The position numbers were made by a program, and so were the translations under genes. This document shows, piece after piece, positions 1 to 64,000 of a stretch of DNA of 64,000 nt; within the stretch, counting starts at the first letter, position 1; each line of letters opens with the position of its first letter. Location of the stretch: the NCBI GenBank assembly GCA_042216705.1, contig JBDGTQ010000019.1, positions 3,554-67,553 of the forward strand, written 5' to 3'. The notes under the pieces were generated by a model, which saw only the letters and a list, made by a program, of their open reading frames with translations, was not told where the DNA came from and made no database searches. Source of the stretch: Halolamina sp. Its GTDB lineage: Archaea > Halobacteriota > Halobacteria > Halobacteriales > Haloferacaceae.

Positions 1-1
1 G

Positions 2-361
2 CACGGGTACACCGGTCGCAGCGAGGTCGTCCGCGAGGCGGCGCGCAACCTGCTGGGCGAGTTCGAGGACAGGCGCCTGGAGGGCCGGGAACTGATGGGA
101 CTGGTGACGGTCGTCTTCGACTACGAGACGACGTCCGTCGAGGAGCGGCTGATGGGACTGCGCCACGACCACGACGAGCTCGTCGCCTCGAACGTCCACA
201 GCCACGTCGGCGACCGCCGCTGCATGGAGCTGTTCGTTCTGGAGGGCCATCTGGACGAGATCTCGGAGTTCGTCGGCGGGGTCCGTGCGACCCGCGAGAC
301 GCTGAGCGTGAACTACTCGGTGGTTCCGGTCGACGAGTTCGACGGGACGGTGACGGACTGA
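2..361 (+). CDS. nikR: NikR-like nickel-responsive transcriptional regulator (5' end cut by window edge)
   Basis: Frame is open from nt 2: ...[19 protein letters not shown] (end of ribbon-helix-helix), then C-terminal metal-binding domain VTVVFDYE...[18 protein letters not shown]. Track ORF 95..361 is only its internal-Met part. Confidence 0.7.
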
Positions 362-384
362 ACGGCGCCTTCGAGGCGACCCTG

Positions 385-684
385 TCAGGCGGCTTCGTCG
401 GGGTCGTCCTCACCGCGCCAGGTTCGCACCGCGTCGCGGACGGCCCGCAGGTCGTCCGGGTCGCCGGCGGTCCGGGTGGTCACGACCGTCCAGCCGTCGT
501 CGTAGCCGAGGCCGTACAGCGTCTCCTCGCGCTGGACGGCGAGGGCGGCGACGGTCTGAGCCTCCTCGTCTTCGTCGTCAGGGACCACCCCGAGCGGGGC
601 GGCCTCGACGACGGCGTCGGCCGTGCGAAGCGACCGCAGTTCGGAGCGCGAGAGCGGCCGATCCGGCAGCGAATCGAGATCCAT
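385..684 (-). CDS. hypothetical acidic protein (99 aa)
   Basis: Internal ATG (MDLDSLPDRPLS...) of track ORF 385..975. The part upstream of this Met is Arg/Pro/Ser-rich and overlaps the zinc-ribbon gene. The downstream part has normal acidic haloarchaeal composition. Confidence 0.5.
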   Translation of the reverse strand: MDLDSLPDRPLSRSELRSLRTADAVVEAAPLGVVPDDEDEEAQTVAALAVQREETLYGLGYDDGWTVVTTRTAGDPDDLRAVRDAVRTWRGEDDPDEAA

Positions 685-751
685 GGCCGTCGCTGGCGGG
701 GCGACGCTGAAACAGCTACCGATGCGACGGTCGACTGGGTCGGCCGGGGGC

Positions 752-907
752 TCAGTCCTGCCCGTTCTTCTTCTTCCGGACGTCAGTCCCGCGTCGGACC
801 ATGTCGTCACAGTGCGGGCAGACCCGCGGCTGCGTGATGCCGTCCGGCTCGAAAACCTTGACGTACCGCTCGGTGACGAACGAGCCGCAGTTCTGGCAGG
901 TGGGCAT
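752..907 (-). CDS. small zinc-ribbon protein (51 aa, two CxxC knuckles)
   Basis: Hand translation of minus strand: MPTCQNCGSFVTERYVKVFEPDGITQPRVCPHCDDMVRRGTDVRKKKNGQD*, ATG at 907, TGA at 752-754. Absent from the ORF track, presumably below its length cut-off. Confidence 0.6.
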   Translation of the reverse strand: MPTCQNCGSFVTERYVKVFEPDGITQPRVCPHCDDMVRRGTDVRKKKNGQD

Positions 908-975
908 ACGGCGTCACGCGGTCGCCGTCGGCGAAAAGCGTTCTGACTCTCGGTGGCTTCGTGGGGCCGTCTCAT

Positions 976-1082
976 AGCGATTACTGCGAGTAGTCTTCAT
1001 CGGGGGTGTCGAAAGACAGCGGTTCAGTAGCTCTCGTCACCGGCACGAATCACCACGGCGTGAAAGGCTCGCAGTAATCGCT
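976..1082. repeat. perfect 15-bp inverted repeat (agcgattactgcgag / ctcgcagtaatcgct) around a 77-nt spacer
   Basis: Read directly: 976-990 is the exact reverse complement of 1068-1082. Lies in the non-coding gap between two minus-strand genes. Confidence 0.9.
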
Positions 1083-1144
1083 GTCTGGAGTCGTTCGCGG
1101 CCGGCTCTGGCTCCAGCGTCGACGCTATCCACGACGACGACCGC

Positions 1145-1543
1145 TCACGACTCGACCACCTCGCGCCACCCCTCGAAGTAGCGGTCGTAGTGGGCCCGGC
1201 AGCCGGGGTTGAACGCGGCCCCGCACTCGGGACAGGCGAACCCGGCCATGAGGTACGCCCGAGCGGTCAGCGCCGTCGCACAGACCCCACAGAGAACCGC
1301 CGGCTCGTCGAGTCGCTCTCGCGGCCAGGGCTCGTGGGTGTGGTCGGCAACTGCCTCGTGGCAGGCGTGACACGGGTAGAACCGCCCGCAACAGCCCCCG
1401 CGGAGGGCGATGACGTCGCGGTCGTCCGCCCAGTGAGCGCAGCGCGTCTCGGGACCGACGTCGACGCCGGACACGACGGACTCGCCGACGACGACCGCGT
1501 CGGCGTTCCCGGCGCAGTCAGGGTCGTCACCGTCGCCGGTCAT
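1145..1543 (-). CDS. CHY zinc-finger domain protein
   Basis: Internal ATG (MTGDGDDPDC...) of track ORF 1145..1705. Cys/His-rich pattern CAHW...CCGRFYPCHACHE...CGVC...CPECG typical of the CHY zinc-finger family. Confidence 0.8.
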   Translation of the reverse strand: MTGDGDDPDCAGNADAVVVGESVVSGVDVGPETRCAHWADDRDVIALRGGCCGRFYPCHACHEAVADHTHEPWPRERLDEPAVLCGVCATALTARAYLMAGFACPECGAAFNPGCRAHYDRYFEGWREVVES

Positions 1544-1628
1544 GGTTCGATCGAGTGGGCGAGCCCGCTTCGGCCTATCTGTTCCATCGGCCGGCGGCAG
1601 CGTCCGCCGGGAACGGTAACGACGGCGC

Positions 1629-3065
1629 TCACGCCGGGCCGGCGTCGTCGAGGTCGGCCGTCGGCAGTCGGCGGAGCAGCTCGACGGTCGTCCGCGCGCC
1701 GGCACGGTGGCAGTCGAGGACGATGTTCTCGTCCGACGAGTGGTTGTTCTCGTCGCTGTTGGCGTACGGGAGAACGACGACCGGCGCGTCGAGTTCGCGC
1801 TCGAACACCGCCGTCGGCAGCGACCCGCCGAGCGTCGGCTTCACTACGGGGTCGTCTTCCCAGGCCAGGCGCGTGACCGTCTCCGCGAGGTTCTGCACCG
1901 GACCGGTGAGCGGCGTCCGCTGGGGGTGCATCATGCCGTGATGTCGGACCGACACCGCACAGCGCCCAGAGGCGTGGCGGTCGAGGTGACGCCGGACCTT
2001 CTCGTAGAGGGCGTCGGGCTCTTGATCGGCGACGAGCCGAAAGTCGAGCTTCGCCGTCGCCGAGGCCGGGAGCACCGTCTTCGACCCCTCGCCGCCGTAG
2101 CCGGCGGCCAGCCCGGCGATGTTGGCGGTCGGCCACGAGAGCAGCTTCTCGCCGTAGCTCTCGCCCGGGCCGTCGGCGAGAGCGTCGACGCCGACCTCGG
2201 CCATCGCCTCGTCGAACGACAGCGCCGCGACCGCGTCGCGGTCGGCCGCCGTCGGCGAGCGCACGTCCTCGTAGAAGCCGTCGACGGCGACCCGGCCGTC
2301 GGCGTCTTTCAACGAGCCGACCAGCCGGACGAGTTCCCAGGCCGGGTTCGGCACCGGGCCGCCGTAGTTCCCCGAGTGGAGGTCGCGGTTCGGCCCCTCG
2401 ACGTCGATCTGGACGTACAACAGCCCGCGGGCCCCGAGCAGGACTGTCGGCCGGCCGGAGACGTCGATGGGACCGTCGGCGACGACCGCGAGGTCGGCCG
2501 CGAGCAGGTCAGCGTGATCGGCGACGATCGAATCGAGGTTGGGGCTGCCGGACTCCTCTTCGCCCTCCAGCAGGAGGACGACGTTCGCCGGGAGGCCGGT
2601 CGTCGCTCGCAGGGCGTCGACCGCACGGAGGTGGGCGAACCACTGCCCCTTGTTGTCGCCGGCGCCGCGGGCGTACAGCCGCTCGCGGCCGTCCGGACCC
2701 TCCCGGACGGTCGGCTCGAACGGCGGCGACTCCCACTCCGCCGGGTCGGCCGGCTGGACGTCGTAATGACCGTACAGCAGCACCGTCGGCGTCGATTCTG
2801 GGTCGTCGTCGGGCATCGCCTCGGCGTCGGTGTCGGCGTCGGCGCGTGCGAGCACCGCCGGTGCGCCGTCGGTGGGCGTTTTGACGGCCTCGTCGAAGCC
2901 ATACGACGTACAGAGGTCGGCGGCGAGGTCGGCGCAGGGGTCGACCCCCTCGCCGGTGGCCGACAGCGACGGCTGGGCGAGCAGTTCGAACAGATCCTCG
3001 AAGTGGTCGGCCTCGCGGGCGGCGAGGGCCTCGGTCGGCGTCTCGGTGGCGCGGTCCGTGGTCAC
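1629..3065 (-). CDS. M20-family metallopeptidase / dipeptidase (ArgE/DapE/ACY1/CPG2 family)
   Basis: 478 aa, GTG start. Motifs LLYGHYDVQP, ARGAGDNKGQ, LLLEGEEESGS are characteristic of M20 peptidases. Confidence 0.9.
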   Translation of the reverse strand: MTTDRATETPTEALAAREADHFEDLFELLAQPSLSATGEGVDPCADLAADLCTSYGFDEAVKTPTDGAPAVLARADADTDAEAMPDDDPESTPTVLLYGHYDVQPADPAEWESPPFEPTVREGPDGRERLYARGAGDNKGQWFAHLRAVDALRATTGLPANVVLLLEGEEESGSPNLDSIVADHADLLAADLAVVADGPIDVSGRPTVLLGARGLLYVQIDVEGPNRDLHSGNYGGPVPNPAWELVRLVGSLKDADGRVAVDGFYEDVRSPTAADRDAVAALSFDEAMAEVGVDALADGPGESYGEKLLSWPTANIAGLAAGYGGEGSKTVLPASATAKLDFRLVADQEPDALYEKVRRHLDRHASGRCAVSVRHHGMMHPQRTPLTGPVQNLAETVTRLAWEDDPVVKPTLGGSLPTAVFERELDAPVVVLPYANSDENNHSSDENIVLDCHRAGARTTVELLRRLPTADLDDAGPA

Positions 3066-3132
3066 GTGTGGCGTCGACGACGGCCCGGACCAAGGAGTTG
3101 TCGCCTCCGGCGACCGGGGGGCTGGGAGCCGC

Positions 3133-4248
3133 TCAGGTCGCCGATTCCTGCACGTCGCCGGCGTCGTCGCGCAGCCGCGCGCTGAGCTTGCGCCGGAGCC
3201 GAGGGACCAGCACCTCGTCGACGGAGTACGGCCCGCTGCCGACGACCATGATGGCCGAGGCCAGCCCGAACAGCGAGACGTGTGCCAGCACGGGGTCGTC
3301 GGGCAGGCCGAACAGCGTCAGCGTCATCATCATGAACGCGACGGCGGCGACCCCGCGGGAGAGGAAGCCGACGACGAGCAGCGTACCGACCGCGAGCTCG
3401 GTCAGCCCGGCGCCGACGACCCACAGCTCCGGCGCGACGGGGACCACCGCGGTCAGGTCGTACTTCTCGACGACCTGCAACGCGCGGCCGGGTTCGAGCA
3501 GCTTCTGGCTGACGCCCAGGTACGCGAAGTTCAATCCGACGAACACCCGGAGGATGACCGCCGCCGCTCGCCGACCCCCTTCGGGGTCGGCCCAGCTCAG
3601 GTCGACCCCCTCGGCCAGCCGGCCGGTAACGGTTCCGTCGGTCTGTGCGAGGCGTTTGATGAGCATGTCCGCCGAGGGTTGGCCTGGCCCCATCACGGCG
3701 ACGGCGAGGAAGCCGGCGACGTACTCGCTGGCGTGGAACGCGAGGGGGTACTGGATCGCCGTGAGCGAGTACGCGACGACGCCGACGACGGCGACCGCGC
3801 GGGTCGCCAACCCGAACAGCAACAGGAAGCCGACCCCGACCTGCAGGAACCGTGCCTCGACGGCGATCGCCGGCGAGAAGAGGTAGCCAGTGAAGCCGGC
3901 GCCGACGAGCGGCAGCCCCAGCGACAGTCGGAGCATCCAGGGGAGATAAGGCCCGTACGACCGAAGCGTCCGCCGGGCGACCTCGACGTCGGGGACGAGG
4001 TCGGCGAAGGTCAGGTAGCCGACGATCGTGACCCCGGCGGCGACCCCGCCGCCGGCGAGCAGCGCGGCGTTCATCGGGTCGGTTAGCGTTTCGAGCAGGA
4101 AGCGAACGACGTCGCCCACCGTGTTTTCTCCGTCCGTGACGTAGTCGACGTGTGCGGCCGCCCGACCGGAGACGACGCTCGCTGCCACCGCCGCCACGAC
4201 CCCCCACCGTATCGCGGCCGACAGCGGCCGCGAGCGAGATTGGTTCAC
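3133..4248 (-). CDS. polytopic membrane protein, DoxX-like C-terminal half
   Basis: 371 aa, GTG start, N-terminal signal/TM (VVAAVAASVVSGRAAAHV) and many hydrophobic helices. The DoxX assignment is by general resemblance only. Confidence 0.75.
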   Translation of the reverse strand: MNQSRSRPLSAAIRWGVVAAVAASVVSGRAAAHVDYVTDGENTVGDVVRFLLETLTDPMNAALLAGGGVAAGVTIVGYLTFADLVPDVEVARRTLRSYGPYLPWMLRLSLGLPLVGAGFTGYLFSPAIAVEARFLQVGVGFLLLFGLATRAVAVVGVVAYSLTAIQYPLAFHASEYVAGFLAVAVMGPGQPSADMLIKRLAQTDGTVTGRLAEGVDLSWADPEGGRRAAAVILRVFVGLNFAYLGVSQKLLEPGRALQVVEKYDLTAVVPVAPELWVVGAGLTELAVGTLLVVGFLSRGVAAVAFMMMTLTLFGLPDDPVLAHVSLFGLASAIMVVGSGPYSVDEVLVPRLRRKLSARLRDDAGDVQESAT

Positions 4249-4333
4249 GGCTTGTCTCGGGGCAGCGACGCTCTTAACCCCCTCGCTGGCGCTCCGAGCT
4301 AGCGTCGGACGCCGCTTACCGCCTCGGGCCGAT

Positions 4334-4340
4334 TTATATG
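4334..4340 (+). promoter_or_regulatory. TATA-like box (tttatat) about 26 nt upstream of the SDR start codon (leaderless-type promoter)
   Basis: AT-rich heptamer in an otherwise GC-rich spacer. The spacing to ATG 4363 fits haloarchaeal leaderless transcripts. Confidence 0.4.
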
Positions 4341-4362
4341 TTCGGCCCGCGTTGACTCGGAC

Positions 4363-5154
4363 ATGGACCTCGAACTCGACGGAACGACAGCATTGGTGAC
4401 GGCTTCATCGAGCGGTCTCGGCAAGGCGTCGGCGACGGCGCTCGCTCGCGAGGGGGCCGACGTCGTCGTCAACGGTCGCGACTCCGACCGACTGGCCGAC
4501 GCCGCAGCGGAGGTACGGGCGGCCGGCACGGGCGAGGTCGTCGCCGTCGAGGCCGACCTGACCGACGCCGACGACATCGAGCGCCTGGTCGACCGGACGG
4601 TCGAAGAGTTCGGCACCATCGACTCGCTGGTCACCTCCGCCGGCGGGCCGCCCTCGGGACCGTTCCTCGAAACCACCGACGAGGACTGGTACGACGCCTT
4701 CGACCTGCTGGTGATGAGCGTTGTCCGGCTGGTCCGCGAGGCCGAGCCGTACCTCTCGGAGGGCGGCGACGGCACCGTCGTCAACGTCACCTCGCGGTCG
4801 GTGAAGGAGGCCATCGACTCGCTGGTGCTGTCGAACTCCGTCCGCATGGCCGTCATCGGCCTCGAAAAGACGCTCTCGAAGGAGCTCGCGCCCGAGGTTC
4901 GCGCGAACGCCGTCCTCCCCGGCCCCCACGAGACGAGCCGCATCGAGGACCTCGTTGACCAGGCCGTCGAGCGCGGCGACTACGACGACTACGAGGAGGG
5001 GCTGGCCGACTGGGGCGAGGGCGTCCCGCTGGAGCGCATCGGCGACCCGATGGAACTCGGCGACACCGTCGCCTTCCTCTCCTCGTCGAAGTCCTCCTAC
5101 ATCAACGGCGTCGCGCTGCCCATCGAGGGCGGGGCGGGCGCCGCGAACCTCTGA
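4363..5154 (+). CDS. SDR-family oxidoreductase
   Basis: 263 aa. Rossmann motif ALVTASSSGLGKA, NGRD, typical SDR length and C-terminal YINGVALPIEGG. Confidence 0.9.
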   Translation: MDLELDGTTALVTASSSGLGKASATALAREGADVVVNGRDSDRLADAAAEVRAAGTGEVVAVEADLTDADDIERLVDRTVEEFGTIDSLVTSAGGPPSGPFLETTDEDWYDAFDLLVMSVVRLVREAEPYLSEGGDGTVVNVTSRSVKEAIDSLVLSNSVRMAVIGLEKTLSKELAPEVRANAVLPGPHETSRIEDLVDQAVERGDYDDYEEGLADWGEGVPLERIGDPMELGDTVAFLSSSKSSYINGVALPIEGGAGAANL

Positions 5155-5180
5155 GGCCGAGAGGCGCCCGCAGTCGCCCG

Positions 5181-5996
5181 TCAGCGCCGGTCGCGCCGGA
5201 CCACGTCGGCGCCGACGCTGCCGACGCCCTCGACCTCGGCGCGGACCCGGTCGCCCGGCTCGACGGCGACCGCCCCGGGCGTCCCCGTCAACAGCACGTC
5301 GCCGGGTTCGAGCGTCATCACGCGGGAGTGATACGCCACCAGCTCTCGCGGCGGGAACGCCATGCCGTCGACCTCGCCGGCGGCGACCGTCTCGCCGTTG
5401 CGGACGGTTCGGACCGTCACGTCGTCGAGCTCGACCGCGTCGCCGGTCCGAATCCACGGACCGACGACGAGGAAGGAGTCGAAGCTCTTTGCCCGGGTGA
5501 GAAACCGCGGGTTGCGGTCGAGCACGTCCTCGGCCGTGCAGTCCACGACCGGGAGGTAGCCGGCGACGACGCGGTCGACCGCGGATTCGGCCACGTCCCG
5601 GCACGTTCGACCGACGACGACGGCCAGTTCCGCCTCGGCGGTGACTCGGCCGGTCAACTCGGGGTCGGGCAGCCGAATGGGCCCGCCGGGGGGCGCCGCC
5701 GTCGACGGCGGCTTGAAGAAGCTCGCCGGCGCCTCCGGGCGGTCTTCGTCCAGATCGGCGGCGTGGTCGCGGTAGTTCAGTCCGATGCCGAACAGCTTGC
5801 CGAACGTCGCCAGCGGCGCCCCGAATCGCACCTCCTCAGCCGGGGTCCTCGACGCCGTCGCGTCGTCGACGGTCGGCGGGTCCGCGAGCGCGTCGGCGAC
5901 GCCGTCGGCGTCGGGAGCGGCGGCCGACAGCGGGACGAACCCCTCGTCGTCCCCGACCAACGGGGTGCCGTCGACGGCGCGTGCGAGCCGGGTCAT
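5181..5996 (-). CDS. fumarylacetoacetate hydrolase (FAH) family protein
   Basis: Internal ATG (MTRLARAVDG...) of track ORF 5181..6239. GIGLNYRDHA, FFKPPST, EAELAVVVG, PGDVLLTGTPGAV are FAH-family hallmarks. ATGA overlap with the upstream cupin gene. Confidence 0.9.
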   Translation of the reverse strand: MTRLARAVDGTPLVGDDEGFVPLSAAAPDADGVADALADPPTVDDATASRTPAEEVRFGAPLATFGKLFGIGLNYRDHAADLDEDRPEAPASFFKPPSTAAPPGGPIRLPDPELTGRVTAEAELAVVVGRTCRDVAESAVDRVVAGYLPVVDCTAEDVLDRNPRFLTRAKSFDSFLVVGPWIRTGDAVELDDVTVRTVRNGETVAAGEVDGMAFPPRELVAYHSRVMTLEPGDVLLTGTPGAVAVEPGDRVRAEVEGVGSVGADVVRRDRR

Positions 5997-6394
5997 TCGG
6001 GGTCGCTGGCGGCGGTGTCGTCGCCGGCGTCGGCCTCGCCGCCCCCGTCGTCGGCCCGGTCCGTCCAGAAGTCGAACGACCGACCGGGGGCGAACACGTC
6101 GAGGCCGACGGCTGGCTCGTCGCTTTCGTTCTCGACGCGGTGGGGTTCGTCGGCGCCGAGGTGGACGGAGTCGTACGCGCCGAGCGTGACCGACCGCTCC
6201 TCGGTATGGACGGTGAGCTCGCCCGACAGGCAGAGACACACTTGTTCGTTCTCGTGGCTGTGCATCGGCGAGGAGTGGCCCGGCGGCTTCTCAAACCACT
6301 CGAAGCTGAACCGTTCCGAGCCCGCCAGGGCGCGTCGCTGCCATCCCTCGTCGGGCTCGTACGTCTCCGCCTCGTCGAAGTCGACTCGCTCCAT
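5993..6394 (-). CDS. cupin domain protein
   Basis: 133 aa. Cupin motifs PGHSSPMHSHENEQVCLCLSGEL ... PHRVEN. Its stop overlaps the FAH start. Confidence 0.85.
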   Translation of the reverse strand: MERVDFDEAETYEPDEGWQRRALAGSERFSFEWFEKPPGHSSPMHSHENEQVCLCLSGELTVHTEERSVTLGAYDSVHLGADEPHRVENESDEPAVGLDVFAPGRSFDFWTDRADDGGGEADAGDDTAASDPE

Positions 6395-6540
6395 GGAGTC
6401 GATGGCGACCCGGAGGGTACAAAGCGTTGCGCCGCGGCGAGCGATGCCGACGCCGACCGGCGCGTCAGTGGCCCGCGACCGGGTGCTCGCCGCCGGGAGA
6501 TGGCATAGGATAATATAGGGTGAGGCAAAAAGAGAGGCCT

Positions 6541-7854
6541 ATGTCACGCGAGACGACGACTGGAACCGACAGACGCACGCTGCTGAAGCTGGCGGGGGCG
6601 ACGGGCGCGGCGAGTCTCACCGGCCTCGCTGGCTGTACGACGACCGATAGCGGGAGTACGGCCACGGCCACTCCGACCGAGACGGAAAGCGAGTCAACCG
6701 GCGAGACCGACACGGCCACCGAGGGCGATGGCGGGGGCGACCCGTACAGAATCGGGATGGTGGACGCCCTCACCGGCTCGCTCTCGGCGTTCGGCCAGCG
6801 CAACCAGCGCGGCAAGGACCTCGCGCTGGCCACGGTCAACGAGGCCGGCATCGATGGTCGTGAGCTCGAAATCGTCGTCGAGGACTCCACCAGTCAGAGC
6901 TCCGGCGGCGTCTCGGCGGCCCAGAAGCTCGTCAATCAGAACGGCGTCCCCTTCCTCATCGGCGCGGTCGGCTCCGGCGTCTCACTGTCCATCTACGAGA
7001 GCGTCGTTCAGGACACCGACGTGGTCCAGTTGAGTCAGAACTCGACGGGACTGGGCCTCACCGACTTCCCGGGGCTGGCCCGCATCTCGCCGACCGGCCG
7101 GACCCAATCGACCGCGCTCGCGGACATCGTCGCCGAGGACGGCTACGACGACGTGGCGCTGACATACGTCAACAACAACTACGGCCAGAGCCTGGCCGAC
7201 GCGTTCGTCGAGGCCTGGGACGGCTCCGTCGCCTACAACAACCCTCACGACCAGGACCAGCAGTCGTACTCGGGCGTGGTTAGCGAGATGAACGACTCGG
7301 GGGCCGACGCCTGGCTGTTCGTCACCTACCAGGCCGAGTTCGCCACGCTCGTCAACGAGATCTATTCGAGCGGCTACGACCCGCAGCTGTACGGCGCCGA
7401 CTCCGTCTCCGGCGACCAGGTTCTGGAGAACACCCCCGAAGGCAGCATGGACGGAATGAAAATCGCCGTCCCCTCGGCACCGCTGGAGCAGGACAACTAC
7501 CAGGAGTTCGTCTCGCGGTTCGAGGGGGAGTACGACGAGTCGCCGACGGTCTGGTCGACGTACGCCTACGACGCCGTCGTCACGGCCGCGCTCTCGGTTC
7601 AGGCGGCCGATGAGTTCACCGGCGCCGCCCTCGGCGACGTCGTCCGCGACGTGACCCGCCCGGAGGGCCAGACGGTCACCACCTATCAGGCCGCGAGCGA
7701 TATCCTCGCCGACGGCGGCGGCCCGAGCGACGTCGACTACCAGGGCGTCAGCGGGCCCCTGAACCTCGACGAGAACGGCGACCCGGAGGGGTTCCTCCAG
7801 ATTCTGGAGGTCCGGAACCACAGCTACGAGCCCATCGGCTTCGTCGAGTCCTGA
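6541..7854 (+). CDS. branched-chain amino-acid ABC transporter substrate-binding lipoprotein (LivJ-like)
   Basis: Tat/lipobox-like N-terminus RRTLLKLAGATGAASLTGLAGC, Thr/Glu/Ser linker, then a type-I periplasmic-binding fold (YRIGMVDALTGSLSAFG...). First gene of the liv-type operon. A TATA-like 'ataatatagg' sits upstream. Confidence 0.9.
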   Translation: MSRETTTGTDRRTLLKLAGATGAASLTGLAGCTTTDSGSTATATPTETESESTGETDTATEGDGGGDPYRIGMVDALTGSLSAFGQRNQRGKDLALATVNEAGIDGRELEIVVEDSTSQSSGGVSAAQKLVNQNGVPFLIGAVGSGVSLSIYESVVQDTDVVQLSQNSTGLGLTDFPGLARISPTGRTQSTALADIVAEDGYDDVALTYVNNNYGQSLADAFVEAWDGSVAYNNPHDQDQQSYSGVVSEMNDSGADAWLFVTYQAEFATLVNEIYSSGYDPQLYGADSVSGDQVLENTPEGSMDGMKIAVPSAPLEQDNYQEFVSRFEGEYDESPTVWSTYAYDAVVTAALSVQAADEFTGAALGDVVRDVTRPEGQTVTTYQAASDILADGGGPSDVDYQGVSGPLNLDENGDPEGFLQILEVRNHSYEPIGFVES

Positions 7855-7863
7855 GCGGCCACG

Positions 7864-8805
7864 ATGGTACTGGACCTCATCGCCAGCGGCCTCGTGTTCA
7901 GCAGCATCATTATCCTGGGGAGCATCGGCCTCTCGCTCATCTACAGCATCGCCGACTTCGCCAACTTCGCTCACGGCGACACGATGACCCTCGGCGCCTA
8001 CGCGGCGCTGCTCGCGCTGAGCACTACCGGCGACCTCGGCGGGTCGCTGCTGGGTCTGCCCTACGGCTTCTTCCTGGCGCTTCCGGTCGGCATCGCGACG
8101 CCCGCCGTCGTCGCCGTCGCCACCGAGGAACTCGTCTACGACGGGATGGACGTCGACTCCATCGGCCTGCTCATCGCCTCCATCGGGGTCGCCTTCGTCT
8201 ACCGCGCCCTCGTCCAGCTCCAGTTCGGCGCGGAGTTCACCCGCTACGACGTGCCGGTCCAGCGACCGATTGAGGGGCTGGTGCCCTACGGGGTCCGGAT
8301 CACCGAACACGACGTGGTCATCGTCGCCGTGACGGTCGCGCTGGTCGTCGGCTTGCACGTGCTGTTGCAGTACACCGACCTCGGGCGGAAGATGCGCGCC
8401 ATGTCCGACAACCCGGACCTGGCTCGCGTCAGCGGCATCCGGACCGCCCGAGTGAAACGCTGGACGTGGGTCATCGGCGGCGGCCTCGCCGGCGCCGGCG
8501 GGGTCTTCCTCGGCCTGTTCAGCCGGCTGGCCCCGCGGATGGGGTTCGACCTCCTGCTCATCGTCTTCGCCGCGGTGATTCTCGGCGGCATCGGCTCGGT
8601 GTACGGGGCGATGCTGGGCGGGTTCCTCATCGGAATGATAAACCGGCTCACGCCCGCGCTCTCCGAGTTGGGCGCGCTGGTCCCGCTGGTGCCCGACGCC
8701 TGGGGCATCCCGATCGGTATCGAGTACGCCAACGCCATCGCGTTCGTCATCATGGTGGTCGTCCTGCTCGTCCGCCCGCAGGGTATCGCCGGGGAGGCGG
8801 TCTGA
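7864..8805 (+). CDS. livH: branched-chain amino-acid ABC transporter permease (LivH-type)
   Basis: 313 aa, hydrophobic. SDNPDLARVSGI permease motif and operon position. Confidence 0.9.
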   Translation: MVLDLIASGLVFSSIIILGSIGLSLIYSIADFANFAHGDTMTLGAYAALLALSTTGDLGGSLLGLPYGFFLALPVGIATPAVVAVATEELVYDGMDVDSIGLLIASIGVAFVYRALVQLQFGAEFTRYDVPVQRPIEGLVPYGVRITEHDVVIVAVTVALVVGLHVLLQYTDLGRKMRAMSDNPDLARVSGIRTARVKRWTWVIGGGLAGAGGVFLGLFSRLAPRMGFDLLLIVFAAVILGGIGSVYGAMLGGFLIGMINRLTPALSELGALVPLVPDAWGIPIGIEYANAIAFVIMVVVLLVRPQGIAGEAV

Positions 8806-9992
8806 TGGCGGGTCCCGGGTCGTCGTCGGACCTCGGCGGTCGCTGGGCGACACTCACTCGCGCCGAACGGGGCGTCGTCGGCGTCGTCGTCGCCTTCGGT
8901 CTCCTCCTCGTCGGCGGCCTCCTGACGGGCGGGCTCGCACCGACGTACTTCCTGTTCCTCGTCGGGCTGGCCGGGATGTACGCCCTGATGTCGCTCGGAC
9001 TCACCGTCCAGTGGGGGTACACCGGGCTGATAAACTTCAGCGTCGCCGCGTTCTTCGGCATCGGCGCCTACGGCACGGCCCTCGCCAGCGCCGACTCCTC
9101 GCCGATAGCCGGGAGCCTCCCGCCGGTCGTGGGGCTGTTCATCGCGCTGGGACTGTCGGCGGTGCTGGCCCTCGCCATCGCCGTCCCGACGCTCCGACTG
9201 CAGGCCGATTACCTCGCCATCGCCTCCATCGGCCTCGCCGAGGTCGTTCGGATCGTCATCCTCAACGAGCGCCCGTGGACGAACGGCAGCGCCGGTCTAC
9301 GCGGCATCCCGACGTTCTTCGACGGCTGGCCGGTTCTGGGGACGTTCCCGCAGGCGATGCCGGGCGTCGTCGTCGGGTGGATTCCGGGTCAGCGAATCGT
9401 GCTTCGGACGCCGTTCTGGCAGGCGCTGCTCAACGTCGCGCTCGTGTTCGCGTTCATCGCCGTCAGCTACGCCGTGTTGCGACGCGCTCACCGATCGCCG
9501 TGGGGACGGCTCCTCCGGACCATCCGATCGGACGAGGACCTCGCCCGCGCCCTCGGAAAGAACACCTACCGATACAAGATGCAAGCGTTCGTCCTCGGGA
9601 GCCTCATCATGACGCTTGCGGGCGTGTTCTACGCGCATCTGAACCTGTTCGTCGCCCCCGGCGACCTCGACCCCATCACGACGTTTTACGTCTGGGTCGC
9701 CGTCATCCTCGGCGGCAGCGGCTCCAACCGCGGGGCGGTCTTCGGCGGCGTCGTCATCGTCGCGATTCGCGAGGGGACGCGGTTCCTCACCGGCGCCCGG
9801 TGGCTGCCCGTCGACGCCGCCCCGCTGCGGCTCCTACTCATCGGCGTCACCATCGTCGCGTTGATGAAGTTCCGCCCCCAAGGTATTCTTCCCCCGCAGC
9901 GCGAACTCATCTGGCCGGACGTCGTCGACGAGGCGCCGACCGAGCCGGAGACGGGCGTGCGGGCCGCCAGAGGAGGCGAGAGCGATGACTGA
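8805..9992 (+). CDS. livM: branched-chain amino-acid ABC transporter permease (LivM-type)
   Basis: Internal ATG (MAGPGSSSDL...) overlapping the livH stop (TGATG). Hydrophobic, with motif RSDEDLARALGKN. Confidence 0.9.
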   Translation: MAGPGSSSDLGGRWATLTRAERGVVGVVVAFGLLLVGGLLTGGLAPTYFLFLVGLAGMYALMSLGLTVQWGYTGLINFSVAAFFGIGAYGTALASADSSPIAGSLPPVVGLFIALGLSAVLALAIAVPTLRLQADYLAIASIGLAEVVRIVILNERPWTNGSAGLRGIPTFFDGWPVLGTFPQAMPGVVVGWIPGQRIVLRTPFWQALLNVALVFAFIAVSYAVLRRAHRSPWGRLLRTIRSDEDLARALGKNTYRYKMQAFVLGSLIMTLAGVFYAHLNLFVAPGDLDPITTFYVWVAVILGGSGSNRGAVFGGVVIVAIREGTRFLTGARWLPVDAAPLRLLLIGVTIVALMKFRPQGILPPQRELIWPDVVDEAPTEPETGVRAARGGESDD

Positions 9993-10833
9993 GGAACCCG
10001 TGGCATCAACGACGGGCGCAGACGAGGAGAGCCAACGCCCGGAGCCCACCCCGGCGGACATGCGGAAAGACAACGCCGTCCTCAGGGTCGAGAACCTCCG
10101 GAAGTCCTTCGGTGCGCTGGTCGCCGTCGACGGCGCCTCCCTCGCGGTCGAGCGCGGCACCATCACCGGGCTCATCGGTCCGAACGGAGCCGGCAAGTCG
10201 ACGCTTTTCAACCTCATCTCCGGCTTCTACGAGCCCGACGGCGGCCGCGTCGAGGTGAACGGCGCGGACGTGGCTGGCCTCGAACCGTACGAGATCGCCG
10301 CCCGAGGGCTGATGCGGACGTTCCAGACCCCCCGAAAGCTGGAGGGGATGACCGTCCGCGAGGCCATGCTCGTCGGGCCACGGAACCAGCCGGGGGAGTC
10401 GTTCCACAAGCTGTTCACCGACACCGACGCGGTCCGCGAACGGGAGCGACGGCATCTCGCCGCCGTCGAACGCATCCTCGAGGAGTTCGAGATCGACCAC
10501 CTCGCGACCCAACCCGCGACGCAGATCTCCGGGGGGCAGATGAAGCTGGTCGAACTCGCCCGGGCGATGCTGGCCGAGCCCGAGGTCCTCCTGCTCGACG
10601 AGCCGGCCGCGGGGGTAAACCCCACGCTGCGACAGCAACTGGCGGCCCAGATTCGCCGACTCAGAGCGGAGGGAACAACCTTCCTGCTCATCGAACACGA
10701 CATGGACTTCGTGATGGAACTGGCCGACCCCGTCGTCGTCCTCAACCGGGGCAGCGTCCTCACCGAGGGGACGCCGGCGGAGGTACGGAACGACGACCGC
10801 GTCATTGACGCGTACCTCGGAGGGGCGCCGTGA
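9985..10833 (+). CDS. livG: ABC transporter ATP-binding protein (LivG-type)
   Basis: Walker A GPNGAGKST, signature ISGGQMKLVELARA, Walker B LLLDEPAAG. Confidence 0.9.
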   Translation: MTEEPVASTTGADEESQRPEPTPADMRKDNAVLRVENLRKSFGALVAVDGASLAVERGTITGLIGPNGAGKSTLFNLISGFYEPDGGRVEVNGADVAGLEPYEIAARGLMRTFQTPRKLEGMTVREAMLVGPRNQPGESFHKLFTDTDAVRERERRHLAAVERILEEFEIDHLATQPATQISGGQMKLVELARAMLAEPEVLLLDEPAAGVNPTLRQQLAAQIRRLRAEGTTFLLIEHDMDFVMELADPVVVLNRGSVLTEGTPAEVRNDDRVIDAYLGGAP

Positions 10834-11573
10834 ACGCCGGCGACGCCGCGGCCGCCGACGGGAGCGAACACGTCATCGAACTCGACGGGGTCGACGGCGG
10901 CTACGGCGACGTCCAGGTGCTCGACGACTGCTCGCTCCACCTCGACGCGGGCGAGGTCGTCTGCCTCATCGGCCCGAACGGCGCGGGGAAGTCCACGGTC
11001 CTGCGGACGGTGTTCGGGATGCTGACGCCGTGGACCGGGACCGTCACCTACCACGGCGAGGACATCGGCGGGATGGACCCCGCGGACGTCGTCCGCGAGG
11101 GGATCGGCTATGTCCCACAGACCGACAACGTGTTCGGCTCGCTCAGCGTCGCTGAGAACCTCCGGATGGGCGGCGTCGCCCGCAAATCGGGGCTGGACGA
11201 CGTCATCGGGACTCTCTACGAGCGGTTCCCGCTGCTCGACGACAAGCGCGGGGCGAAGGCGCGGACGCTCTCCGGCGGCCAGCGACAGGTGCTGGCGTTT
11301 GCCCGCGCCCTGATCATGGAGCCGGACGTGCTGCTCATCGACGAGCCCTCGGCCGGACTGGCCCCGAACACCGCAGCGGAGGTGTTCGGCCACGTCGAGG
11401 CGGTCAACGACACGGGTACGGCCATCCTGATGGTCGAGCAGAACGCCACCGAAGGGCTCGGCATCTCCGACCGCGGGTACGTCCTCGACCAAGGGACCGT
11501 CCGCTTCGAGGGGCCGGCCGAGACGCTCCTCGACGACGACGAGGTGTCGCGGCTGTACCTCGGCGGCGGGTAA
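10830..11573 (+). CDS. livF: ABC transporter ATP-binding protein (LivF-type)
   Basis: GTG start overlapping the livG stop (GTGA). Walker A GPNGAGKST, signature LSGGQRQVLAFARA, Walker B LLIDEPSAG. Confidence 0.9.
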   Translation: MNAGDAAAADGSEHVIELDGVDGGYGDVQVLDDCSLHLDAGEVVCLIGPNGAGKSTVLRTVFGMLTPWTGTVTYHGEDIGGMDPADVVREGIGYVPQTDNVFGSLSVAENLRMGGVARKSGLDDVIGTLYERFPLLDDKRGAKARTLSGGQRQVLAFARALIMEPDVLLIDEPSAGLAPNTAAEVFGHVEAVNDTGTAILMVEQNATEGLGISDRGYVLDQGTVRFEGPAETLLDDDEVSRLYLGGG

Positions 11574-11686
11574 TCGAGACGCGACTGCCGCCGATGCGCG
11601 TCGAGAGGGCGGCGCGGGACCGCGACGACGTGGCGCTCCGTCCGAGTCTCCGAGGGTGTCAAAGGCGTCGGGCGCGGACGACTCGT

Positions 11687-12586
11687 ATGCTCGGATACGC
11701 GGCGATGAACCACACGCTTCGGGAGGCGGAGCCGGCGCGGCGGTGTAATCGGGACATGCGAAAGCGGACGTGGGAGAGGAAAGGGCTGGCATACGCCGGC
11801 GAGTTGGCCGCGCAGAACTTCGCCGACCTCCGAGCCGTTCTGCGGTGGAACCTCGACCACGGCATCCGTTTCTATCGGTGTAGCTCTACGCTCGTTCCGT
11901 GGAACTCCCAGTTCGACATCGCCGAGCTTCCGAACTTCGAACGCATCCGCTCGCTCGCAGAGGAATGTGGCGACATCCTCAGGAACAACGAGATGCGGCT
12001 CACCTTCCACCCGAGTCACTGGTGTAAGCTCGCCAGCGAGTCCGCGGACACCGTCGACCGCGCCGTCGAGTCGGTCTCTCATCACGGTCGGTGGCTGGAC
12101 CTCATGGAGCTCGCACGGTCACCGGAGTACGCCATCAACGTCCACATCGGCGCCCATTACGGCGACAAGGCGGCTACCGCCGACCGATTCTGTGAGGTCA
12201 TCCGTAACCTGCCGCCGCGCGCACGGGAGCGACTGGTCGTCGAGAACGACGATACCGAGTCCCTATGGAGCGTCAGCGAACTCGTCGACAACGTCGCGTC
12301 CCGCGCGGACGTTCCGGTCACGTTCGACTACCACCACCACAGCTTCACCGACCGCGGGCTCACGTATCGCGAGGGCTTCGAACTGGCTCGAGACACGTGG
12401 GGGGACGTCCGGCCGGTGACCCACTACTCCGAGCCGGCCCGCCTGCACGGGGAGCCGGACGCCAGCCCGCAGAATCACTCCGAGCACGTCGCGACGGTCC
12501 CGGAGTGGCTCCGGCGAGGGTCGGACGTGATGATAGAATCTCACGGCAAGGAGCGGTCGATCCTGCGTCTTCGCGAGTCGCAGTGA
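11687..12586 (+). CDS. uvdE: UV-damage endonuclease (UvdE/UvsE)
   Basis: Internal ATG (MLGYAAMNHTL...). RFYRCSSTLVPW, RLTFHPSHW, NVHIGAHYGDK, VVENDD, FDYHHH match the UvdE TIM-barrel family. Confidence 0.85.
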   Translation: MLGYAAMNHTLREAEPARRCNRDMRKRTWERKGLAYAGELAAQNFADLRAVLRWNLDHGIRFYRCSSTLVPWNSQFDIAELPNFERIRSLAEECGDILRNNEMRLTFHPSHWCKLASESADTVDRAVESVSHHGRWLDLMELARSPEYAINVHIGAHYGDKAATADRFCEVIRNLPPRARERLVVENDDTESLWSVSELVDNVASRADVPVTFDYHHHSFTDRGLTYREGFELARDTWGDVRPVTHYSEPARLHGEPDASPQNHSEHVATVPEWLRRGSDVMIESHGKERSILRLRESQ

Positions 12587-12622
12587 GCCCGTCCGAGGAA
12601 TTAACTCCGGACTGCGTCGCCC

Positions 12623-13381
12623 TCAGACCCTTTCCCCGTCGCTCAGCGCCCGTTCGGTCCGCGCCGCCGAGTCGGCGAGCAACGGCATGTCGTCGGTGAA
12701 CACCTCGATAGAGACCGTCGGCTCGGAGAGCTCCGACGCGAGTTCCTCGCCGAGGCTTTCGAGCGGGACATCGCCGCTTCCGACCGGGATGTGCGTATCT
12801 CCTCGGCGACGCGCGTCGTGAACGTGGAGGTGTTGGACGCGGTCGCCGTGGCTCGACAGAGCGGTCCTTATCCCTTCGGTCCCGGCTTCGAGGTAGGCGT
12901 AACCGACGTCGAGACACAGCGCGACGTCGGCCTGCTCCGCGAGGGATCCGAGTCGGGAGAGTTCGATGCCGCCGGCGTAGCCGGTCGTCTCGAAGCAGAC
13001 CGTGACGTCGTGGTCGCGGCCGAGCGCGGACAGCGAGGCCAACCGCTCGACGAGCGCGTCCGTCCGGTGGCCCGCTCCGCGTGCGCTCGGATGCGCGACC
13101 GCCGTGCGAGCGCCGGCCGTCGCGGCCGCCGCCAACACGTCGTCGAGGTACGACAGCGTCGCCTCGTCGATGCGGTCGACTGGGGTCGAGAGCGGTTGCC
13201 GATACGGGAGGTGAACCGCCACGTCGAGCCCGTTCGCGGTCGCTCGCTCCCGCAGCGCAGCCGGGTCGAACTCCGACAGCGGGCGTTCCCCTTCGCCGAG
13301 CCCGACTTCGACGTAGTCGAATCGGTCCGGAAGGTCGCCGACGTGGTCGATGTGCGGGCCGACCGTCGCCCCGAGTTTCAT
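12623..13381 (-). CDS. sugar phosphate isomerase/epimerase (xylose-isomerase-like TIM barrel)
   Basis: 252 aa. VAHLPY, VAHP, VCFET, LCLDVGYAY, HLHVHD metal-ligand pattern of the AP-endonuclease-2/xylose-isomerase-like TIM family. Confidence 0.8.
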   Translation of the reverse strand: MKLGATVGPHIDHVGDLPDRFDYVEVGLGEGERPLSEFDPAALRERATANGLDVAVHLPYRQPLSTPVDRIDEATLSYLDDVLAAAATAGARTAVAHPSARGAGHRTDALVERLASLSALGRDHDVTVCFETTGYAGGIELSRLGSLAEQADVALCLDVGYAYLEAGTEGIRTALSSHGDRVQHLHVHDARRRGDTHIPVGSGDVPLESLGEELASELSEPTVSIEVFTDDMPLLADSAARTERALSDGERV

Positions 13382-13502
13382 ACCGCATGAAACGTCGCCG
13401 GACGGAAACTCCCGGCGGTGTGTCGCCCGTGATACGCCGCCGGAAGCATCGTGACAGCTTCAAGCGGGTTCCGGAGCGGCCCAGGACGGCGTCAGAGCGC
13501 CC

Positions 13503-14708
13503 TCACCGCTCGGGAGCGAGACGGTAAATCGGGGCGTCGTCGGCGTCGACCGCGACGTACAGCTCACCCGAGGCTGGCGCGACCGTCACGTCGCGAATCC
13601 GTCGGTCGCGGTCGGCGAGCAACGGCTCCAGCTCCGTCACCTCGCCCCCGTCGACGGCGAAGTGCGCGAGCGACCGCTTGGCGAGGCCGGCCACGAAGAG
13701 GTCGCCGTCCCAGTCGGGGAACGCGTCCCCGTCGTAGAACGTCGCTCCGCTCGGCGGGAACCCGCCCGAACCGCACGGCCACCCGTAGGCCGGGGCCACC
13801 ACGTCGTCGCGGTCGTCGTGGGCGACGCCCACCGGGTCGTCGGAGTTGTACTGACAGGAGTTGTCGGCGACGGGCCACCCGTAGTTCCCGCCCGCCTCGA
13901 GGACGTTCACCTCGTCGCCGTCTCGCTCGCCGAACTCCGTTTCCCACACGGCACCGGTGTCGGGGTGGACCGCGAGGCCCTGCGGGTTGCGGTTGCCGTA
14001 TGTGAACACCGCGTCGCTCGCGCCTGCGTCGTCGACGAACGGGTTGTCCGCTGGAATCGTCCCGTCGTCGTGCAACCGGAGCACCGAGCCGAGGTCGTCG
14101 TCGAGCCGCTGAGCGACGTGGTCCGGACCGAAGTTCTTGAACTGTCGGTCGCCGACGCTGACGTACAGGTAGCCCTCGGCGTCGAACGCCGCGCGTGAAC
14201 CGTAGTGGGCGGTTGAGTCGACGAACGGGCGAGCGGTGTAGATGGGGGTAAAATCGGCGAGGCGGTCGTTCGCGGCGTCGAGGCGGCCGCGACCGACCCG
14301 CGTCGTGGAGCCGCCGTCGCCGGCGACGGAGAACGTGAGATACACCAGTCGATTGGCGTCGAACTCGGGGTGGACGGTCACGTCGAGCAGGCCACCCTGT
14401 CCGCGGGCGAGGACCTCCGGCACCCCGGAGAGGGCGACTCCCTCGCCGGTCTCGGGGTCGGCCAGCCGGAGCGTGCCGTTCTGTTCGGTCACCAACAGCC
14501 CGGACTCGTCGGGGAGAAACGCGAGCCCCCACGGGTTCGAGAGGCCCGTGAACGCCTCGGTGACGGTGACCCCGGTACCGGCGTCGATGTCGGCGTCTGC
14601 GTCGCTGGGAGAGCGCTCGTCACTGGCGGACCGCGGCGCGGACGAACAGCCGGCCACCGACCCGAGCGCGCCGGCGCCGGCGAGCGCGAGGTAGCGTCGT
14701 CGGTTCAT
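13503..14708 (-). CDS. PQQ-dependent (soluble glucose/sorbosone-type) sugar dehydrogenase, secreted lipoprotein
   Basis: Internal ATG with Tat/lipobox N-terminus MNRRRYLALAGAGALGSVAGCSS. LSNPWGLAF, YVSVGDRQ, YGNRNPQGLAVHP, DEVNVLEAGGNYGWP are GSDH-family motifs. Confidence 0.85.
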   Translation of the reverse strand: MNRRRYLALAGAGALGSVAGCSSAPRSASDERSPSDADADIDAGTGVTVTEAFTGLSNPWGLAFLPDESGLLVTEQNGTLRLADPETGEGVALSGVPEVLARGQGGLLDVTVHPEFDANRLVYLTFSVAGDGGSTTRVGRGRLDAANDRLADFTPIYTARPFVDSTAHYGSRAAFDAEGYLYVSVGDRQFKNFGPDHVAQRLDDDLGSVLRLHDDGTIPADNPFVDDAGASDAVFTYGNRNPQGLAVHPDTGAVWETEFGERDGDEVNVLEAGGNYGWPVADNSCQYNSDDPVGVAHDDRDDVVAPAYGWPCGSGGFPPSGATFYDGDAFPDWDGDLFVAGLAKRSLAHFAVDGGEVTELEPLLADRDRRIRDVTVAPASGELYVAVDADDAPIYRLAPER

Positions 14709-14752
14709 GAGACGGATTGGACCGGCACGGACAAGAGTCGCGCGGCTGATAC

Positions 14753-15904
14753 TCAGTCGTCCGCGGTCGAGGGGGCGGTGGGACCGTCCTCCAGCGGCGA
14801 CGAGACGAGTTCGGCCACCGGCGTTCCGGCCGACTGTGCACGGTCGAGCGACAGTGAAGCGACTGTCCCCTCGGCGGTTCGGAAGCGAACCGTTCCGCCA
14901 GAGGCGTCGACGAGCCACGAAACCAGCCAGAGGCCGAGCCCGGTGTTGTGGTCGAGCGACATCTCGTACCCCCGGTCGAGCGTCTCGACGACCGGTTCCG
15001 GAATCCCCGAGCCGTCGTCGACGACGTGGAGTTCGACGCCGTCAGCGCCCGGTCCGTCGCGGAGTTCGACGCCGGGGTTCTGAGTGTCGCCGTGTTCGAC
15101 GGCGTTTTCGAGTAACTCCTCGACCGCCAGTTCGAGCCGTGGGTGTGCACGGACCAGACAGGTGTCGACGTCCGGTTCGTCGACCTGAGCCTCCGGATAC
15201 GCCTCGCGAACGCTGGCGGCCGCCCGTTCGACCGCCACGGTGAGGTCGAGTACCTGCCGAGTGGCGTACGTGCTCCCGACGAGCATCTCGACGTCCTCGG
15301 CTTGCCTGCTGATGGCGTTGAGGTCGTCGACGGCTCGGTCTATGGCTCGCACGTGGTCGGCGGACGCGGCCGGGTCCCTCACAGCGGTCTCCGCGAGCAG
15401 CTCCGCACGGCCCTGTATCACGTTCATCCGGTTCCGGAGGTTATGACGGAGCACGCGATTGAGCACGGTCAGCTTGTTGTTGGCCTGTCTCGCCCGGTCG
15501 CCCTCGCGACGTTGCTGGGCGTCGTAAACGTCGACGAGGGTGCCGGCGGGCATCCCGAGCGAAACCGCACCCAGCCCGGAGGCGATCGGGTCGGCTATTA
15601 TGACGCCGTGGGTGGCCTGGTAAACGATGGCGGAGCTGACGCCGACCCCGAGAATCCCCCCGCCGATGACGCCCCAGACGGCCACCCTGAACGACCGTTC
15701 GGGCCCGAGCGACGACCGATGGAGCCAGTAGCTGCCGTACGTGACGAGCAGACTCAGTGCGATCGGAACGAGGACGCCGGTCGCGAGCCCCAGCAGCGAC
15801 TCGTCGGCTTCGAGCGCATGTGCTCCGTGGAAGAGCGTGAGAACGAGGCCCGTCCCAACCAGCACGAGCGGACCCACGTCGTGCTGAACCTCGCTGGTTG
15901 CCAT
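14753..15904 (-). CDS. membrane sensor histidine kinase
   Basis: 383 aa. N-terminal TM helices, H-box VLRHNLRNRMNVIQGRAELL, HATPase ENAVEHG...DDGSGIP...GLGLWLV. No adjacent response regulator. Confidence 0.85.
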   Translation of the reverse strand: MATSEVQHDVGPLVLVGTGLVLTLFHGAHALEADESLLGLATGVLVPIALSLLVTYGSYWLHRSSLGPERSFRVAVWGVIGGGILGVGVSSAIVYQATHGVIIADPIASGLGAVSLGMPAGTLVDVYDAQQRREGDRARQANNKLTVLNRVLRHNLRNRMNVIQGRAELLAETAVRDPAASADHVRAIDRAVDDLNAISRQAEDVEMLVGSTYATRQVLDLTVAVERAAASVREAYPEAQVDEPDVDTCLVRAHPRLELAVEELLENAVEHGDTQNPGVELRDGPGADGVELHVVDDGSGIPEPVVETLDRGYEMSLDHNTGLGLWLVSWLVDASGGTVRFRTAEGTVASLSLDRAQSAGTPVAELVSSPLEDGPTAPSTADD

Positions 15905-15990
15905 TCATCTGCTGATTACGATTGGCGGTAATAAAATCACGCCGAAATTTCGGACATGATAATGGCCTCGCGAGTCCGGAAGCGGGCCCG

Positions 15991-16428
15991 TTAAATCCCC
16001 TCGTGGTCGACGATGGCCTCCCGCCACGACTCGGGCAACGGCCGGGCCGCGGCGGCGTCGCTGTCGTAGGCGACCTGGACCGTTTCGCCGGTGGCCGCGA
16101 GCCGTCCCGCGGGGTCGTACACCTCGTACTCCATCGGAACGCTGCTGTCGCCGAGCCGGGGGACGGAGACGGTGACGCGAACCGTTTGGTCGCCGTCGTT
16201 GACGCCGTCACGAGCGTCGCCAGCGTCGCCGTCTTTCCGAATCGGACGCTCGTAGTCGAGGGACAGCGTCGCGAGCACGGAGTCGACCGCCGACAGCGAC
16301 ACGCCGACGACCCGCTCGAAGTACTCAACCCGGGCCTGTTCGAGGTAGGTCGCGTAGACGGCGTTGTTCACGTGACCCAGCGCGTCGAGGTCGCGGAACC
16401 GGACGTCGAGTTCTGTCTCGAAGGGCAC
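15991..16428 (-). CDS. acyl-CoA thioesterase (4HBT/YbgC hot-dog family)
   Basis: 145 aa, GTG start. VRFRDLDALGHVNNAVYATYLEQAR is the typical 4HBT N-terminal motif. Confidence 0.85.
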   Translation of the reverse strand: MPFETELDVRFRDLDALGHVNNAVYATYLEQARVEYFERVVGVSLSAVDSVLATLSLDYERPIRKDGDAGDARDGVNDGDQTVRVTVSVPRLGDSSVPMEYEVYDPAGRLAATGETVQVAYDSDAAAARPLPESWREAIVDHEGI

Positions 16429-16475
16429 GGGCGAGCCCAGAGGCGGCGGGGATTTGTGCGGTTCGGTTCCGCCGG

Positions 16476-17735
16476 CTACCGCGTCTGGACCGCCTCGGCG
16501 GCCGGCACCGCGAGGTGAGTCGTCGACAGCGGCGCCCGGTCGGGTTCGTCCCGACGGGCGGCGACCAGCGTCGCCACCAGGTCGCGGGCGAACGCCGTCG
16601 CCGCCTCGTCGTTCAGGACCGGCTTCAGCGCGTCGACGACCGGCGAGAGCTTCCGGCCGTGGTCGGCGACGATTCGCGCCGGCGAGCGGTGGTCGGTCCC
16701 GTCGTCGGCCAGCTCGGCCGCCACTCGCCAGCCGAAGACGGCGGTCGCGGCGAGCTCGCGAGCGCGGGGCTTCGGCTCGTCGGTCGTCGGCTGCGTTGCG
16801 AGATACGACGCCGCCGTCTCGGGGTCGTAGGCATTACCGACCCACTCGCGGACGACCTCGGGGTCGGCCGCGAGCCCGGCGTCGTCGGCGGCCGAAAGCA
16901 GCGACGCCTCCGCCTCGGCGACGCGGTGGAAGGCGTCGCCGACGACGACCGTCTCGGCGCCGGCAGCCCGGACCGCCGCGGCCTTTGTGGCGTCGTCGAC
17001 CCCGCCGCCGTACCACAGTCGGGCCTCCCCAAGAGCGTCGTCCAGTTCGCGAAGCGTCGTCAGCGCCGCCTCGCCGCCGTAGGTGCCGGAGTATTCGAGG
17101 TAGACGACTTCGCTGTCGAGGTGGCGCTCCGCGGCGACGGCCCGCCGACGGGCCTCGACGGCGTCGAGCACGTCGTCGGCGCCGACGCCGGACTCCCGGG
17201 CGGCGGCGCTGTCGGGGTTCTGGACGATGTACGCCTCGAAGGCGGCCCCGCCCAGCAGCACGTCGGTGCCCCAGTCTGCCAGCCGCCGGCGGACGACGCC
17301 GGGCAGCCAGGGGGCGGCGTCGTCGAGCACCGCAGGGACGAACGCCTCGTGAACTCGCTCGACGGCGGCGCCGAGTTCGCCGACGAGCGCGCCGGTGTCG
17401 CCGTTGAGCACCTCCGGCACCGCCAGGAGGTCGGCGGCGGCGACGGTCTCGGGAGTCACCTGCGCCGGACCGGAGGGCTCCTGCAGCGTCGGCGTCGGCG
17501 TCGCCCTGAGCAGGTCGAACGTCGCGATCGCGTCGGCGGCGGTCACCCCGCGAGAGCCGCCGACCTCGACGGCGTCCGTTCCGTCGAGGTACAGCGGAAA
17601 CAGCAGCGACAGCCGTTTGGCCGGCTCGGGGTCGACCTTGGTGACGTGGTCCCACGACCGCGGCACCGGGTTGCGGTCGAGGAGCCGCCGCGACAGCAGC
17701 CGCCCGAGACCGGCGGCGGCGGTTCGCGCGTTCAT
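16476..17735 (-). CDS. GGGPS/PcrB-family prenyltransferase-like protein with about 150-aa C-terminal extension
   Basis: Internal ATG (MNARTAAAGLG...). WDHVTKVDPE, VEVGGSRGV, YLEYSGTYGG, LWYGGGVDD...ETVVVGDAFH resemble (hepta/geranylgeranyl)glyceryl-phosphate synthases. The C-terminal third has no motif I recognise. Confidence 0.7.
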   Translation of the reverse strand: MNARTAAAGLGRLLSRRLLDRNPVPRSWDHVTKVDPEPAKRLSLLFPLYLDGTDAVEVGGSRGVTAADAIATFDLLRATPTPTLQEPSGPAQVTPETVAAADLLAVPEVLNGDTGALVGELGAAVERVHEAFVPAVLDDAAPWLPGVVRRRLADWGTDVLLGGAAFEAYIVQNPDSAAARESGVGADDVLDAVEARRRAVAAERHLDSEVVYLEYSGTYGGEAALTTLRELDDALGEARLWYGGGVDDATKAAAVRAAGAETVVVGDAFHRVAEAEASLLSAADDAGLAADPEVVREWVGNAYDPETAASYLATQPTTDEPKPRARELAATAVFGWRVAAELADDGTDHRSPARIVADHGRKLSPVVDALKPVLNDEAATAFARDLVATLVAARRDEPDRAPLSTTHLAVPAAEAVQTR

Positions 17736-17838
17736 CGTCGGGGAGGCGGGCGAGCGCGAACAAAAGCCCCCCGGTCGGCGGTCGGCACCCCCAGCCCGAA
17801 CGACAGCTTTGATTGCCCCCGGCGACCGACTGAGCGCC

Positions 17839-19113
17839 ATGACGGATTCGGGGACCGGGCCGGTCGCGGGACCGCTGCGCGCCGGCGCCGCCGGGCTCGC
17901 CGCGGTCGACGCACTCCCGACGGCCGTGCGCGCCGTCGTCGGCAACTACGCCGAGACCGGGACCTTCGACCCCGCGGCGCTGTCGCTCAAGCGCCGCGTC
18001 GACGCCCGCATGGACGAGATTCTGCGCGAGGCCCACGGCAGGGTCGAGGACGCCCTCGAAGCGGAGTTCGACCGCGAGTCGGTGTCGTTCCGCTACGACA
18101 CCAAGCTCACGATGCCGGTCGAGCTGACGCTGGGGTACGTATACAGCCGGGCGACCGCGGCGGCACCGCCGGGGGTCGACGCCGTCGACGGCACTCGCCG
18201 GACGGACGCGCTCTCGCGGCTGCGGCGACGGCGCTACGACGGGCCCGACGCCGAGGCCGTCGTCGCCGACGTCCAGCGCGCGGAGTCCGTGACCACCCTC
18301 GTCGTCGAGGCGCTGCTGGACGGCGACATGCGCGACGCCATCAACGACGAGGAGTTCGGCGACTTCGAGGTCGACTTCCCCGTCGCCGGGCCTGACCAGC
18401 GCCGGCGCGTCGCCGAGGTCGCGCAGTCGACGCTGCAGACGGCCGTCGAGCGCCGGTTCGACGCCTTTCCCGACGCCGTGAGCGAGGCCTACGACGAGGC
18501 CGTCGCCGTCTCGGAGGCCCACCAGGACCGCGACGAGCGGTTCCGGGCGCTGATGGCCGCCGCCGTCGGCGAACCTGAGCGGGTCGCCGGCGAGACCGGC
18601 GAGGGAAGCGAGCGCGGGACCGTCGCGGACGTGACCGACGCCGACGACGCCCGCGAGCGCCTGCGGGAGACTTACAAGCACGCCGAGTTCGCGGAGCCGC
18701 CGGCGCTGTTCACCGACGAGGAGCTGACGCTGCCGTACCTCAAGACCCAGTACGGCCGGGTCGGCGTCATCTACGAGGGGATGGTCGAGATGTTCCGCGC
18801 CGCCGGCGTCGACGTCGAGCGCGCCTTCGAGCGGGCGGTCGTCCTCGCCATCGTCGGCGCCCAGCTGTGGCTCGACGACGTGGACGACTTCGCGGCGGAC
18901 ATGGAGGAGGGCCAGCTCACCCCGGTGACCGCCGAGTACGTCCTCGCCGAGGACGACCGCACGGCCTACCGAAACGTGGTCGAACTCACCGAGCGGTACT
19001 TGGATCGTGCGCGGACGGCCGCCGTCGCCTCCGATTCGACGATGACCGGCATCGGGGTGGAGTACATCTATCGCGCCGGCGAGCCCGAGCGACTGCCGGG
19101 CAGCGACGGGTGA
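17839..19113 (+). CDS. hypothetical acidic protein (424 aa) with a DDxxD-type motif
   Basis: Internal ATG (MTDSGTGPVAG...) of track ORF 17395..19113. Acidic composition. AQLWLDDVDDFAADMEEGQ near the C-terminus. Divergent from the GGGPS-like gene. Confidence 0.7.
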   Translation: MTDSGTGPVAGPLRAGAAGLAAVDALPTAVRAVVGNYAETGTFDPAALSLKRRVDARMDEILREAHGRVEDALEAEFDRESVSFRYDTKLTMPVELTLGYVYSRATAAAPPGVDAVDGTRRTDALSRLRRRRYDGPDAEAVVADVQRAESVTTLVVEALLDGDMRDAINDEEFGDFEVDFPVAGPDQRRRVAEVAQSTLQTAVERRFDAFPDAVSEAYDEAVAVSEAHQDRDERFRALMAAAVGEPERVAGETGEGSERGTVADVTDADDARERLRETYKHAEFAEPPALFTDEELTLPYLKTQYGRVGVIYEGMVEMFRAAGVDVERAFERAVVLAIVGAQLWLDDVDDFAADMEEGQLTPVTAEYVLAEDDRTAYRNVVELTERYLDRARTAAVASDSTMTGIGVEYIYRAGEPERLPGSDG

Positions 19114-19117
19114 CCGG

Positions 19118-19501
19118 TTACTCGGCCGGGCCGGCGACCGCCTCGGCGTCGGTCTCGGAGTCCGCCGGCCCCTCGGCCTCGTCCTCCCCGAGCCACTCCT
19201 CGGCCCACGTCTCGATGACGTCGAACACCGGACACAGCGACCGCCCCTTCTCGGTGAGCGAGTAGTACGTCGCCACCGGCGCGTCCTCCTCTAGCCGCCG
19301 GTCGACGAGGTCGCCCTCCTGAAGATCGTCGAGCACGCGAGAGAGCGTCCGCGAGCTGGCGCCGGTCGCTCGCTCCAGCTCGTTGAACCGCTTCTCGCCG
19401 TCGTTGAGGCTGTTGAGCACGACGAGGCGCCATTTCGAGCCGACCTGTTCCAGCGCGTCGACGACGGGGCAGGCGTCGTCGGCTGGCTCGGAAGATGACA
19501 T
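19118..19501 (-). CDS. HxlR-family winged-helix transcriptional regulator
   Basis: 127 aa. CPVVDALEQVGSKWRLVVLNSL...RFNELERATGASSRTLSRVLDDL...Y.LTEKG is the HxlR signature. Confidence 0.9.
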   Translation of the reverse strand: MSSSEPADDACPVVDALEQVGSKWRLVVLNSLNDGEKRFNELERATGASSRTLSRVLDDLQEGDLVDRRLEEDAPVATYYSLTEKGRSLCPVFDVIETWAEEWLGEDEAEGPADSETDAEAVAGPAE

Positions 19502-19585
19502 ACGTCTGCTTGGGCCGGCTCACCTTTCAGTCGTTCGTCCGCGACGCGGAACGCTTTTGTCCTCACGCCGCAGGCAGTCTGGACG

Positions 19586-19993
19586 ATGGCACCGAGGTCG
19601 AGCGGAGGCGGGGGCAAGCGACCGTGGCTGGCGGGGGTGTTGTGCCTGCTTGCCACGGGGCTGGGACACCTGTATCTCCGGCGCTGGGTGCGCGCGCTGG
19701 GCTGGTTCCTGCTCTCGTACGCCGTCGCCGTGGCGGTCGTGCCGACGGAGACGCTGTCGACCGTCCTCGACGGTGGCGTCCTCGCGCTGGAGACGCTGTG
19801 GCCGGTGCTGGTCGTCCAGGCCGCCGCCGCGGTCGACGCCTACCGCATCGCGGCCGTCGCGCCGGTCGCGTCGGCGGACGGCGAGGACGAGGAGTGTCCC
19901 CACTGCGGCAAGGAGCTCGACTCCGACCTCGAGTTCTGCCCCTGGTGTTCGGCGGAGCTGCGGCCGGAGTCCGAGGTCGAACCGTCCGGCTGA
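19586..19993 (+). CDS. membrane protein with C-terminal zinc ribbon
   Basis: 135 aa. Two or three TM segments, then CPHCG...CPWCS. Confidence 0.7.
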   Translation: MAPRSSGGGGKRPWLAGVLCLLATGLGHLYLRRWVRALGWFLLSYAVAVAVVPTETLSTVLDGGVLALETLWPVLVVQAAAAVDAYRIAAVAPVASADGEDEECPHCGKELDSDLEFCPWCSAELRPESEVEPSG

Positions 19994-20044
19994 GGGCGCT
20001 CGGTCCGCGGAGCTTTTGTGGCGGGGCGGCCGAGCCCCGGGACG

Positions 20045-20674
20045 ATGCTGGTGCTCGGTGACGCCCACGCCGACGACCCCGACAACCGCGAGGCGTTGCT
20101 CGCGGCCTACGCCGCCAGCGACGCCGAGCGGGCGCTGCAGCTCGGTGACCTCCTCCACTACGATCTCCCGACGCCGACGTGGTTCGTCGCCGGCAACAAC
20201 GAGGACTTCGACCGCATCGAGTCGCTGCGCGCGGGCGATCCCGCCGGCACGTCGAACCTCACGCTGCTCGCCAGCGACACCGCGACCGTCGAGGGCGTCT
20301 CCGTCGGCGGGCTCTCGGGGAATCACGCCCCGACGCGGTACGAGCGCGACCGCGACGCGCTCGTCGGCGACCGCCGCCGCCACTTCGTCCGTGACGACGT
20401 GGACCGGGCGGCCGCCCTCGACGCCGACGTACTGCTGTTTCACGAGGCGCCTCACGGCCTCGTCGAGTACGAGACCTACGACCCTGGCTGTCGGCACGTG
20501 GACCGCATCGTCGAGACGGTCGACCCCGAGCTCTGTCTGGTCGGCCATCACCACACTCACGCCGAGATGTCGTTCGACGGCGTGCCGGTCGTCTCGCTCG
20601 CCCCCGCCTGGGAGTCGTACTACGAGCTCGACCCGGAGACGCTGTCGCTCAGTCGATACGAAACGCCGGTCTGA
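20045..20674 (+). CDS. metallophosphoesterase
   Basis: ATG at 20045 (MLVLGDAHADD...); the track start at 20018 is GTG. Motifs LGDAH, QLGDL, GNNED, FHEAPHG, GHHH typical of calcineurin-like phosphoesterases. Confidence 0.8.
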   Translation: MLVLGDAHADDPDNREALLAAYAASDAERALQLGDLLHYDLPTPTWFVAGNNEDFDRIESLRAGDPAGTSNLTLLASDTATVEGVSVGGLSGNHAPTRYERDRDALVGDRRRHFVRDDVDRAAALDADVLLFHEAPHGLVEYETYDPGCRHVDRIVETVDPELCLVGHHHTHAEMSFDGVPVVSLAPAWESYYELDPETLSLSRYETPV

Positions 20675-20785
20675 TGGCACCGTCACCGGCGCGGTCGGCG
20701 ACGGGCGGCGGGGGCTGTCGAGTCGGCGACCGGGGTCGAGCGGGCGCCGCCAGTCGGCGACCGGAACCCGGCGGGCGCGACGACG

Positions 20786-21847
20786 TCAGCTCCCGGCGAG
20801 TTCGAACCGGGCGCCGCCGGCATCGCTTTCTGTGACGACGAGCTCCCAGCCGTGGACCTCCGCGATGCGAGTCACGATGCTGAGCCCCAGCCCGGAGCCG
20901 TCGCCGCCGGTCGAGTAGCCGCGTTCGAGCACCCGCTCGCGGTCCTCGGGCGGAATCCCAGGCCCGTCGTCGCCAACGTACAGCCGCCCGGTGTCGGGCC
21001 CTCGGCCGACGGTGACCGTCACGTCCGCCGGGCCGTGGTCCAGCGCGTTCCGGAAGAGGTTCTCGAACAGCTGGGCGAGCAGGGAGTCGTCGGCGGACAC
21101 GTCGTCGTCGGCGGCGACGTCGACGACGAGGTCGGCCTCCGGAGCGTCGACGTTCGCCCACGCTCGGGACGCGGCCTCGCCGACGGCGACCGGCTCCCGC
21201 TCGACGGCGTCGTCGTCGAGCGACGCCAGCATCTGCGTGTCGTCGATGATTTCGTCCATCCTGTTCACCGCGTCGACGACGTTGTCGGCCGCCGAGGAGT
21301 CGTCCTCGGCGAGCATCGAGGCGTACCCCGTGGCGACGTTCATCGGGCTTCGGAGGTCGTGTGAGATGATGCTCGTCACCGCTTCGAGGCGGTCGCGTTC
21401 GGCCTCTAACTCCCGCTCTCGCCGCCGGAGGAGCTGTTCGCGCTCGTTTCGGAGCTCCGCCCACCGGAGGAACGCCGCCAGGAGAAGGACGGTACCGAGA
21501 ATGAGCGGGCCGTCCTCGGCGACGATGGCGGCCCAGCGAGGGTAGATGACGTACTCGTCGACGATGTCGTTAGCGCCGTACAGTACCAGCACCGCCAGCG
21601 CCGGGAACAGCAGTCGGTCGACCCGATCGGGGATGTGCCAGCGGTGGATAGCGACCAGCCCGCCCAGCGCGATGGCGACGAAGACGAACTCGACGGTCGC
21701 CTGATACGGGTTCGGCTCGTCCGGCACGAACGCGAGTAACGGTATCGGCGCAAGCAGCGCTATGACGGCGACGGCCGCGAGCAGTCGTCTCTGCTTTCGA
21801 ACGGCCCCTCTCATCGTCGATGTCTTATGATGAAGCTGGATGGTCAT
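20786..21847 (-). CDS. membrane sensor histidine kinase
   Basis: 353 aa. N-terminal TM helices, coiled coil, H-box SIISHDLRSPMNV, HATPase NALDHG...GDDGPGIPPEDRERVLERGYST...GSGLGLSIV. Divergent from the first gene of the tubulin-like cluster. Confidence 0.85.
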   Translation of the reverse strand: MTIQLHHKTSTMRGAVRKQRRLLAAVAVIALLAPIPLLAFVPDEPNPYQATVEFVFVAIALGGLVAIHRWHIPDRVDRLLFPALAVLVLYGANDIVDEYVIYPRWAAIVAEDGPLILGTVLLLAAFLRWAELRNEREQLLRRRERELEAERDRLEAVTSIISHDLRSPMNVATGYASMLAEDDSSAADNVVDAVNRMDEIIDDTQMLASLDDDAVEREPVAVGEAASRAWANVDAPEADLVVDVAADDDVSADDSLLAQLFENLFRNALDHGPADVTVTVGRGPDTGRLYVGDDGPGIPPEDRERVLERGYSTGGDGSGLGLSIVTRIAEVHGWELVVTESDAGGARFELAGS

Positions 21848-21936
21848 AACAGCGAGGGGCGACGAAGTCGACGATGCACTCAGTCCTTCTTACAGTCGGG
21901 TAACAGTTTAGTGATTCCGTCGTTCACGGTTTCCTG

Positions 21937-23829
21937 ATGAAACTGAGGTCGTCCGAGCCCAGGGCGGAGGTAGACGTCCCGACCGGAGCGTGGCTTTTGG
22001 CGGGGGTTCCGTTGGCGGTGTCGTTCGTTCAGACGCTGATGGCGCTGTTCGGGTACACGTCGTCGGCGGCGGGTATCAAGCCGATCGCCGAGCCGGTGTT
22101 GTCGATCCCGATCCTGTACGAGGCCGCGGTCGTGTTCAAGACCCGGTCGGTCATCGTGATGGGACTGTTCGTGCTCATCGCCGGGGCGTGGATCGCACAG
22201 GGCCTGAGCATGCGGCTGTTCGAACACCGGGAGGCGACATACGGATTCGCCACCCTCGCCGCGTTGCTGTTCTTCTCGCTGTTTTTCGGCGTCTACTCGC
22301 CGCTGCTCGGGGCCGAAATCTCCGCGGCACAGCGTCTCGGCTTCTTCCTCGTCCCTCTCGTCGCCGCCGGAGCGATGCTGTACGCCGCGACCGCCTACGA
22401 CTGGTCGGACGTCGTCCTCGAAGAGGCCGGCGCCGACCTCGCCACGGTCAAGCGCGACCTCGCGAACGTCCGCCAGCGCTTCGAGTCGGCCTACGAGACT
22501 CGCTTCGCCGACCTCGACGCCCTCTCCGATCTGGCGCCTGAGGGCGTCACCGCCGTCCGCGAGGGACGGACGGAGTTCGAGGCGGAGCTCTCGGACATCG
22601 CCGACGACGTCGCCGCCGCACAGGCTGGCACGGGCGCCGACGAGGTGAGCCGTCGAGCGACAGAACTCCGGGAGACGGTGGCGTCGCTCGACCCTGTTGG
22701 CCGCGTCGACGCCCTCGACGCCGCGTTCCGGGAACGCCTCGAATCCGGCGTTCGGACCACGTACGGTACCGTCACGATACGGTCGCGCTACGGCGACACG
22801 TACACCCTCGTGAACCTCCCGACGGAACTTCGGGAGGCCGACCTCCCGGGGTCGTCGTCACCGGTCCACGTCGATTACCTCGCGGACGAGCTGATCGACG
22901 CGGTTCGGGGCGACGCGTCGATTTCGGCGCTGGCCGACCGCATCGAGGCCGTCGAGAGCCACCTGGACGACGTGCGTGCTCACCTCGACCGCGCGGAAAG
23001 CGAGATCGCGGACGACATCGACACCGCCGAGGAGGAGCTCGCGACCGCCGAGTCGCAGGTCGAGGCGCTCCGGGCTGGCTACGCCGAGCGGGTGGAAGAA
23101 ATCGCCGTGGACGGACGACGCGACGGGCTGACCGGCGTCGACGAGGTTCGCGACGAGCTCGACCGCGCGAAGGAGGCGTTGCACGACTGTCGGGCAGAGC
23201 AAGCGCGCGCTCTCGCCGACGACGCCCGCGCCGCGGCCGGCAAACTCGTCCCTTTCGTCGAGTTCGTGAGTACGCTGTCGGCGAGCATCGATCACGGCCA
23301 CGAGACGGTCTCCATTCCTGACGCGGTAGATACGGACGCCGTCGGGGCGCTGGCACCGGCCATCGAGGCGGCGAATCCCGCCGTCGAGGTCGCGGTCGAC
23401 GACGGCGAACTGCGGCTACGCTACGGCGAAGGGACGGCGTCGACGGAGTCCGAGTCGGACGCGAGTGACGACGCGGGCGAGGAGCGCGATGCCGTCGGAA
23501 CGTCCGAAACGACCGACCGGCGCCAGTCGGTCGCGCCCGCAAGCGACGTGGTCGACGAGGTGCTGTACGTGTTTCGGGAGTTCGAGGACGGCGCCGCCGA
23601 CGAGCCGTTCGTCCAGTACGACCTTTCGGAACTGCCCGACACCGTCGCGACCCGCGACGCGCTCGTCAACGTCCGCCGGTTCGCCGAGCGCCAGACCGAC
23701 CTCTTCGACGACGTCGAGCTCCAGGCCCCCGAACCCCCGGGGTTCGTCGAGTTCGACGTCTCTGATGGGGTGTCGGCACCGCGAGCGATAAAACAGACGC
23801 GCCGGCGGTTCAGGGAGAAGTACGCGTGA
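21937..23829 (+). CDS. polytopic membrane protein (about 5 TM) with long acidic coiled-coil cytoplasmic domain
   Basis: 630 aa, ATG. About 150 hydrophobic N-terminal aa, then heptad-like acidic helices (DLATVKRDLANVRQRFESAYE..., EAVESHLDDVRAHLDRAESEIADDIDTAEEELATAESQVEALR). TATA-like 'agtttag' about 28 nt upstream. Confidence 0.8.
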   Translation: MKLRSSEPRAEVDVPTGAWLLAGVPLAVSFVQTLMALFGYTSSAAGIKPIAEPVLSIPILYEAAVVFKTRSVIVMGLFVLIAGAWIAQGLSMRLFEHREATYGFATLAALLFFSLFFGVYSPLLGAEISAAQRLGFFLVPLVAAGAMLYAATAYDWSDVVLEEAGADLATVKRDLANVRQRFESAYETRFADLDALSDLAPEGVTAVREGRTEFEAELSDIADDVAAAQAGTGADEVSRRATELRETVASLDPVGRVDALDAAFRERLESGVRTTYGTVTIRSRYGDTYTLVNLPTELREADLPGSSSPVHVDYLADELIDAVRGDASISALADRIEAVESHLDDVRAHLDRAESEIADDIDTAEEELATAESQVEALRAGYAERVEEIAVDGRRDGLTGVDEVRDELDRAKEALHDCRAEQARALADDARAAAGKLVPFVEFVSTLSASIDHGHETVSIPDAVDTDAVGALAPAIEAANPAVEVAVDDGELRLRYGEGTASTESESDASDDAGEERDAVGTSETTDRRQSVAPASDVVDEVLYVFREFEDGAADEPFVQYDLSELPDTVATRDALVNVRRFAERQTDLFDDVELQAPEPPGFVEFDVSDGVSAPRAIKQTRRRFREKYA

Positions 23830-23890
23830 GCTCGGGCGGAAACGGCGGGAAAGATTCTCATGATAGCCCCCGCATCACCACGCAAGGACA

Positions 23891-25519
23891 ATGACAGAAG
23901 AATGTGAAATCTGCTTTACCCCCGCCCCCGACTGGCAGGCGGACTCGCTGGAGGGGCACATCCGGGAGGTGCACGTGAACGACGAGGCGTCGGTCCGTGC
24001 CATCTACGGCGGGCGATTCGGCCACGTCTTCGACGCGAGCGGGGAGGCGCCGGCGGACGCGGCCGCCGACGACGGCCACGAGGACGAGGACGACGGCGTC
24101 GTCCCCGGCGGGACGACCGACATCCCCGTCGGCGACGACGCCGCGGACGACGACGAGTTGTACGGGCGCAAGTGGTACGCCATTGGCGTCGGGGGCGCCG
24201 GCAACAACATCATCGACGCGATACTGATGCGCCGGGACACGCTGTTGCGCAACGACGAGGACCGCGCACGTATCTGGCGCGGCGGTCTAGCCGGCTACGG
24301 CATCCTCAACACGAACATCGCCGAGCTCGAACAGACGTACTACGCCCGCGAGCTGAAGGAGTACTCCCGCAACGACCTCCTGAGCAACGCCATCATCGGC
24401 ATGGGCGAACACGGCTACAGCGGGATGGGCTACCGCTGGAGCAACGGGGCTGAGGTCGCGGCCACCGACTTCGAGGACGCAGGAAACCCGTTCCGAGACC
24501 GCTGGGACATCAAACAGCAGGACGTCCGCGACGCCCAGGCCATCATGCTCGCACACAGCGTCACCAAGGGAACCGGGTGCGGCTCGACGCCGGTCATCGT
24601 CGACAGGCTCCGCGACGAGGTGCTCAACGACGACGGCGTCATCGGCAAGGCGGTGCTGAGCACGGTCGTCATCCCCTCGGAGGGAGGCAAACAGTCCGAT
24701 ATCGGCGGTCGTGCCAAGAGCAACGGCGTCGTCGGACTCGCCCGGCTCTCGCAGTCGGTCGACGCGGTCATCCCGTTCAACAACGACCACCTCCGCCGTG
24801 CGAGCACGGACATCACGCCGCGAATCGACGCGTTAGAGGAGTACAACCCCCCGGAGTACGCCGATCTCAACAAGCCGCTGGTCGCGTTCTTGGAGGCGTT
24901 CACGATGTCGTCGACCCCGCAGTTCGTCGACCGGGACGCGACGATGACCGTCCGGGGCAGCGTCTTCGACGTGGCCGACAGCTTCCGTCTCGTCGAGGAC
25001 AAGTACCCCTCCGAGATGGACACCGACGAACAGCCGGCGGTGGTGTTGGCTCCGGCGCTCGGTCGGCTCCACTCCGAGGAGATATCCCGGTCGAACCTCG
25101 AACTGCTGGCGCGTAACACGCTGTTGCAGAACAGGCTGGCCGACTTCGACCCGTCGACGGCCTGGGGCGGGAACTTCATGATTTACGGGCCGGCCGAGAA
25201 GATGGAGCGCGTCTCCTCGTTCGTCAACGACGGGACGGTCCAGCGAATCCTCAACGGCGAGGAGTTCCTCGACAGCACCGAGAGCCAGTCCGTGGAGTCC
25301 ATCGACGTTCAGCTCAACCAGATCGTCATCCCGTATCTCGACGACGTGTTCATGTGGGGAACGCTGTGGAACCCGCGGATGCCGGCACTGGAAGAGATGT
25401 ACGAACACACTCGCCAGCTGAAGGAGGAAGGCGGCACCAGACAGGCCGAGAACCTCCGCGAGACCTGGGACGACGTGGAGAAGCTGTTCTCCTGTCTCGG
25501 CCGAGAGAACCTCCTGTAA
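23891..25519 (+). CDS. tubulin/FtsZ-superfamily protein 1 with N-terminal C2H2-like zinc finger
   Basis: 542 aa. CEIC-x14-H-x4-H at aa 5-28, acidic linker, then T1 YAIGVGGAGNNIIDAIL, T3-like GMGEHGYSGMGY, degenerate T4 AHSVTKGTGCGSTPVIVD, VIPFNNDHL, T7-like GSVFDVADSF, all in the canonical order. Confidence 0.8.
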   Translation: MTEECEICFTPAPDWQADSLEGHIREVHVNDEASVRAIYGGRFGHVFDASGEAPADAAADDGHEDEDDGVVPGGTTDIPVGDDAADDDELYGRKWYAIGVGGAGNNIIDAILMRRDTLLRNDEDRARIWRGGLAGYGILNTNIAELEQTYYARELKEYSRNDLLSNAIIGMGEHGYSGMGYRWSNGAEVAATDFEDAGNPFRDRWDIKQQDVRDAQAIMLAHSVTKGTGCGSTPVIVDRLRDEVLNDDGVIGKAVLSTVVIPSEGGKQSDIGGRAKSNGVVGLARLSQSVDAVIPFNNDHLRRASTDITPRIDALEEYNPPEYADLNKPLVAFLEAFTMSSTPQFVDRDATMTVRGSVFDVADSFRLVEDKYPSEMDTDEQPAVVLAPALGRLHSEEISRSNLELLARNTLLQNRLADFDPSTAWGGNFMIYGPAEKMERVSSFVNDGTVQRILNGEEFLDSTESQSVESIDVQLNQIVIPYLDDVFMWGTLWNPRMPALEEMYEHTRQLKEEGGTRQAENLRETWDDVEKLFSCLGRENLL

Positions 25520-25523
25520 GACG

Positions 25524-26984
25524 ATGATCCCGCTACTCACCGTGTTCGGCCTGTTCGGCGGCGACGACGACGACGGCAACGACCTCGCGCGGGTGGCCGA
25601 CAGACTCGGAACGAGGCCGGACCCACGCCGGGTCGAGTCTCGGCTCGACGACCTGGCGGCCGCGGCCGACGAGCTGACGTCGGCCGCCGACGTCTCCGGT
25701 CCGGCCGGCCGCGTGTCGCCGGACGCGACGCCGGTCGAGAAGATCGAGGCGCTGGCGGCGGCCGTCGAAGCCGGGGAGCTCACCGTATCTCGGGAGTCGC
25801 CGACCGGGACTCGGACCGAAGACGGCGCCGTCGCGACCGCCGCGAGTGAGGTGCGCCGGACCGAGCGCCCGGGCGGCGTCGCGGCCGACCTGCTGGAGCG
25901 GCTCGCGGCGGCCCGGACCGTCGACGACGCGGAGCTTCTGAGCAGTCTCCGCGACGCGACCCGACGGCTGGAAACGTGTCGGACCCTCACCGACCGCGTC
26001 GACGAGACGACGACGGCGGCGGAGTACCGACGCCTCGCGGAGCGGTTGGACGCCCGCGACGACGACGTGGCGAGGACGCTCGCCGATGTCGTTGCCGACG
26101 CCGCGGAGAACTCGGATTCGGTCGCCGCCGACGAGCGCGACGAGAGGCTCATGATGGAGCTCCAGCGCGCCCTCGACGCGGTGGCACTCGACCGCCAGGT
26201 CGGCGACGGCGGCGTCGACCCCACGGTGGCGGCCACCGAGCTGGCCGACCACTTGGGGGGTCGAGCGGACGGCGAGAGGCCGACCGCGGCCGCGGCTCGG
26301 GCGGTCCGGCAGTCGGCCAACGCGGGAAGCGCGACTGCGCGACGGCTACTGGGCGACCTCGCTGACGACCGCTCGGGCGGCGACGCCGTCGAGGAGACGC
26401 TGCGAGCGGTCGTTGAGGAGCTCGACGAGGCGGCGACCGTTCGGAGCGTCGTCGGCGACGTGGACCACGACAGCGTCCGCGACCTCGCCGACGACGTCGC
26501 GGCAGCAACCGACAGGCTGGGAGACCCAGAGACCGCCGCGGCGCTCGGAGACCGGGTCGAGCAGCTCCGGCAGACGGTCGACCGCGCCGACGAGTCGAAC
26601 TCCGTCGTCGCTTACGCCGCCCGACGAGAGTTGCGCTTCTACGAGCGCGACCTCCTGCCGAGGCTCGACGGCGTCGACGGGAGTCAGGGGACGACAGACG
26701 ACGGCGCCGACGACGCCGCGGCCGCCGTCGAACGACTCGGGGACCGAACCGAACGCATCCGGGCGGAGTTCATCGAGGGCGTCGCGGACCACAACCACAG
26801 CATCCCGCTGCATTTCCTCTCACTGGTGGAGTCACTGCGTGAGGACGCCGACGACGCGCTGGCCCGAGGGGAGCCGAAACGAGCCGCCGGTTTCGCGGCT
26901 GCGGCGGGGTCGCTGCTCGACCACGTCCGTGACCTGTACGAGCGCAACGAGTACAGCGTGATGCTGCGTCGGCTCCGGGGCTAA
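25524..26984 (+). CDS. hypothetical highly acidic helical protein with short hydrophobic N-terminus
   Basis: 486 aa. Starts 4 nt after the preceding stop. MIPLLTVFGLFGG followed by Asp/Ala/Leu/Arg-rich predicted helices. No motif recognised. Confidence 0.7.
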   Translation: MIPLLTVFGLFGGDDDDGNDLARVADRLGTRPDPRRVESRLDDLAAAADELTSAADVSGPAGRVSPDATPVEKIEALAAAVEAGELTVSRESPTGTRTEDGAVATAASEVRRTERPGGVAADLLERLAAARTVDDAELLSSLRDATRRLETCRTLTDRVDETTTAAEYRRLAERLDARDDDVARTLADVVADAAENSDSVAADERDERLMMELQRALDAVALDRQVGDGGVDPTVAATELADHLGGRADGERPTAAAARAVRQSANAGSATARRLLGDLADDRSGGDAVEETLRAVVEELDEAATVRSVVGDVDHDSVRDLADDVAAATDRLGDPETAAALGDRVEQLRQTVDRADESNSVVAYAARRELRFYERDLLPRLDGVDGSQGTTDDGADDAAAAVERLGDRTERIRAEFIEGVADHNHSIPLHFLSLVESLREDADDALARGEPKRAAGFAAAAGSLLDHVRDLYERNEYSVMLRRLRG

Positions 26985-27060
26985 CGACCGCGAGACGGTG
27001 GGTGCGGCCGCCGCCGAAATGGGTGAGGTCGGCGGCCCGTTCGACTGGCAGGCCACGGTG

Positions 27061-27137
27061 TTAATTTCATAACAACTATTTCCGGAAAGTGTCGTTACAT
27101 ATATGAGGTATTCCCGACATTTGAGCCTCGTAACCAA
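27061..27137 (+). promoter_or_regulatory. AT-rich promoter island upstream of tubulin-like gene 2 (TATA-like 'acatatatg' at 27097-27105)
   Basis: Clearly A/T-rich non-coding stretch by eye (ttaatttcataacaactatttcc...ttacatatatgagg), immediately upstream of ATG 27138 and after a 153-nt gap. A possible 8-bp hairpin at 27010-27036 follows the previous gene. Confidence 0.45.
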
Positions 27138-28304
27138 ATGCCATATCTCTTCGTCGGCGCGGGCCAAGCGGGGTGTGCAATCGTCGACGCGGTGTTCGAC
27201 CACCAGCGCATCGCACAGCTCGCGACACCGGTGGCGATAAACTCGACCATCAGGGACCTCCAGAACCTCTCGAACGTTGACCGAGACGCGTGGTACGGAG
27301 TCGCGAGCGGTGAAGGGCTGGTTCCGGGGACCGTCCCTGGCTTCGAGGAACAGGTGACGGGTGGGTTCGGGCGCGATCCGCGAGCGGCGGCCGACGCCGT
27401 CGCCGACGCCGGGCCGGAGCTGCGGGACGCCTTCGCCGAGCAGTACGGCGAGGACGCCCCGCCGTTCGCGTTCGTCTTTCTCGGACTCGGCGGAGGAACC
27501 GGCTGCGGAATCGCGCCGCGGGTCGCCGAGGCGGTCAAGTCCTTCGGGGGGCCGTCGACGGACGTCATCGCAGTCGGCGTGTTGCCGAACACCGCCGGAT
27601 CGACGACCGACGGCGACGATGCGTCCGCGGTTCGCCAGGCCGAGAACACGGTGTACGGGCTCGACCGTCTGGAGGACGCCGTCGACGGCGTCGTGCTCGT
27701 CGACAACCAGCGCCTCGCCTACGAGGACGCCGCGGAAGGACGGTTCAGCGAGTACAACGAGTACGTCGCCGCGGCGATAGTCGACCTCATCTCCGGGCCG
27801 GTGCTCGAACGCATCGACCCGAGTTCCTACGAGGACCTGGACGCGCCAGTCATCGACCTGCAGGACGTGGTGACGTCGCTGACGCTGTCCGACGGCGGCC
27901 CTGGGTACGCGACGCTGGGTCGGTCGGTGACGATGACGAAGTCGATGCTGGGGTATCTGCTCCCGTTCGTCGGCAACGAGACGGTCGACGGGGCGACGCT
28001 GTCACGGCTGGCGGTGAGCAAGCGGAGCGTCGCCGACATCGCACCGGACGATGCGATCAAGGCGATCGGGCAGGTCCGGGCACCGGCGCGATACATCACC
28101 GACGACAGCTACCGCATCGAGGTGTCGATGATACGAGGCCTGCTCGACTCGTACTGCCCCGAGGTGAACATCGGCATGACGCTGACCGAGCGCAACCTGG
28201 CGTCGTTCACGACGCTGTTGACCTTCGAACGTGAAGACGTTTCCCGCATCCAGGAGCTGGAGGAAATCGCCGACCGAGCGACCCGCGCGGAGGCGTCGCC
28301 GTGA
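27138..28304 (+). CDS. tubulin/FtsZ-superfamily protein 2 (CetZ/tubulin-like)
   Basis: 388 aa. T1 LFVGAGQAGCAIVD at aa 4-17, T3-like TGGFGRDPRAAADA, T4 FLGLGGGTGCGIAP (aa 115-127), VVLVDNQRLAYE (compare tubulin DNEAL), T7-like APVIDLQDVVTSL (compare FtsZ NVDFADV). Confidence 0.85.
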   Translation: MPYLFVGAGQAGCAIVDAVFDHQRIAQLATPVAINSTIRDLQNLSNVDRDAWYGVASGEGLVPGTVPGFEEQVTGGFGRDPRAAADAVADAGPELRDAFAEQYGEDAPPFAFVFLGLGGGTGCGIAPRVAEAVKSFGGPSTDVIAVGVLPNTAGSTTDGDDASAVRQAENTVYGLDRLEDAVDGVVLVDNQRLAYEDAAEGRFSEYNEYVAAAIVDLISGPVLERIDPSSYEDLDAPVIDLQDVVTSLTLSDGGPGYATLGRSVTMTKSMLGYLLPFVGNETVDGATLSRLAVSKRSVADIAPDDAIKAIGQVRAPARYITDDSYRIEVSMIRGLLDSYCPEVNIGMTLTERNLASFTTLLTFEREDVSRIQELEEIADRATRAEASP

Positions 28305-28558
28305 CCCGACTGCGGACGCTCCTCACGGGCGCCGTCGTGGTCGTCGGAGCGCTGGCGCTGGCGACGCCGACCGCCGGCGGCGGCCCCGCCACGACGGCCG
28401 AACTCGTCCAGTCGGTCGCGACGACCCACCAGGCCGCGCTCGACGCGCGGCGTCTCGCAGGCGACCCGCTGGTGGCCGTCGCCGGCGGCGCGCTCGGACT
28501 GGGTGCGGGTTTCGTCGGCGGCGGCGTGGTCGCGTACAGCCGTCGGGGGTTGCGATGA
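28301..28558 (+). CDS. small membrane protein (85 aa; N-terminal signal/TM plus C-terminal Gly-rich TM)
   Basis: GTG start overlapping the upstream stop (GTGA), and its stop overlaps the next ATG (ATGA). LLTGAVVVVGALALA and VAVAGGALGLGAGFVGGGVVAY are hydrophobic segments. Confidence 0.6.
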   Translation: MTRLRTLLTGAVVVVGALALATPTAGGGPATTAELVQSVATTHQAALDARRLAGDPLVAVAGGALGLGAGFVGGGVVAYSRRGLR

Positions 28559-29643
28559 CGCCGGCGACGCGACTGCTCGCGGTCGTCGTCACGGTGGCGG
28601 TGCTCGCCGTCACGGGGGTCAGCCAGCCGGTTAGCGGCGCAGCACCGACCGCCAACGAGAGTTCCGTCGGCGTCTCTGCTCCCGACGCACCTTGTGCCGG
28701 CGTCTCCGAGACGCGGCTCGTCGGCTACCTGCCGACGAACGAGCGTGTCGAAAGCGACAGGTCGCTGTACGCCGGTTCGGAAATCGAACTGTTCCTCTGT
28801 CAGAGCGGCGACACCGAGCCGACCACCACGTGGTCGATAACCGGCGCCGACGGCTTCAAGATCGAAACGGAGGGGGAGTCGTCGGTCACAGTCGTCGTCA
28901 CCGCCGCCGACGGTGCGGTGTCGCTCGCCGACCACGTCGAGACCGACTACTCCCTTTCGGGTGCACCGTCGTTCACCCCCGTCTCGGCGTACCGAGCGAC
29001 ATCGGAACTCGGAGACGAGAGCCGAACGCTGACGTTCCCGTCTGCGGAGAGTCGGTCGGCGTTCGTCAGCAACGAGACGGCGTTCCAAAACGAGTTGCGG
29101 GAGCTCGAAACCGTCCGTGAGGAGATCAACTCGACGAACGCGACCGTCGACGGCTCGCTCGGAGCGCTCCCCGAGGACGAACTCGAACGCATCAACGGGA
29201 GCATCGGTCCGAGTGGGAAGCTGGCGACGACCGCCTCCGAACTCAACAGAAGCGCCTTCGCCGCGGTCGACGCCGGCGACGGCGGCGACGCGAGCGCCGT
29301 CATCGAAGCCGCCGGTCAGCGGCAGGCGACCGCCCGTTCGGAGACGGTCGCAGCGCTTCGGGCGTACCGGGAGCGGCTGAGCGACGTTCGTCGCGACGCG
29401 ACGCGCACGGTCCGACTCATGTTCGTGCTTCCGCTGCTCGGTCTGGCGCTCGTCGGCGCCGGCGGCGGATACGCCCTGGGCCGGCGGGTACTCGCCGGAG
29501 TGGAGTACGACCAACAGGTGTCGGCGCGGGAGTTCAGTCTCGCCGACGTCAAACTCCCGCTCGGAATCGGGACGGCGCTTCTGCTCGTCGGCGTCGGCGC
29601 GCTCGCCGTCCTCGGCAGGGCGTTCTTGGGGGTAATCGCATGA
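28555..29643 (+). CDS. secreted, sequon-rich protein anchored by two C-terminal TM helices
   Basis: Internal ATG (MTPATRLLAVVVTVAVLAVTG...) of track ORF 28231..29643. Signal peptide. Sequons NESS, NETA, NSTN, NATV, NGSI, NRSA. C-terminal VRLMFVLPLLGLALVGAGGGYAL and LPLGIGTALLLVGVGALAVLG. Confidence 0.8.
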   Translation: MTPATRLLAVVVTVAVLAVTGVSQPVSGAAPTANESSVGVSAPDAPCAGVSETRLVGYLPTNERVESDRSLYAGSEIELFLCQSGDTEPTTTWSITGADGFKIETEGESSVTVVVTAADGAVSLADHVETDYSLSGAPSFTPVSAYRATSELGDESRTLTFPSAESRSAFVSNETAFQNELRELETVREEINSTNATVDGSLGALPEDELERINGSIGPSGKLATTASELNRSAFAAVDAGDGGDASAVIEAAGQRQATARSETVAALRAYRERLSDVRRDATRTVRLMFVLPLLGLALVGAGGGYALGRRVLAGVEYDQQVSAREFSLADVKLPLGIGTALLLVGVGALAVLGRAFLGVIA

Positions 29644-31718
29644 AACGACAGTGGAGAGCCGCGCTCGGAATCGGTGGCATCGTTCTCGGAACGGCCGTCC
29701 TGGGAGCCGTCGTCTTCCTCTACGTGAGCTCCCGAGTTGGCGTGTTCGTCATCGGCGGGGGCGTCCCACTGGCACTCGTCGCCTCGGTGGCAGTGTACGC
29801 GCGAGGAGTGACGACAAGCACCACCGGCGAGAGCGACTTCGTTCGTCAGGCCGCCCGCGACGCCGCCGAGTCGTTCCGCGAGGCGGTGACGACGACGGAC
29901 CGCCTCATGACGGAGTATCCACGGTGGGACGACGACCGCGTTCAGACCCGCGGCGAGCAACTCGCCCACGACTTCGCCGACGCGGGCGTCGACTTCGACC
30001 TGTCGGCGGCGACGTTCACCGTCGACTCGCCCGAGCGGGTTCAGCAGTTCGACCGCCTCCGGGAGGACGTCGACGACTATCGTGACGTCCGGGACGAATC
30101 CTTCCGTGAGTTCGCACGGACGGAGGTCCAGCGGCTGAACGACCTCGCGGCCGACATCAGCGAGGAGTTCCTCGACGGCGGTGGACCGATGGTCACGGAC
30201 GCCACGGCGGTTCCAGGCACGGGCGACTACGTCGACGTCGAGGCAGTCATCTCGACGACCGAGGACGACGTGAGGGCCGTCGTGAAGTCCGCGCTCGACC
30301 GGCTCGAACGGTCGGTCGGCGAGTACGACGCGAGCGGCGACGCGAGCCACAGGAACGCGAAGAAAGCGCGCGAACGCGCCGACGAGGGTGACTTCGACGG
30401 AGCGGTGTCGGCGCTCCGAGAGAGCGCCGAGGCGGCCAGCGGTGAGGTCGGCGGCTCGTTCGAGGCCGATCGGAAGGCACTCGAACGCCTCCTGCAAACG
30501 GTCGACTCCACAGGCGTCGCCGACCGGGTGTCACGGGAGTACGTCGAGACCGTCGAAGAGGTCCGCGAGACGGTGACCGACCTCGATTCGCCGCTGCAGG
30601 CGACGGAGCTCAACGACGCGGCGGCGACGGCGCGGCAGGCCTGCATCCGGATGGCGGCGGAGCTCGAAGGCGACCTCGCGGCGCACGTCGACAGTATCCG
30701 CGCGGCGGAGATGCCGATGGGGTTCTACACGGCGCCGCCGGCAGTCGGGACGGAGTACGAGTCGACGCTCGCCGCGACCGAGACGCTCACCGCGTTCCGC
30801 CAGGAGTGGCTCGCAGCGGTCGGCGACCTCATGGAGGCCGTGGAGACGGCCGAGCGCAAGGCGGCGGTCGCGGACAGCTATGTTCCCGTCTCCGAGCGAA
30901 TCGGGGAGGAGCTTCGCCGCGACGGACGCGCCGCTGCGGCCGACCTCCCCGTCCACGACCCCGAGCCGTTCCTCGAGCTGTACGCCGAGCAACACGACGA
31001 GGCGGAGTACGACCCGTCGGGGCCGGCAGTCACCGCTCCCGGCGGCGACGAGACGTACGCGCTGACGGTGACCGCGCGGACCGAGGGCAGCATGGGTGCC
31101 AAGGAACGGCTCACCGTCGCTGTCGAGGGGTCCGGATACGACGACGAGCGGACGACGGAGACGTTCGCGGCGGTCGAGGAGACGTTCGAAGACGTCCCCT
31201 ACGGCGACGTCACGGTCACGGCGACCGCCGACCCGGCCGACTTCGGCGACGCCGAGGACTCCGTCCACGTCGACGGCGACCAGACGGTCGAGTTGCTGTT
31301 GCCGGAGCGGAGCCTCCGAGAGCAGGTCTGCGGCGCCGAACTCGACGCTGTACAGTCACAGCTCTCGACGGTCGGCGAGGTGCTCGCAGAGCGCTTCGAC
31401 GAGGAGGAGCATCTCTCGACCGACCAGGAGTTCCCCATCGTAGACGAGTACATCCCCTGTCTGCTGGTCCTCTGGGCGGAGCAGGAGGGACACACCGCCC
31501 GCCGCGACGACGGGAGGGTGCTCGTCTACGACGACGACCAGTTCGGATCTAGATTGGAAACCATCGTGAACCACAACATCACCGACGGCGATTCGATGAC
31601 GTTCGACGAGATGCGAGCGAAGTTTCTCTCGGTGCCGGCCTCGGACGAGCTACTGGCCGACATCGTGACCGATATCGACGGGTCAGTCACCGTGCGTGAC
31701 GGGGAGGTGTACGCCTGA
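29640..31718 (+). CDS. membrane protein (two N-terminal TM) with large acidic soluble domain
   Basis: 692 aa. ATGA overlap upstream, TGATG overlap downstream. AALGIGGIVLGTAVLGAVVFLYV and GVFVIGGGVPLALVASVAVYA, then about 620 acidic aa without recognisable motifs. Confidence 0.8.
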   Translation: MKRQWRAALGIGGIVLGTAVLGAVVFLYVSSRVGVFVIGGGVPLALVASVAVYARGVTTSTTGESDFVRQAARDAAESFREAVTTTDRLMTEYPRWDDDRVQTRGEQLAHDFADAGVDFDLSAATFTVDSPERVQQFDRLREDVDDYRDVRDESFREFARTEVQRLNDLAADISEEFLDGGGPMVTDATAVPGTGDYVDVEAVISTTEDDVRAVVKSALDRLERSVGEYDASGDASHRNAKKARERADEGDFDGAVSALRESAEAASGEVGGSFEADRKALERLLQTVDSTGVADRVSREYVETVEEVRETVTDLDSPLQATELNDAAATARQACIRMAAELEGDLAAHVDSIRAAEMPMGFYTAPPAVGTEYESTLAATETLTAFRQEWLAAVGDLMEAVETAERKAAVADSYVPVSERIGEELRRDGRAAAADLPVHDPEPFLELYAEQHDEAEYDPSGPAVTAPGGDETYALTVTARTEGSMGAKERLTVAVEGSGYDDERTTETFAAVEETFEDVPYGDVTVTATADPADFGDAEDSVHVDGDQTVELLLPERSLREQVCGAELDAVQSQLSTVGEVLAERFDEEEHLSTDQEFPIVDEYIPCLLVLWAEQEGHTARRDDGRVLVYDDDQFGSRLETIVNHNITDGDSMTFDEMRAKFLSVPASDELLADIVTDIDGSVTVRDGEVYA

Positions 31719-32920
31719 TGGCCCGAGCTGACACCTACACGCGCTGGGGCATCGTCGCCGCCGGCGAGGGCGGCGGCCGCATCGCCGCCGAGTTCTTCGC
31801 CCGCAGCGACAACCCGGGAATCGACGACCGCATCGTCCTGTTGAACACGAACCGCGCCGACATTCGTAACACCATCGAGCAGGCCAACATCGAGGACTCG
31901 CTGGACGAGTACACGACGGTCTTCGGGTCGAAACGCGGCGTCGGCAACTCGTTCCTCGCCGGCGAGGAGTGCGCCAGGGAGGGCCTCGACGACATCGCTA
32001 GACAGATCGACGACAGAGCGCCCGACGCCGACGCGTTCCTCCACACGACGACGCTGGGCGGCGGCACGGGCAACGGCACCATCCCGTATCTGATGCGACA
32101 GTTCGACGCCGGGTCGGAGATGGAGACGCGACGGCCCTGGATGGACAGCGCGGTCCACATCGCTCTGGCGGCGTGGCCGTACTACGACGAGCCGGCTCAC
32201 AGACAGTTCAACGCCATCTGCGGTCTCTCCCGACTCCTCCGCCGGCGCGACGGCGAACAGAACGCCGACATGGTGTTGCTGGCGGCGAACTCCCACCTCG
32301 ACGAGAGCGGTGCTGCCGACAGCTACGACGCGGTCAACAGGCGGATTCTTTCGGCCATCGACCTGCTCATCAGCGCCGGTCGAGAGGCCCACGGCGTCGT
32401 CGACGTCGAAGATTACGTCGCCAAGCCGTCGGAAATCGGGGCGTATCACTTCACCCCGGCGGTCGGCGAGGGGCTGAACGCGAAGATGCTCGAGTTCGAA
32501 CTCCTGTTCGACCGCGCCGCCGAGAACGCGTTCGTTCCGATGGACGTGGGGACTTCGCGGGCAGCCTACGCCATCGTACGCGCTCCCGAGAGGCTGATCG
32601 ACAGCGGCGAGGTGACCACGAACGACGTCAAGAGCGCGTTCAACGACTGGAAGCGCAAGCACGGGCTGGGTGCGGCGGTCGGCATGTCCACGCTGGCCCC
32701 CAAAGACGACCGCAGCAACGACGTCGACGTGTTGTTACTGCTCGGCGGCTTCGATCTGAACCCCCTGTTGGAGCACGCGCGGGGGCGGTTCGAGGAGCAC
32801 AAGGAGAACCTCGAAACGGCCAGACAGCTCGGCACCCAGGCCGAGTCCGCGGTTTCGGAGGCGTACCTCGCCGACCTCGAGGACAACCTCCAGACGTACG
32901 TCGACTTGAACGCGAGGTGA
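31718..32920 (+). CDS. tubulin/FtsZ-superfamily protein 3
   Basis: 400 aa. T1 WGIVAAGEGGGRIAAEF, T3-like FGSKRGVGNSFLAGEE, T4 FLHTTTLGGGTGNGTIPYL, MVLLAANSHL, T7-like HGVVDVEDYV, in canonical order. Confidence 0.8.
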   Translation: MARADTYTRWGIVAAGEGGGRIAAEFFARSDNPGIDDRIVLLNTNRADIRNTIEQANIEDSLDEYTTVFGSKRGVGNSFLAGEECAREGLDDIARQIDDRAPDADAFLHTTTLGGGTGNGTIPYLMRQFDAGSEMETRRPWMDSAVHIALAAWPYYDEPAHRQFNAICGLSRLLRRRDGEQNADMVLLAANSHLDESGAADSYDAVNRRILSAIDLLISAGREAHGVVDVEDYVAKPSEIGAYHFTPAVGEGLNAKMLEFELLFDRAAENAFVPMDVGTSRAAYAIVRAPERLIDSGEVTTNDVKSAFNDWKRKHGLGAAVGMSTLAPKDDRSNDVDVLLLLGGFDLNPLLEHARGRFEEHKENLETARQLGTQAESAVSEAYLADLEDNLQTYVDLNAR

Positions 32921-32926
32921 CCGCGC

Positions 32927-35740
32927 GTGAGAGCCAGCACACCACGACTGCCCGCGGCGGTGACGGCGGCTCTCGTCGCCGCCGTCGTCGCCGGCGCCGC
33001 GATGGGAGGTGCCGTGACGACCCTCGCCGGCGTCGCTCCCGCGAGCGCCACCTCGGCGACGGCTCAGGCCGACGGCGACGTCCGACAGGCGGCCAACGGT
33101 GACCTGGTCGTGGAACTCGACGCCAGCGAGGTGAACGAGAGCAACGCAGTCACCATCGCCGTCGCCGACCAGACGTACGAGCGGCCGGGGTCGGGGAACC
33201 AGACGCTCACGTACACGGTCGCAGCCGGCGAGCTCCCGGACGGCGGCGTCGCGGACACGAACGTGACTGTCACTCAGGACGGGGACCGACTGGCGACGGC
33301 GACGCTCGACCTGCGGTACCTCCGTCTGAGCGACGGCCCGCGGTTTGACGACCGAGGGCGACTGGTGCTCAACGTCGACCGGAGCGTCGGCGTCGCGGGT
33401 GCAACAGTCAACCTGACGGTAACCGGCAACGGCGCGACCGAGCAGGTCCCGGTCGACGTTGGCGCTGACGGGTCGACGGTCCGGCTGGCCCGGACGCAGT
33501 CGTTCGTCGAGACGGCGTTGCTCCCTCCGACGTCGATAACGGTGGGTGATGCCGACGGCGGAGCGACCGTCCCGAACGAGGTCACGGTACCCATCCCAGA
33601 GACGGTGTCGTCGGGGACAACCGTCAGCGTCGTCGGCGACACGGTCGTCGTGGAAAGTCCGCTGCTCGTCGGGGGGGCGGAGTACGACGTGACGGTGCAG
33701 ACGACGGAGCCGAGCGGTGAGTACCAGGACCGTGCGACCGCCGGACAGCCGGATAACGGAATCGCACGACTGACCGTGGAGAACGGAGAGGTCACTGCGG
33801 CCAGCGAACTCACGGCGAGCGTGACGTACCGCGGTACGGACGTCACGTCGGCGACCGCGACGACGACCACCGCTCCGCTGTCGGCCACGCTGGAATATAA
33901 CGGATCCGGCGATAACGCGACGGTGATCAACGTCTCGGGGATGGGCGACGTCGGAACGGTCGAGAAGGTGCTCCTCAAGACAGCTAACGACGTCTACGCC
34001 GTCAACGAGGTGAATCGAGACGGGAGTCTGCTCCGCTTCCCGAATCTGTCGGTCACCTCGGGGCGGTACGAACTCGCTGTGATAGGCGCCGACGGGACGG
34101 CTCGGCTCACCGTCGGCGAGGGAGCACTCGGCGAGGTCGGCGGAGACGAAGCGATATCGTCGGGGAGCGACTCGGGCGTCGGCCGCTCATCCGGCACGTC
34201 GCTGTCGCCGCGGAACGTTCTCGTCGTGCTGGTGGCGCTTGTTCTCGGCGGTGGTGGCGTGTACGCCTTGCTCTCCGTGGCACCTGGAGGGTCGGGCGGA
34301 CGACGCAGGTCACGACGGGCCGGCGGCGCTCGGACCGCCTCGGTGCAGGTGACGGTCCGGGACGAACAGACCGGCCACCCGGTCGACGGGGGCCGCGTCG
34401 TCGCCCGGAAGGCGGGGCGCAACGAGTTCAATACCGAGGGGCCGGCTGCGTCGGCCGAACTCGTCGACGGGACGGCCGACCTCACGCTCGAACCCGGCCC
34501 CAGCTACAGGGTCGAAGCTCAGTACGGCGGCACGACCGCCGTCGAGCGGGTCGAAAATCTCGCGAGCGACCGCCAGTTGTCGATTTCGTTGCCGCCACTG
34601 CGGACGCAGTTGTCCGTCGTCGACGACCGCAGCGAGCCGGTGACCGAGGCGGACGTGTCGTTGACGGGCGCCGACGTGTCGGGCGAGCGTGCCGTCCGGG
34701 ACGATGGCACCATTCAGCTGAAGCTGTCGCCGGTGCAACGCGACATCACTCTCACGGTCGAACACGACCGCCTGACCGACGAGACGGTCCACGTGGACGA
34801 GCCCGCGGACCTGCCGAGCAGAGTCGTGCTCGGCGTCCCGACCGGGTCGGTGACGGCGTCGCTGTCGATAGACGGCGAGGCGACCGACTGCGGGCGGATC
34901 GAGCTCGAACCTGCCGAAGGGTGGTTACGCGACCGCGTCGACGTCGAGTACGCCGAGGTCTCCGACGGGGAGGTCAGCTTCGAGAGCCTCCCGGCCGGGG
35001 CGTACGAGGTGACCACCGCCGTCGGGGGCGAACAGTTCGACACGGCGACGGAGACGGTGCGCGTCCAGAACGGGGGTCGCGCTCGGGCACGGCTGGACGT
35101 CAGCTTCGAGTACGACCTCTCGGCCGACCAGCGGAACCGACTCGCGGAACTGCAGACGGCCGCGGACGACCTCGTGCCGACGAGTCAGCTCGACGGGGCC
35201 GTCCACCGCTACTACGCCAGCGTCGTTCGGTCGCTGGTGAGCGAAATCGAGCGGGTGCCGCGGCTCGGCGCGCGCTTCGCCGGCGCGGACGTCGGCCCCG
35301 ACGAGACCGTCGAGGCGCTGCTGTGGGCCGGCGAGTCGCTGCTGGACATCATCGACCCGGCGCTGAACACGAAGCACAACGTCGACCTCTTCAGCGCGTG
35401 TGCGAACATGCGCCAGGCGGACATCCGCTGGGAAAGTGGTTACGAGCTCGACTCGTTCTTCGAGTTGGCCGCGGCCGACCGCGGCGAACAGCGGTCCCGG
35501 CTGCGGGCGGCGCTGTCCGAGGCCGAGTCGACGGTCGAGGCGGAGCGGTCGGAGGTGACCGTCGCCTCCCCGGCCCGGGCCGTCATGGACGAGCTTCAGT
35601 CGCACGTTCAGGACACGCGGGAGTCCGACGAGGTCCGCCACGCGGCGCTGACCGTCGTCGTCGTCGGCCTGGCCGACGCGGTGGAAACGCTGTTCGACCA
35701 TCCGGAACTCCGGGACCGACTCAACAGGACGGTGTACTGA
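32927..35740 (+). CDS. large bitopic envelope protein: signal peptide, about 420-aa sequon-rich ectodomain, one TM, about 490-aa cytoplasmic domain
   Basis: 937 aa, GTG start. Signal AAVTAALVAAVVAGAAMGGAV. Sequons NESN, NQTL, NVTV, NLTV, NGSG, NATV, NVSG, NLSV all precede the TM VLVVLVALVLGGGGVYALLSV, which is followed by RRRSRRAGGAR (positive-inside). Then beta-sandwich-like repeats (VQVTVRDEQTGHPVDGGRVVA...) and a helical tail. Confidence 0.85.
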   Translation: MRASTPRLPAAVTAALVAAVVAGAAMGGAVTTLAGVAPASATSATAQADGDVRQAANGDLVVELDASEVNESNAVTIAVADQTYERPGSGNQTLTYTVAAGELPDGGVADTNVTVTQDGDRLATATLDLRYLRLSDGPRFDDRGRLVLNVDRSVGVAGATVNLTVTGNGATEQVPVDVGADGSTVRLARTQSFVETALLPPTSITVGDADGGATVPNEVTVPIPETVSSGTTVSVVGDTVVVESPLLVGGAEYDVTVQTTEPSGEYQDRATAGQPDNGIARLTVENGEVTAASELTASVTYRGTDVTSATATTTTAPLSATLEYNGSGDNATVINVSGMGDVGTVEKVLLKTANDVYAVNEVNRDGSLLRFPNLSVTSGRYELAVIGADGTARLTVGEGALGEVGGDEAISSGSDSGVGRSSGTSLSPRNVLVVLVALVLGGGGVYALLSVAPGGSGGRRRSRRAGGARTASVQVTVRDEQTGHPVDGGRVVARKAGRNEFNTEGPAASAELVDGTADLTLEPGPSYRVEAQYGGTTAVERVENLASDRQLSISLPPLRTQLSVVDDRSEPVTEADVSLTGADVSGERAVRDDGTIQLKLSPVQRDITLTVEHDRLTDETVHVDEPADLPSRVVLGVPTGSVTASLSIDGEATDCGRIELEPAEGWLRDRVDVEYAEVSDGEVSFESLPAGAYEVTTAVGGEQFDTATETVRVQNGGRARARLDVSFEYDLSADQRNRLAELQTAADDLVPTSQLDGAVHRYYASVVRSLVSEIERVPRLGARFAGADVGPDETVEALLWAGESLLDIIDPALNTKHNVDLFSACANMRQADIRWESGYELDSFFELAAADRGEQRSRLRAALSEAESTVEAERSEVTVASPARAVMDELQSHVQDTRESDEVRHAALTVVVVGLADAVETLFDHPELRDRLNRTVY

Positions 35741-35742
35741 TC

Positions 35743-36789
35743 ATGGTCCCGACAGACGCACGCGTCGCGGTGGGTGCGGTCGTCGCCCTCGTGTTGACGA
35801 CGACGGTCGCGTCGGGCGCGGTCGCCGGAGCAGCGACGGCGACGACGGCGACGGCGACGACGGCAGTCCCGCCGCCGACGGCGGACGAACTGCTCACGCG
35901 GCTCCAGTCCTTCGAGGAGGAGCCGGCGCTGAGCGAGTACAGCGAGTTGGAGGTGATGCGGAGTCAGGCGGTTTCGACGGTACAGGTCGGCAACGCATCC
36001 CTCGCCGAGCGACGCCGTATCGCCGGCATCGTGACGGTGCTCTCGGAGTTCGTCGAGGCGTACGAGCTGGCCGCCGCCGGCGACCGCATCGAGAGCCTCG
36101 AAGCGGCGAACGAGACGCAGACGGCCATCGACTCGGTGAGGGAAGCGGGCGGCGACCAGTACGCGCGACTGGCGCAGGTGGCTCTGGAGCGGTTCTATCG
36201 CGACCAGGGAGACGAGCTCTACCAGCGCGGACAGGAGTCCACGAACACCACGGCGAAGCTCGAACTGTACGGCGCCGCACGTGAGGCGTACGAGGCCGGC
36301 GGTGCTGACCGACGGCTCGCGGAGATAACGGTGGTTTCCCAGGAGCTCCGAGCCGAGTTCGCCGTCGACAGCCGACGGTTGTCGGGGGCGCTGGCGAACG
36401 CCTCGGCGTTCGTCGCCGACTGTGGCGACGGCTGTGACGGTCCGCTCGCCGCGCTCGCCGCGCTCGGACCGAACGTCTTCGCCGCCTACACCGACGCCCG
36501 TCGCGCCCACGCCGCCGCTCGACAGGCCCAGCGCCTGTCGGACAAACACGGCCTGACCGCCCGCTCCGAGCGCGCCGCGACGCTGGTCGACGAGTCCGGG
36601 ACGGCGCTCGGCAGCTTCGCGGTCGCGAGCGTCCTCCTCGCGCTCGGCTACGGCGGTGCCGTTGCTCTCGTCGGTGCCGTCGTGAGCCACCGGCTCGCAA
36701 CGTGGGCGCTCGAAGTCGAGGGCGCACGAGTCGGACGCATCGTCCCACAGGCGACCGTCGAAGTCGAGCCGGAGGTGACCGAGTCGTGA
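35743..36789 (+). CDS. secreted helical protein with C-terminal TM anchor
   Basis: Internal ATG (MVPTDARVAVGAVVALVLTTTVASGAVAG...) 3 nt after the upstream stop. Sequons NASL, NETQ, NTTA, NASA. C-terminal FAVASVLLALGYGGAVALVGAVV. Confidence 0.75.
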   Translation: MVPTDARVAVGAVVALVLTTTVASGAVAGAATATTATATTAVPPPTADELLTRLQSFEEEPALSEYSELEVMRSQAVSTVQVGNASLAERRRIAGIVTVLSEFVEAYELAAAGDRIESLEAANETQTAIDSVREAGGDQYARLAQVALERFYRDQGDELYQRGQESTNTTAKLELYGAAREAYEAGGADRRLAEITVVSQELRAEFAVDSRRLSGALANASAFVADCGDGCDGPLAALAALGPNVFAAYTDARRAHAAARQAQRLSDKHGLTARSERAATLVDESGTALGSFAVASVLLALGYGGAVALVGAVVSHRLATWALEVEGARVGRIVPQATVEVEPEVTES

Positions 36790-39500
36790 GGGGGCGCCGT
36801 CCGCTCGCGGCGCTGGCGATGGTCGCGCTGCTGGTCGCGGGGGCATCGACGGGCGCCGTCGCCGCGTCCGGGAGCGTCGAACTCGACGCCGCGCTGTCGG
36901 AGCAATCGAAGACCGACGAGCTGACGTTCACTTTCACCCCGTCACAGGACGCGACCGTCACCGCCACCGACCGCATCGAGCGCGCGAACGGTAACGTCAC
37001 GTTCGCGTTCGACGAGTGGGAGCGGACCGACGGCCAGGGGTCGGGGACGAACAACAGCTGGGATGTCGTCGCCGGCGTCGAGTACCGAGTGACGTACGTC
37101 GCCACCGCACGGTCCGGCGCCGCCGAGGACACCTACTTCGGGACGGCGGAGGTCACCGCCAGCGACGGGTCGTTGGTGGCCGACGAGTCGCTGTCGCTGC
37201 AGGTCGACGTGTTGTATCCGCAGTTCGGCTTCGTCGACAGGCAGTCCACCGAGGTCGTGTTCGACGACGCGGACCTGCAATCGGCTTCGAGCCAGGTGTC
37301 GTTTCCGGTGCCGAACTCCGGCCAGGGGGTGATGAAGCCGACGGACGTCTCGGTGAGCAACCTCCCTCAGGGGTTCACCGTCGCCTCGACGGCGCTGCCC
37401 GACACCGTCTCGCCCGGCAGCGAGGGCGAAGGGACCGTCGAACTCGCCGTCGACGACGACGTCAACGAGGGAACATATAGCTTCGACGTGACGGTGACGG
37501 ACTCGCTGGGCAACCAGCGGTCGTTCGCCGTCGACGCCACGGTTTCGAAGCCGCCGATCGCCGACGTCTCCGACACGGAGGCGAACCTCGGCGACGTGCT
37601 CGTCGGGCAGACGAGCCGGAAGACGTTCAGCGTCTCCGAGACGGCCGGATTCGAGGGTCTGAGCGGCGTCACCGTCGACGACTCGTCGGCGGAGCAGGAC
37701 GCCACGCTCGACTTCGAAGGACTGTCGCGGGTGTCGACGCAGCCGAGCGGCTCCGACACCGCGACGGCAGTCGTCGACGTCAGCAGCGACGCGAGACAAC
37801 ACGAGACGCTGTCGTGGACGGTGCAGCTCAGCGGCGAGGCGCCCGACTCGCCGACGCGGCAGGTCGAGTTCGAGGCGCGGGTCATCTATCCGGCGCGACT
37901 GGGCACCGTCGAGGCGTCGTCGACGACGCTTCCTTTCGACGAGCCCCGCGACCAGGTGTCGGCTCAGGACGGGTCGACGACGGTCAGCGTCGAGAACACC
38001 GGGGACCTGGAGATGGACGTCACGGGCGTCGACGTGACGATGCAGAGCGGAAGCCAGGACATCTCCGCCAGGGCCGTCGACGTGCCCGACACGGTGGCCG
38101 GACTCTCCAGCCAGAACGTGACGATACGGTACCGCGCCGACGCGGACACTCCCGAGGGGAGTTACGACGCGGTGGTGACGGTCAGGACGGCCGACGCCGG
38201 GACGCAGACCGTCGAAACCACCGTCGAGGTGACCCAATCGGCCGAGCTCGTCGTCGACGACCGAATGCAGTTCGGCGAGGTGACGATAACCAGCAACCAG
38301 ACCCGGTCCGCAGACGTCGCCGAGCGACTCGGCTACGAGGACGTGACCGGGCTGACGGTCGAGGTGGTATCGGGGCCCGAAGAGTGGCTGACGCTGGTCC
38401 AGCAGCCGCCATCGCGCCTCGACGCCGGGACGGAGTCGTCGCTGGTCGCCGCCGTCCGCTTCGACACCGAGGCCGAACTGTACACGGAGTACACCTGGAC
38501 CATCCGGGTCGACGGCGAGGACGTCGAGCCTCAGACCGTCACCATCTCCGCGACGGCGAAGCCCTACTCCTTCGACCGCGTCACGGAGCCGCTCGGGGAG
38601 TACTCCGACCGAGGCGACTGGCGGGCGGAGACGGCCAGCGGTACGCTCTCGGCGCTTTCGACGCTCGAATCCGATCTCCGCGGCGACGGATCGGTCGCCG
38701 ACGGCGACCTCTCGTCGGCGCTGGCGGCCGGCCGCGCGACGCTACTGTTCATCGAATCCATCGAGGACGCCCGTACCGCCCAAGAGGACGGGGAGTACGC
38801 CGGCGCCCAGGAGAACCTCACCCGAGCGGCGGCAGCCAGGGATCTGCTGGTGCAGTACGTAGACGCGATTCAGTCCGATGAGGTCCGCTCGGCGGCGCGG
38901 GAGTCGCTCCAGGCCGCGAACGCGTCGCTGTCGGAAAGCGTCGCCGCGCAGCGCGGCCACTACCAGGACGTTCTCGCGGACGACCCGAGCGCGTTCGAAC
39001 GGGCCAGGGCCCACCGCGCTCTGGCCAGGCTCGCGACCATCACCGGCGACGAGACGACCGCGAGCGAACACCGCGAGCAGTACGAGGCCGCCTCCGACCG
39101 GTACGTGACGCTGGTGCAGAACGCTTCGACCGCCCGCGCCGAGGCCGGCAGCGCCTGGACCGCCTACCGAGCGGAGGCGACGCTGGTGGTCGCCGGCTAT
39201 CCGCTCGTCCTCAACCCCGCCAGGCTCGACACCACGCTGGCGCGAACGAGCCGAGTGAATCGGCTTTATGCCGAGGCCGAGACGATGTACGCCGAGGCGG
39301 GCGCGACCGCAGAGGCTGAGGCGGTGAACCAGCGCGCCGCGACGGTGTCGAGCCGAGCGACCGTATCGCGGTACGTTCTGTACGGGACGACGGGCGCCTA
39401 CGGCATTGGGTTCCTCGCCGTCGTCGCCAGACTGTCGCTGAACGCCTACGCGTTCGTCCAGGACACGGCCGCGGCCGCGACCGGCGACTTCCTCCGCTGA
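36786..39500 (+). CDS. large secreted sequon-rich surface protein (Ig/CARDB-like repeats plus helical region) with C-terminal TM anchor
   Basis: GTG at 36786 overlapping the upstream stop (GTGA); alternative ATG at 36819. Signal LAALAMVALLVAGASTGAVAASG. Repeated beta-rich modules (VELAVDDDVNEGTYSFDVTVTD, TVSVENTGDLEMDVTGVDV, YDAVVTVRT). Sequons NVTF, NNSW, NQTR, NVTI, NLTR, NASL, NAST. C-terminal GAYGIGFLAVVARLSL. Confidence 0.8.
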   Translation: MRGRRPLAALAMVALLVAGASTGAVAASGSVELDAALSEQSKTDELTFTFTPSQDATVTATDRIERANGNVTFAFDEWERTDGQGSGTNNSWDVVAGVEYRVTYVATARSGAAEDTYFGTAEVTASDGSLVADESLSLQVDVLYPQFGFVDRQSTEVVFDDADLQSASSQVSFPVPNSGQGVMKPTDVSVSNLPQGFTVASTALPDTVSPGSEGEGTVELAVDDDVNEGTYSFDVTVTDSLGNQRSFAVDATVSKPPIADVSDTEANLGDVLVGQTSRKTFSVSETAGFEGLSGVTVDDSSAEQDATLDFEGLSRVSTQPSGSDTATAVVDVSSDARQHETLSWTVQLSGEAPDSPTRQVEFEARVIYPARLGTVEASSTTLPFDEPRDQVSAQDGSTTVSVENTGDLEMDVTGVDVTMQSGSQDISARAVDVPDTVAGLSSQNVTIRYRADADTPEGSYDAVVTVRTADAGTQTVETTVEVTQSAELVVDDRMQFGEVTITSNQTRSADVAERLGYEDVTGLTVEVVSGPEEWLTLVQQPPSRLDAGTESSLVAAVRFDTEAELYTEYTWTIRVDGEDVEPQTVTISATAKPYSFDRVTEPLGEYSDRGDWRAETASGTLSALSTLESDLRGDGSVADGDLSSALAAGRATLLFIESIEDARTAQEDGEYAGAQENLTRAAAARDLLVQYVDAIQSDEVRSAARESLQAANASLSESVAAQRGHYQDVLADDPSAFERARAHRALARLATITGDETTASEHREQYEAASDRYVTLVQNASTARAEAGSAWTAYRAEATLVVAGYPLVLNPARLDTTLARTSRVNRLYAEAETMYAEAGATAEAEAVNQRAATVSSRATVSRYVLYGTTGAYGIGFLAVVARLSLNAYAFVQDTAAAATGDFLR

Positions 39501-39516
39501 CGTCGCCCGCCCGCAC

Positions 39517-42315
39517 TCAGCGGAACCCGGTTGAGAGCCGGTCGTTGACCGGCGGGGGCCCACCGTCGTCGTCGCGCCGAAGCTCCCAATCGTACTCCTC
39601 TCCGCGGTCCGTGCCGTGGAACGACACCGACCCCGAGTCGGGCTCGGGTCCTCGTACTTCGAGGTCGAGGCCGACCGTCACGTCGCCGTCGACGTCCACC
39701 AAGTCGACATCGTCGGTGACCGTCTCGCCCGGCTCGACCGTCTCGAACTGGTAGCCGTCGTAGAGGAAGTCGTCGACGGCCTCGCCGGTCGCCAGCGTCT
39801 CCAGTCCGGTGAGCGATCGGTCGCCGTCGTTGGTCAGTTCCACCTCCAGAAACCCCGTGTCGCCCTCGATACGAGACGCCGCTCCGGCGGCGACGGTCAG
39901 CTCCGACAGCGGGGCGGACTCGGCCCAGCGGTCGACCTCGTGTCGGGGGGCAAGCGTCCGAACTGTCCGCGAGCCGTCGGGGCCGTCGACCTGTAGCTCG
40001 ACGGTGGCGGTCTCGACGTCGGGCGACTGCGTCAACTCGCGCTCGACGAGCCTGACGTCGTCGATTCGTTCGTCGACCGTGACGCGTTCGGCCGTCTCGC
40101 CGACCGTCGCGTGGGCGACGCTCAGTTGCGGGTCGGACCCGTCGAGGACGACGGTGAGTTCGTTCCCGTCGTCGCCTGCGAGCAGGCGCGCGTACGGCGT
40201 TAACGGGTTCTCGGTGACCGGGAGCGTTCGACCGCGGGCGCTGGCCGTCTCCGTCGGCGTCGCCGTTTCGGCCTCGGTCTCGCTTTCGGCCCCGCGGTCG
40301 GATACCGGCCTAGCCTCGGCGGTGAACTGCGGGATGTCGACCTCGTCGTCGTACGAGACGTGACGTCTGGTCGCTCCGGTGGAGTCGTCCGGCTGGATAC
40401 CGACGGTCGTCTCGAACTCTCCGTCGTCGGTCCAGAGCGTCGCCCGCACCGGGTCGTCGCTCTCGTTGGTGACGCGGACCGTCTCCTCGAAGACGTGCCC
40501 GCGGACCGCCCGCTCCGTCGAGAGCTCCCGGACGACCGACAGCGACGACGCCGACTCGTCTTCGTTGGTCGGGACGGATGCCGAGCCGAACGAATCGGCC
40601 GAGTCCGTCGAGTTAGCCGAGGTAGCCGAGGTAGTGGAGTCCGGGGTCGGCGGGCCGGCGTCGCGGCGCGGCTCGGTCGGCGGTTCCACCGTCGGTTCGG
40701 AGACCGCAACCGACTGTGACAGGGTCCCGGCAGCGGTGTCGACGACGACCTCGCGTTCGCCGGCCGCCGTGGTCGGAACCGCGAGGACGGCCGCACCATC
40801 GGCCGGGAGCGTGAGTTCGCGCTCGACGCGCTCGCCGTCGGCCGGCACTCCCTCGACGGCGACGGTGTCGACCGCGGCCGCGGGAACCCCGTTCGAGAGG
40901 TGAACGTCGACGAAGCCGTCTGCGGCGGCGTCGACGCGTATCTCCGTCGGCGTGACGGGGTAGTCGAGCGCGACGGTCCGACGGTCGACCTCGGCGGCGT
41001 CGACGGCCACCTCGCCGGTCGGCAACGAGCGGCTGAGGCCGACGGTCTCAGTCTCTCCGGGGGGGAGGCCGCCGAGGACGGTCCCGTCGACGGTTACCTC
41101 CGAGAGCGGTGCTTCGCCGGCGTTCTCGACGGTCACGTCGACGTCGACGGCGCCGTGGTCGACCGCCGTCGCCGTCGCCTCGGAGACCAGTGCGGTCTCG
41201 TTTTCGACCACCGGGAGCGTGACACTTCGCTCGTCGTCCGGCTCCCGGACGGTCACCGTCACCGCCTCGGCGTCCGCTCGAATCGACCGCACGCCGACGC
41301 GTCGGGTCGTCGACTCCTCGGGGCCGAGGGTGGCGTCGAGCCGGGTCGTCGACAGGGTCGCCCCCTCGGCCGTCACCTCGATGGTCGCGTCGACCGACGT
41401 CGGCGCCTCGTTGGAGACGGTCATCGGGATAGCGCCCGTGGACTCGTCCACCTCGTTGACGTCGACGGCGACGCCGACTTCGTCGGTCGCGTCGACGGTT
41501 CGGGAGAACACGCTCACCGTCTCCTCGGTGACCCGACAGGCGACCCCGCCGTCCGCGCTAACCACGATTCGGTCGCCGGGGTCCAGTCCGCCGACGTCGA
41601 CGGTGTCGCCCTCGACGCCGAGGGCGAAAATGTCGCTGTCGGCGTGACACAGCAGCTCTCTCGACCCCCGTGGCGCGAGCCAGTCGACGGCGACGTCGGT
41701 CGACCACCGGCGGTCGCCGTCCGACCCGAGCGCGACCGTTCGACCGTCCCGTAACGCCGTGACGACGACGTCGTCGACGACGCCGACCGCGTCGATGGCA
41801 CCGTCCAGCGTCTCGTCGGCCAGAACCTCCCCGTTCCAGTCGACGACCGAGACGAACGACCAGGCGGCGACGACGATGAACGGCTCCGCGGCCACCACCG
41901 CCGGGTCCGCCGTCACGTCCGAGTGAGGCTGCTCGAACCGGCGGCGCTCGACTCCGGTCTCGCCGTCGAGGACGGCGAGCGCGGCGTCTTCCGTCCGGAC
42001 CACGACCCGGGTGGTCGCCGGGTCGACGTGAACGGCGGCGGCGCCGAGGTCGTCGACGCGCCAGACCCTGCTTCCCGCCTGACTGTAGGCCGTGAGTCCG
42101 GCCTCGGTGAGGGCGTACACCCGGTCGCTCAGTGCCACGTCCGTGACCGACTCCCCCTGAGCGACCGTCCGCCGGTCGCGGGAGTCGGCGACGACGACGC
42201 CGTCGTCGGTGCCGAGCGCGACCGCGTCGGTGCCGACCGCCGTCGCGCGGACGGCGGGAGCCTCGAACGCCCCTCGCTGAGCGAAGCGTCCCTCCGTGCG
42301 CTCCCCGGCGTTCAT
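39517..42315 (-). CDS. large signal-less protein: N-terminal beta-propeller-like repeats plus Ig/CARDB-like repeat array
   Basis: 932 aa, ATG overlapping the AAA gene stop (ATGA). No hydrophobic N-terminus or TM. The first 270 aa or so show repeated 'D..VVV...DG.V.AL....G...W' strands (PQQ/WD-like). These are followed by VDVDVTVENAGEAPLSEVTVDG-type CARDB-like modules and a Ser/Thr/Pro linker. Confidence 0.8.
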   Translation of the reverse strand: MNAGERTEGRFAQRGAFEAPAVRATAVGTDAVALGTDDGVVVADSRDRRTVAQGESVTDVALSDRVYALTEAGLTAYSQAGSRVWRVDDLGAAAVHVDPATTRVVVRTEDAALAVLDGETGVERRRFEQPHSDVTADPAVVAAEPFIVVAAWSFVSVVDWNGEVLADETLDGAIDAVGVVDDVVVTALRDGRTVALGSDGDRRWSTDVAVDWLAPRGSRELLCHADSDIFALGVEGDTVDVGGLDPGDRIVVSADGGVACRVTEETVSVFSRTVDATDEVGVAVDVNEVDESTGAIPMTVSNEAPTSVDATIEVTAEGATLSTTRLDATLGPEESTTRRVGVRSIRADAEAVTVTVREPDDERSVTLPVVENETALVSEATATAVDHGAVDVDVTVENAGEAPLSEVTVDGTVLGGLPPGETETVGLSRSLPTGEVAVDAAEVDRRTVALDYPVTPTEIRVDAAADGFVDVHLSNGVPAAAVDTVAVEGVPADGERVERELTLPADGAAVLAVPTTAAGEREVVVDTAAGTLSQSVAVSEPTVEPPTEPRRDAGPPTPDSTTSATSANSTDSADSFGSASVPTNEDESASSLSVVRELSTERAVRGHVFEETVRVTNESDDPVRATLWTDDGEFETTVGIQPDDSTGATRRHVSYDDEVDIPQFTAEARPVSDRGAESETEAETATPTETASARGRTLPVTENPLTPYARLLAGDDGNELTVVLDGSDPQLSVAHATVGETAERVTVDERIDDVRLVERELTQSPDVETATVELQVDGPDGSRTVRTLAPRHEVDRWAESAPLSELTVAAGAASRIEGDTGFLEVELTNDGDRSLTGLETLATGEAVDDFLYDGYQFETVEPGETVTDDVDLVDVDGDVTVGLDLEVRGPEPDSGSVSFHGTDRGEEYDWELRRDDDGGPPPVNDRLSTGFR

Positions 42316-43916
42316 TCGGGGCGGTCACCTCCGTCGTCGAAGGTCCCCGCCGGGACCATCCCGAGGTCCACTGCCTGCTCCTGGACGTACTCCTTCATCT
42401 CCGGGTACCCTTCGAGCTCCGCCGCCTCGTTGAGGACGCTCGAAACGTACTGACTGACCGTCTTGGGCTCGGTCCCCCGGAGCTGGTCGAGCAGGTACTC
42501 CGTGTCCGGGACGATCGGGTCGGAATCGTCGTGAACGATGCTCTCGACGAGTTCGCGCTGGAGCTCGCTGCCGAGGATGCGGTCCGCGACCTCGGCGGGC
42601 GTGTAGCCGACCGACGCCTCGCCAAGCCGCTCGAAGTCCACGTCGTCGCGCTCGGCGATGCGTCCGAGCGACTTCCGCCAGACGTCCGCCATCACCGTCT
42701 CGTCCGGCTGAGGGATGAACTGCTGAATCGGGAACCGCCGAGTCGCCGCCGGATCGATGGAGAAGGGCATGTTCGTCGCGCCGATGACCAGCAGGTTGTC
42801 CTCGACGTCGTTCATTTCCTGAAGGAAGGCGTTCGTGAGCGCTCGCTCGTGGCGCTGGAGGTTGTCGTCCGAGCGGTCCGGAATAAGCGTCTCCACCTCG
42901 TCGAAAAAGAGCACGCCGAAGCCCCCGTTCCCGACCGCCTCGTGGGCCTGCTCGAACGCCGCGTGGACGTTCTTTTCGGACTCGCCGGCGTACTTCGAGA
43001 CCACGTCGCTGCCCCGAACCTCCAGAAAGACGACGTTGCCGTAGCTCTCTTCGATGTCCGTGTTGTACTTGGCCTCGTGGGCGATGGCCTCCGAGACGAG
43101 CGTCTTCCCACACCCAGGCGGCCCGTACAGGAGCATCCCGCCGCCGCGGTCGACGAACTCCTCACCGTACCGGTCGAGAACCTCCTCGCGCACCGTCGGG
43201 TCGAACAGCGACAGCACCATCTGGGCCGTGCGCCGGACCTCCGACAGACCGGCGACGTCCTCCTCGAAGCTCACCTGCGGATTCGTCGGCGTGATGTCGA
43301 TTGAGGCCTCGGCCTCCTCGCCGGGAGCGCCGCCGGAGCCGTTGCCGCCGGAGCCGTTGCCGCCGGAGCCGTTGCCGCCGGAGCCGTCGCCGCCGGAGCC
43401 GTCGCCGCCGGGGTCGAACTCCGCCTCGGCGGTTTCGGTCGTGAACTCGAACTCCGTCCCGACGTCGACCCGGAGCGTGGTCGCGTCCGCCGGTTCCATC
43501 GCGGTGACGACGAACTCGACGGTTTGAGAGCCGAGGTCGTAGCGCTCGTGTATCGGGTGCAACAGCGCGTTTCGGTCCTGGAGCGCCGTGGCGAGGGCGG
43601 ATTCGTCAGCGCCGAGCGGATTGAGTTCGACGTGGGTCGCGCTTCGGACGGAGCTGCGCTGGACGGAGTCGTCGACGTAGAACGGCTGCTGTTCGATGCC
43701 GCCGAACAGCGCAGCCGCCTCCGGAGCGATGCGGGCTTTCCCCTTGATCGTCGAGGCGACGCGGTCCATCTCGGTTTCGACCTCAAAGAACGCCTTCCGG
43801 TTCCCGCAGCGGACGCGGACGACGTCGGCGCTCGACTGGACAGTGCTCTGTCCGACGGTGACGTGTGAGGTCGGCTGGTCGGGGGTCTCTATCGGAGTGA
43901 GGTTGAACGAGCTCAT
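42312..43916 (-). CDS. AAA+ ATPase, single AAA domain with beta-rich N-domain (CDC48-N-like) and Vps4/spastin-like SRH
   Basis: Internal ATG (MSSFNLTPIE...) of track ORF 42312..44165. Walker A LLYGPPGCGKTL, pore loop SKYAGESEK, Walker B VLFFDEVE, SRH ATNMPFSIDPAATRRFPIQQFIPQPD. G(D/N)GSG x5 linker between the N-domain and the ATPase. Confidence 0.9.
   Translation of the reverse strand: MSSFNLTPIETPDQPTSHVTVGQSTVQSSADVVRVRCGNRKAFFEVETEMDRVASTIKGKARIAPEAAALFGGIEQQPFYVDDSVQRSSVRSATHVELNPLGADESALATALQDRNALLHPIHERYDLGSQTVEFVVTAMEPADATTLRVDVGTEFEFTTETAEAEFDPGGDGSGGDGSGGNGSGGNGSGGNGSGGAPGEEAEASIDITPTNPQVSFEEDVAGLSEVRRTAQMVLSLFDPTVREEVLDRYGEEFVDRGGGMLLYGPPGCGKTLVSEAIAHEAKYNTDIEESYGNVVFLEVRGSDVVSKYAGESEKNVHAAFEQAHEAVGNGGFGVLFFDEVETLIPDRSDDNLQRHERALTNAFLQEMNDVEDNLLVIGATNMPFSIDPAATRRFPIQQFIPQPDETVMADVWRKSLGRIAERDDVDFERLGEASVGYTPAEVADRILGSELQRELVESIVHDDSDPIVPDTEYLLDQLRGTEPKTVSQYVSSVLNEAAELEGYPEMKEYVQEQAVDLGMVPAGTFDDGGDRPE
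43329..43403 (-). repeat. five tandem copies of a 15-nt unit (gccgccggagccgtt/c) encoding (GDGSG)2(GNGSG)3 linker of the AAA ATPase
   Basis: Read directly from the sequence: three identical ...gtt units followed by two ...gtc units. In frame inside the CDS. Confidence 0.9.
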
Positions 43917-44545
43917 GATTCGGTTGTCTGAATGACTCGTTTGAGGAACGATTCGACGCGGTCGTAGTCGGCATCGACCAACCCGTCGGGCGGGTACAAC
44001 CACAGCATCTCGGCGGTCAACCTGTCGAGGACGCCGGCGAACGTCGCGAACGCCTCGGCGATGTCGCCGAACGTCGCCGGGAGATGCTCCCCGGCGACGA
44101 GGTCGAGTCGCCGTCGGAGGCGCCGGCACTCCCCTGCGAGCTCGCGGAGCCGCTCGCTCGTCCACGGGAGCACGACGTACCAGTTCGCGGTCGTCGGGCC
44201 GTCCCGGCGGAGGGGCACGATCAACGACCCCGTCGGACGGTCACAGCGGTCGTCCTGACACGCGCGGTCAACCGCCTCTGCGACGGCGTCGGTCGGGGCG
44301 CGGTCGTCGTACCGCGCGTCGAGGATCTGCCTCACCGCGAGGTCGGCCGCGTCGGTCGGCTGTGACTCCAGTCGCGGCGGCGGGCCGATGCCGGCCGTCA
44401 GCGTTCCCAACTCCCACAGCACGTCCGTGAGGCGCTGGGCTCGCTTCCACGCCGCATCCTGGTCGCCCAGCCGGCGCCGCTCGTGAAGCACGCTCAGTTC
44501 CTCCCGGAGGACACGAACCCTGTCGGTCCACGAAGCGGCGTACAT
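43913..44545 (-). CDS. hypothetical protein (210 aa)
   Basis: ATG start. Its stop overlaps the AAA ATPase start (ATGA). Normal composition, no recognisable motif. Confidence 0.65.
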   Translation of the reverse strand: MYAASWTDRVRVLREELSVLHERRRLGDQDAAWKRAQRLTDVLWELGTLTAGIGPPPRLESQPTDAADLAVRQILDARYDDRAPTDAVAEAVDRACQDDRCDRPTGSLIVPLRRDGPTTANWYVVLPWTSERLRELAGECRRLRRRLDLVAGEHLPATFGDIAEAFATFAGVLDRLTAEMLWLYPPDGLVDADYDRVESFLKRVIQTTES

Positions 44546-44556
44546 AGTCGTCGAGC

Positions 44557-45573
44557 TCAGTTGGTCTGGCTCTGTGCGAGGTCGGGGCCTTCTATCTGTT
44601 CGGCCTGCTCGCTGAGCTCATCGATCTGGTCGCCGCCGACGCCGATGTCGTCCAAGAACCCGCCGAGGGACTCCTCTTTCATCCGATCGGCGGGGGCCAT
44701 CGTGTCGCTCATCGCCGAGAGGAAGCTCGAGTACTGCTCCGAGAGGTCGACGAGGTCTTCCGGGAAGATGGCCTCGCCGAGCGCGAGTTCGCGGAACTCC
44801 TCGCGGCGCTTTTTCATCTCCGCTCGCATCCTCTCGAACCGCTCCATCACGAACCCGAGTTCCTCAGCGTTGTCCGCCACTTCGGTGACGTCGACACCCT
44901 CGGCCTCCTCCATCGACTCGTGGAAGTGATACTGCTTGCGCAGGTTCTGAACGCGCTGACGTTCCTGGTCGCTGAGCTCGTTCGGCGACCGGTTGCCGAC
45001 GATGCGGTCGATCTCCTGGCGAATCTCGTCCATCCGCTGTGCGGAGTCGACGTCGGTGGTGGCCGCCTCGGTCTCGCGTTCGCGCTGCTCGAAGCGGTTT
45101 TTCGCCTGCTCGACCCGGTCGCGGGCGACGTCGATGCGTTCGATGCAGGTGTCGAACATCGCCGCCCAGTTGTTGTACATCCTAGTGTAGCCGCTCTCTT
45201 TGATGTTCTTGAAATCCTTCAGGACGGTCACCCGGTCGTCCTCGGTCTCGATGATGTCCTGCTCGTGGAGGTAGTCGATGACGGCCTCGGCCTGGTAGCC
45301 GGTGGAGGCGAACTCGTCGTCGGCCTCGACCAGCGCCGACTGGGCCTCTTGACGGCCGATGACGGCCTCGCCGTCGTCGTTGATGTCGAGGGCCTCCCCA
45401 AGCTCGTAGTCCATCAGGTCGCTGATGAGCTCCTCCCAGTTGCCCTCCTCCTCTTTGTCCTCGTTGCGTTCGGCGATGGACGCCTCGAACCGGACCGGTT
45501 CGTCGTTCTGGCTCCGCGGGTACGCGGTAACTGTGCCGTCGTCGTTCGGCTGGAAGTCGGTGAACGTTCGCAT
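44557..45573 (-). CDS. hypothetical coiled-coil protein (338 aa) with acidic tail
   Basis: ATG start 3 nt after the upstream gene's stop. Central heptad-like Arg/Glu/Gln-rich helices (ERIDVARDRVEQAKNRFEQRERETE..., RMRAEMKKRREEFRELA). Acidic C-terminal DDIGVGGDQIDELSEQAEQIEG. Visibly more A/T-containing codons than neighbouring genes. Confidence 0.8.
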   Translation of the reverse strand: MRTFTDFQPNDDGTVTAYPRSQNDEPVRFEASIAERNEDKEEEGNWEELISDLMDYELGEALDINDDGEAVIGRQEAQSALVEADDEFASTGYQAEAVIDYLHEQDIIETEDDRVTVLKDFKNIKESGYTRMYNNWAAMFDTCIERIDVARDRVEQAKNRFEQRERETEAATTDVDSAQRMDEIRQEIDRIVGNRSPNELSDQERQRVQNLRKQYHFHESMEEAEGVDVTEVADNAEELGFVMERFERMRAEMKKRREEFRELALGEAIFPEDLVDLSEQYSSFLSAMSDTMAPADRMKEESLGGFLDDIGVGGDQIDELSEQAEQIEGPDLAQSQTN

Positions 45574-45575
45574 TG

Positions 45576-46700
45576 TTAGAAGTTCTCCTGGATCAGCTCT
45601 TCTGCCCGGTCCCGAACGCGGTCGCGGGCGTATCCGTTGCCCGCTTCCGTCGTCGCGAGCCTGAGGTCCTCGATGTCGGATTCGATCTCCTCGAGCATGC
45701 TCGACGGGGTGTTCGCCGTCGTGTCCGCGAGCACCGGTCGCGTCAGCTCCTCGGCCTGTGCCTCTATCTGCTCGTCGAAGGGGTCGCGATGCACCGCGAG
45801 ATCGGTGCGTTCCAGCGTCTCGATCTGTGGGGCGTCCTTGCTCGCGAACTCCTCGCGGACGGCCGAGAGAACGTCACTCTCGGAGGTGTCGCCGCGGGTC
45901 GACCGCGCCGCCGACAACACGGGCGTTCGGGCCTCGATTTCGTCGCTCAGCAGCGACTCGTACTCCCGTTCGGGGAGCAGGTAGCCGGCGTCGTCGAACG
46001 CCGCCACGATGTCGTCCTCGATCTCCGAGGCGATGTGGCGAGCGAACTCCGACAGCGCGGCCCGAACGAGGTACTCGCCGTCCATGTCGACGATGTACCC
46101 CTCGCTCTGGAGATATGAGATGACGTCCGAGGTGGCAGCGACCGAGATGGCGTCTTCCAGCTGGTCATGTGAAATCTTGCCGTGAATGCTGCGTCGGCGA
46201 AGCTTGTCGTCGAGGTCCCCGCCGCCCAGATGCTCCCGGAGCTTCTTTCCGACGATGTAGTACTCGCGGTTCCCCGCCGAGATGCGCTCGACGAGTTCTC
46301 GGCCGCGAAGCTCGCTCGCGAAGAAGCCGGCGTCGTCGTGGGAGATGTTGAACGCCTCTCGTAAGTCCTCGGTCGTGACCACGATGCGGTCTCTGAACAC
46401 GTCCTCCAGCTTCTCCTTGATGCCGGCTTCCCCTCGACCGAAGGGGTCGCGGTAGTAGACGCCCGACCGGATGCGCTCGAAGGCGAAGGTCTCGTCTTCG
46501 GCGATCGACTGCAGTGCCTCCTTCAGCTGCGACGTCGACGGCGAACTCGCCTTCAGGACGCTCTTTTCCTGGGCCTCGTAGCGGTCCCGGAGCCGGTCGC
46601 GCTCGGCGTCGACGTACACGAACCCGAAGCTGTCCTGTGCGATCGTCCTGGCGACGTCCGCCAGGGCGTCGCGGTCGACTGGACGAAGAGGCATGTCCAT
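45576..46700 (-). CDS. hypothetical protein (374 aa), possibly containing winged-helix-like segments
   Basis: Internal ATG (MDMPLRPVDRD...) of track ORF 45576..46826. TATA-like 'aagtttagtatt' (minus strand, 46716-46727) about 20 nt upstream. First gene of the minus-strand operon. Confidence 0.75.
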   Translation of the reverse strand: MDMPLRPVDRDALADVARTIAQDSFGFVYVDAERDRLRDRYEAQEKSVLKASSPSTSQLKEALQSIAEDETFAFERIRSGVYYRDPFGRGEAGIKEKLEDVFRDRIVVTTEDLREAFNISHDDAGFFASELRGRELVERISAGNREYYIVGKKLREHLGGGDLDDKLRRRSIHGKISHDQLEDAISVAATSDVISYLQSEGYIVDMDGEYLVRAALSEFARHIASEIEDDIVAAFDDAGYLLPEREYESLLSDEIEARTPVLSAARSTRGDTSESDVLSAVREEFASKDAPQIETLERTDLAVHRDPFDEQIEAQAEELTRPVLADTTANTPSSMLEEIESDIEDLRLATTEAGNGYARDRVRDRAEELIQENF

Positions 46701-46861
46701 CAAACGACGCGTCGGAATACTAAACTTTGCCCCTCTTTCACAACCGCGCCGGGGAAAGAGCGAACTCGTCCCGAGCGAATCGACGCCTGCCCTTCCCTCG
46801 GCCGCCGACCGCCCGAGCGCCATCACCCTTTAACGACCGCGACGGCTACGAGACACTTGTA
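46701..46861. promoter_or_regulatory. divergent promoter region (minus-strand AAA operon / amidohydrolase)
   Basis: 161-nt non-coding gap with TATA-like elements on both strands: aatactaaactt at 46716-46727 and ccctttaacga about 22 nt before ATG 46862. Confidence 0.4.
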
Positions 46862-48229
46862 ATGCTTCTTCAGGGCACCGTCGTCGTCGACGAGGAGACC
46901 GTCCGCCACGACGGCGCGGTCGTCGTCGACGGCGACCGCATCGCGGCCGTCGGCGACGCGACGACGCTGCGTGAGCGCTACCCCGACCGCGAGCGCCTCT
47001 CGTTCGACGTGATCGCACCGGGACTGGTCGGCGCACACGTCCACTCGGTACAGTCGCTCGGCCGCGGCGTCGCCGACGATGTGTCGTTGCTCTCGTGGCT
47101 GTACGACGCCGTCCTCCCGATGGAAGCCGAACTCGACGCCGAGGGCGTCCGGGTCGCGGCCGCGCTGGGCTACCTCGAACTGCTGGCGTCGGGCACCACC
47201 ACCGTCGTCGACCACCTGACGGTCCACCACGCCGAGGAGGCGTTCGCGGCCGCCGGCGACCTCGGGATTCGCGGCGTGCTCGGAAAGGTGCTGATGGACC
47301 AAGAGTCGCCGGCGGGGTTGGAGGAAGACACCGACGCGGCGCTGGCCGAGAGCCGCCGGCTCGTCGACCGCTTCCACCGGAGCCACGACGACCGCCTGCG
47401 GTACGCGGTCACGCCGCGGTTCGACGTGACCTGCTCGGAGGCGTGTCTGCGCGGTGCCCGAGACGTCGCCGACGCCCACGACGACGTTCGCATCCACACG
47501 CACGCGGCCGAGCGGCCACCCAAGGGGGTCGACCCAGCCGACGGGGACCGCGTCGACGCCGAGGACGCCCCCGAAACGGACACCGAGACCGGCGGAGTTC
47601 GCTGGCTCCACGAGGTCGGACTCACCGGCGAGGACGTGGTGCTGGCTCACTGCGTGCACACCACCGAGGCCGAGCGCGAACTCCTCGTCGAGACGGGCAC
47701 GAACGTCTGTCACTGCCCGTCGGCGAACATGAAGATCGGCTCCGGGGTCGCGCCGGTTGCCGAGTACCGCGACCGCGGCATCACGGTGGCCCTCGGCAAC
47801 GACGGCCCGCCGTGTAACAACGCTCTCGACGAGTTCACCGAACTCCGGCAGGCGGCGCTACTGCAGTCGGTAGCCGCCCGCGACCCGACGGCGCTGTCGG
47901 CCGCGGCCGCCTTCGAGATGGCGACCACCGAGGGGGCGACCGCCGCCGGGTTCGACCGCCTCGGGGAGCTGCGGGAGGGATGGCGCGCCGACGTCGTCGG
48001 TCTCGACGCCGACCACGCTCGCGCGACGCCGCTGCACGACGTCGTCTCACACCTCGTCTACGCCGCTCACGGCGACGACGTGCGGTTCACGATGGTCGGC
48101 GGCGACGTCGTTTACCGCGACGGCGACCTGGTCGCCGCCGACCGAACCGCCGCGGAGATACGCGAGCGGGCCGCCGAGTACGCCGCCGGCCTCGACGCGC
48201 TCCCGGACCGCCCGCACGCTAACGGTTAA
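46862..48229 (+). CDS. amidohydrolase (MtaD/SsnA/chlorohydrolase-type nucleoside or aminohydrolase deaminase)
   Basis: Internal ATG (MLLQGTVVVDE...). PGLVGAHVHSVQS (HxH), HTHAAE, VLAHCVH, ALGNDG metal-ligand pattern of the amidohydrolase superfamily. Confidence 0.85.
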   Translation: MLLQGTVVVDEETVRHDGAVVVDGDRIAAVGDATTLRERYPDRERLSFDVIAPGLVGAHVHSVQSLGRGVADDVSLLSWLYDAVLPMEAELDAEGVRVAAALGYLELLASGTTTVVDHLTVHHAEEAFAAAGDLGIRGVLGKVLMDQESPAGLEEDTDAALAESRRLVDRFHRSHDDRLRYAVTPRFDVTCSEACLRGARDVADAHDDVRIHTHAAERPPKGVDPADGDRVDAEDAPETDTETGGVRWLHEVGLTGEDVVLAHCVHTTEAERELLVETGTNVCHCPSANMKIGSGVAPVAEYRDRGITVALGNDGPPCNNALDEFTELRQAALLQSVAARDPTALSAAAAFEMATTEGATAAGFDRLGELREGWRADVVGLDADHARATPLHDVVSHLVYAAHGDDVRFTMVGGDVVYRDGDLVAADRTAAEIRERAAEYAAGLDALPDRPHANG

Positions 48230-48438
48230 ACGGGGCACCCGTGAGCGCCGACGAGAGGACGCAACCCCCCAAGCCGCGACCCCTCGCCGGGACGGGTGGT
48301 GCGATTTATTTCGGTGGCCCGCGGAGGAGAGGACGATGAGTCGAGACGGCGACGCGAGGGGAGGGTCGGGAAAGCGGCGAGGGGCGTCATCGCCGCGGAG
48401 CGACGCGCGTCCGCCCGGTCGGAGGCGACGAGACTGAG

Positions 48439-48627
48439 ATGTTCGCGTTCCTGCCAGAGCGACTGCGGTCGGCGTATCTCTGGCTCGCCTTCTTTGCGGT
48501 CCCCGGCGCAGGGTTCGTGCTCTCCGGGGTCCCGGGCGCCGACCCGGCGGCGAAGTCGGTCCTCGCGGTCGTGGTCGTTCACCACTCGCTATTCCTCCTG
48601 TACGCGGTCCTCTCGGGGGTGCGATAG
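48439..48627 (+). CDS. possible small membrane protein (62 aa)
   Basis: ATG start, two hydrophobic segments (YLWLAFFAVPGAGFVLSGV, VLAVVVVHHSLFLLYAVL). No other support. Confidence 0.35.
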   Translation: MFAFLPERLRSAYLWLAFFAVPGAGFVLSGVPGADPAAKSVLAVVVVHHSLFLLYAVLSGVR

Positions 48628-48632
48628 CCGGC

Positions 48633-49175
48633 TCAGTCGGCGGTGTGGCCCTCGGCGAGTGCCTCGCGGGCCTTCTCGATCTTCGGCTCGGCGTGGAACT
48701 GACAGTAGCGGTCGTTGGGATTCTTTTCGTAGTAGTCCTGGTGTTTCTCCTCGGCGACGTAGAACTTCTCCAGCGGTTCGACCTCCGTGACGATGGGGTC
48801 GTCGTAGGCGCCCTCGGCCTCCAGGCGGTCGACGAACGCCTCGGCCCGGTCGCGCTGGTCGTCGTCGTGGTAGAAGATGGCCGGACGGTACTGCGAGCCG
48901 ACGTCCGGACCCTGTTTGTTGGCGCTCGTCGGGTCGTGGATGCGGAAGAACACCGCCAGCAGGTCGACGTAGCTCACGACCTCGGGGTCGTATTCGAGCT
49001 GGACGACCTCGGCGTGGCCGGTGGTGCCCGAACAGACCTCCCGGTAGCTGGGCTGGTCGACGTGGCCGCCCGCGTAGCCGCTGGTCGCCGATTCGACGCC
49101 GTCGACCTCCTTGAACGCCGCCTCGATGCACCAGAAACAGCCCCCGCCGAGCGTCGCGGTCCGTGTCATGAACAT
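48633..49175 (-). CDS. msrA: peptide-methionine (S)-S-oxide reductase
   Basis: Internal ATG (MFMTRTATLGGGCFWCIEAAF...; alternative ATG at 49169). GCFWC active site, GHAEVVQLEYDP, QGPDVGSQYR. Confidence 0.9.
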   Translation of the reverse strand: MFMTRTATLGGGCFWCIEAAFKEVDGVESATSGYAGGHVDQPSYREVCSGTTGHAEVVQLEYDPEVVSYVDLLAVFFRIHDPTSANKQGPDVGSQYRPAIFYHDDDQRDRAEAFVDRLEAEGAYDDPIVTEVEPLEKFYVAEEKHQDYYEKNPNDRYCQFHAEPKIEKAREALAEGHTAD

Positions 49176-49329
49176 TGATTGGCGTCCCAGCCGCTTGGAG
49201 GTTCCGCCGTCGGCAGCTTGGAAAGCCCTCGGGCACGCAGCCGGCGGCCGGTCCGCCACCGCGCGTGCGCCGAGCGATCGTCGACTTCCCCCACCGAACC
49301 CCGCTCCGTCGTTGTCGCCGGCGATCGCG

Positions 49330-49487
49330 AACGCAGGCCGATATAAGGGTATATAATCACACGCCGATTCCTGGTACCCGACGCAGTGGTGCGATTTTCT
49401 CATCCTTTATTATCGTTCATCGCAATTGTCGACGCGAGGCGGTCTGTCACAGGGGAACCCTTTTATGTGAGTTCTCACCATCGACAG
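49330..49487. promoter_or_regulatory. AT-rich intergenic promoter region upstream of leuA/cimA
   Basis: atataagggtatataat (49341-49357) and cttttatg (49460-49467, about 24 nt before ATG 49488) in an otherwise GC-rich genome. Confidence 0.4.
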
Positions 49488-50729
<1,242 letters not shown>

Positions 50730-50843
50730 CGATGCTGGGGCCGACGACCGCTACCGACCAGCGACGGCTCAGCGGGCCCCGACCGTCAGGCTCGTGCCGA
50801 ACGCCCCAGCCCGTCTGTCGCAACGGTTGCACGACCACCAAGG

Positions 50844-50973
50844 TCTATATGCGTTGCCGCGGTAGCAGTGCCCATGCAGTCGACCGACGACGTGACGGCG
50901 CCCGCCTCGCGCGGCACGTCAGCCGTCGGTGTCGGGCGGTCGCTCGGTATCGTAGGGGCCGCATAGCCCCTAC
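50844..50973 (+). promoter_or_regulatory. candidate ilv-leu leader: TATA-like box, 30-codon leaderless uORF (50874-50966) and 8-bp hairpin (50952-50973)
   Basis: tctatat at 50844-50850. ATG at 50874, about 27 nt downstream, encodes MQSTDDVTAPASRGTSAVGVGRSLGIVGAA*. Hairpin gtaggggc-cgcata-gcccctac contains the uORF stop. Located in the 376-nt gap before ilvB. Confidence 0.3.
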
Positions 50974-51105
50974 ACCACCTCGTTCTCGTTGCGGTTTCGC
51001 ACAGCCTTCGACGACCACCGACCGGCCCGTGTCGCGTCCGCGCCACGGAACTGACCCCACACCGAATGACCGACCGACCACCGACACGACGCGGAGGACC
51101 GACCG

Positions 51106-52926
51106 ATGAGTGAACGCGCGACGACCGCCGCCACGGAGGCGGCCGAGGCCGAAACTGACGCTGACGCCGACACCGACGCCGCGGCGGAAGCGAGCGGCGA
51201 GACGTCGTCGACGGCGACGGCGGGCGACCCCGACTCGGGGGCCGCGGCCGCGGTGGCCGCTTTGGAGGCGGCCGGCGCCGATACCGCCTTCGGCGTCCAG
51301 GGCGGGGCCATCATGCCCGTCTACGACGAACTGGGCGCCTCGGACGTGCGCCATTACACGATGGCCCACGAGCAGGGCGCCGCCCACGCGGCCGACGCCT
51401 ACGGCGTCGTCGCCGGCGAGCCGGGCGTCTGCCTGGCGACCTCCGGCCCCGGGGCGACGAACCTCGTGACCGGTATCGCCGACGCCAACATGGACTCCGA
51501 CGCGGTGGTGGCGCTAACCGGCCAGGTGCCGACCGACATGGTCGGCTCCGACGCCTTCCAGGAGACCGACACCACCGGCGTCACCGACCCCATCACGAAG
51601 TACAACTACTTCGCCGAGTCGCCGGCCGAGGCGGGCGACGCCGTCGGCGAGGCGTACGCCCTCGCCGGCGAGGGTCGCCCCGGCCCGACGCTGGTCGACC
51701 TACCGAAGGACGCGACGATGGGCGAGCCGGCGCGACCGACCGCGCCGCCGGAGACCCCCGACAGCGCGAAGCCGCCGACCGACCCCGACCCCGAGTCGGT
51801 CGCCGCGGCCGCCCGAGCGGTCGAGCGCGCCGAGAAGCCGCTGCTGCTGTTCGGCGGCGGCGTCGTCAAGGGCGAGGCCACCGCGGAGGCGCGGGCGTTC
51901 GCCACCGACCACGGCATCCCCGTGGTGACGACCATGCCCGCCATCGGGACGATGCCCGAGGACCACGACCTCTGCCTGTCGTGGGCGGGGATGCACGGCA
52001 CCGGCTACGCCAACATGGCCATCACCCACACCGACTGCCTCATCGCGGTCGGCACCCGGTTCGACGACCGCCTGACCGGCGGCGTCGAGGACTTCGCGCC
52101 CGCGGCCGAGGTCGTCCACGTCGACATCGACCCCGCGGAGATCTCGAAGAACGTCTACGCCGACTACCCAGTCGTCGGCGACGCCGCGACCGCCGTCGAG
52201 ACCATCGACGCCGAGATGGCCGCCTCGCCGGACGCCCGCGAGTGGCGCGAGCAGTGTCGGCAGTGGCGCGAGGAGTATCCGCTGACCTACGCCGCCCCCG
52301 AGGACGAGCCGCTGAAGCCGCAGTTCGTCGTCGAGGCGTTCGACGCCGCGACGCCCGAGGAAACCGTCGTGACCACCGGCGTCGGCCAGCACCAGATGTG
52401 GGCCGCCCAGTACTGGACGTACGCCGAGGCCCGAACCTGGGTCTCCAGTCACGGCCTGGGGACGATGGGGTACGGGCTGCCCGCCGCCATCGGCGCGCGA
52501 GCGGCGCTGGACGAGCGCGGCGACGAGGACACGCCGGTCGTCTGCTTCGACGGCGACGGCTCGTTCCTCATGACGATACAGGAGCTGGCGGTCGCCGTCC
52601 GCGAGAACATGGACGTCACCGTCGCCGTCCTGAACAACGAGTACGTCGGGATGGTCCGCCAGTGGCAGGACGCCTTCTTCGAGGGGCGCCACACCGCCGC
52701 GGAGTACGGCTGGTGTCCGGAGTTCGACACGCTGGCCGAGGCCTTCGGCGCCCGCGGCTGGGCCGTCGAGGAGTACGACGAGGTCGCCGACACCGTCCAG
52801 GCGGCCCTCGACTACGACGGCCCCTCCGTCGTCGACTTCCGCATCGACCCCGAGGAGAACGTTTACCCGATGGTCGCAAGCGGCGGCGCCAACGGGGAGT
52901 TCGCGCTGTCGGAGGACCACCTGTGA
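51106..52926 (+). CDS. ilvB: acetolactate synthase large (catalytic) subunit
   Basis: 606 aa. About 50-aa acidic N-terminal extension, then [13 protein letters not shown], ThDP motif [15 protein letters not shown]...DGDGSFLM...NN. Confidence 0.9.
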
Positions 52927-53045
52927 GCGACCGCGAGTCCGACTCCCCGCGAGACGACGGGCCGGCCGGCGCGGAGATTCCCGCCGGCCCCGCCGACAGC
53001 GAGTACGCCGAGGTCGAACCCGACTCGGTGCCGCCCGAGCAGGGG

Positions 53046-53762
53046 ATGCCTGGCCCGGCACCCGAGGAGCGTCCCCAGCCGAGCGGTCGGCGCACTCCCG
53101 AGGGCGTCCGGGTCGACCCGGAGGCCGCGGTCAGCGCCGAGGCGCGCACCGCGACGCTGTCGGTGCTGGTCGACCACGAGCCCGGCGTGCTCTCGGCCGT
53201 CTCGGGGCTGTTCTCCCGCCGACGGTTCAACATCGAGAGCCTCACCGTCGGACCGACCGCCGACCCGGACCACGCCCGCATCACCGTCGTCATCGAGGAG
53301 CCCGAGCCGGGCATCGAGCAGGCGAAGAAACAGCTCGCCAAGCTGGTGCCGGTGGTCACCGTCGCCGAACTCGACGACGAGGCCACCCGCCGGGAGCTGG
53401 CGCTGGTGAAAGTCGACGCCGGTCGCCCGGACGAGGTCGCGGCCGTCGCCGACATGTACGACGCGGAGGCCGTCGACGCCTCGCCGGAGGCCATCACCCT
53501 GGAGGTGACCGGTCGCCGGCGCAGCGTCGAGGCCGCCATCGCCGCCTTCGAGCGCTTCGGCGTGCGCGAGGTCAAGCGCACCGGCACGGCCGCCCTCGCC
53601 GGTGGCGCCGCCCCGACCACCCCCGACCACGTCCCGCAGGCGCCGGCGACCGACGGCGGACGAGCGCCCACCGACCGCCGCGACGACGCCGACCCGCCGG
53701 CGGACGCATCGACCGACCGACCGACGACCGACTCCGACTCCGAATTCGAATCCGACTCTTGA
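53046..53762 (+). CDS. ilvN: acetolactate synthase small (regulatory) subunit
   Basis: ATG at 53046 ([12 protein letters not shown]...). An alternative GTG at 52923 overlaps the ilvB stop (GTGA) and would add 41 acidic aa. ACT domain [34 protein letters not shown]. About 60-aa low-complexity C-terminal tail. Confidence 0.85.
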
Positions 53763-53767
53763 CAGCT

Positions 53768-54812
<1,045 letters not shown>

Positions 54813-54820
<8 letters not shown>

Positions 54821-55172
54821 CGTACGCACGCGACGAAACCGCTCCCACTCTCGACGCGACGACCGAGCCGAGGAACCGAGCCGCCCGCGACCGACGATGG
54901 GCGACCTGAGCCACGTGAACCCGCGGACGCGGGAGACGTTCGGCGCCGCCTTCCAGCGCGGTCCGGCGGTCGCCGACGGCGGGGAACGACGGCGCACCGA
55001 CGCTGACGACGCGGCCGACGCCGGTGCTGACGACTCGACAGCCAACGCTGACGACGACACCGACACCGACACCGAGGAGCGGCACGCCCGCGAGACGATG
55101 CGCGACCTGAAACACACGCCGCCGTACGGCGAGTCGGTCGCCGAGGTGTGGGAACGGGGCGTCGACGGATGA
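54813..55172 (+). CDS. hypothetical charged or disordered small protein embedded in the ilv-leu operon
   Basis: 119 aa. Its ATG overlaps the ilvC end and its stop overlaps the leuC ATG (ATGA). Only the C-terminal [21 protein letters not shown] looks non-low-complexity. Confidence 0.5.
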
Positions 55173-56647
55173 GTCGCGGCACGCTGTACGACAAGGTATG
55201 GGAGCGCCACAAGGTCGCCGATCTGCCGAACGGGCAGGACCAGCTGTTCATCGGGCTGCACCTGATGCACGAGGTGACCAGCCCGCAGGCGTTCGGGATG
55301 CTCGAGGAACGCGACGTCGACGTCGCCTTCCCCGAGCGGACGGTCGCCACGACCGACCACATCGTCCCCACGGAGCCCGAGGCCCGCGAGCGACCGTTCG
55401 CGGACGACCGCGCGGAGACGATGCTGTCGGCGCTCGAACGCAACACCAGCGACAGCGGCGTGACCTTCTTTGGCCTGGACTCCGACAAGCAAGGAATCAC
55501 CCACGTCGTCGCCCCCGAACTCGGGCTGACGGAGCCGGGGACGACCGTCGTCTGTGGCGACTCACACACCTCGACTCACGGCGCCCTCGGCGCGGTGGCG
55601 ATGGGCATCGGCACCTCCCAGATTCGAGACGTGCTGGCGACGGGCTGTATCGCCGCCGACAAGCAGGACGTGCGCCGCGTCCAGGTCGAGGGATCGCTCG
55701 ACGACGGCGTCGGCGCGAAAGACGTCGTCCTCCACATCATCCGCGAACTGGGCGTCGACGGCGGCGTCGGTCACGTCTACGAGTACGGCGGCCCGGCCAT
55801 CCGCGAGATGGACGTTCAGGGCCGGCTGGCCGTCTGCAACATGTCCATCGAGGGCGGCGCCCGCGCCGGCTACGTCAACCCCGACGAGACGGTGTACGAC
55901 TACCTGCGGGGCAAACCCTACGCTCCCGAGGGCGAGGCCTTCGAGCGCCGCACGGAGTACTGGGAGGCCGTCAAGTCCGACCCCGACGCCGAGTACGACG
56001 ACTACGTCGAAATCGACGCCAACGAGCTCTCGCCGATGGTCACCTGGGGCACCAACCCCGGTCAGGCCGTCGGCGTCGACGAGCCGGTGCCCCACCCCGA
56101 AGAGTTCGAGGGCTCGACCCGCGAGGCGGCCGCGGAAGCCCAGGACCACACCGGCGTCACGCCCGGCGAGACGATGGCGGGCCACGAGGTCGACGTCGCC
56201 TTCCTGGGCACCTGTACGAACGGCCGGTTCGCCGACTTCCGGGCCGCCGCAGAGGTGCTCGCGGGCAACGAGGTCGACGACGACGTGCGGGCGCTGGCGG
56301 TCCCCGGCAGCGAGACGGTCAAGCGTAAATGCGAGGCCGTCGGCATCGACGAGGTGTTCCGGGAGGCGGGTTTCCAGTGGCGCGAGGCCGGCTGTTCGAT
56401 GTGTCTCGCGATGAACGGCGACCGCCTCGTCGGCGACGAGGTGTGTGCCTCCTCCTCGAACCGCAACTACGTCGGCCGCCAGGGGTCGACCGAGGGCCGG
56501 ACGGTGCTGATGTCGCCGGCGATGGTCGCCGCCGCGGCTGTCGAGGGCGCCATCACCGACGCCCGGGCCTTCGACCGCGACGACGTCGGCGACGTCGACG
56601 GCGAGCCGGTCGTCCACGGCGACGACGCTGCTGAGGAGGTAGCCTGA
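55169..56647 (+). CDS. leuC: 3-isopropylmalate dehydratase large subunit
   Basis: Internal ATG ([14 protein letters not shown]...). HLMHEVTSPQAF, VCGDSHTSTHGA, GTCTNGR, CSMCLAMN aconitase-family Fe-S ligand motifs. Confidence 0.92.
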   Translation: MSRGTLYDKVWERHKVADLPNGQDQLFIGLHLMHEVTSPQAFGMLEERDVDVAFPERTVATTDHIVPTEPEARERPFADDRAETMLSALERNTSDSGVTFFGLDSDKQGITHVVAPELGLTEPGTTVVCGDSHTSTHGALGAVAMGIGTSQIRDVLATGCIAADKQDVRRVQVEGSLDDGVGAKDVVLHIIRELGVDGGVGHVYEYGGPAIREMDVQGRLAVCNMSIEGGARAGYVNPDETVYDYLRGKPYAPEGEAFERRTEYWEAVKSDPDAEYDDYVEIDANELSPMVTWGTNPGQAVGVDEPVPHPEEFEGSTREAAAEAQDHTGVTPGETMAGHEVDVAFLGTCTNGRFADFRAAAEVLAGNEVDDDVRALAVPGSETVKRKCEAVGIDEVFREAGFQWREAGCSMCLAMNGDRLVGDEVCASSSNRNYVGRQGSTEGRTVLMSPAMVAAAAVEGAITDARAFDRDDVGDVDGEPVVHGDDAAEEVA

Positions 56648-57351
56648 TGTCCGACCTCCCCACCCAGCGCTCGGAGCCGACCATCCGCCGGGTCGCCGGC
56701 ACGGGCGTTCCGCTCCGAGGCGACGACGTCGACACCGACCAGATAACCCCGGCGCGGTTCCTGAAGGAGGTGACCTTCGACGACATGGGCGAGTACGTCT
56801 TCTACGACGAGCGCCACGACGACGACGGCGCCGAGGTCGCACACCCGTTCAACGACTACCGCGGCGGCTCCATCCTGGTCGTCAACGAGAACTTCGGCTG
56901 TGGCTCCTCGCGCGAACACGCCCCGCAGGGGCTGATGCGCTGGGGGGTCCGCGCCATCGTCGGCGAGTCCTTCGCCGAAATCTTTCAGGACAACTGCAAG
57001 TCACTGGGTATCCCAACCGCGACGACCGACGCCGACACCGTCGCCGAGATTCAGAGCCGCATCGAGAGCGACCCCGACGCCGGGATGGAACTCGACGTCG
57101 AGAAGGAGCGGTTCGTCTTCCCCGACGGCGACGACGGCCAGCGCGAGACCGCAGTCTCGATTCCGGACGCGATGCGCGAGGCGCTCGTCGAGGGGGTCTG
57201 GGACACGACCGCCGTGATGCGGGCCAACCTCACCGAAGCCGCCGAGACGGCCGCGGACCTGCCGTACACCGACGTGGCGGCCGCCGAGGCGGCGAGCGTC
57301 GACGGCGAACCCGACGGGGACGACGACCCGACCGGGGGCGACGATGGCTGA
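56647..57351 (+). CDS. leuD: 3-isopropylmalate dehydratase small subunit (with acidic C-terminal tail)
   Basis: TGATG overlap with leu[27 protein letters not shown]. Confidence 0.9.
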
Positions 57352-58330
57352 GTCGGAGCCAACCGTCGCGGTCGTCCCCGGCGACGGCATCGGCCGCGAG
57401 GTGACGCCGGCGGCCCAGCGGGTGCTCGACGCCGTCGCGGACGTCAAGTTCGTCACCGCAGCGGCCGGCGACGCGGTGAAGGCGGCCACCGGCGAGGCGC
57501 TGCCCGAGGAGACCGTCGACGTGGTCGCCGAAGCCGACGCGACGCTGTTCGGCGCCGCCGGCGAGACGGCGGCCGACGTTATCCTCCCGCTGCGGGCGGC
57601 CGTCGACTCGTTCGTGAACGTTCGGCCGGCCCGGGCCTACCCCGGCGTCGACGCGCTCCAGCCGGAGACCGACCTCGTCGTCCTCCGCGAGAACACCGAG
57701 GGCGTCTACGGCGGCCACGAGGACCGCCTGACCGAGGACGTCTCCACGCTCACGCGGGTCGTCACCGACTCGGCCTCGCGCCGGCTCGCGGCGTTCGCCT
57801 GCGACTACGTCGCCGACGAGGCCGACCCGTCGTTCACGGTCGCGCACAAGGCCAACGTGATGCGCGAGACGGACGGACGGTTCCTCGACGCCGTCACCGA
57901 CGTGGCCGAGCGCCGCGGGGTCGCCGCCGAGCCGGCGCTGATGGACGCGCTGGCGACGCACCTCTGTCGGTCGCCCGGGGAGTTCGACACCGTCGTCACG
58001 CCGAACCTCGCCGGCGACGTGCTCTCGGACCTCGCAGCGGGCCTGGTCGGCGGGCTCGGCCTCCTCCCCTCCGCCAACGTCGGTCCCGAGCGGGCGGTGT
58101 TCGAGCCGGTCCACGGCTCCGCGCCCGACATCGCCGGCGAGGGCGTCGCCAACCCGGCGGCGGCGGTACTCTCGGGAGCGATGCTACTCGAGTTCCTCGA
58201 CCGTGAGGAGGCCGGTAGGAGGGTCAGAGCGGCGGTCGAGGAGACGCTGGCCGACGGACCGACGACGCCCGACCTCGGCGGCGACGCGACGACCGAGGAG
58301 ATGACCGACGCCGTTCTCGATCGGCTCTGA
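57344..58330 (+). CDS. leuB: 3-isopropylmalate dehydrogenase
   Basis: Overlaps the leuD end. [54 protein letters not shown]. Confidence 0.9.
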
Positions 58331-58403
58331 GCGGTTCTCGGACGACTCTCGAGCCATCGACGCTCCTCTGCGCCATCACCCGTCGCCGAGCCGTTCGCGG
58401 GCG

Positions 58404-58859
58404 TTACTCCTGGTAGGCGACCCTGACCTGCTCCCATTTGCCGCTGTTTTCCAGCTCCCGCTGGAGCTGGTCGGCGTACGTCTGTGCGAGCTCCTCGGCG
58501 GCCCGGAGCTCGGCGTTGTTGCCGCCGTCACCGTCGCCGAACCCGAGCGCGCTCTTCACCGAGTCGACGAGACCGTCGCCCGACCCGGAGCCGCCCGACC
58601 CAGGGCCGTCGGTCGGGCCTCCCATCGCCCCCATCCCCTGACGGACGTTCTCCAGTTCGGGCAACACCGACGGGACGCTCTCGGTGTCGGCGACGACCCG
58701 TGCCGACTCCGGGTCGTCGGCGTTCTCGATTTCGAACTCGACGGCGGTCATGATGAGCCCCCACTCCTGGTTTGAGAAGCGGGACTGGCGGACGTGGTCG
58801 CTGAACTGCTGGTCGACCGTCATCCGCTCGCCGACGATGGCGTCGGTCCAGTCTGACAT
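58404..58859 (-). CDS. conserved-looking hypothetical cytoplasmic protein (151 aa)
   Basis: Internal ATG (MSDWTDAIVGERMTVDQQFSDHV...) of track ORF 58404..58988. Acidic, with a Gly-rich central linker. No functional motif. Confidence 0.7.
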   Translation of the reverse strand: MSDWTDAIVGERMTVDQQFSDHVRQSRFSNQEWGLIMTAVEFEIENADDPESARVVADTESVPSVLPELENVRQGMGAMGGPTDGPGSGGSGSGDGLVDSVKSALGFGDGDGGNNAELRAAEELAQTYADQLQRELENSGKWEQVRVAYQE

Positions 58860-59164
58860 GTGCCGCCGTAGGCGAACCGACCTGAAGAGGGTTTCCCACC
58901 CGACGACGCTCGGCGACCCGGGACGACGCGACCGCCGACGACCTCGCCGGGCGGCCAGGTCCGCGCACGATACCGAGGGAATCGGCATAAGTTACGGCGA
59001 TACACTCTCGACGAGGCGCCGAAGGTCACCGAAACCTCGGCGACCGGCCGCGCTCGCCGAGAAGAACCGTGATAGATTCTCGAATAGGCAGACGGCGGCG
59101 GGATGGCGACGCCTGTCCGTCCGCCACGCTTTTATACCAGGCTCCGCTGCGAACGTGGTATCGG

Positions 59165-59332
59165 ATGTTCGCCACCGCTCGCAGACTCCTCGCGCTGACG
59201 GTTTACCAGCTCACGGTCGTTCTCGGACTGCTGATGCTGCCGGTCGCGGTACTGGCCCGGCGGGTCGGGCTCACGCTCCCGGTCGGTCGGCTCGTCACGG
59301 CCGTCAACGACGCCTACGGCGTCCCGGAGTGA
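59165..59332 (+). CDS. possible small membrane protein (55 aa)
   Basis: Internal ATG (MFATARRLLALTVYQLTVVLGLLMLPVAVLA...). One clear TM segment. Confidence 0.4.
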   Translation: MFATARRLLALTVYQLTVVLGLLMLPVAVLARRVGLTLPVGRLVTAVNDAYGVPE

Positions 59333-59338
59333 CGACAG

Positions 59339-60880
59339 TCACGCCAGCCAGTCGGCGAACTGGCCGTCGAGCAGCGTCGCGGCCTGGTTCTCCACGTACG
59401 CCCGGTGGGTGCCACGGACCGCCGTCTCGAAGTCCTCTCCCGCGCTGAGACGGTCACGGACGCGGTCGCGCTTCCAGGCGGCCGGCGTGATTCGCCTCTC
59501 GGCGCGGACCCTGAGCGGTTCGAGATACCGCTTCGCGCCGGATTCCGAGAAGCCGGCGCTTTCCAGCCCGGCGCGGGCGTGAGCGAGCAGGTCCTCGAAC
59601 AGTTCGTCGTGGTCGGTCGTCGCCGCCCCGTCGTGGCCGATCCACTCCAGTTCCGCGTCGAGGCCGTCGCGAGCGGCGTTGTAGAAGTTCCGTTCGGCCA
59701 CCGCCCAGTCCATGTCCAGCGCCGGGTGGTGTCGCTGCGGGAGGCTCTCCATCAGCCCGGCGAAGGCGGCCTGAAACGCTATCGAGTCGGCGACCGTCGG
59801 CTGGCCGGCGACGGGGCGGAACTCGATGCGGGCGTTAGCCTGTGAGCGCGAGGCGCCGCCGAACACCGGACGCACCCACCGCCAGTAGGTGCCGTGTTTC
59901 AGCCGGAGCGTCGCGAACCTGTCGTCGAAGCGGTCGCCCGTCTCCTCGGCCGGCATCGGCACGACTACGGGGTCCTCGACGACGCGGTCGACCGCCTCCG
60001 CCGCCGAGTCGAGGTCACGCGGGAACCGCACCTTGTCGGGGTCGTCGGTCGCGTTGAGCACGGATTCGAAGACGGCGATGCGGTTCTCGGCCCACCCGTC
60101 CGCGAGGATGGCCTCGGGGGCGGCGTCGTCGCGGTAACAGTCCGGCGGGAACAGCGGTGAGTTCACGCCCAGCGCGAGCAACGGTCCGGCGACCCGGAGC
60201 GCGTAGTTGAAACACTGCGGCAGGTCGTGGGCGTGGCTCATCTGGTAGTGCGGTTGGATGGAGGTGATGAGGCTCTCGGGCATCACGGTCTGAGCCTCCA
60301 GGTCGACGAACGGTACGTCGACCGACATCGGGGAGTTCAGCGCGCCGCTGTTGGCCATTCCGTGATAGCGCACGGCGTCGCTCATGTTCGTCGCGATGCG
60401 GACGCCGTCGTCGACGACGGAGTCCGAGAGATAGCCGCGAGCGGCCTCGCCGGCCGGCGGGGTTAGCCAGATGCCGTCGCTGACGAGGCGCATCCCCTCG
60501 GTCGCGGTGCAGGAAAGGGCCGCCTCCAGCCGAGCACGGACCTCCGACCGCTGAGCGCGCAGGCCCGCCGGGTTGAACGGCTGCGGGCTGGTCCGCATCT
60601 CGGCGTTGTGCAGGCCTAGCTCCTTCTCGAAGCCGATGTGTTCGAGCAGCCGCCGCGGGACCCGCGTCAGTTCTCCTTCCGTCGACCCGTCGTCGGTCCA
60701 GCGACCGTCGGCGACGGCGTAGAACTCGTACTCCAGTCCGATAATGGACTGGTGGTTGTCGAAGGCGCCCTCCCGGAGCTCCGATTTGACCACCTCGGCG
60801 TCGGCGGCCGCCCGCTCGCGGAACGCTTCGACGTCCGTCGCGAGCGCCTCGTCGACGTCGCCGGCGAGGTCCTCGCTCAT
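59339..60880 (-). CDS. glutamate-cysteine ligase family protein (GshA-like carboxylate-amine ligase)
   Basis: Internal ATG (MSEDLAGDVDE...), coordinate derived from the track frame. IIGLEYEFYAV and overall length resemble the haloarchaeal gamma-glutamylcysteine ligase family. The assignment is moderate. Confidence 0.75.
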   Translation of the reverse strand: MSEDLAGDVDEALATDVEAFRERAAADAEVVKSELREGAFDNHQSIIGLEYEFYAVADGRWTDDGSTEGELTRVPRRLLEHIGFEKELGLHNAEMRTSPQPFNPAGLRAQRSEVRARLEAALSCTATEGMRLVSDGIWLTPPAGEAARGYLSDSVVDDGVRIATNMSDAVRYHGMANSGALNSPMSVDVPFVDLEAQTVMPESLITSIQPHYQMSHAHDLPQCFNYALRVAGPLLALGVNSPLFPPDCYRDDAAPEAILADGWAENRIAVFESVLNATDDPDKVRFPRDLDSAAEAVDRVVEDPVVVPMPAEETGDRFDDRFATLRLKHGTYWRWVRPVFGGASRSQANARIEFRPVAGQPTVADSIAFQAAFAGLMESLPQRHHPALDMDWAVAERNFYNAARDGLDAELEWIGHDGAATTDHDELFEDLLAHARAGLESAGFSESGAKRYLEPLRVRAERRITPAAWKRDRVRDRLSAGEDFETAVRGTHRAYVENQAATLLDGQFADWLA

Positions 60881-60966
60881 GGCACCCTCTGTGGGCCGCA
60901 CCGTGTAAAACGTCGTGGCTCCGACAGTCCGTGTCGATTAAGAGTCGTCCGCGGGTAGCGCCGTCG

Positions 60967-62931
60967 ATGAACTTCGCCGCCTTCGCCGACCGCGCCGCGG
61001 ACATCGAGGCCGAATCCGGCGACCTCGCCACCGGGGCGCTGGTCGCCGCGCTGTTTTCCGACGCCGGCGCCGACCTCCCGGCGCTCGTCCGGTTCCTCCA
61101 GGGACGGGTGTTCCCGGCCCACTCCGACCGGACGCTCGACGTGGGGCCGTCGCTGTGTTACGAGGCGCTGGCGCGGGCGGCCGGTCCCAACGTCGCTACC
61201 GACGACGTGGAGGACCGCCTCGCCGAGGCGGGCGAAATCGGCGCGGTCGCCGCCGACCTCGACCTGGGCGGCCAGCGCGGACTCGGCGCCTTCGCCGGCG
61301 ACGGCCGGGACGACCTCACCGTCGCGGCGGTCGACGACCGGCTCCGGGAGCTCGGGGCCGCCGACGGCGACGGGAGCGAGGACCGCAAGCGACAGCTCCT
61401 GTTCGACCTGTTCAACCGGGCCGCCCCGGCGGAGGCGAAGTACCTCGCTCGACTGGTGCTCGGCGAGATGCGCGTCGGCGTCGGCGAGGGGACGGTGCGA
61501 GACGCGGTCGCGCTGTCGTTCGTCGACGACGGGAGCGACCGCGTCGACGACGATGCGAGCGACGGCGACAGCGACGACGCCGACGACGCCCGAACCGCGA
61601 CGCTGGCCGCCTTCGCCGGAGGCGACGAGTCGCCGGGCGAGACGGCGGGTGAGGAGACAGAGGAGGGAATAGCGGCGGACGAAGGGGAGGCGGACGCGAC
61701 GGGCGACGACATCGACGACGCCGACGGCGCGGACGATGCGAACGAGAGCGCGGCTGCGGACGCAGATGCGGGGGAGGCGGAGCCGCCGGCGCCCGGCGCG
61801 GACGCCGTCGCCGTCGTCGAGCGCGCGCTGCAGGTGACCAACGACTACGGCCGAGTGGCAGAACTCGCCCGCGACGGCGGGCGAGCGGCCCTCGAAGACG
61901 TCGGCCTCGAAGTCGGCCGGCCGGTGCAGGCGATGCTCGCACAGGCCGGCAGCGTCGCCGGTGCCCTCGAGGAGTGGGACCGCGCCGCCGTCGAGGTGAA
62001 GTTCGACGGGGCGCGCGTCCAGGTGCACCACGACCCCGACAGCGAGACGCGAGTGTACTCCCGGAACATGGAGGACGTGACGGGGGCGCTCCCGGAGGTG
62101 GTCGAGACGGTTCGGGACGCCGTCTCGGTGCCGGTCATCCTCGACGGCGAGGTCGTCGCCGTCGACGACGACGACGGCGATCCACTGCCGTTCCAGGCCG
62201 TGTTGCGGCGGTTCCGCCGGAAGCACGACGTCGACCGGATGCGCGAGGAGGTCGCCGTCCGGTTCCGGGCGTTCGACTGCCTCCACCACGACGGCGACGA
62301 CCTCCTCGACGAGCCGCTGACGACCCGCCACGACCGCCTCGACATCGCGGTGCCGTCGGCCGTCGCCGACCTGCTGTGCAGCGACGACCCCGAAGAGATA
62401 GAGGCCTTCGCCGACGAGGCGCTCGCGGCCGGCCACGAGGGCGTGATGCTGAAACGACCCGACTCCGCGTACTCCCCGGGCAAGCGCGGCAAGCGGTGGC
62501 TGAAGCGCAAACCCGACGTGGAAACGCTGGACCTCGTCGTCACCGGCGCCGAGTGGGGCGAGGGTCGCCGGGCGAACCTGCTGGGCACGTTCCTGCTGTC
62601 GGTCCGGCGCGAGGACGGGACCGCCGACGGAGACGGCGGAACCGCCGACCGCTTCGAGACCGTCGGCAAGGTCGCGACCGGCATCACCGACGAGACGCTG
62701 GCCGACCTGACCGAGCTGCTGGAGCCCGAAATCGTCGCCGAGGACGGCACCGAGGTCGACCTGCGGCCGTCGGTCGTCTTCGAGGTCGGCTACGAGGAGA
62801 TTCAAGCGTCGCCGACGTACTCCGCGGGCTACGCGCTGCGGTTCCCGCGGTTCGTCGCCGTCCGCGAAGACAAGCCCCCGGCCGACGCCGACTCCCTCGC
62901 CCGCGTCGAGCGTCTGGCCGAGCGACAGTGA
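60967..62931 (+). CDS. lig: ATP-dependent DNA ligase (with about 90-aa acidic insertion)
   Basis: Internal ATG (MNFAAFADRAADIE...). Adenylation motif I EVKFDGARVQVH, SRNMEDVT, LDGEVVA, EGVMLK, WLKRK, OB-domain LRFPRF. Confidence 0.9.
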   Translation: MNFAAFADRAADIEAESGDLATGALVAALFSDAGADLPALVRFLQGRVFPAHSDRTLDVGPSLCYEALARAAGPNVATDDVEDRLAEAGEIGAVAADLDLGGQRGLGAFAGDGRDDLTVAAVDDRLRELGAADGDGSEDRKRQLLFDLFNRAAPAEAKYLARLVLGEMRVGVGEGTVRDAVALSFVDDGSDRVDDDASDGDSDDADDARTATLAAFAGGDESPGETAGEETEEGIAADEGEADATGDDIDDADGADDANESAAADADAGEAEPPAPGADAVAVVERALQVTNDYGRVAELARDGGRAALEDVGLEVGRPVQAMLAQAGSVAGALEEWDRAAVEVKFDGARVQVHHDPDSETRVYSRNMEDVTGALPEVVETVRDAVSVPVILDGEVVAVDDDDGDPLPFQAVLRRFRRKHDVDRMREEVAVRFRAFDCLHHDGDDLLDEPLTTRHDRLDIAVPSAVADLLCSDDPEEIEAFADEALAAGHEGVMLKRPDSAYSPGKRGKRWLKRKPDVETLDLVVTGAEWGEGRRANLLGTFLLSVRREDGTADGDGGTADRFETVGKVATGITDETLADLTELLEPEIVAEDGTEVDLRPSVVFEVGYEEIQASPTYSAGYALRFPRFVAVREDKPPADADSLARVERLAERQ

Positions 62932-62983
62932 GCCCCCGCCGAAGTTCGGAAACGCCTTGAGGCGGCCGGGCGAAGCCGGAGTC

Positions 62984-63187
62984 GTGTCAGACCTCCGCGC
63001 GCTCGTCTCCGACAACCCGGTCGCCGTCGCGCTGACCGCCGCGGCCGTCGTCGCCTCGGCGGCCGCAGCGCTCACCCTCGGCGGCGCCGCCTCGACGCAG
63101 GCGTTGCTGAACGACATCGCGCTCGCGGTCGTGCTGTGGGTGTTCGCCGCCGGCTTCTGGGCGGGCGAACTCGCCGACCGGCTGTGA
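62984..63187 (+). CDS. possible small membrane protein (67 aa)
   Basis: GTG (VSDLRALVSDNPVAVALTAAAVVASAAAALTLGG...). The track start at 62957 is TTG. Two hydrophobic segments, weak support. Confidence 0.35.
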   Translation: MSDLRALVSDNPVAVALTAAAVVASAAAALTLGGAASTQALLNDIALAVVLWVFAAGFWAGELADRL

Positions 63188-63206
63188 GCCGGCCGCAGTC
63201 CAAACG

Positions 63207-63950
63207 GTGAAGGGCGTCTCCCGCGAGGTGTCGAGCGTGACCATCCACCACCAGAGTCTTGCCGTCGAGTGGCTCGGCTACGCGACCGTCCGCGTCGAGA
63301 CGCCTTCGGGATACGTCGCCTACCTCGACCCCGGTCGCTACGGCGTCCTCGACGGCCACTACCCGAAAGACGCCGACCTCGTCTGCGTCACCCACGACCA
63401 CCACTACGACAGCGACGGGGTCGACCACGTCGCCGGCGACGACGCCACGGTCGTCGTCTACGACGGCGTTGACGCCGGCCGCATCGACCGCGACGCGACC
63501 CCGCCCGAGGAGTTGGCTCACGAGGTGGTCCGCGTCGGCGAGAACGACCGCCTCGACATCGACGACGTGACGCTGTGGACCGTCGCCGCCTACAACGACC
63601 CCGACGGCCCCCACGTCGACGCCGACGGCGACCCCCACCACCCAGAGGGGTTCGGCGTCGGCTACCTGCTCTCGCTGGCCGGAACGACCGTGTTCTGGCC
63701 CGGCGACGGCGACGCGCTGGACGCCTACGCCGAGCTCGACGTGTCGCTGTACCTCGCAAACGTCGGCGGCACGGTCGTCTCGAACGCCGCGGAGTCGGCC
63801 GCGCTCGCGGAGTCGATGGCGCCGGACCTCGTGCTCCCGGTCCACTACGACACCTTCGAGATGCTCACCGCCGACGCCCAGGGGTTCGCCGCCGACGTCG
63901 CCGAGCGCGGGATACCGGTCGTCCTCGACGAGCGCGACCTCAAGCAATAA
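63207..63950 (+). CDS. MBL-fold metallo-hydrolase
   Basis: GTG start (alternative GTG at 63237). VEWLGYATVRVE, VCVTHDHHYDSDG (HxHxDH), FWPGDGD, LPVHYDTF. Confidence 0.8.
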   Translation: MKGVSREVSSVTIHHQSLAVEWLGYATVRVETPSGYVAYLDPGRYGVLDGHYPKDADLVCVTHDHHYDSDGVDHVAGDDATVVVYDGVDAGRIDRDATPPEELAHEVVRVGENDRLDIDDVTLWTVAAYNDPDGPHVDADGDPHHPEGFGVGYLLSLAGTTVFWPGDGDALDAYAELDVSLYLANVGGTVVSNAAESAALAESMAPDLVLPVHYDTFEMLTADAQGFAADVAERGIPVVLDERDLKQ

Positions 63951-64000
63951 AAAGGCCTGACCCGGGACGGCTCGGGCGGCCTGGCACTCACCCGACTTCG

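What the first reader, a model, noticed from the sequence alone, without database searches (positions are those of the whole stretch)
32927..35740. Bitopic 937-aa protein with large domains on both sides of the membrane: candidate transmembrane coupler
All eight N-x-S/T sequons I found before residue 420 or so lie between the signal peptide and a single TM (VLVVLVALVLGGGGVYALLSV, about nt 34216-34290). The TM is followed by RRRSRRAGGAR (positive-inside rule). The C-terminal 490 aa or so (beta-sandwich-like repeats VQVTVRDEQTGHPVDGGRVVA..., LSVVDDRSEPVTEADVSL..., then helices) should therefore be cytoplasmic. This is the topology expected for a protein that connects a cytoplasmic filament to an extracellular layer.
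Basis: partly seen in the sequence, partly recalled or inferred. Interest (0 to 1): 0.6.

Follow-up and report, generated by a model that had tools for sequence, protein, structure and literature searches.

The report
Membrane-spanning partner of an archaeal tubulin
This salt-loving archaeon makes a membrane protein with a sugar-coated half outside the cell and a conserved half inside, encoded right after a tubulin-like gene, so it may link an internal filament to the cell surface, though nobody has tested this.

Summary
ORF 32927-35740 (+) encodes a 937-aa protein. It has an N-terminal hydrophobic leader, eight N-x-S/T sequons in residues 70-373, one transmembrane helix (431-451) and an Arg-rich stretch after it.

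Relatives strongly support an outside-N, inside-C topology. Of 102 full-length representatives, 90 have an odd automated TM count (1, 3, 5 or 7). K+R is 15.4 per 100 residues in predicted inner loops against 3.6 in outer ones. Sequons are threefold enriched only in the outer half. Cys is almost confined to the inner half.

AlphaFold2 (pLDDT 92) builds the inner half as three transthyretin-like beta-sandwiches plus a 200-aa helical domain. That helical domain is the most conserved part and matched no solved fold clearly.

In 38 of 38 loci the gene follows the third tubulin-like gene, with a candidate start 0-9 nt from, or overlapping, its stop. The cluster is the published but untested "Halo_adaptin" ESCRT-like/three-tubulin cluster, where this protein is listed only as an "Ig-like domain" protein. 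This scan had noted the cluster before on other DNA (Haloquadratum), but not this gene.

The coupler role is plausible but unproven, because the complex predictor was not available.

The parts
32927..35740 (+). Whole gene: 937-aa bitopic membrane protein (stop codon included).
   Evidence: Homologues of 900-1170 aa occur in Halobacteria.
32927..33067 (+). N-terminal leader, residues 1-47: MRASTPR, then a hydrophobic stretch (7-37), then the A-x-A-like sites PASA and AQA. It is a presumed Sec signal peptide or signal anchor.
   Evidence: Hydropathy. An N-terminal hydrophobic segment is present in 98 of 105 long representatives. The cleavage site was not predicted because no SignalP was on hand.
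33068..34216 (+). Predicted extracellular half, residues 48-430. It carries 8 N-x-S/T sequons and no Cys, and ends in a Gly/Ser-rich stalk.
   Evidence: No Pfam or PDB sequence match. Only weak Ig-like look-alikes of the Atlas's own low-confidence model, TM-score 0.27-0.47. Its fold was not modelled here.
34217..34279 (+). Single transmembrane helix, residues 431-451, VLVVLVALVLGGGGVYALLSV. G441 is invariant and Y446 nearly invariant among the 11 closest homologues.
   Evidence: Relatives carry 1, 3 or 5 TM helices at this place.
34280..34336 (+). Cytoplasmic juxtamembrane linker, residues 452-470, with the Arg cluster RRRSRRAGGAR.
   Evidence: Its first 15 residues have pLDDT under 50. Family-wide positive-inside bias.
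34337..34591 (+). Cytoplasmic beta-sandwich 1, residues 471-555, transthyretin/CarboxypepD_reg-like.
   Evidence: AF2 model residues 20-104. VIA Z 12.1, rmsd 1.9, 81 residues aligned to 3e8v_A.
34598..34831 (+). Cytoplasmic beta-sandwich 2, residues 558-635.
   Evidence: AF2 model residues 107-184. VIA Z 10.8 to the transthyretin-like domain of carboxypeptidase D, 5aq0_B.
34841..35101 (+). Cytoplasmic beta-sandwich 3, residues 639-725. This is the part that matches Pfam PF13620.
   Evidence: AF2 model residues 188-274. PF13620 scores 33.0 bits against a cut-off of 32.3 on C-half residues 228-272. VIA Z 10.6 to 1qmu_A.
35123..35737 (+). Conserved all-helical C-terminal head domain, residues 733-937, with the motifs NTKHNVDLFSAC and LFDHPELRDRLNRTVY.
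   Evidence: AF2 alone gives pLDDT 94.4 and pTM 0.91. Conservation. No clear match in the PDB, BFVD or the Atlas.
31718..32920 (+). Upstream gene T3: the third tubulin/FtsZ-like GTPase (400 aa). It is the prime candidate partner.
   Evidence: PF00091, 37.6 bits. Adjacent in 38 of 38 loci. A candidate start lies -4 to +9 nt from the stop. The C-terminal tail helix has invariant N390, L391 and Y394.
35743..36789 (+). Downstream gene M3 (348 aa). It has an N-terminal leader, a helical part with sequons and a C-terminal TM. It occupies the position of arCOG12846 and may partner the outer half.
   Evidence: Adjacent in 38 of 38 loci. Sequons 78 observed against 34 expected over the 34 of 38 loci in which an N-terminal hydrophobic segment was detected.

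Best explanation
The gene encodes a type-I-like membrane glycoprotein. It is a fixed subunit of the Halobacteria-specific gene cluster that combines three tubulin-like GTPases with an ESCRT-like ATPase operon.

After a leader peptide, about 380 fast-evolving, N-glycosylated, Cys-free residues lie outside the cell. One helix crosses the membrane; relatives have three or five. Inside, a flexible Arg/Gly linker leads to three transthyretin-like beta-sandwiches in a row, a spacer of roughly 10 nm (my estimate). The spacer holds out a conserved 200-residue helical head.

I propose that the head docks a cytoplasmic component of the cluster. The product of the translationally coupled upstream tubulin gene T3, through its conserved C-terminal tail helix, is the most likely one. 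The outer half would contact the other exported proteins of the cluster or the S-layer. In this way the position or force of a cytoplasmic filament would be passed across the membrane.

What is shown and what is inferred:
- Shown: the gene, its domains, its conservation and its gene order.
- Strongly inferred: the topology (my odds about 0.9).
- Inferred only: any coupler role (about 0.45) and binding to T3 specifically (about 0.3).
For: Topology:
- Two hydrophobic stretches only, at 7-37 and 429-454.
- Among 102 full-length representatives the automated TM count is 1 (46), 3 (31), 5 (12) or 7 (1), so 90 are odd. Of the 12 even counts, 10 are miscounts by my eye and 2 are unclear.
- K+R is 15.4 per 100 residues in loops predicted inside against 3.6 outside. 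Inside exceeds outside in 72 of 89 proteins, with 1 opposite and 16 ties.
- Sequons are 836 observed against 279 expected in the outer halves, and 177 against 162 in the inner halves. Cys is 2 in 35,229 outer residues against 176 in 44,459 inner residues.
- The Asn of the NRT at residue 933 varies among relatives (N, E, S, K, T), so it is not a conserved sequon.

Structure:
- The C half has pLDDT 92.3 and consists of three beta-sandwiches plus a helical domain. The sandwiches match transthyretin/CarboxypepD_reg folds at Z 10-12. PF13620 is found in 43 of 45 members.

Conservation:
- In 23 of the 43 genomes with a match only the C half is recognisable.
- The helical head is 28-58% identical to the window (30-58% among the 37 loci), while the outer half is 21-34% identical in the 12 loci where it can be aligned at all.

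Link to the tubulin:
- The order M2, T3, this gene, M3, A1 holds in 38 of 38 loci.
- A candidate start lies -4 to +9 nt from the T3 stop in 38 of 38 loci, reading the ATG at +4 for the two Haloquadratum loci.
- T3 ends in a variable Gly-rich linker and an acidic helix with invariant N, L and Y. This is the layout FtsZ-type proteins use to dock on membrane tethers (established knowledge of FtsZ with FtsA, ZipA and SepF, recalled).
Against: No interaction was tested or predicted.

The helical head has no detectable likeness to any known tubulin or FtsZ binder. The gamma-tubulin-complex GCP chains (Z 4.8-5.6) and EzrA (Z 4.8-5.3) lie within the noise range for helical domains.

Transthyretin-, CnaB- and pilin-like sandwiches are best known from extracellular proteins. 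Taken alone, that would point to an outside location for the C half.

Gene adjacency and coupling show co-production, not contact. The T3 tail could equally bind M2, X1 or another protein.

The representatives are related to each other, so the family-wide counts are not independent observations.

No dedicated TM or signal-peptide predictor was on hand. TM counts come from my own hydropathy script and inspection by eye.
Confidence: 0.5

Rival explanations
1. Cargo or cargo receptor of an ESCRT-like sorting system. This extends the published reading of the locus. The membrane protein would be what the cytoplasmic beta-propeller/Ig 'adaptin-like' protein and the Vps4/Cdc48-like ATPase recognise and sort into vesicles. 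The tubulins would play a separate role.
For: Makarova et al. [quoted passage not shown] The AAA ATPase gene (42312-44165, minus strand; PF00004) and the propeller protein without a leader (39517-42315) lie next to the cluster. A conserved cytoplasmic head would suit recognition by a sorting machine.
Against: In 38 of 38 loci the gene is coupled to the tubulin gene, not to the ATPase operon, which lies convergent on the other strand. I found no MIT-interaction or other known sorting motif; that check was by eye only. The paper's reading is itself untested, and the ESCRT-III assignment rests on an HHpred probability of 33 (Table S3).
Confidence: 0.2
2. Transmembrane receptor. The variable outer half senses a surface or environmental cue, and the helical head regulates polymerisation of the tubulin-like proteins. 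It would pass on a signal rather than tether mechanically.
For: The outer half is fast-evolving and the cytoplasmic head is conserved. The TM has an invariant Gly, which is compatible with helix-helix signalling dimers. The gene is tightly coupled to T3.
Against: No known signalling domain (kinase, HAMP, PAS, GGDEF and the like) was found by Pfam or NCBIfam. Three rigid beta-sandwiches between the membrane and the head look more like a spacer than a signal relay. Replacing 1 TM by 3 or 5 in relatives is unusual for piston- or rotation-type receptors.
Confidence: 0.15
3. Surface structural protein or adhesin. The outer half is the business end, and the cytoplasmic part merely anchors or stabilises it.
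For: The outer half is rich in sequons and free of Cys, like haloarchaeal surface glycoproteins. The feature search of the Atlas gave 'PGF-CTERM sorting domain-containing protein' as nearest cluster at score 0.75, which is a lead only.
Against: The most conserved part is the cytoplasmic head, not the outer half. A 486-aa folded cytoplasmic region is far more than an anchor needs. Gene order within a cytoskeletal cluster is fixed.
Confidence: 0.1
4. Other topology: both halves outside, or the C half outside and the N half inside.
For: Prealbumin/CnaB-like sandwiches are typical of secreted proteins.
Against: TM numbers are odd in 90 of 102 representatives. The positive-inside bias runs opposite in 1 of 89. 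Sequon enrichment and lack of Cys are confined to the N half. An N-terminal leader is present in 98 of 105.
Confidence: 0.03

Closest known systems
arCOG04500 protein of the 'Halo_adaptin' ESCRT-like locus (Haloquadratum walsbyi C23 WP_014555339.1; Makarova et al., mBio 2024, PMC10936438)
   Same: It occupies the same place in the same conserved locus. It lies between the FtsZ3-type tubulin (arCOG02202) and the 'membrane anchored' arCOG12846 protein, followed by two 'adaptin (TRAP-beta) appendage' proteins and the Vps4-like ATPase (Table S2 rows; window genes). A Haloquadratum walsbyi J07HQW1 relative of 1096 aa is homologous: 35% identity, E 7e-42, with its cluster shown.
   Different: [quoted passage not shown] In the passages I read it says nothing on its topology, its helical head or its coupling to the tubulin gene. 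Its Figure S7 may draw the domains: the legend mentions TMH and HD, but I could not see the figure. The C23 accession itself was not compared here. The Haloquadratum form has 5 TM helices instead of 1.
Membrane anchors of FtsZ in haloarchaea: CdpA (HVO_0739, PMC12126565), CdpC (HVO_0399, bioRxiv 10.64898/2026.07.16.738847) and SepF
   Same: The proposed way of working is the same: a membrane-bound protein whose cytoplasmic domain holds a tubulin-superfamily filament at the membrane. [quoted passage not shown]
   Different: No sequence family is shared in Pfam or NCBIfam scans of this protein. Their sequences were not compared directly. The abstracts of those papers mention no large extracellular domain. 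Here the partner would be a divergent non-FtsZ, non-CetZ tubulin. Binding has been shown for them and not for this protein.
ZipA of gamma-proteobacteria (recalled from general knowledge, not from a call)
   Same: It is a bitopic membrane protein with a linker and a C-terminal globular domain that binds the C-terminal peptide of FtsZ. This is the closest textbook analogue of the proposed head-to-tail docking.
   Different: ZipA has its N-terminus outside and almost no extracellular part, and its linker is disordered rather than three beta-sandwiches. Pfam gave no hit at all on this protein.
CarboxypepD_reg / transthyretin-like (prealbumin-fold) domains, PF13620
   Same: The three cytoplasmic sandwiches have this fold: Z 10-12 with rmsd about 2 A over 76-85 residues. 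PF13620 is found in 43 of 45 family members.
   Different: In the best-known cases (carboxypeptidase D, pilins, adhesins, the NOMO protein of the BOS complex) these domains are extracellular or lumenal. Here they are predicted to be cytoplasmic and to act as a spacer.

Membership tests
arCOG04500-type component of the Halo_adaptin / three-tubulin locus | The gene lies directly after the FtsZ3-type tubulin gene and before the arCOG12846-type membrane protein and the adaptin-like protein. | tested here: met
   Window gene order. Table S2 of PMC10936438. The same order holds in 38 of 38 loci from other genomes.
arCOG04500-type component of the Halo_adaptin / three-tubulin locus | Sequence homology to the Haloquadratum walsbyi member. 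| tested here: met
   tblastn to H. walsbyi J07HQW1 gives 35% identity over residues 57-937, E 7e-42. The 1096-aa cluster contains ERG90707.1. The C23 accession WP_014555339.1 itself was not compared.
CarboxypepD_reg (PF13620) domain proteins | Score at or above Pfam's gathering cut-off. | tested here: met
   The C half scores 33.0 bits against a cut-off of 32.3, so only just. The whole protein gave no family at E <= 0.01. 43 of 45 family members match.
CarboxypepD_reg (PF13620) domain proteins | Transthyretin-like seven-stranded beta-sandwich fold. | tested here: met
   AF2 pLDDT 92.3. VIA Z 12.1, 10.8 and 10.6 for the three domains.
Type I (N-out, C-in) bitopic membrane protein | N-terminal export signal. 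| tested here: inconclusive
   A positively charged N-terminus, a hydrophobic stretch at 7-37 and A-x-A sites are present, and 98 of 105 relatives have the hydrophobic stretch. No signal-peptide predictor was on hand. Whether it is cleaved or acts as a signal anchor is open.
Type I (N-out, C-in) bitopic membrane protein | A single TM with positive-inside bias, and side-specific composition. | tested here: met
   K+R 15.4 against 3.6 per 100 residues. Sequons 836 against 279 expected outside only. Cys 2 outside against 176 inside.
Type I (N-out, C-in) bitopic membrane protein | Experimentally shown orientation. | not testable with these tools
   This needs reporter fusions, protease shaving or glycoproteomics.
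Membrane tethers of FtsZ/tubulin-family filaments (ZipA, SepF, CdpA, CdpC kind) | Direct binding of the cytoplasmic domain to a tubulin-family protein. | not testable with these tools
   Complex prediction was full and then not available.
Membrane tethers of FtsZ/tubulin-family filaments (ZipA, SepF, CdpA, CdpC kind) | Homology to a known tether domain (for example the Pfam ZipA C-terminal or SepF families). | tested here: not met
   The Pfam scan of the whole protein gave 0 families at E <= 0.01. The C half matched only beta-sandwich families. NCBIfam gave none. So it is not a member of those families. The claim is only that it may work like them.
Adaptin-appendage-like Ig domain proteins (as used by Makarova et al.) | Structural similarity of an Ig-like domain to the alpha-adaptin or TRAP-beta appendage. 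| tested here: inconclusive
   The top lists for the C-half model hold transthyretin, CnaB and pilin folds and no adaptin or TRAP-beta chain. The outer half was not modelled.

The most novel reading that the evidence does not exclude
The protein is the membrane-crossing link of a machine so far undescribed in prokaryotes. A tubulin-family filament system inside the cell would be mechanically joined to a set of exported glycoproteins or the S-layer outside. The join would run through a rigid cytoplasmic stalk of three beta-sandwiches and an orphan helical head that grips the tail of its own dedicated tubulin. That would make it a functional counterpart, in an archaeon, of eukaryotic links between the cytoskeleton and the cell surface. 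It might underlie envelope shaping or vesicle budding in Halobacteria that carry the cluster.
Probability: 0.3. Interest if true: 0.8.

Novelty: new variant of a known kind. Interest (0 to 1): 0.55.

Why it matters
Tubulin-family filaments act on membranes only through tethers, and few archaeal tethers are known; CdpA and CdpC were described only in 2025-2026. This family would be a tether of a different build, with a large glycosylated part outside the cell. It belongs to a three-tubulin cluster whose function nobody has tested.

A secure topology turns a vague "Ig-like domain protein" into a concrete hypothesis with clear experiments: which cluster protein binds the conserved head, and what the outer half touches. 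It also bears on the published ESCRT/"adaptin" reading of the locus, because several of its proteins now look extracellular rather than cytoplasmic.

Tried and rejected
1. Complex prediction of T3 (alignment A4) with the C half (alignment A2). The queue was full, and the tool was declared not available. The job never ran, so there is no result either way.

2. Fold of the helical head.
- PDB sequence profile: best E 0.31.
- Foldseek against the PDB: 0 matches at E <= 0.001, best 0.19.
- VIA-align against 48,161 chains: best Z 7.3 to a designed cage protein, all others <= 5.7. These include four gamma-tubulin-complex GCP entries (Z 4.8-5.6) and EzrA (4.8-5.3), all within the stated noise range for helical models.
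- BFVD: 0 matches at E <= 0.001.
- Atlas: no usable hit.
This shows no clear match. It does not prove a new fold.

3. Outer half. No Pfam family for the window's sequence and only single stray hits in relatives. PDB profile best E 0.14. Atlas structural rows TM 0.27-0.47 to Ig-like repeat proteins.

4. Possible shared module between the head and the cytoplasmic proteins X1 (25524-26984) or M2 (29640-31718). hhalign probabilities were 1-2% and 0.4%. The two X1 alignments are mutually inconsistent, so I rejected this. The likeness of the extreme C-termini is recorded under things noticed in passing.

5. RNA evidence.

6. NCBIfam gave no family for this protein, M3, M2 or X1.

7. The first version of my topology script mis-set the domain border in 34 of 105 proteins. 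I replaced it.

8. Mobile-element or viral origin was considered and dropped. GC is even across the cluster, gene order is fixed in 22 genera, and the head has no viral structural match.

9. Literature searches: 'arCOG04500' gave 0 papers. 'Halo_adaptin' gave one work in three copies. 'Halo.Tub' gave one paper.
Full report
**The observation**

ORF 32927-35740 on the plus strand is open for 937 codons. Its GTG start lies 6 nt after the stop of the upstream gene and is preceded by GAGGTGA.

A Kyte-Doolittle scan finds only two hydrophobic stretches, residues 7-37 and 429-454.

N-x-S/T sequons lie at 70, 91, 112, 162, 325, 330, 335 and 373, all between the two stretches. One more, NRT at 933, lies in the C-terminal motif. 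Eight sequons in the N part compare with 3.7 +/- 1.7 in shuffles; 2% of 2000 shuffles reach eight. The C part has one against 1.3 expected.

The TM is followed by APGGSGGRRRSRRAGGAR. The window is 66-74% G+C throughout and its proteins are acidic, as in haloarchaea. So the description is correct. For this one protein alone the sequon signal is suggestive, not compelling.

**What the locus is**

Pfam finds the tubulin/FtsZ GTPase domain in three genes of the same strand (23891-25519, 27138-28304, 31718-32920). It finds an AAA ATPase on the opposite strand (42312-44165). It finds nothing for the 937-aa protein as a whole.

Earlier notes of this scan on the same window pointed me to Makarova et al. 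2024 (PMC10936438). I read passages and rows of Tables S2 and S3. In Haloquadratum walsbyi C23 the "Halo_adaptin" locus runs as follows:
- wHTH protein;
- coiled-coil protein;
- ESCRT-III-like protein;
- Vps4-like ATPase;
- two "adaptin (TRAP-beta) appendage" proteins;
- arCOG12846, "membrane anchored";
- FtsZ3, arCOG02202.

This is the gene order of the window read backwards. The 937-aa protein is therefore the counterpart of arCOG04500.

[quoted passage not shown] The Figure S7 legend names "TMH" and "HD", so a domain cartoon may exist there, but I could not see it.

Santana-Molina et al. 2023 (PMC9871819; passages) noted that "Halo.Tub" genes sit in quasi-tandem among unknown genes. A full-text search for arCOG04500 found no paper.

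**Distribution and gene order**

A profile of 11 homologues (A1) matched 43 of 401 sampled Halobacteria genomes and 22 of 91 genera, the window's genome included. These break down as follows:
- in 16 genomes the whole length matches;
- in 23 genomes only the part after the TM matches;
- 4 genomes give weak partial matches.

Against 1.84 billion representatives there are 120 proteins at E <= 1e-30.

The helical domain alone was found in 7 of 401 genomes sampled across the phylum. All 7 belong to the two Halobacteria families f1 and f4; no genome of the other families in that sample had a match. This means not found in those searched. It is not proof of absence.

I fetched 38 loci. All 38 have the order M2 (692-aa type), T3 tubulin, this gene, M3, A1. 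In all 38 a candidate start codon lies between 4 nt inside and 9 nt after the T3 stop, taking the ATG at +4 for the two Haloquadratum loci. In the window the M3 start ATG at 35743 follows this gene's stop by 2 nt. The gene is thus a fixed, translationally coupled member of the cluster.

**Topology**

No dedicated predictor was on hand, so I used comparative signals.

(a) Number of TM helices. At the place of the single TM, relatives have one, three or five helices. My script counts 1 (46), 3 (31), 5 (12), 7 (1) and even numbers (12) among 102 full-length representatives. Reading the 12 even cases, ten are miscounts: a beta-strand of the outer half scored, a weak last helix missed, or the leader counted. 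Two are unclear. The 38 loci read by eye all give 1, 3 or 5. An odd number keeps the two halves on opposite sides of the membrane.

(b) Positive-inside rule. Taking the N half as outside, loops predicted inside hold 15.4 K+R per 100 residues and loops predicted outside hold 3.6. Inside exceeds outside in 72 of 89 proteins, the reverse holds in 1, and 16 tie. For the 3-TM forms it is 31 of 31.

(c) Sequons. There are 836 observed against 279 expected from shuffles in the outer halves, and 177 against 162 in the inner halves.

(d) Cysteine. There are 2 Cys in 35,229 outer residues against 176 in 44,459 inner residues.

(e) Leader. An N-terminal hydrophobic segment is present in 98 of 105 long representatives.

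(f) The C-terminal NRT. Its Asn varies among relatives (N, E, S, K, T), so it is not a conserved glycosylation site.

These proteins are related to each other, so the counts overstate independence. They come from clusters at 50% identity, however, and all point the same way.

The only contrary hint is that the fold of the C-half sandwiches is best known from secreted proteins.

I put N-out, C-in at about 0.9. Whether the leader is cleaved or stays as a second anchor is open, and it does not change the sides.

**Structure of the cytoplasmic half**

AlphaFold2 was run with 45 sequences. It gives mean pLDDT 92.3 and pTM 0.75. The model contains:
- a disordered 15-residue linker;
- three beta-sandwiches, protein residues 471-555, 558-635 and 639-725;
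- a helical domain, residues 733-932.

The sandwiches match transthyretin-like and carboxypeptidase-regulatory domains at Z 10.6-12.1, rmsd 1.6-2.1 A over 76-81 residues. They also match pilin and CnaB-type proteins in Foldseek. PF13620 matches 43 of 45 family members, the window's own just above the cut-off.

The helical domain was modelled alone with pLDDT 94.4 and pTM 0.91. It found no clear relative in any search:
- PDB sequence profile: best E 0.31;
- Foldseek: best E 0.19;
- VIA-align: best Z 7.3 to a designed protein, below the range that means anything for helical models;
- viral models: none;
- Atlas: none.

It is the most conserved part of the protein, with the motifs NTK(H/R)NVDLF-AC and LLDAVE-LFEH--LR-RL-RTV(F/Y) ending exactly at the C-terminus.

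**The outer half**

This half evolves fast. It is 21-34% identical to the window in the 12 loci where it can be aligned at all. It matches no family. It ends in a Gly/Ser/Thr/Asn-rich stalk. Only the Atlas's own low-confidence model gave weak Ig-like look-alikes. I did not model it, so its fold is open.

**Surroundings**

By the same simple criteria, the cluster splits as follows.

Cytoplasmic proteins:
- the three tubulins;
- X1;
- the large acidic domain of M2, which follows two N-terminal TM helices;
- the propeller protein A2;
- the ATPase operon.

Proteins with exported parts:
- M1, with a leader, a domain carrying sequons and two C-terminal TM helices;
- this protein;
- M3, with a leader, a helical domain carrying sequons and a C-terminal TM;
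- A1, with a leader in 38 of 38 loci, no Cys in 23,759 residues, a C-terminal TM in the window, but no sequon enrichment.

The cluster therefore looks like an assembly that spans the envelope.

**How it most likely works**

T3 ends in a variable Gly-rich linker and an acidic helix with invariant N390, L391 and Y394. This is the layout by which FtsZ-type proteins dock on membrane tethers (textbook knowledge of FtsA, ZipA and SepF, recalled). In haloarchaea, CdpA and CdpC were recently shown to tether FtsZ2 and FtsZ1 (abstracts).

I therefore propose that the helical head, held about 10 nm below the membrane by the three sandwiches (my estimate from the domain count), binds a cytoplasmic product of the cluster, most likely the T3 tail. 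The outer half would bind the exported partners or the S-layer.

- Shown: the domains, their conservation and the gene order.
- Inferred: the topology (strongly), the tether role and the partner.

The one computation that could have tested the partner, complex prediction with controls, could not be run.

**Rivals**

- The protein is cargo or a cargo receptor of the ESCRT-like system. This extends the published reading.
- It is a receptor that regulates the tubulins.
- It is a surface protein whose inner part only anchors it.
- It has another topology.

Their evidence is set out in the Rival explanations section of this report.

**Novelty**

The cluster and the presence of this gene in it are in print, and the scan had already noted the cluster on this window and on a Haloquadratum genome. 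The following were not found in print: the secure two-sided topology, the odd-TM rule, the cytoplasmic stalk-and-head build, the orphan head domain and the strict coupling to T3 (searches; passages).

As a possible tubulin tether, it would be a new build of a known kind of protein. It is not a member of any known tether family, since Pfam and NCBIfam were negative.

Noticed in passing
window 36702-39500 (+): One of the two 'adaptin-like' proteins of the published locus (A1, 932-aa frame) begins with RGRRPLAALAMVALLVAGASTGAVAASG and ends with a hydrophobic helix. An N-terminal hydrophobic segment is present in 38 of 38 orthologous loci, and there is no Cys in 23,759 residues. Sequons are not enriched (89 against 136 expected). 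It may be exported, which would not fit a cytoplasmic adaptin-like role.
   Followed up: partly
window 35743-36789 (+): M3 (348 aa, in the position of arCOG12846) has a leader, a helical domain with sequons (family: 78 against 34 expected), a CGDGCDG motif and a C-terminal TM. Its start follows this gene's stop by 2 nt.
   Followed up: partly
loci L049-L074 (for example L058 and L062 from Haloquadratum; L050): Relatives replace the single TM by bundles of three or five TM helices, with Arg/Lys-rich first loops. The membrane part may therefore do more than anchor, for example pack against other membrane subunits.
   Followed up: partly
L051, L054, L060 (one genus); L054 and L060 shown in alignment A5 columns 125-190: These three orthologues have a longer C half (536-549 aa against about 480), and the genome search split their matches in two at profile positions 862/865. 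In the two that were displayed, the cause is a low-complexity Arg/Gly/Ser-rich insertion of about 50-65 residues in a loop of the helical head.
   Followed up: no
window 32800-32920 (+) and alignment A4: The T3 tubulin ends in a variable Gly-rich linker and an acidic helix with invariant N, L and Y (..DNL..Y..), which is a likely docking peptide. T1 and T2 have different tails.
   Followed up: partly
window 25524-26984 (+), last 25 residues: The cytoplasmic helical protein X1, encoded right after tubulin T1, ends in LLD-V--LYERNEYSVMLRRLRG, conserved in 6 of 6 loci. This resembles the end of this protein (LLDAVE-LFEH--LR-RL-RTVF), with the same distance to the C-terminus. hhalign does not support homology (probability 1-2%).
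   Followed up: partly
window 29640-31718 (+) and 28305-29643 (+): M2 has two N-terminal TM helices and a 630-aa acidic domain with one sequon, so it is probably cytoplasmic. M1 has a leader, a domain with six sequons and two C-terminal TM helices. These are further two-sided membrane proteins of the same cluster.
   Followed up: no
model mc97fdb88ecdf (protein residues 726-937): Four gamma-tubulin ring-complex GCP entries (Z 4.8-5.6) and the FtsZ regulator EzrA (Z 4.8-5.3) appear among the 50 best VIA rows for the helical head. All are in the noise range for helical domains. This is recorded only as a lead.
   Followed up: no

Follow-up and report, generated by a model that had tools for sequence, protein, structure and literature searches.

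The locus analyzed here raises the question of what five minus-strand genes that converge on a tubulin-like gene cluster in Halolamina sp. encode, and whether the two neighbors work together. The window, that is, the whole stretch of DNA analyzed, comprises 64,000 nt (GCA_042216705.1, contig JBDGTQ010000019.1, 3,554-67,553 of the forward strand). We confirmed that the five genes, designated g1 to g5, form a real operon at 39517-46694: all five ORFs show a coding-type composition (GC3 of 0.84-0.89 in a genome of ~70% GC), and their junctions are as tight as an earlier sequence-only reading had described. The TAA stop of g1 is separated from the g2 ATG by 2 nt, the TGA stop of g2 from the g3 ATG by 11 nt, and ATGA overlaps join g3 to g4 and g4 to g5, so g4 is translationally coupled to both. 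As also described, g5 ends 16 nt from the end of the plus-strand operon, with the spacer at 39501-39516 between the two convergent stop codons (39517-39519 for g5 and 39498-39500). The TATA-like box proposed upstream of the first gene, AAAGTTTAGTATT (46716-46728, minus strand), has a core, TTTAGTA (46718-46724), that precedes the start of g1 by 23 nt. In eight of nine orthologous loci from other genera (L081-L086, L089, and L090), a TTTAGTA or TTTACTA core was kept ahead of the g1 ATG, at a distance of 23-24 nt. Against the general background of haloarchaeal promoters, a box placed this way implies that the g1 transcript is leaderless or nearly so. The first gene itself was correctly recognized but its start was not, because conservation places it at the second ATG (46694, MPLRP...) and not at 46700. 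All five products are soluble and acidic and therefore cytoplasmic.

The adjoining cluster is indeed tubulin-like. It is an 11-gene plus-strand operon (21937-39500), defined by PF00091 matches, hydrophobic segments, and orthologous loci, whose content includes seven membrane proteins and three tubulin paralogues with PF00091 (tubulin/FtsZ) matches, Tub1 (23891-25519), Tub2 (27138-28304), and Tub3 (31718-32920). The other genes are t01 (21937-23829; four TM segments plus a long helical domain), t03 (25524-26984), t05 (28301-28558; an 85-aa membrane protein), t06 (28555-29643), t07 (29640-31718; two TM segments), t09 (32927-35740; a signal peptide, a mid-protein TM segment, and a cytoplasmic half), t10 (about 35743-36789), and t11 (about 36783-39500; a signal peptide, Ig-like domains, and a C-terminal TM segment). 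We placed the starts of t06, t10, and t11 by inference, using the hydrophobic stretches of the translated ORFs and the gene overlaps of orthologous loci. Several of the membrane proteins are predicted to carry large Ig-like domains outside the cell. In particular, the signal peptide and C-terminal TM segment were present in all t11 orthologues examined, and most of this second 'adaptin-like' protein is predicted to be extracellular and membrane-anchored. The complete 11-gene order was kept on H. salinarum R1 plasmid PHS2, on a Halobaculum magnesiiphilum plasmid, and in Halopenitus persicus.

Judged by sequence comparison, the five minus-strand genes are a module of the already published 'Halo_adaptin' ESCRT-like system of Halobacteria, which has hitherto been described computationally only (Makarova et al., mBio 2024, PMC10936438). 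The Halobiforma lacisalsi locus (L082) matches CHINAEXTREME_RS05830-05870 gene for gene, which Table S2 of that study labels arCOG11740, arCOG11741, arCOG15282, Vps4, and adaptin-like. In addition, g4 shares 54% identity, across 97% of its length, with P0057 of H. lacisalsi AJ5, listed there as the Halo_adaptin Vps4. The link between the ATPase operon and tubulin is not new: the same authors had already connected the closest tubulin gene with this operon, which they interpreted as a sorting system of the ESCRT type.

The sequence-only reading had suggested a functional link between the two operons while allowing that the ATPase operon could equally be an independent system. The content and order of g1-g5 were kept in Haloarcula, Halobiforma, Halorubrum, Halopenitus, Halobacterium, Halobaculum, Halosimplex, Natronomonas, and Halorussus, and in every sufficiently long metagenome contig except the rearranged low-GC contigs L115 and L116, in which g1 was present and g2-g5 were not detectable. 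Adjacency is not limited to this genome: the two operons adjoin each other in 10 of the 11 genera sampled, convergently in all nine genera above except Halopenitus, and in 16 of 18 distinct metagenome contigs extending past g5. They are also convergent and adjacent in Haloquadratum (Table S2, PMC10936438). At least 18 named organisms are common to the ATPase and Tub3 match lists. In a distant variant of 48% GC, the ATPase module adjoins a homologue of t01, the first gene of the tubulin operon. In two related metagenome contigs, L096 and L098, t11 was missing after g5. Since the genes on either side are different in each genome, the 16-gene block moves as a unit. It is very unlikely that the operons are functionally independent and neighbors merely through a shared mobile island. 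Although plasmids carry the block in Halobacterium, three Halobaculum species, and Natrinema, ISH8 copies border it in H. salinarum R1, and it is split in Halopenitus, H. persicus retains both operons intact even though they lie apart, and adjacency survives 50-70% protein divergence, differing flanks, and, in divergent contigs, other relative orientations. Taking these results together, a functional link is strongly supported and an independent system is now unlikely; adjacency and co-occurrence indicate such a link, not physical contact.

The product of g4 (42312-43916, minus strand; 534 aa) is an AAA+ ATPase, as had been proposed, with a single AAA domain (aa 261-402, 42711-43136; PF00004, E = 6.7e-31) that follows an N-domain and a Gly-rich linker and precedes a conserved C-terminal helical extension. 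Proteins from no fewer than 15 haloarchaeal genera share >50% identity with g4 across about 97% of its length. Walker A (GPPGCGKT, aa 265-272), the aromatic pore loop (KYAG, aa 308-311), Walker B (FFDE, aa 337-340), and the SRH arginines R393 and R394 are invariant across 19 orthologues; with these elements intact, g4 is equipped as a substrate-threading unfoldase or disassemblase. The linker is encoded by a perfect 15-bp tandem repeat of 5.5 copies (43329-43411; Tandem Repeats Finder, 98% matches, score 152), which specifies (G-N/D-G-S-G)n between the N-domain and the AAA domain and differs in length among orthologues. The N-domain (about aa 1-172, 43401-43916) matched CDC48_2 in 6 of the 19 orthologues (best E 0.0023), and published HHpred searches relate such N-domains to Ufd1 and VAT-N (PMC10936438). 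No Pfam MIT match was found in g4; on these matches, a Cdc48/Ufd1-type N-domain stands in place of MIT. The remark that the SRH is Vps4-like also proved sound, as the g4 SRH (GATNMPFSIDPAATRRFPIQQFIPQPD) aligned without gaps to those of CdvC/Vps4 and lacks the RPGR(F/L)D form of archaeal Cdc48 D1 and D2. Pairwise scores were 116-134 bits for Cdc48 D2, 97-111 for D1, and 110-117 for CdvC.

These features bear on two further explanations. In one, developed from the sequence-only reading, g4 would act like katanin or spastin and sever or disassemble filaments made of the three tubulin-like paralogues. The Vps4/meiotic-clade SRH, the aromatic pore loop, the shared cytoplasmic location of the five products and the tubulins, and the co-occurrence and adjacency of the operons all fit this proposal, but g4 has a Cdc48/Ufd1-like N-domain and neither MIT nor a microtubule-binding domain, poly-acidic C-terminal tails are absent from the translations of the tubulin paralogues in the window, and the conserved partners g1, g2, g3, and g5 have no counterpart among severing enzymes. 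We consider it unlikely. Least probable is a role in anti-phage defence, with an IetA/TRIP13-like AAA ATPase at the core of the system. The PADLOC IetA (8.5e-27), TRIP13, and NCBIfam IteA models do match g4, and the distribution is patchy and partly plasmid-borne; however, the matches are confined to the generic AAA core, where Cdc48, CdvC, and proteasomal ATPases score similarly, g1, g2, g3, and g5 gave no significant match in PADLOC, the operon lacks effectors such as a protease or nuclease, and the conserved partner is a tubulin/membrane operon.

The description of g1 (45576-46694, minus strand; 372 aa), an acidic cytoplasmic protein, as a winged-helix protein was supported by its AlphaFold2 model (pLDDT 90.4, pTM 0.77), which shows three to four tandem helix-helix-helix-hairpin units. 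No TM segment was found in it. Its top Foldseek PDB matches were tandem winged-helix proteins (UFL1, 1.5e-6; SelB C-terminus, 1e-3), and the ESCRT-II Vps22/Vps36 chains 2zme and 3cuq matched as well (6e-3 to 5e-2, probability 0.99-1.0). The family is narrow, with 43 clusters among 1.84 billion proteins and an orthologue identity of 35-55%. The second product, g2 (44557-45573, minus strand; 338 aa, pI 4.2), is equivalent to arCOG11741. Orthologue alignment revealed a conserved N-terminal domain followed by a long charged helical/coiled-coil region, and its coiled-coil label held, because only assorted coiled-coil Pfam families matched its members. The N-terminal domain is probably also winged-helix: published HHpred gave 67% with the Crp wHTH (PMC10936438), and hhalign of residues 68-117 against a g1 unit gave a weak match (E 0.035, probability 1.5%).

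The last product, g5 (39517-42315, minus strand; 932 aa), is cytoplasmic and was published as an 'adaptin (TRAP-beta) appendage domain protein' (PMC10936438). Although the window copy has no Pfam match, its identification as a propeller/Ig protein was upheld by orthologues that share 28-34% identity with it along as much as about 950 aa: six of the nine scanned matched PQQ_2 above the curated cut-off, and the H. salinarum copy matched CARDB. An N-terminal PQQ/BamB-like beta-propeller is followed by Ig-like (CARDB-type) domains, an acidic Ser/Thr-rich linker, and a conserved STGF-type C-terminus. Neither a signal peptide nor a TM segment was found in g5 or in five orthologues. In a divergent variant, a HEAT/Adaptin_N-like solenoid replaces the propeller protein at the g5 position.

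Directly upstream of the ATPase gene, g3 (43913-44545, minus strand; 210 aa) encodes an all-helical protein labelled 'ESCRT-III-like' (arCOG15282) in the published system (PMC10936438). It is poorly conserved (orthologues 24-30% identical), with P55, P57, R100, P111-L112, and N121-W122 invariant. In a strict ESCRT explanation, g3 would be a highly diverged, membrane-polymerizing ESCRT-III protein recycled by a Vps4-like g4, with g1 and g2 as ESCRT-II-like components and g5 and t11 as adaptin-like cargo binders, yielding vesicles or protein sorting. The order of winged-helix protein, small helical protein, and Vps4-type ATPase mirrors other archaeal ESCRT operons, the ATPase falls within arCOG01307/Vps4 in the published tree (PMC10936438), and the Vps4-form SRH, the ESCRT-II matches of g1, and the solenoid in place of g5 point the same way. 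However, the confident AlphaFold2 model of g3 (seven helices, pLDDT 87.9, pTM 0.85) had no Foldseek PDB match at E <= 0.001 (best TM <= 0.33), and ESCRT-III, PspA, and Vipp1 were absent among its best 50 listed matches. None of 31 g3 members matched Snf7 or PspA in Pfam, hhalign against two bona fide CdvB proteins gave a probability of 0.1%, and published HHpred against PspA reached only 33% (PMC10936438). Bona fide crenarchaeal CdvB proteins are likewise missed by the Pfam Snf7 model, and therefore the sequence negatives weigh little. On the predicted structure, the ESCRT-III assignment was not reproduced; because neither structure search nor profile comparison gave g3 any ESCRT-III/PspA similarity, the 'ESCRT-like' label is left to depend on the clade of the ATPase, the presence of winged-helix proteins, and the gene order. 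Moreover, g4 lacks MIT, so the canonical MIT-MIM contact is absent, the mostly extracellular t11 predicted here is a poor fit to a cytoplasmic adaptor, and the strict coupling with three tubulin paralogues is left unexplained. We regard this explanation as rather unlikely.

We instead think it probable that g1-g5 are the cytoplasmic ATPase/adaptor module of Halo_adaptin and act with the 11-gene tubulin/membrane operon as one 16-gene unit, and we infer that the mechanism is ATP-driven remodelling of a membrane-associated assembly. Hexameric g4 would dock the adaptors g1, g2, g3, and g5 through its Cdc48-like N-domain and spend ATP on dismantling or recycling an assembly of proteins at the cytoplasmic side of the membrane, one that the partner operon may build. 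The polymer threaded by g4 may be g3, one of the tubulin paralogues, or the cytoplasmic tails of t09 and t11, and the output could be a membrane-remodelling or surface-protein-sorting machine.

The proposed unit resembles several known systems in part. With crenarchaeal Cdv (CdvA-CdvB-CdvC) and eukaryotic ESCRT-II/III/Vps4 it shares a single-AAA ATPase with a Vps4-form SRH, a helical protein encoded immediately upstream of it, and a winged-helix protein with ESCRT-II chains among its structural matches; unlike them, it has no MIT, no CdvA, and no detectable Snf7/PspA fold in g3, but a Cdc48-like N-domain, an obligatory propeller-Ig partner, and a tubulin/membrane operon, and its hosts divide with FtsZ. 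Cdc48/p97/VAT are similar in the N-domain, the aromatic pore loop, and an AAA core that scores no worse against Cdc48 D2 than against CdvC, whereas g4 has one AAA domain in place of D1 plus D2, an SRH of another form than RPGR(F/L)D, and a long Gly-rich linker. Katanin and spastin have in common with g4 a single AAA ring, the SRH type, and a tie to tubulin-family proteins, genetic in this case, but g4 has four dedicated partners and no MIT or microtubule-binding region. The plus-strand operon fits 'Halo.Tub', non-canonical halobacterial tubulin-family genes arranged quasi-tandemly, in several copies, amid unknown coiled-coil genes, a sameness suggested by description and not by accession; the passages of that account concerned do not mention an AAA ATPase operon (Santana-Molina et al. 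2023, PMC9871819). The closest likeness is to Halo_adaptin, with the same five genes in the same order, an arCOG01307 Vps4-like ATPase with a Cdc48/VAT-like N-domain, and the same convergent neighbors (an Ig-like protein, the membrane protein arCOG12846, another Ig-like protein, and a CetZ-like tubulin), and the five-gene operon itself shows no essential difference. While the Table S2 neighborhoods stop at the nearest tubulin gene (PMC10936438), the link here spans the whole 11-gene operon with its three tubulin paralogues, and this linked unit of 16 genes is the addition of the present work, together with a g3 without an ESCRT-III match, a second 'adaptin-like' protein predicted to be secreted and anchored through its signal peptide and TM segment, and the HEAT-solenoid variant.

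A GC3 filter picked out five minus-strand genes with GC3 values of 0.84-0.89, namely g1 (45576-46694, a tandem winged-helix protein), g2 (44557-45573, a winged-helix/coiled-coil protein), g3 (43913-44545, a 210-aa helical protein), g4 (42312-43916, an AAA+ ATPase), and g5 (39517-42315, a propeller/Ig protein). The sequence-only reading had described them as a tightly packed operon converging on a tubulin-like plus-strand cluster (genes t01-t11, including Tub1-Tub3), and coding composition, junctions, and the promoter element confirmed that this feature is real. The genes are separated by gaps of 2 nt and 11 nt and then by two ATGA overlaps, and the stop codons of g5 and of the plus-strand operon face each other 16 nt apart, as claimed. 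The TATA-like element ahead of g1 has the core TTTAGTA, lies 23-24 nt upstream of the start codon, and recurs in the orthologous loci of eight other genera. Because of this spacing and a conserved MPLRP N-terminus, the start of g1, originally placed at 46700, was moved to 46694. In haloarchaeal promoters, such a TATA-to-start spacing points to a leaderless transcript, and the same is therefore indicated for g1. A 167-bp intergenic region (46695-46861) separates g1 from a divergent amidohydrolase gene (PF01979), whose start is likely the ATG at 46862 and not the upstream TTG at 46727 in the ORF list.

We examined the linkage of the two operons in 11 genera and in 47 metagenome contigs carrying g1. 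The gene order g1-g5 and similar gene sizes were found in the window and in the orthologous loci L081-L086 and L088-L090. The plus-strand genes nearest to g5, namely Tub3, t09, t10, and t11, are convergent to it here, and they are so in 10 of the 11 genera sampled; the arrangement occurs in Haloarcula, Halobiforma, Halorubrum, Halosimplex, Natronomonas, Halorussus, and Haloquadratum as well as on plasmid PHS2 of Halobacterium salinarum R1 and on a plasmid of Halobaculum magnesiiphilum. Every genome has its own set of genes around the two-operon block. The five-gene operon of Halopenitus persicus lies beside aglB, and an intact 11-gene tubulin operon is located elsewhere on the same chromosome. 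Among the metagenome contigs, the g1-g5 order was kept wherever the sequence reached, except in the low-GC contigs L115 and L116, and t11 follows g5 convergently in 16 of the 18 distinct informative contigs. Given these counts and the retention of both operons in Halopenitus, a chance neighbourhood of the two operons is unlikely, and the idea that they adjoin only in this genome fails. The five-gene module is evolutionarily locked to the tubulin/membrane operon, which supports the functional link proposed from juxtaposition; the link had been described before under another mechanistic name, that of the ESCRT-like "Halo_adaptin" system of Halobacteria (Makarova et al., mBio 2024; PMC10936438, preprint PMC11188069).

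Several loci showed departures of their own. In Halopenitus persicus (L084), a pair of canonical CetZ genes (1778-4165; Tubulin plus CetZ_C) is found approximately 3 kb upstream of the five-gene operon, which may be a coincidence. The related metagenome contigs L096 and L098 have g1-g5 with t11 absent after g5; approximately 1.2-1.6 kb devoid of a convincing ORF is followed by an unrelated 499-aa gene, possibly reflecting an insertion or a split like that of Halopenitus. In L115 and L116 (GC 0.41-0.43), g1 is head-to-head with t01, the tubulin operon (Tub2, t07, Tub3, t09) runs the opposite way, and the 2-3 kb that follow g1 downstream contain no detectable g2-g5 ORFs; these could be a rearranged or decaying copy.

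The plus-strand cluster (21937-39500) is a tightly packed operon of 11 genes, with overlaps of the GTGA/ATGA type at 28301, 28555, 29640, and 31718; three of the genes code for PF00091 tubulin/FtsZ paralogues and seven for predicted membrane proteins. Its gene order is kept in H. salinarum, Halobaculum, and Halopenitus. In the translations, Tub2 and Tub3 have the GGGTG nucleotide-binding signature and Tub1 has KGTGCGS at that place. The neighbourhoods in Table S2 of Makarova et al. (PMC10936438) stop at the nearest tubulin gene and take in only the last four genes of this operon; the complete 11-gene operon as the linked unit is new beyond that paper. By description, the operon probably corresponds to the quasi-tandem "Halo.Tub" genes of Santana-Molina et al. 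(2023; PMC9871819). The last gene product, t11, is the second published "adaptin-like" protein. A signal-like segment at the N-terminus and a transmembrane segment at the C-terminus were present in every orthologue examined; most of t11 is therefore predicted to lie outside the cell, another point that goes beyond the published description, and the protein looks more like a cargo or surface component than a cytoplasmic adaptor. When the 15 window proteins were compared with one another by BLASTP, g5 and t11 showed no similarity, so at this level the two "adaptin-like" proteins cannot be recognised as paralogues. Most g5 orthologues have a conserved (L/V)STGF-type motif at their C-terminus (window 39520-39540), and the short cytoplasmic tail of t11 (window 39480-39497) ends in (S/T)G(D/N/E)FL (both in L081, L084-L087, and L089). 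The two tails are alike and, speculatively, might be docking peptides for a common partner.

The ATPase g4 carries a single PF00004 AAA domain (E = 6.7e-31) in a protein of 534 aa. Walker A, the KYAG pore loop, Walker B, and the two arginines of the second region of homology (SRH) are invariant across 19 orthologues, so that g4 has, as judged from its sequence, the complete motif set of an active substrate-threading AAA+ ring, and it is translationally coupled to its cytoplasmic partner proteins. No signal peptide or transmembrane segment was found in any of the g1-g5 products, all of which are acidic. The SRH of g4 reads ATRRFPIQQFIPQPD. It aligned without gaps to CdvC/Vps4 sequences taken from crenarchaeal and thaumarchaeal loci and differs from the longer RPGRFD or RPGRLD form present in both D1 and D2 of archaeal Cdc48 (five of five proteins); the early remark that the SRH is Vps4-like was correct. 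The CdvB, CdvC, and Cdc48 controls were some of the loci from a genome-contig scan seeded by the generic AAA motifs YGPPGCGK and VIGATNMP; the scan with the g4 alignment returned, on such motifs, only unrelated bacterial and archaeal AAA loci. Overall similarity is balanced, with pairwise scores of 116-134 bits for Cdc48 D2 versus 110-117 bits for CdvC. Among PDB matches, Cdc48/p97/VAT came first as two-domain sums, their Cdc48 chains aligning twice to one and the same g4 region, and the best single-domain score was that of Vps4. The N-terminal 170 residues are Cdc48-like, and the N-domain matched CDC48_2 in 6 of the 19 orthologues. Exact-sequence look-ups returned no record for the window ATPase or for its counterpart from H. 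salinarum. The window is part of a metagenome-assembled genome of Halolamina sp., and g3, g4, and Tub3 are 100% identical to NCBI entries. A near-perfect 15-bp tandem repeat inside g4 (window 43329-43411, minus strand; 5.5 copies, 98% matches) codes for the Gly-rich linker joining the N-domain to the AAA domain. Linker length varies among orthologues, and slippage seems to drive this variation.

Taking these features together, we consider it probable that the ATPase module docks partners and disassembles or recycles a membrane-face assembly with the tubulin operon. In this mechanism, g4 would bind its partner proteins through the Cdc48-like N-domain and would then take apart or recycle the assembly on the cytoplasmic side of the membrane. 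The katanin-like version of this mechanism, put forward in the sequence-only reading, makes the tubulin paralogues the substrate of g4. It has the Vps4-type SRH and the conserved tubulin neighbourhood on its side; against it, Pfam detected no N-terminal MIT or microtubule-binding region in g4, and MIT is absent from the 25 Pfam families most matched across its 19 orthologues. We regard this version as unlikely.

A strict ESCRT version of the same mechanism takes g3 as the polymer. Its evidence comes partly from g1, whose AlphaFold2 model (pLDDT 90.4) consists of tandem winged-helix units. Foldseek matches of this model in the PDB were tandem winged-helix proteins, namely UFL1, SelB, and ESCRT-II Vps22/Vps36; the ESCRT-II chains (2zme_A/B, 3cuq_A/B) matched at E values of 6e-3 to 5e-2, and UFL1 and SelB scored better. 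Searches of PDB sequences with HMM profiles of g1 and g2 yielded chance-level matches only. In the g2 protein, the N-terminal domain is conserved and a long region resembles a coiled coil; g3 is helical and weakly conserved. Helical proteins are hard for fold search. The g3 model (pLDDT 87.9, pTM 0.85) found nothing in the PDB at E <= 0.001 by Foldseek, with no ESCRT-III, PspA, or Vipp1 structure among the best 50 matches. Members of g3 and g2 did not match the Snf7/PspA Pfam models, and hhalign of each against a thin two-sequence CdvB profile gave probabilities below 1%. The sequence negatives on g3 carry little weight, since the Pfam Snf7 model fails to detect bona fide CdvB proteins as well. 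In the published description, g3 was assigned to ESCRT-III on an HHpred probability of 33%, and this was not reproduced by a confidently predicted model that retrieves no ESCRT-III, PspA, or Vipp1 structure. We regard the strict ESCRT version as unlikely, if slightly less so than the katanin-like one. As a side observation, a representative search with g1 returned two very large proteins, P0298 (2178 aa) and P0305 (2230 aa), with 6-8 repeats resembling residues 24-83 of g1, its first winged-helix-like unit. PQQ_2 propeller and CARDB-type Ig domains were found in g5 orthologues; g1, g2, g3, and g5 of the window matched nothing in Pfam, NCBIfam, or PADLOC. An anti-phage defence reading was rejected, as the IetA/TRIP13 matches cover the AAA core only, no effector is present, and the other four proteins had no significant PADLOC match.

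The block also varies in composition and location. In L091 (4284-15501 of a contig from Logan SRR24908267, GC 0.48), which holds a divergent variant of the module, profile HMMs confirmed g1-, g2-, g3-, and g4-like genes. At the position of the propeller-Ig protein g5 there is a convergent gene for a HEAT-repeat solenoid of 1416 aa, which scored 81.9 bits with HEAT_2 and 36.9 bits with Adaptin_N (cut-off, 37); next comes a homologue of t01, with which the tubulin operon begins. A metagenome scan with this t01-like protein gave no match. The entire 16-gene block lies on plasmid PHS2 of H. salinarum R1 (NC_010369.1, 160000-194963), with ISH8 transposase genes to one side and a small ORF (WP_000124630.1) that brackets it in two copies; further plasmid-borne copies occur in Natrinema sp. 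SYSU A 869 and three species of Halobaculum. The plasmid location, ISH8, and the bracketing ORF copies suggest that the block is horizontally mobile.

Tentatively, and with a probability we put well below even, the 16 genes might form one horizontally mobile, envelope-spanning machine. Its three tubulin-like GTPases would be anchored to membrane proteins whose large Ig-like domains lie outside the cell, and the Vps4/Cdc48-hybrid ATPase, acting with winged-helix and propeller (or HEAT-solenoid) adaptors, would remodel tubulin-like polymers or the membrane anchors and not an ESCRT-III polymer. If true, an archaeal AAA ATPase would be partnered with tubulins in a way analogous to katanin/spastin and microtubules, and the machine would combine propeller and solenoid adaptor elements like eukaryotic coat proteins. 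More generally, g4 joins a Cdc48-type N-domain to a Vps4-type AAA ring and is hard-wired to three non-canonical tubulin paralogues. Its mechanism, if worked out, would show how an ESCRT-like or Cdc48-like motor and tubulin-family filaments are used jointly at the membrane of an FtsZ-dividing archaeon, a matter of relevance to how membrane trafficking and cytoskeleton remodelling evolved in eukaryotes. As PHS2 of the genetically tractable H. salinarum R1 carries a complete copy, the system can be tested directly.

Compared with known systems, the module differs from a strict ESCRT system in that no Snf7/PspA/Vipp1 fold was detected in g3 by model search, Pfam, and hhalign and in that g4 has no MIT domain for the MIM motifs of ESCRT-III. 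Unlike Cdc48/p97/VAT, g4 has one AAA domain instead of tandem D1 and D2 and does not have the RPGR(F/L)D form of the SRH; unlike katanin and spastin, it lacks the N-terminal MIT and microtubule-binding region; and unlike IetAS-type defence systems, it has no protease or other effector partner. Halo_adaptin comprises a Vps4-like ATPase that has no MIT and whose N-domain resembles VAT/Cdc48, a protein encoded upstream of it and weakly similar to PspA, two winged-helix proteins (arCOG11741 and arCOG11740), and two "adaptin-like" propeller/Ig proteins, and Makarova et al. regarded the combination of a Cdc48-type N-domain and a Vps4-type ring as a possible relic of the origin of Vps4 from Cdc48 (PMC10936438). 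Our literature search found no experimental follow-up to this description. The window agrees with it in a Vps4-clade (arCOG01307) ATPase having no MIT and a Cdc48/VAT/Ufd1-like N-domain, in a duplicated winged-helix (Vps36-like) proximal protein (g1, by AlphaFold2 and Foldseek), in the g1-g5 order of arCOG11740, arCOG11741, arCOG15282, ATPase, and propeller-Ig protein given in Table S2, and in the convergent Ig-like proteins, membrane protein arCOG12846, and CetZ-like tubulin. Furthermore, g4 is 54% identical over 97% of its length to P0057, the Halobiforma lacisalsi ATPase listed as Halo_adaptin Vps4, and the locus recovered through P0057 (L082) is CHINAEXTREME_RS05830-05870, an entry of Table S2. 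Therefore, the g1-g5 operon is a further orthologue of this computationally described, already known system.
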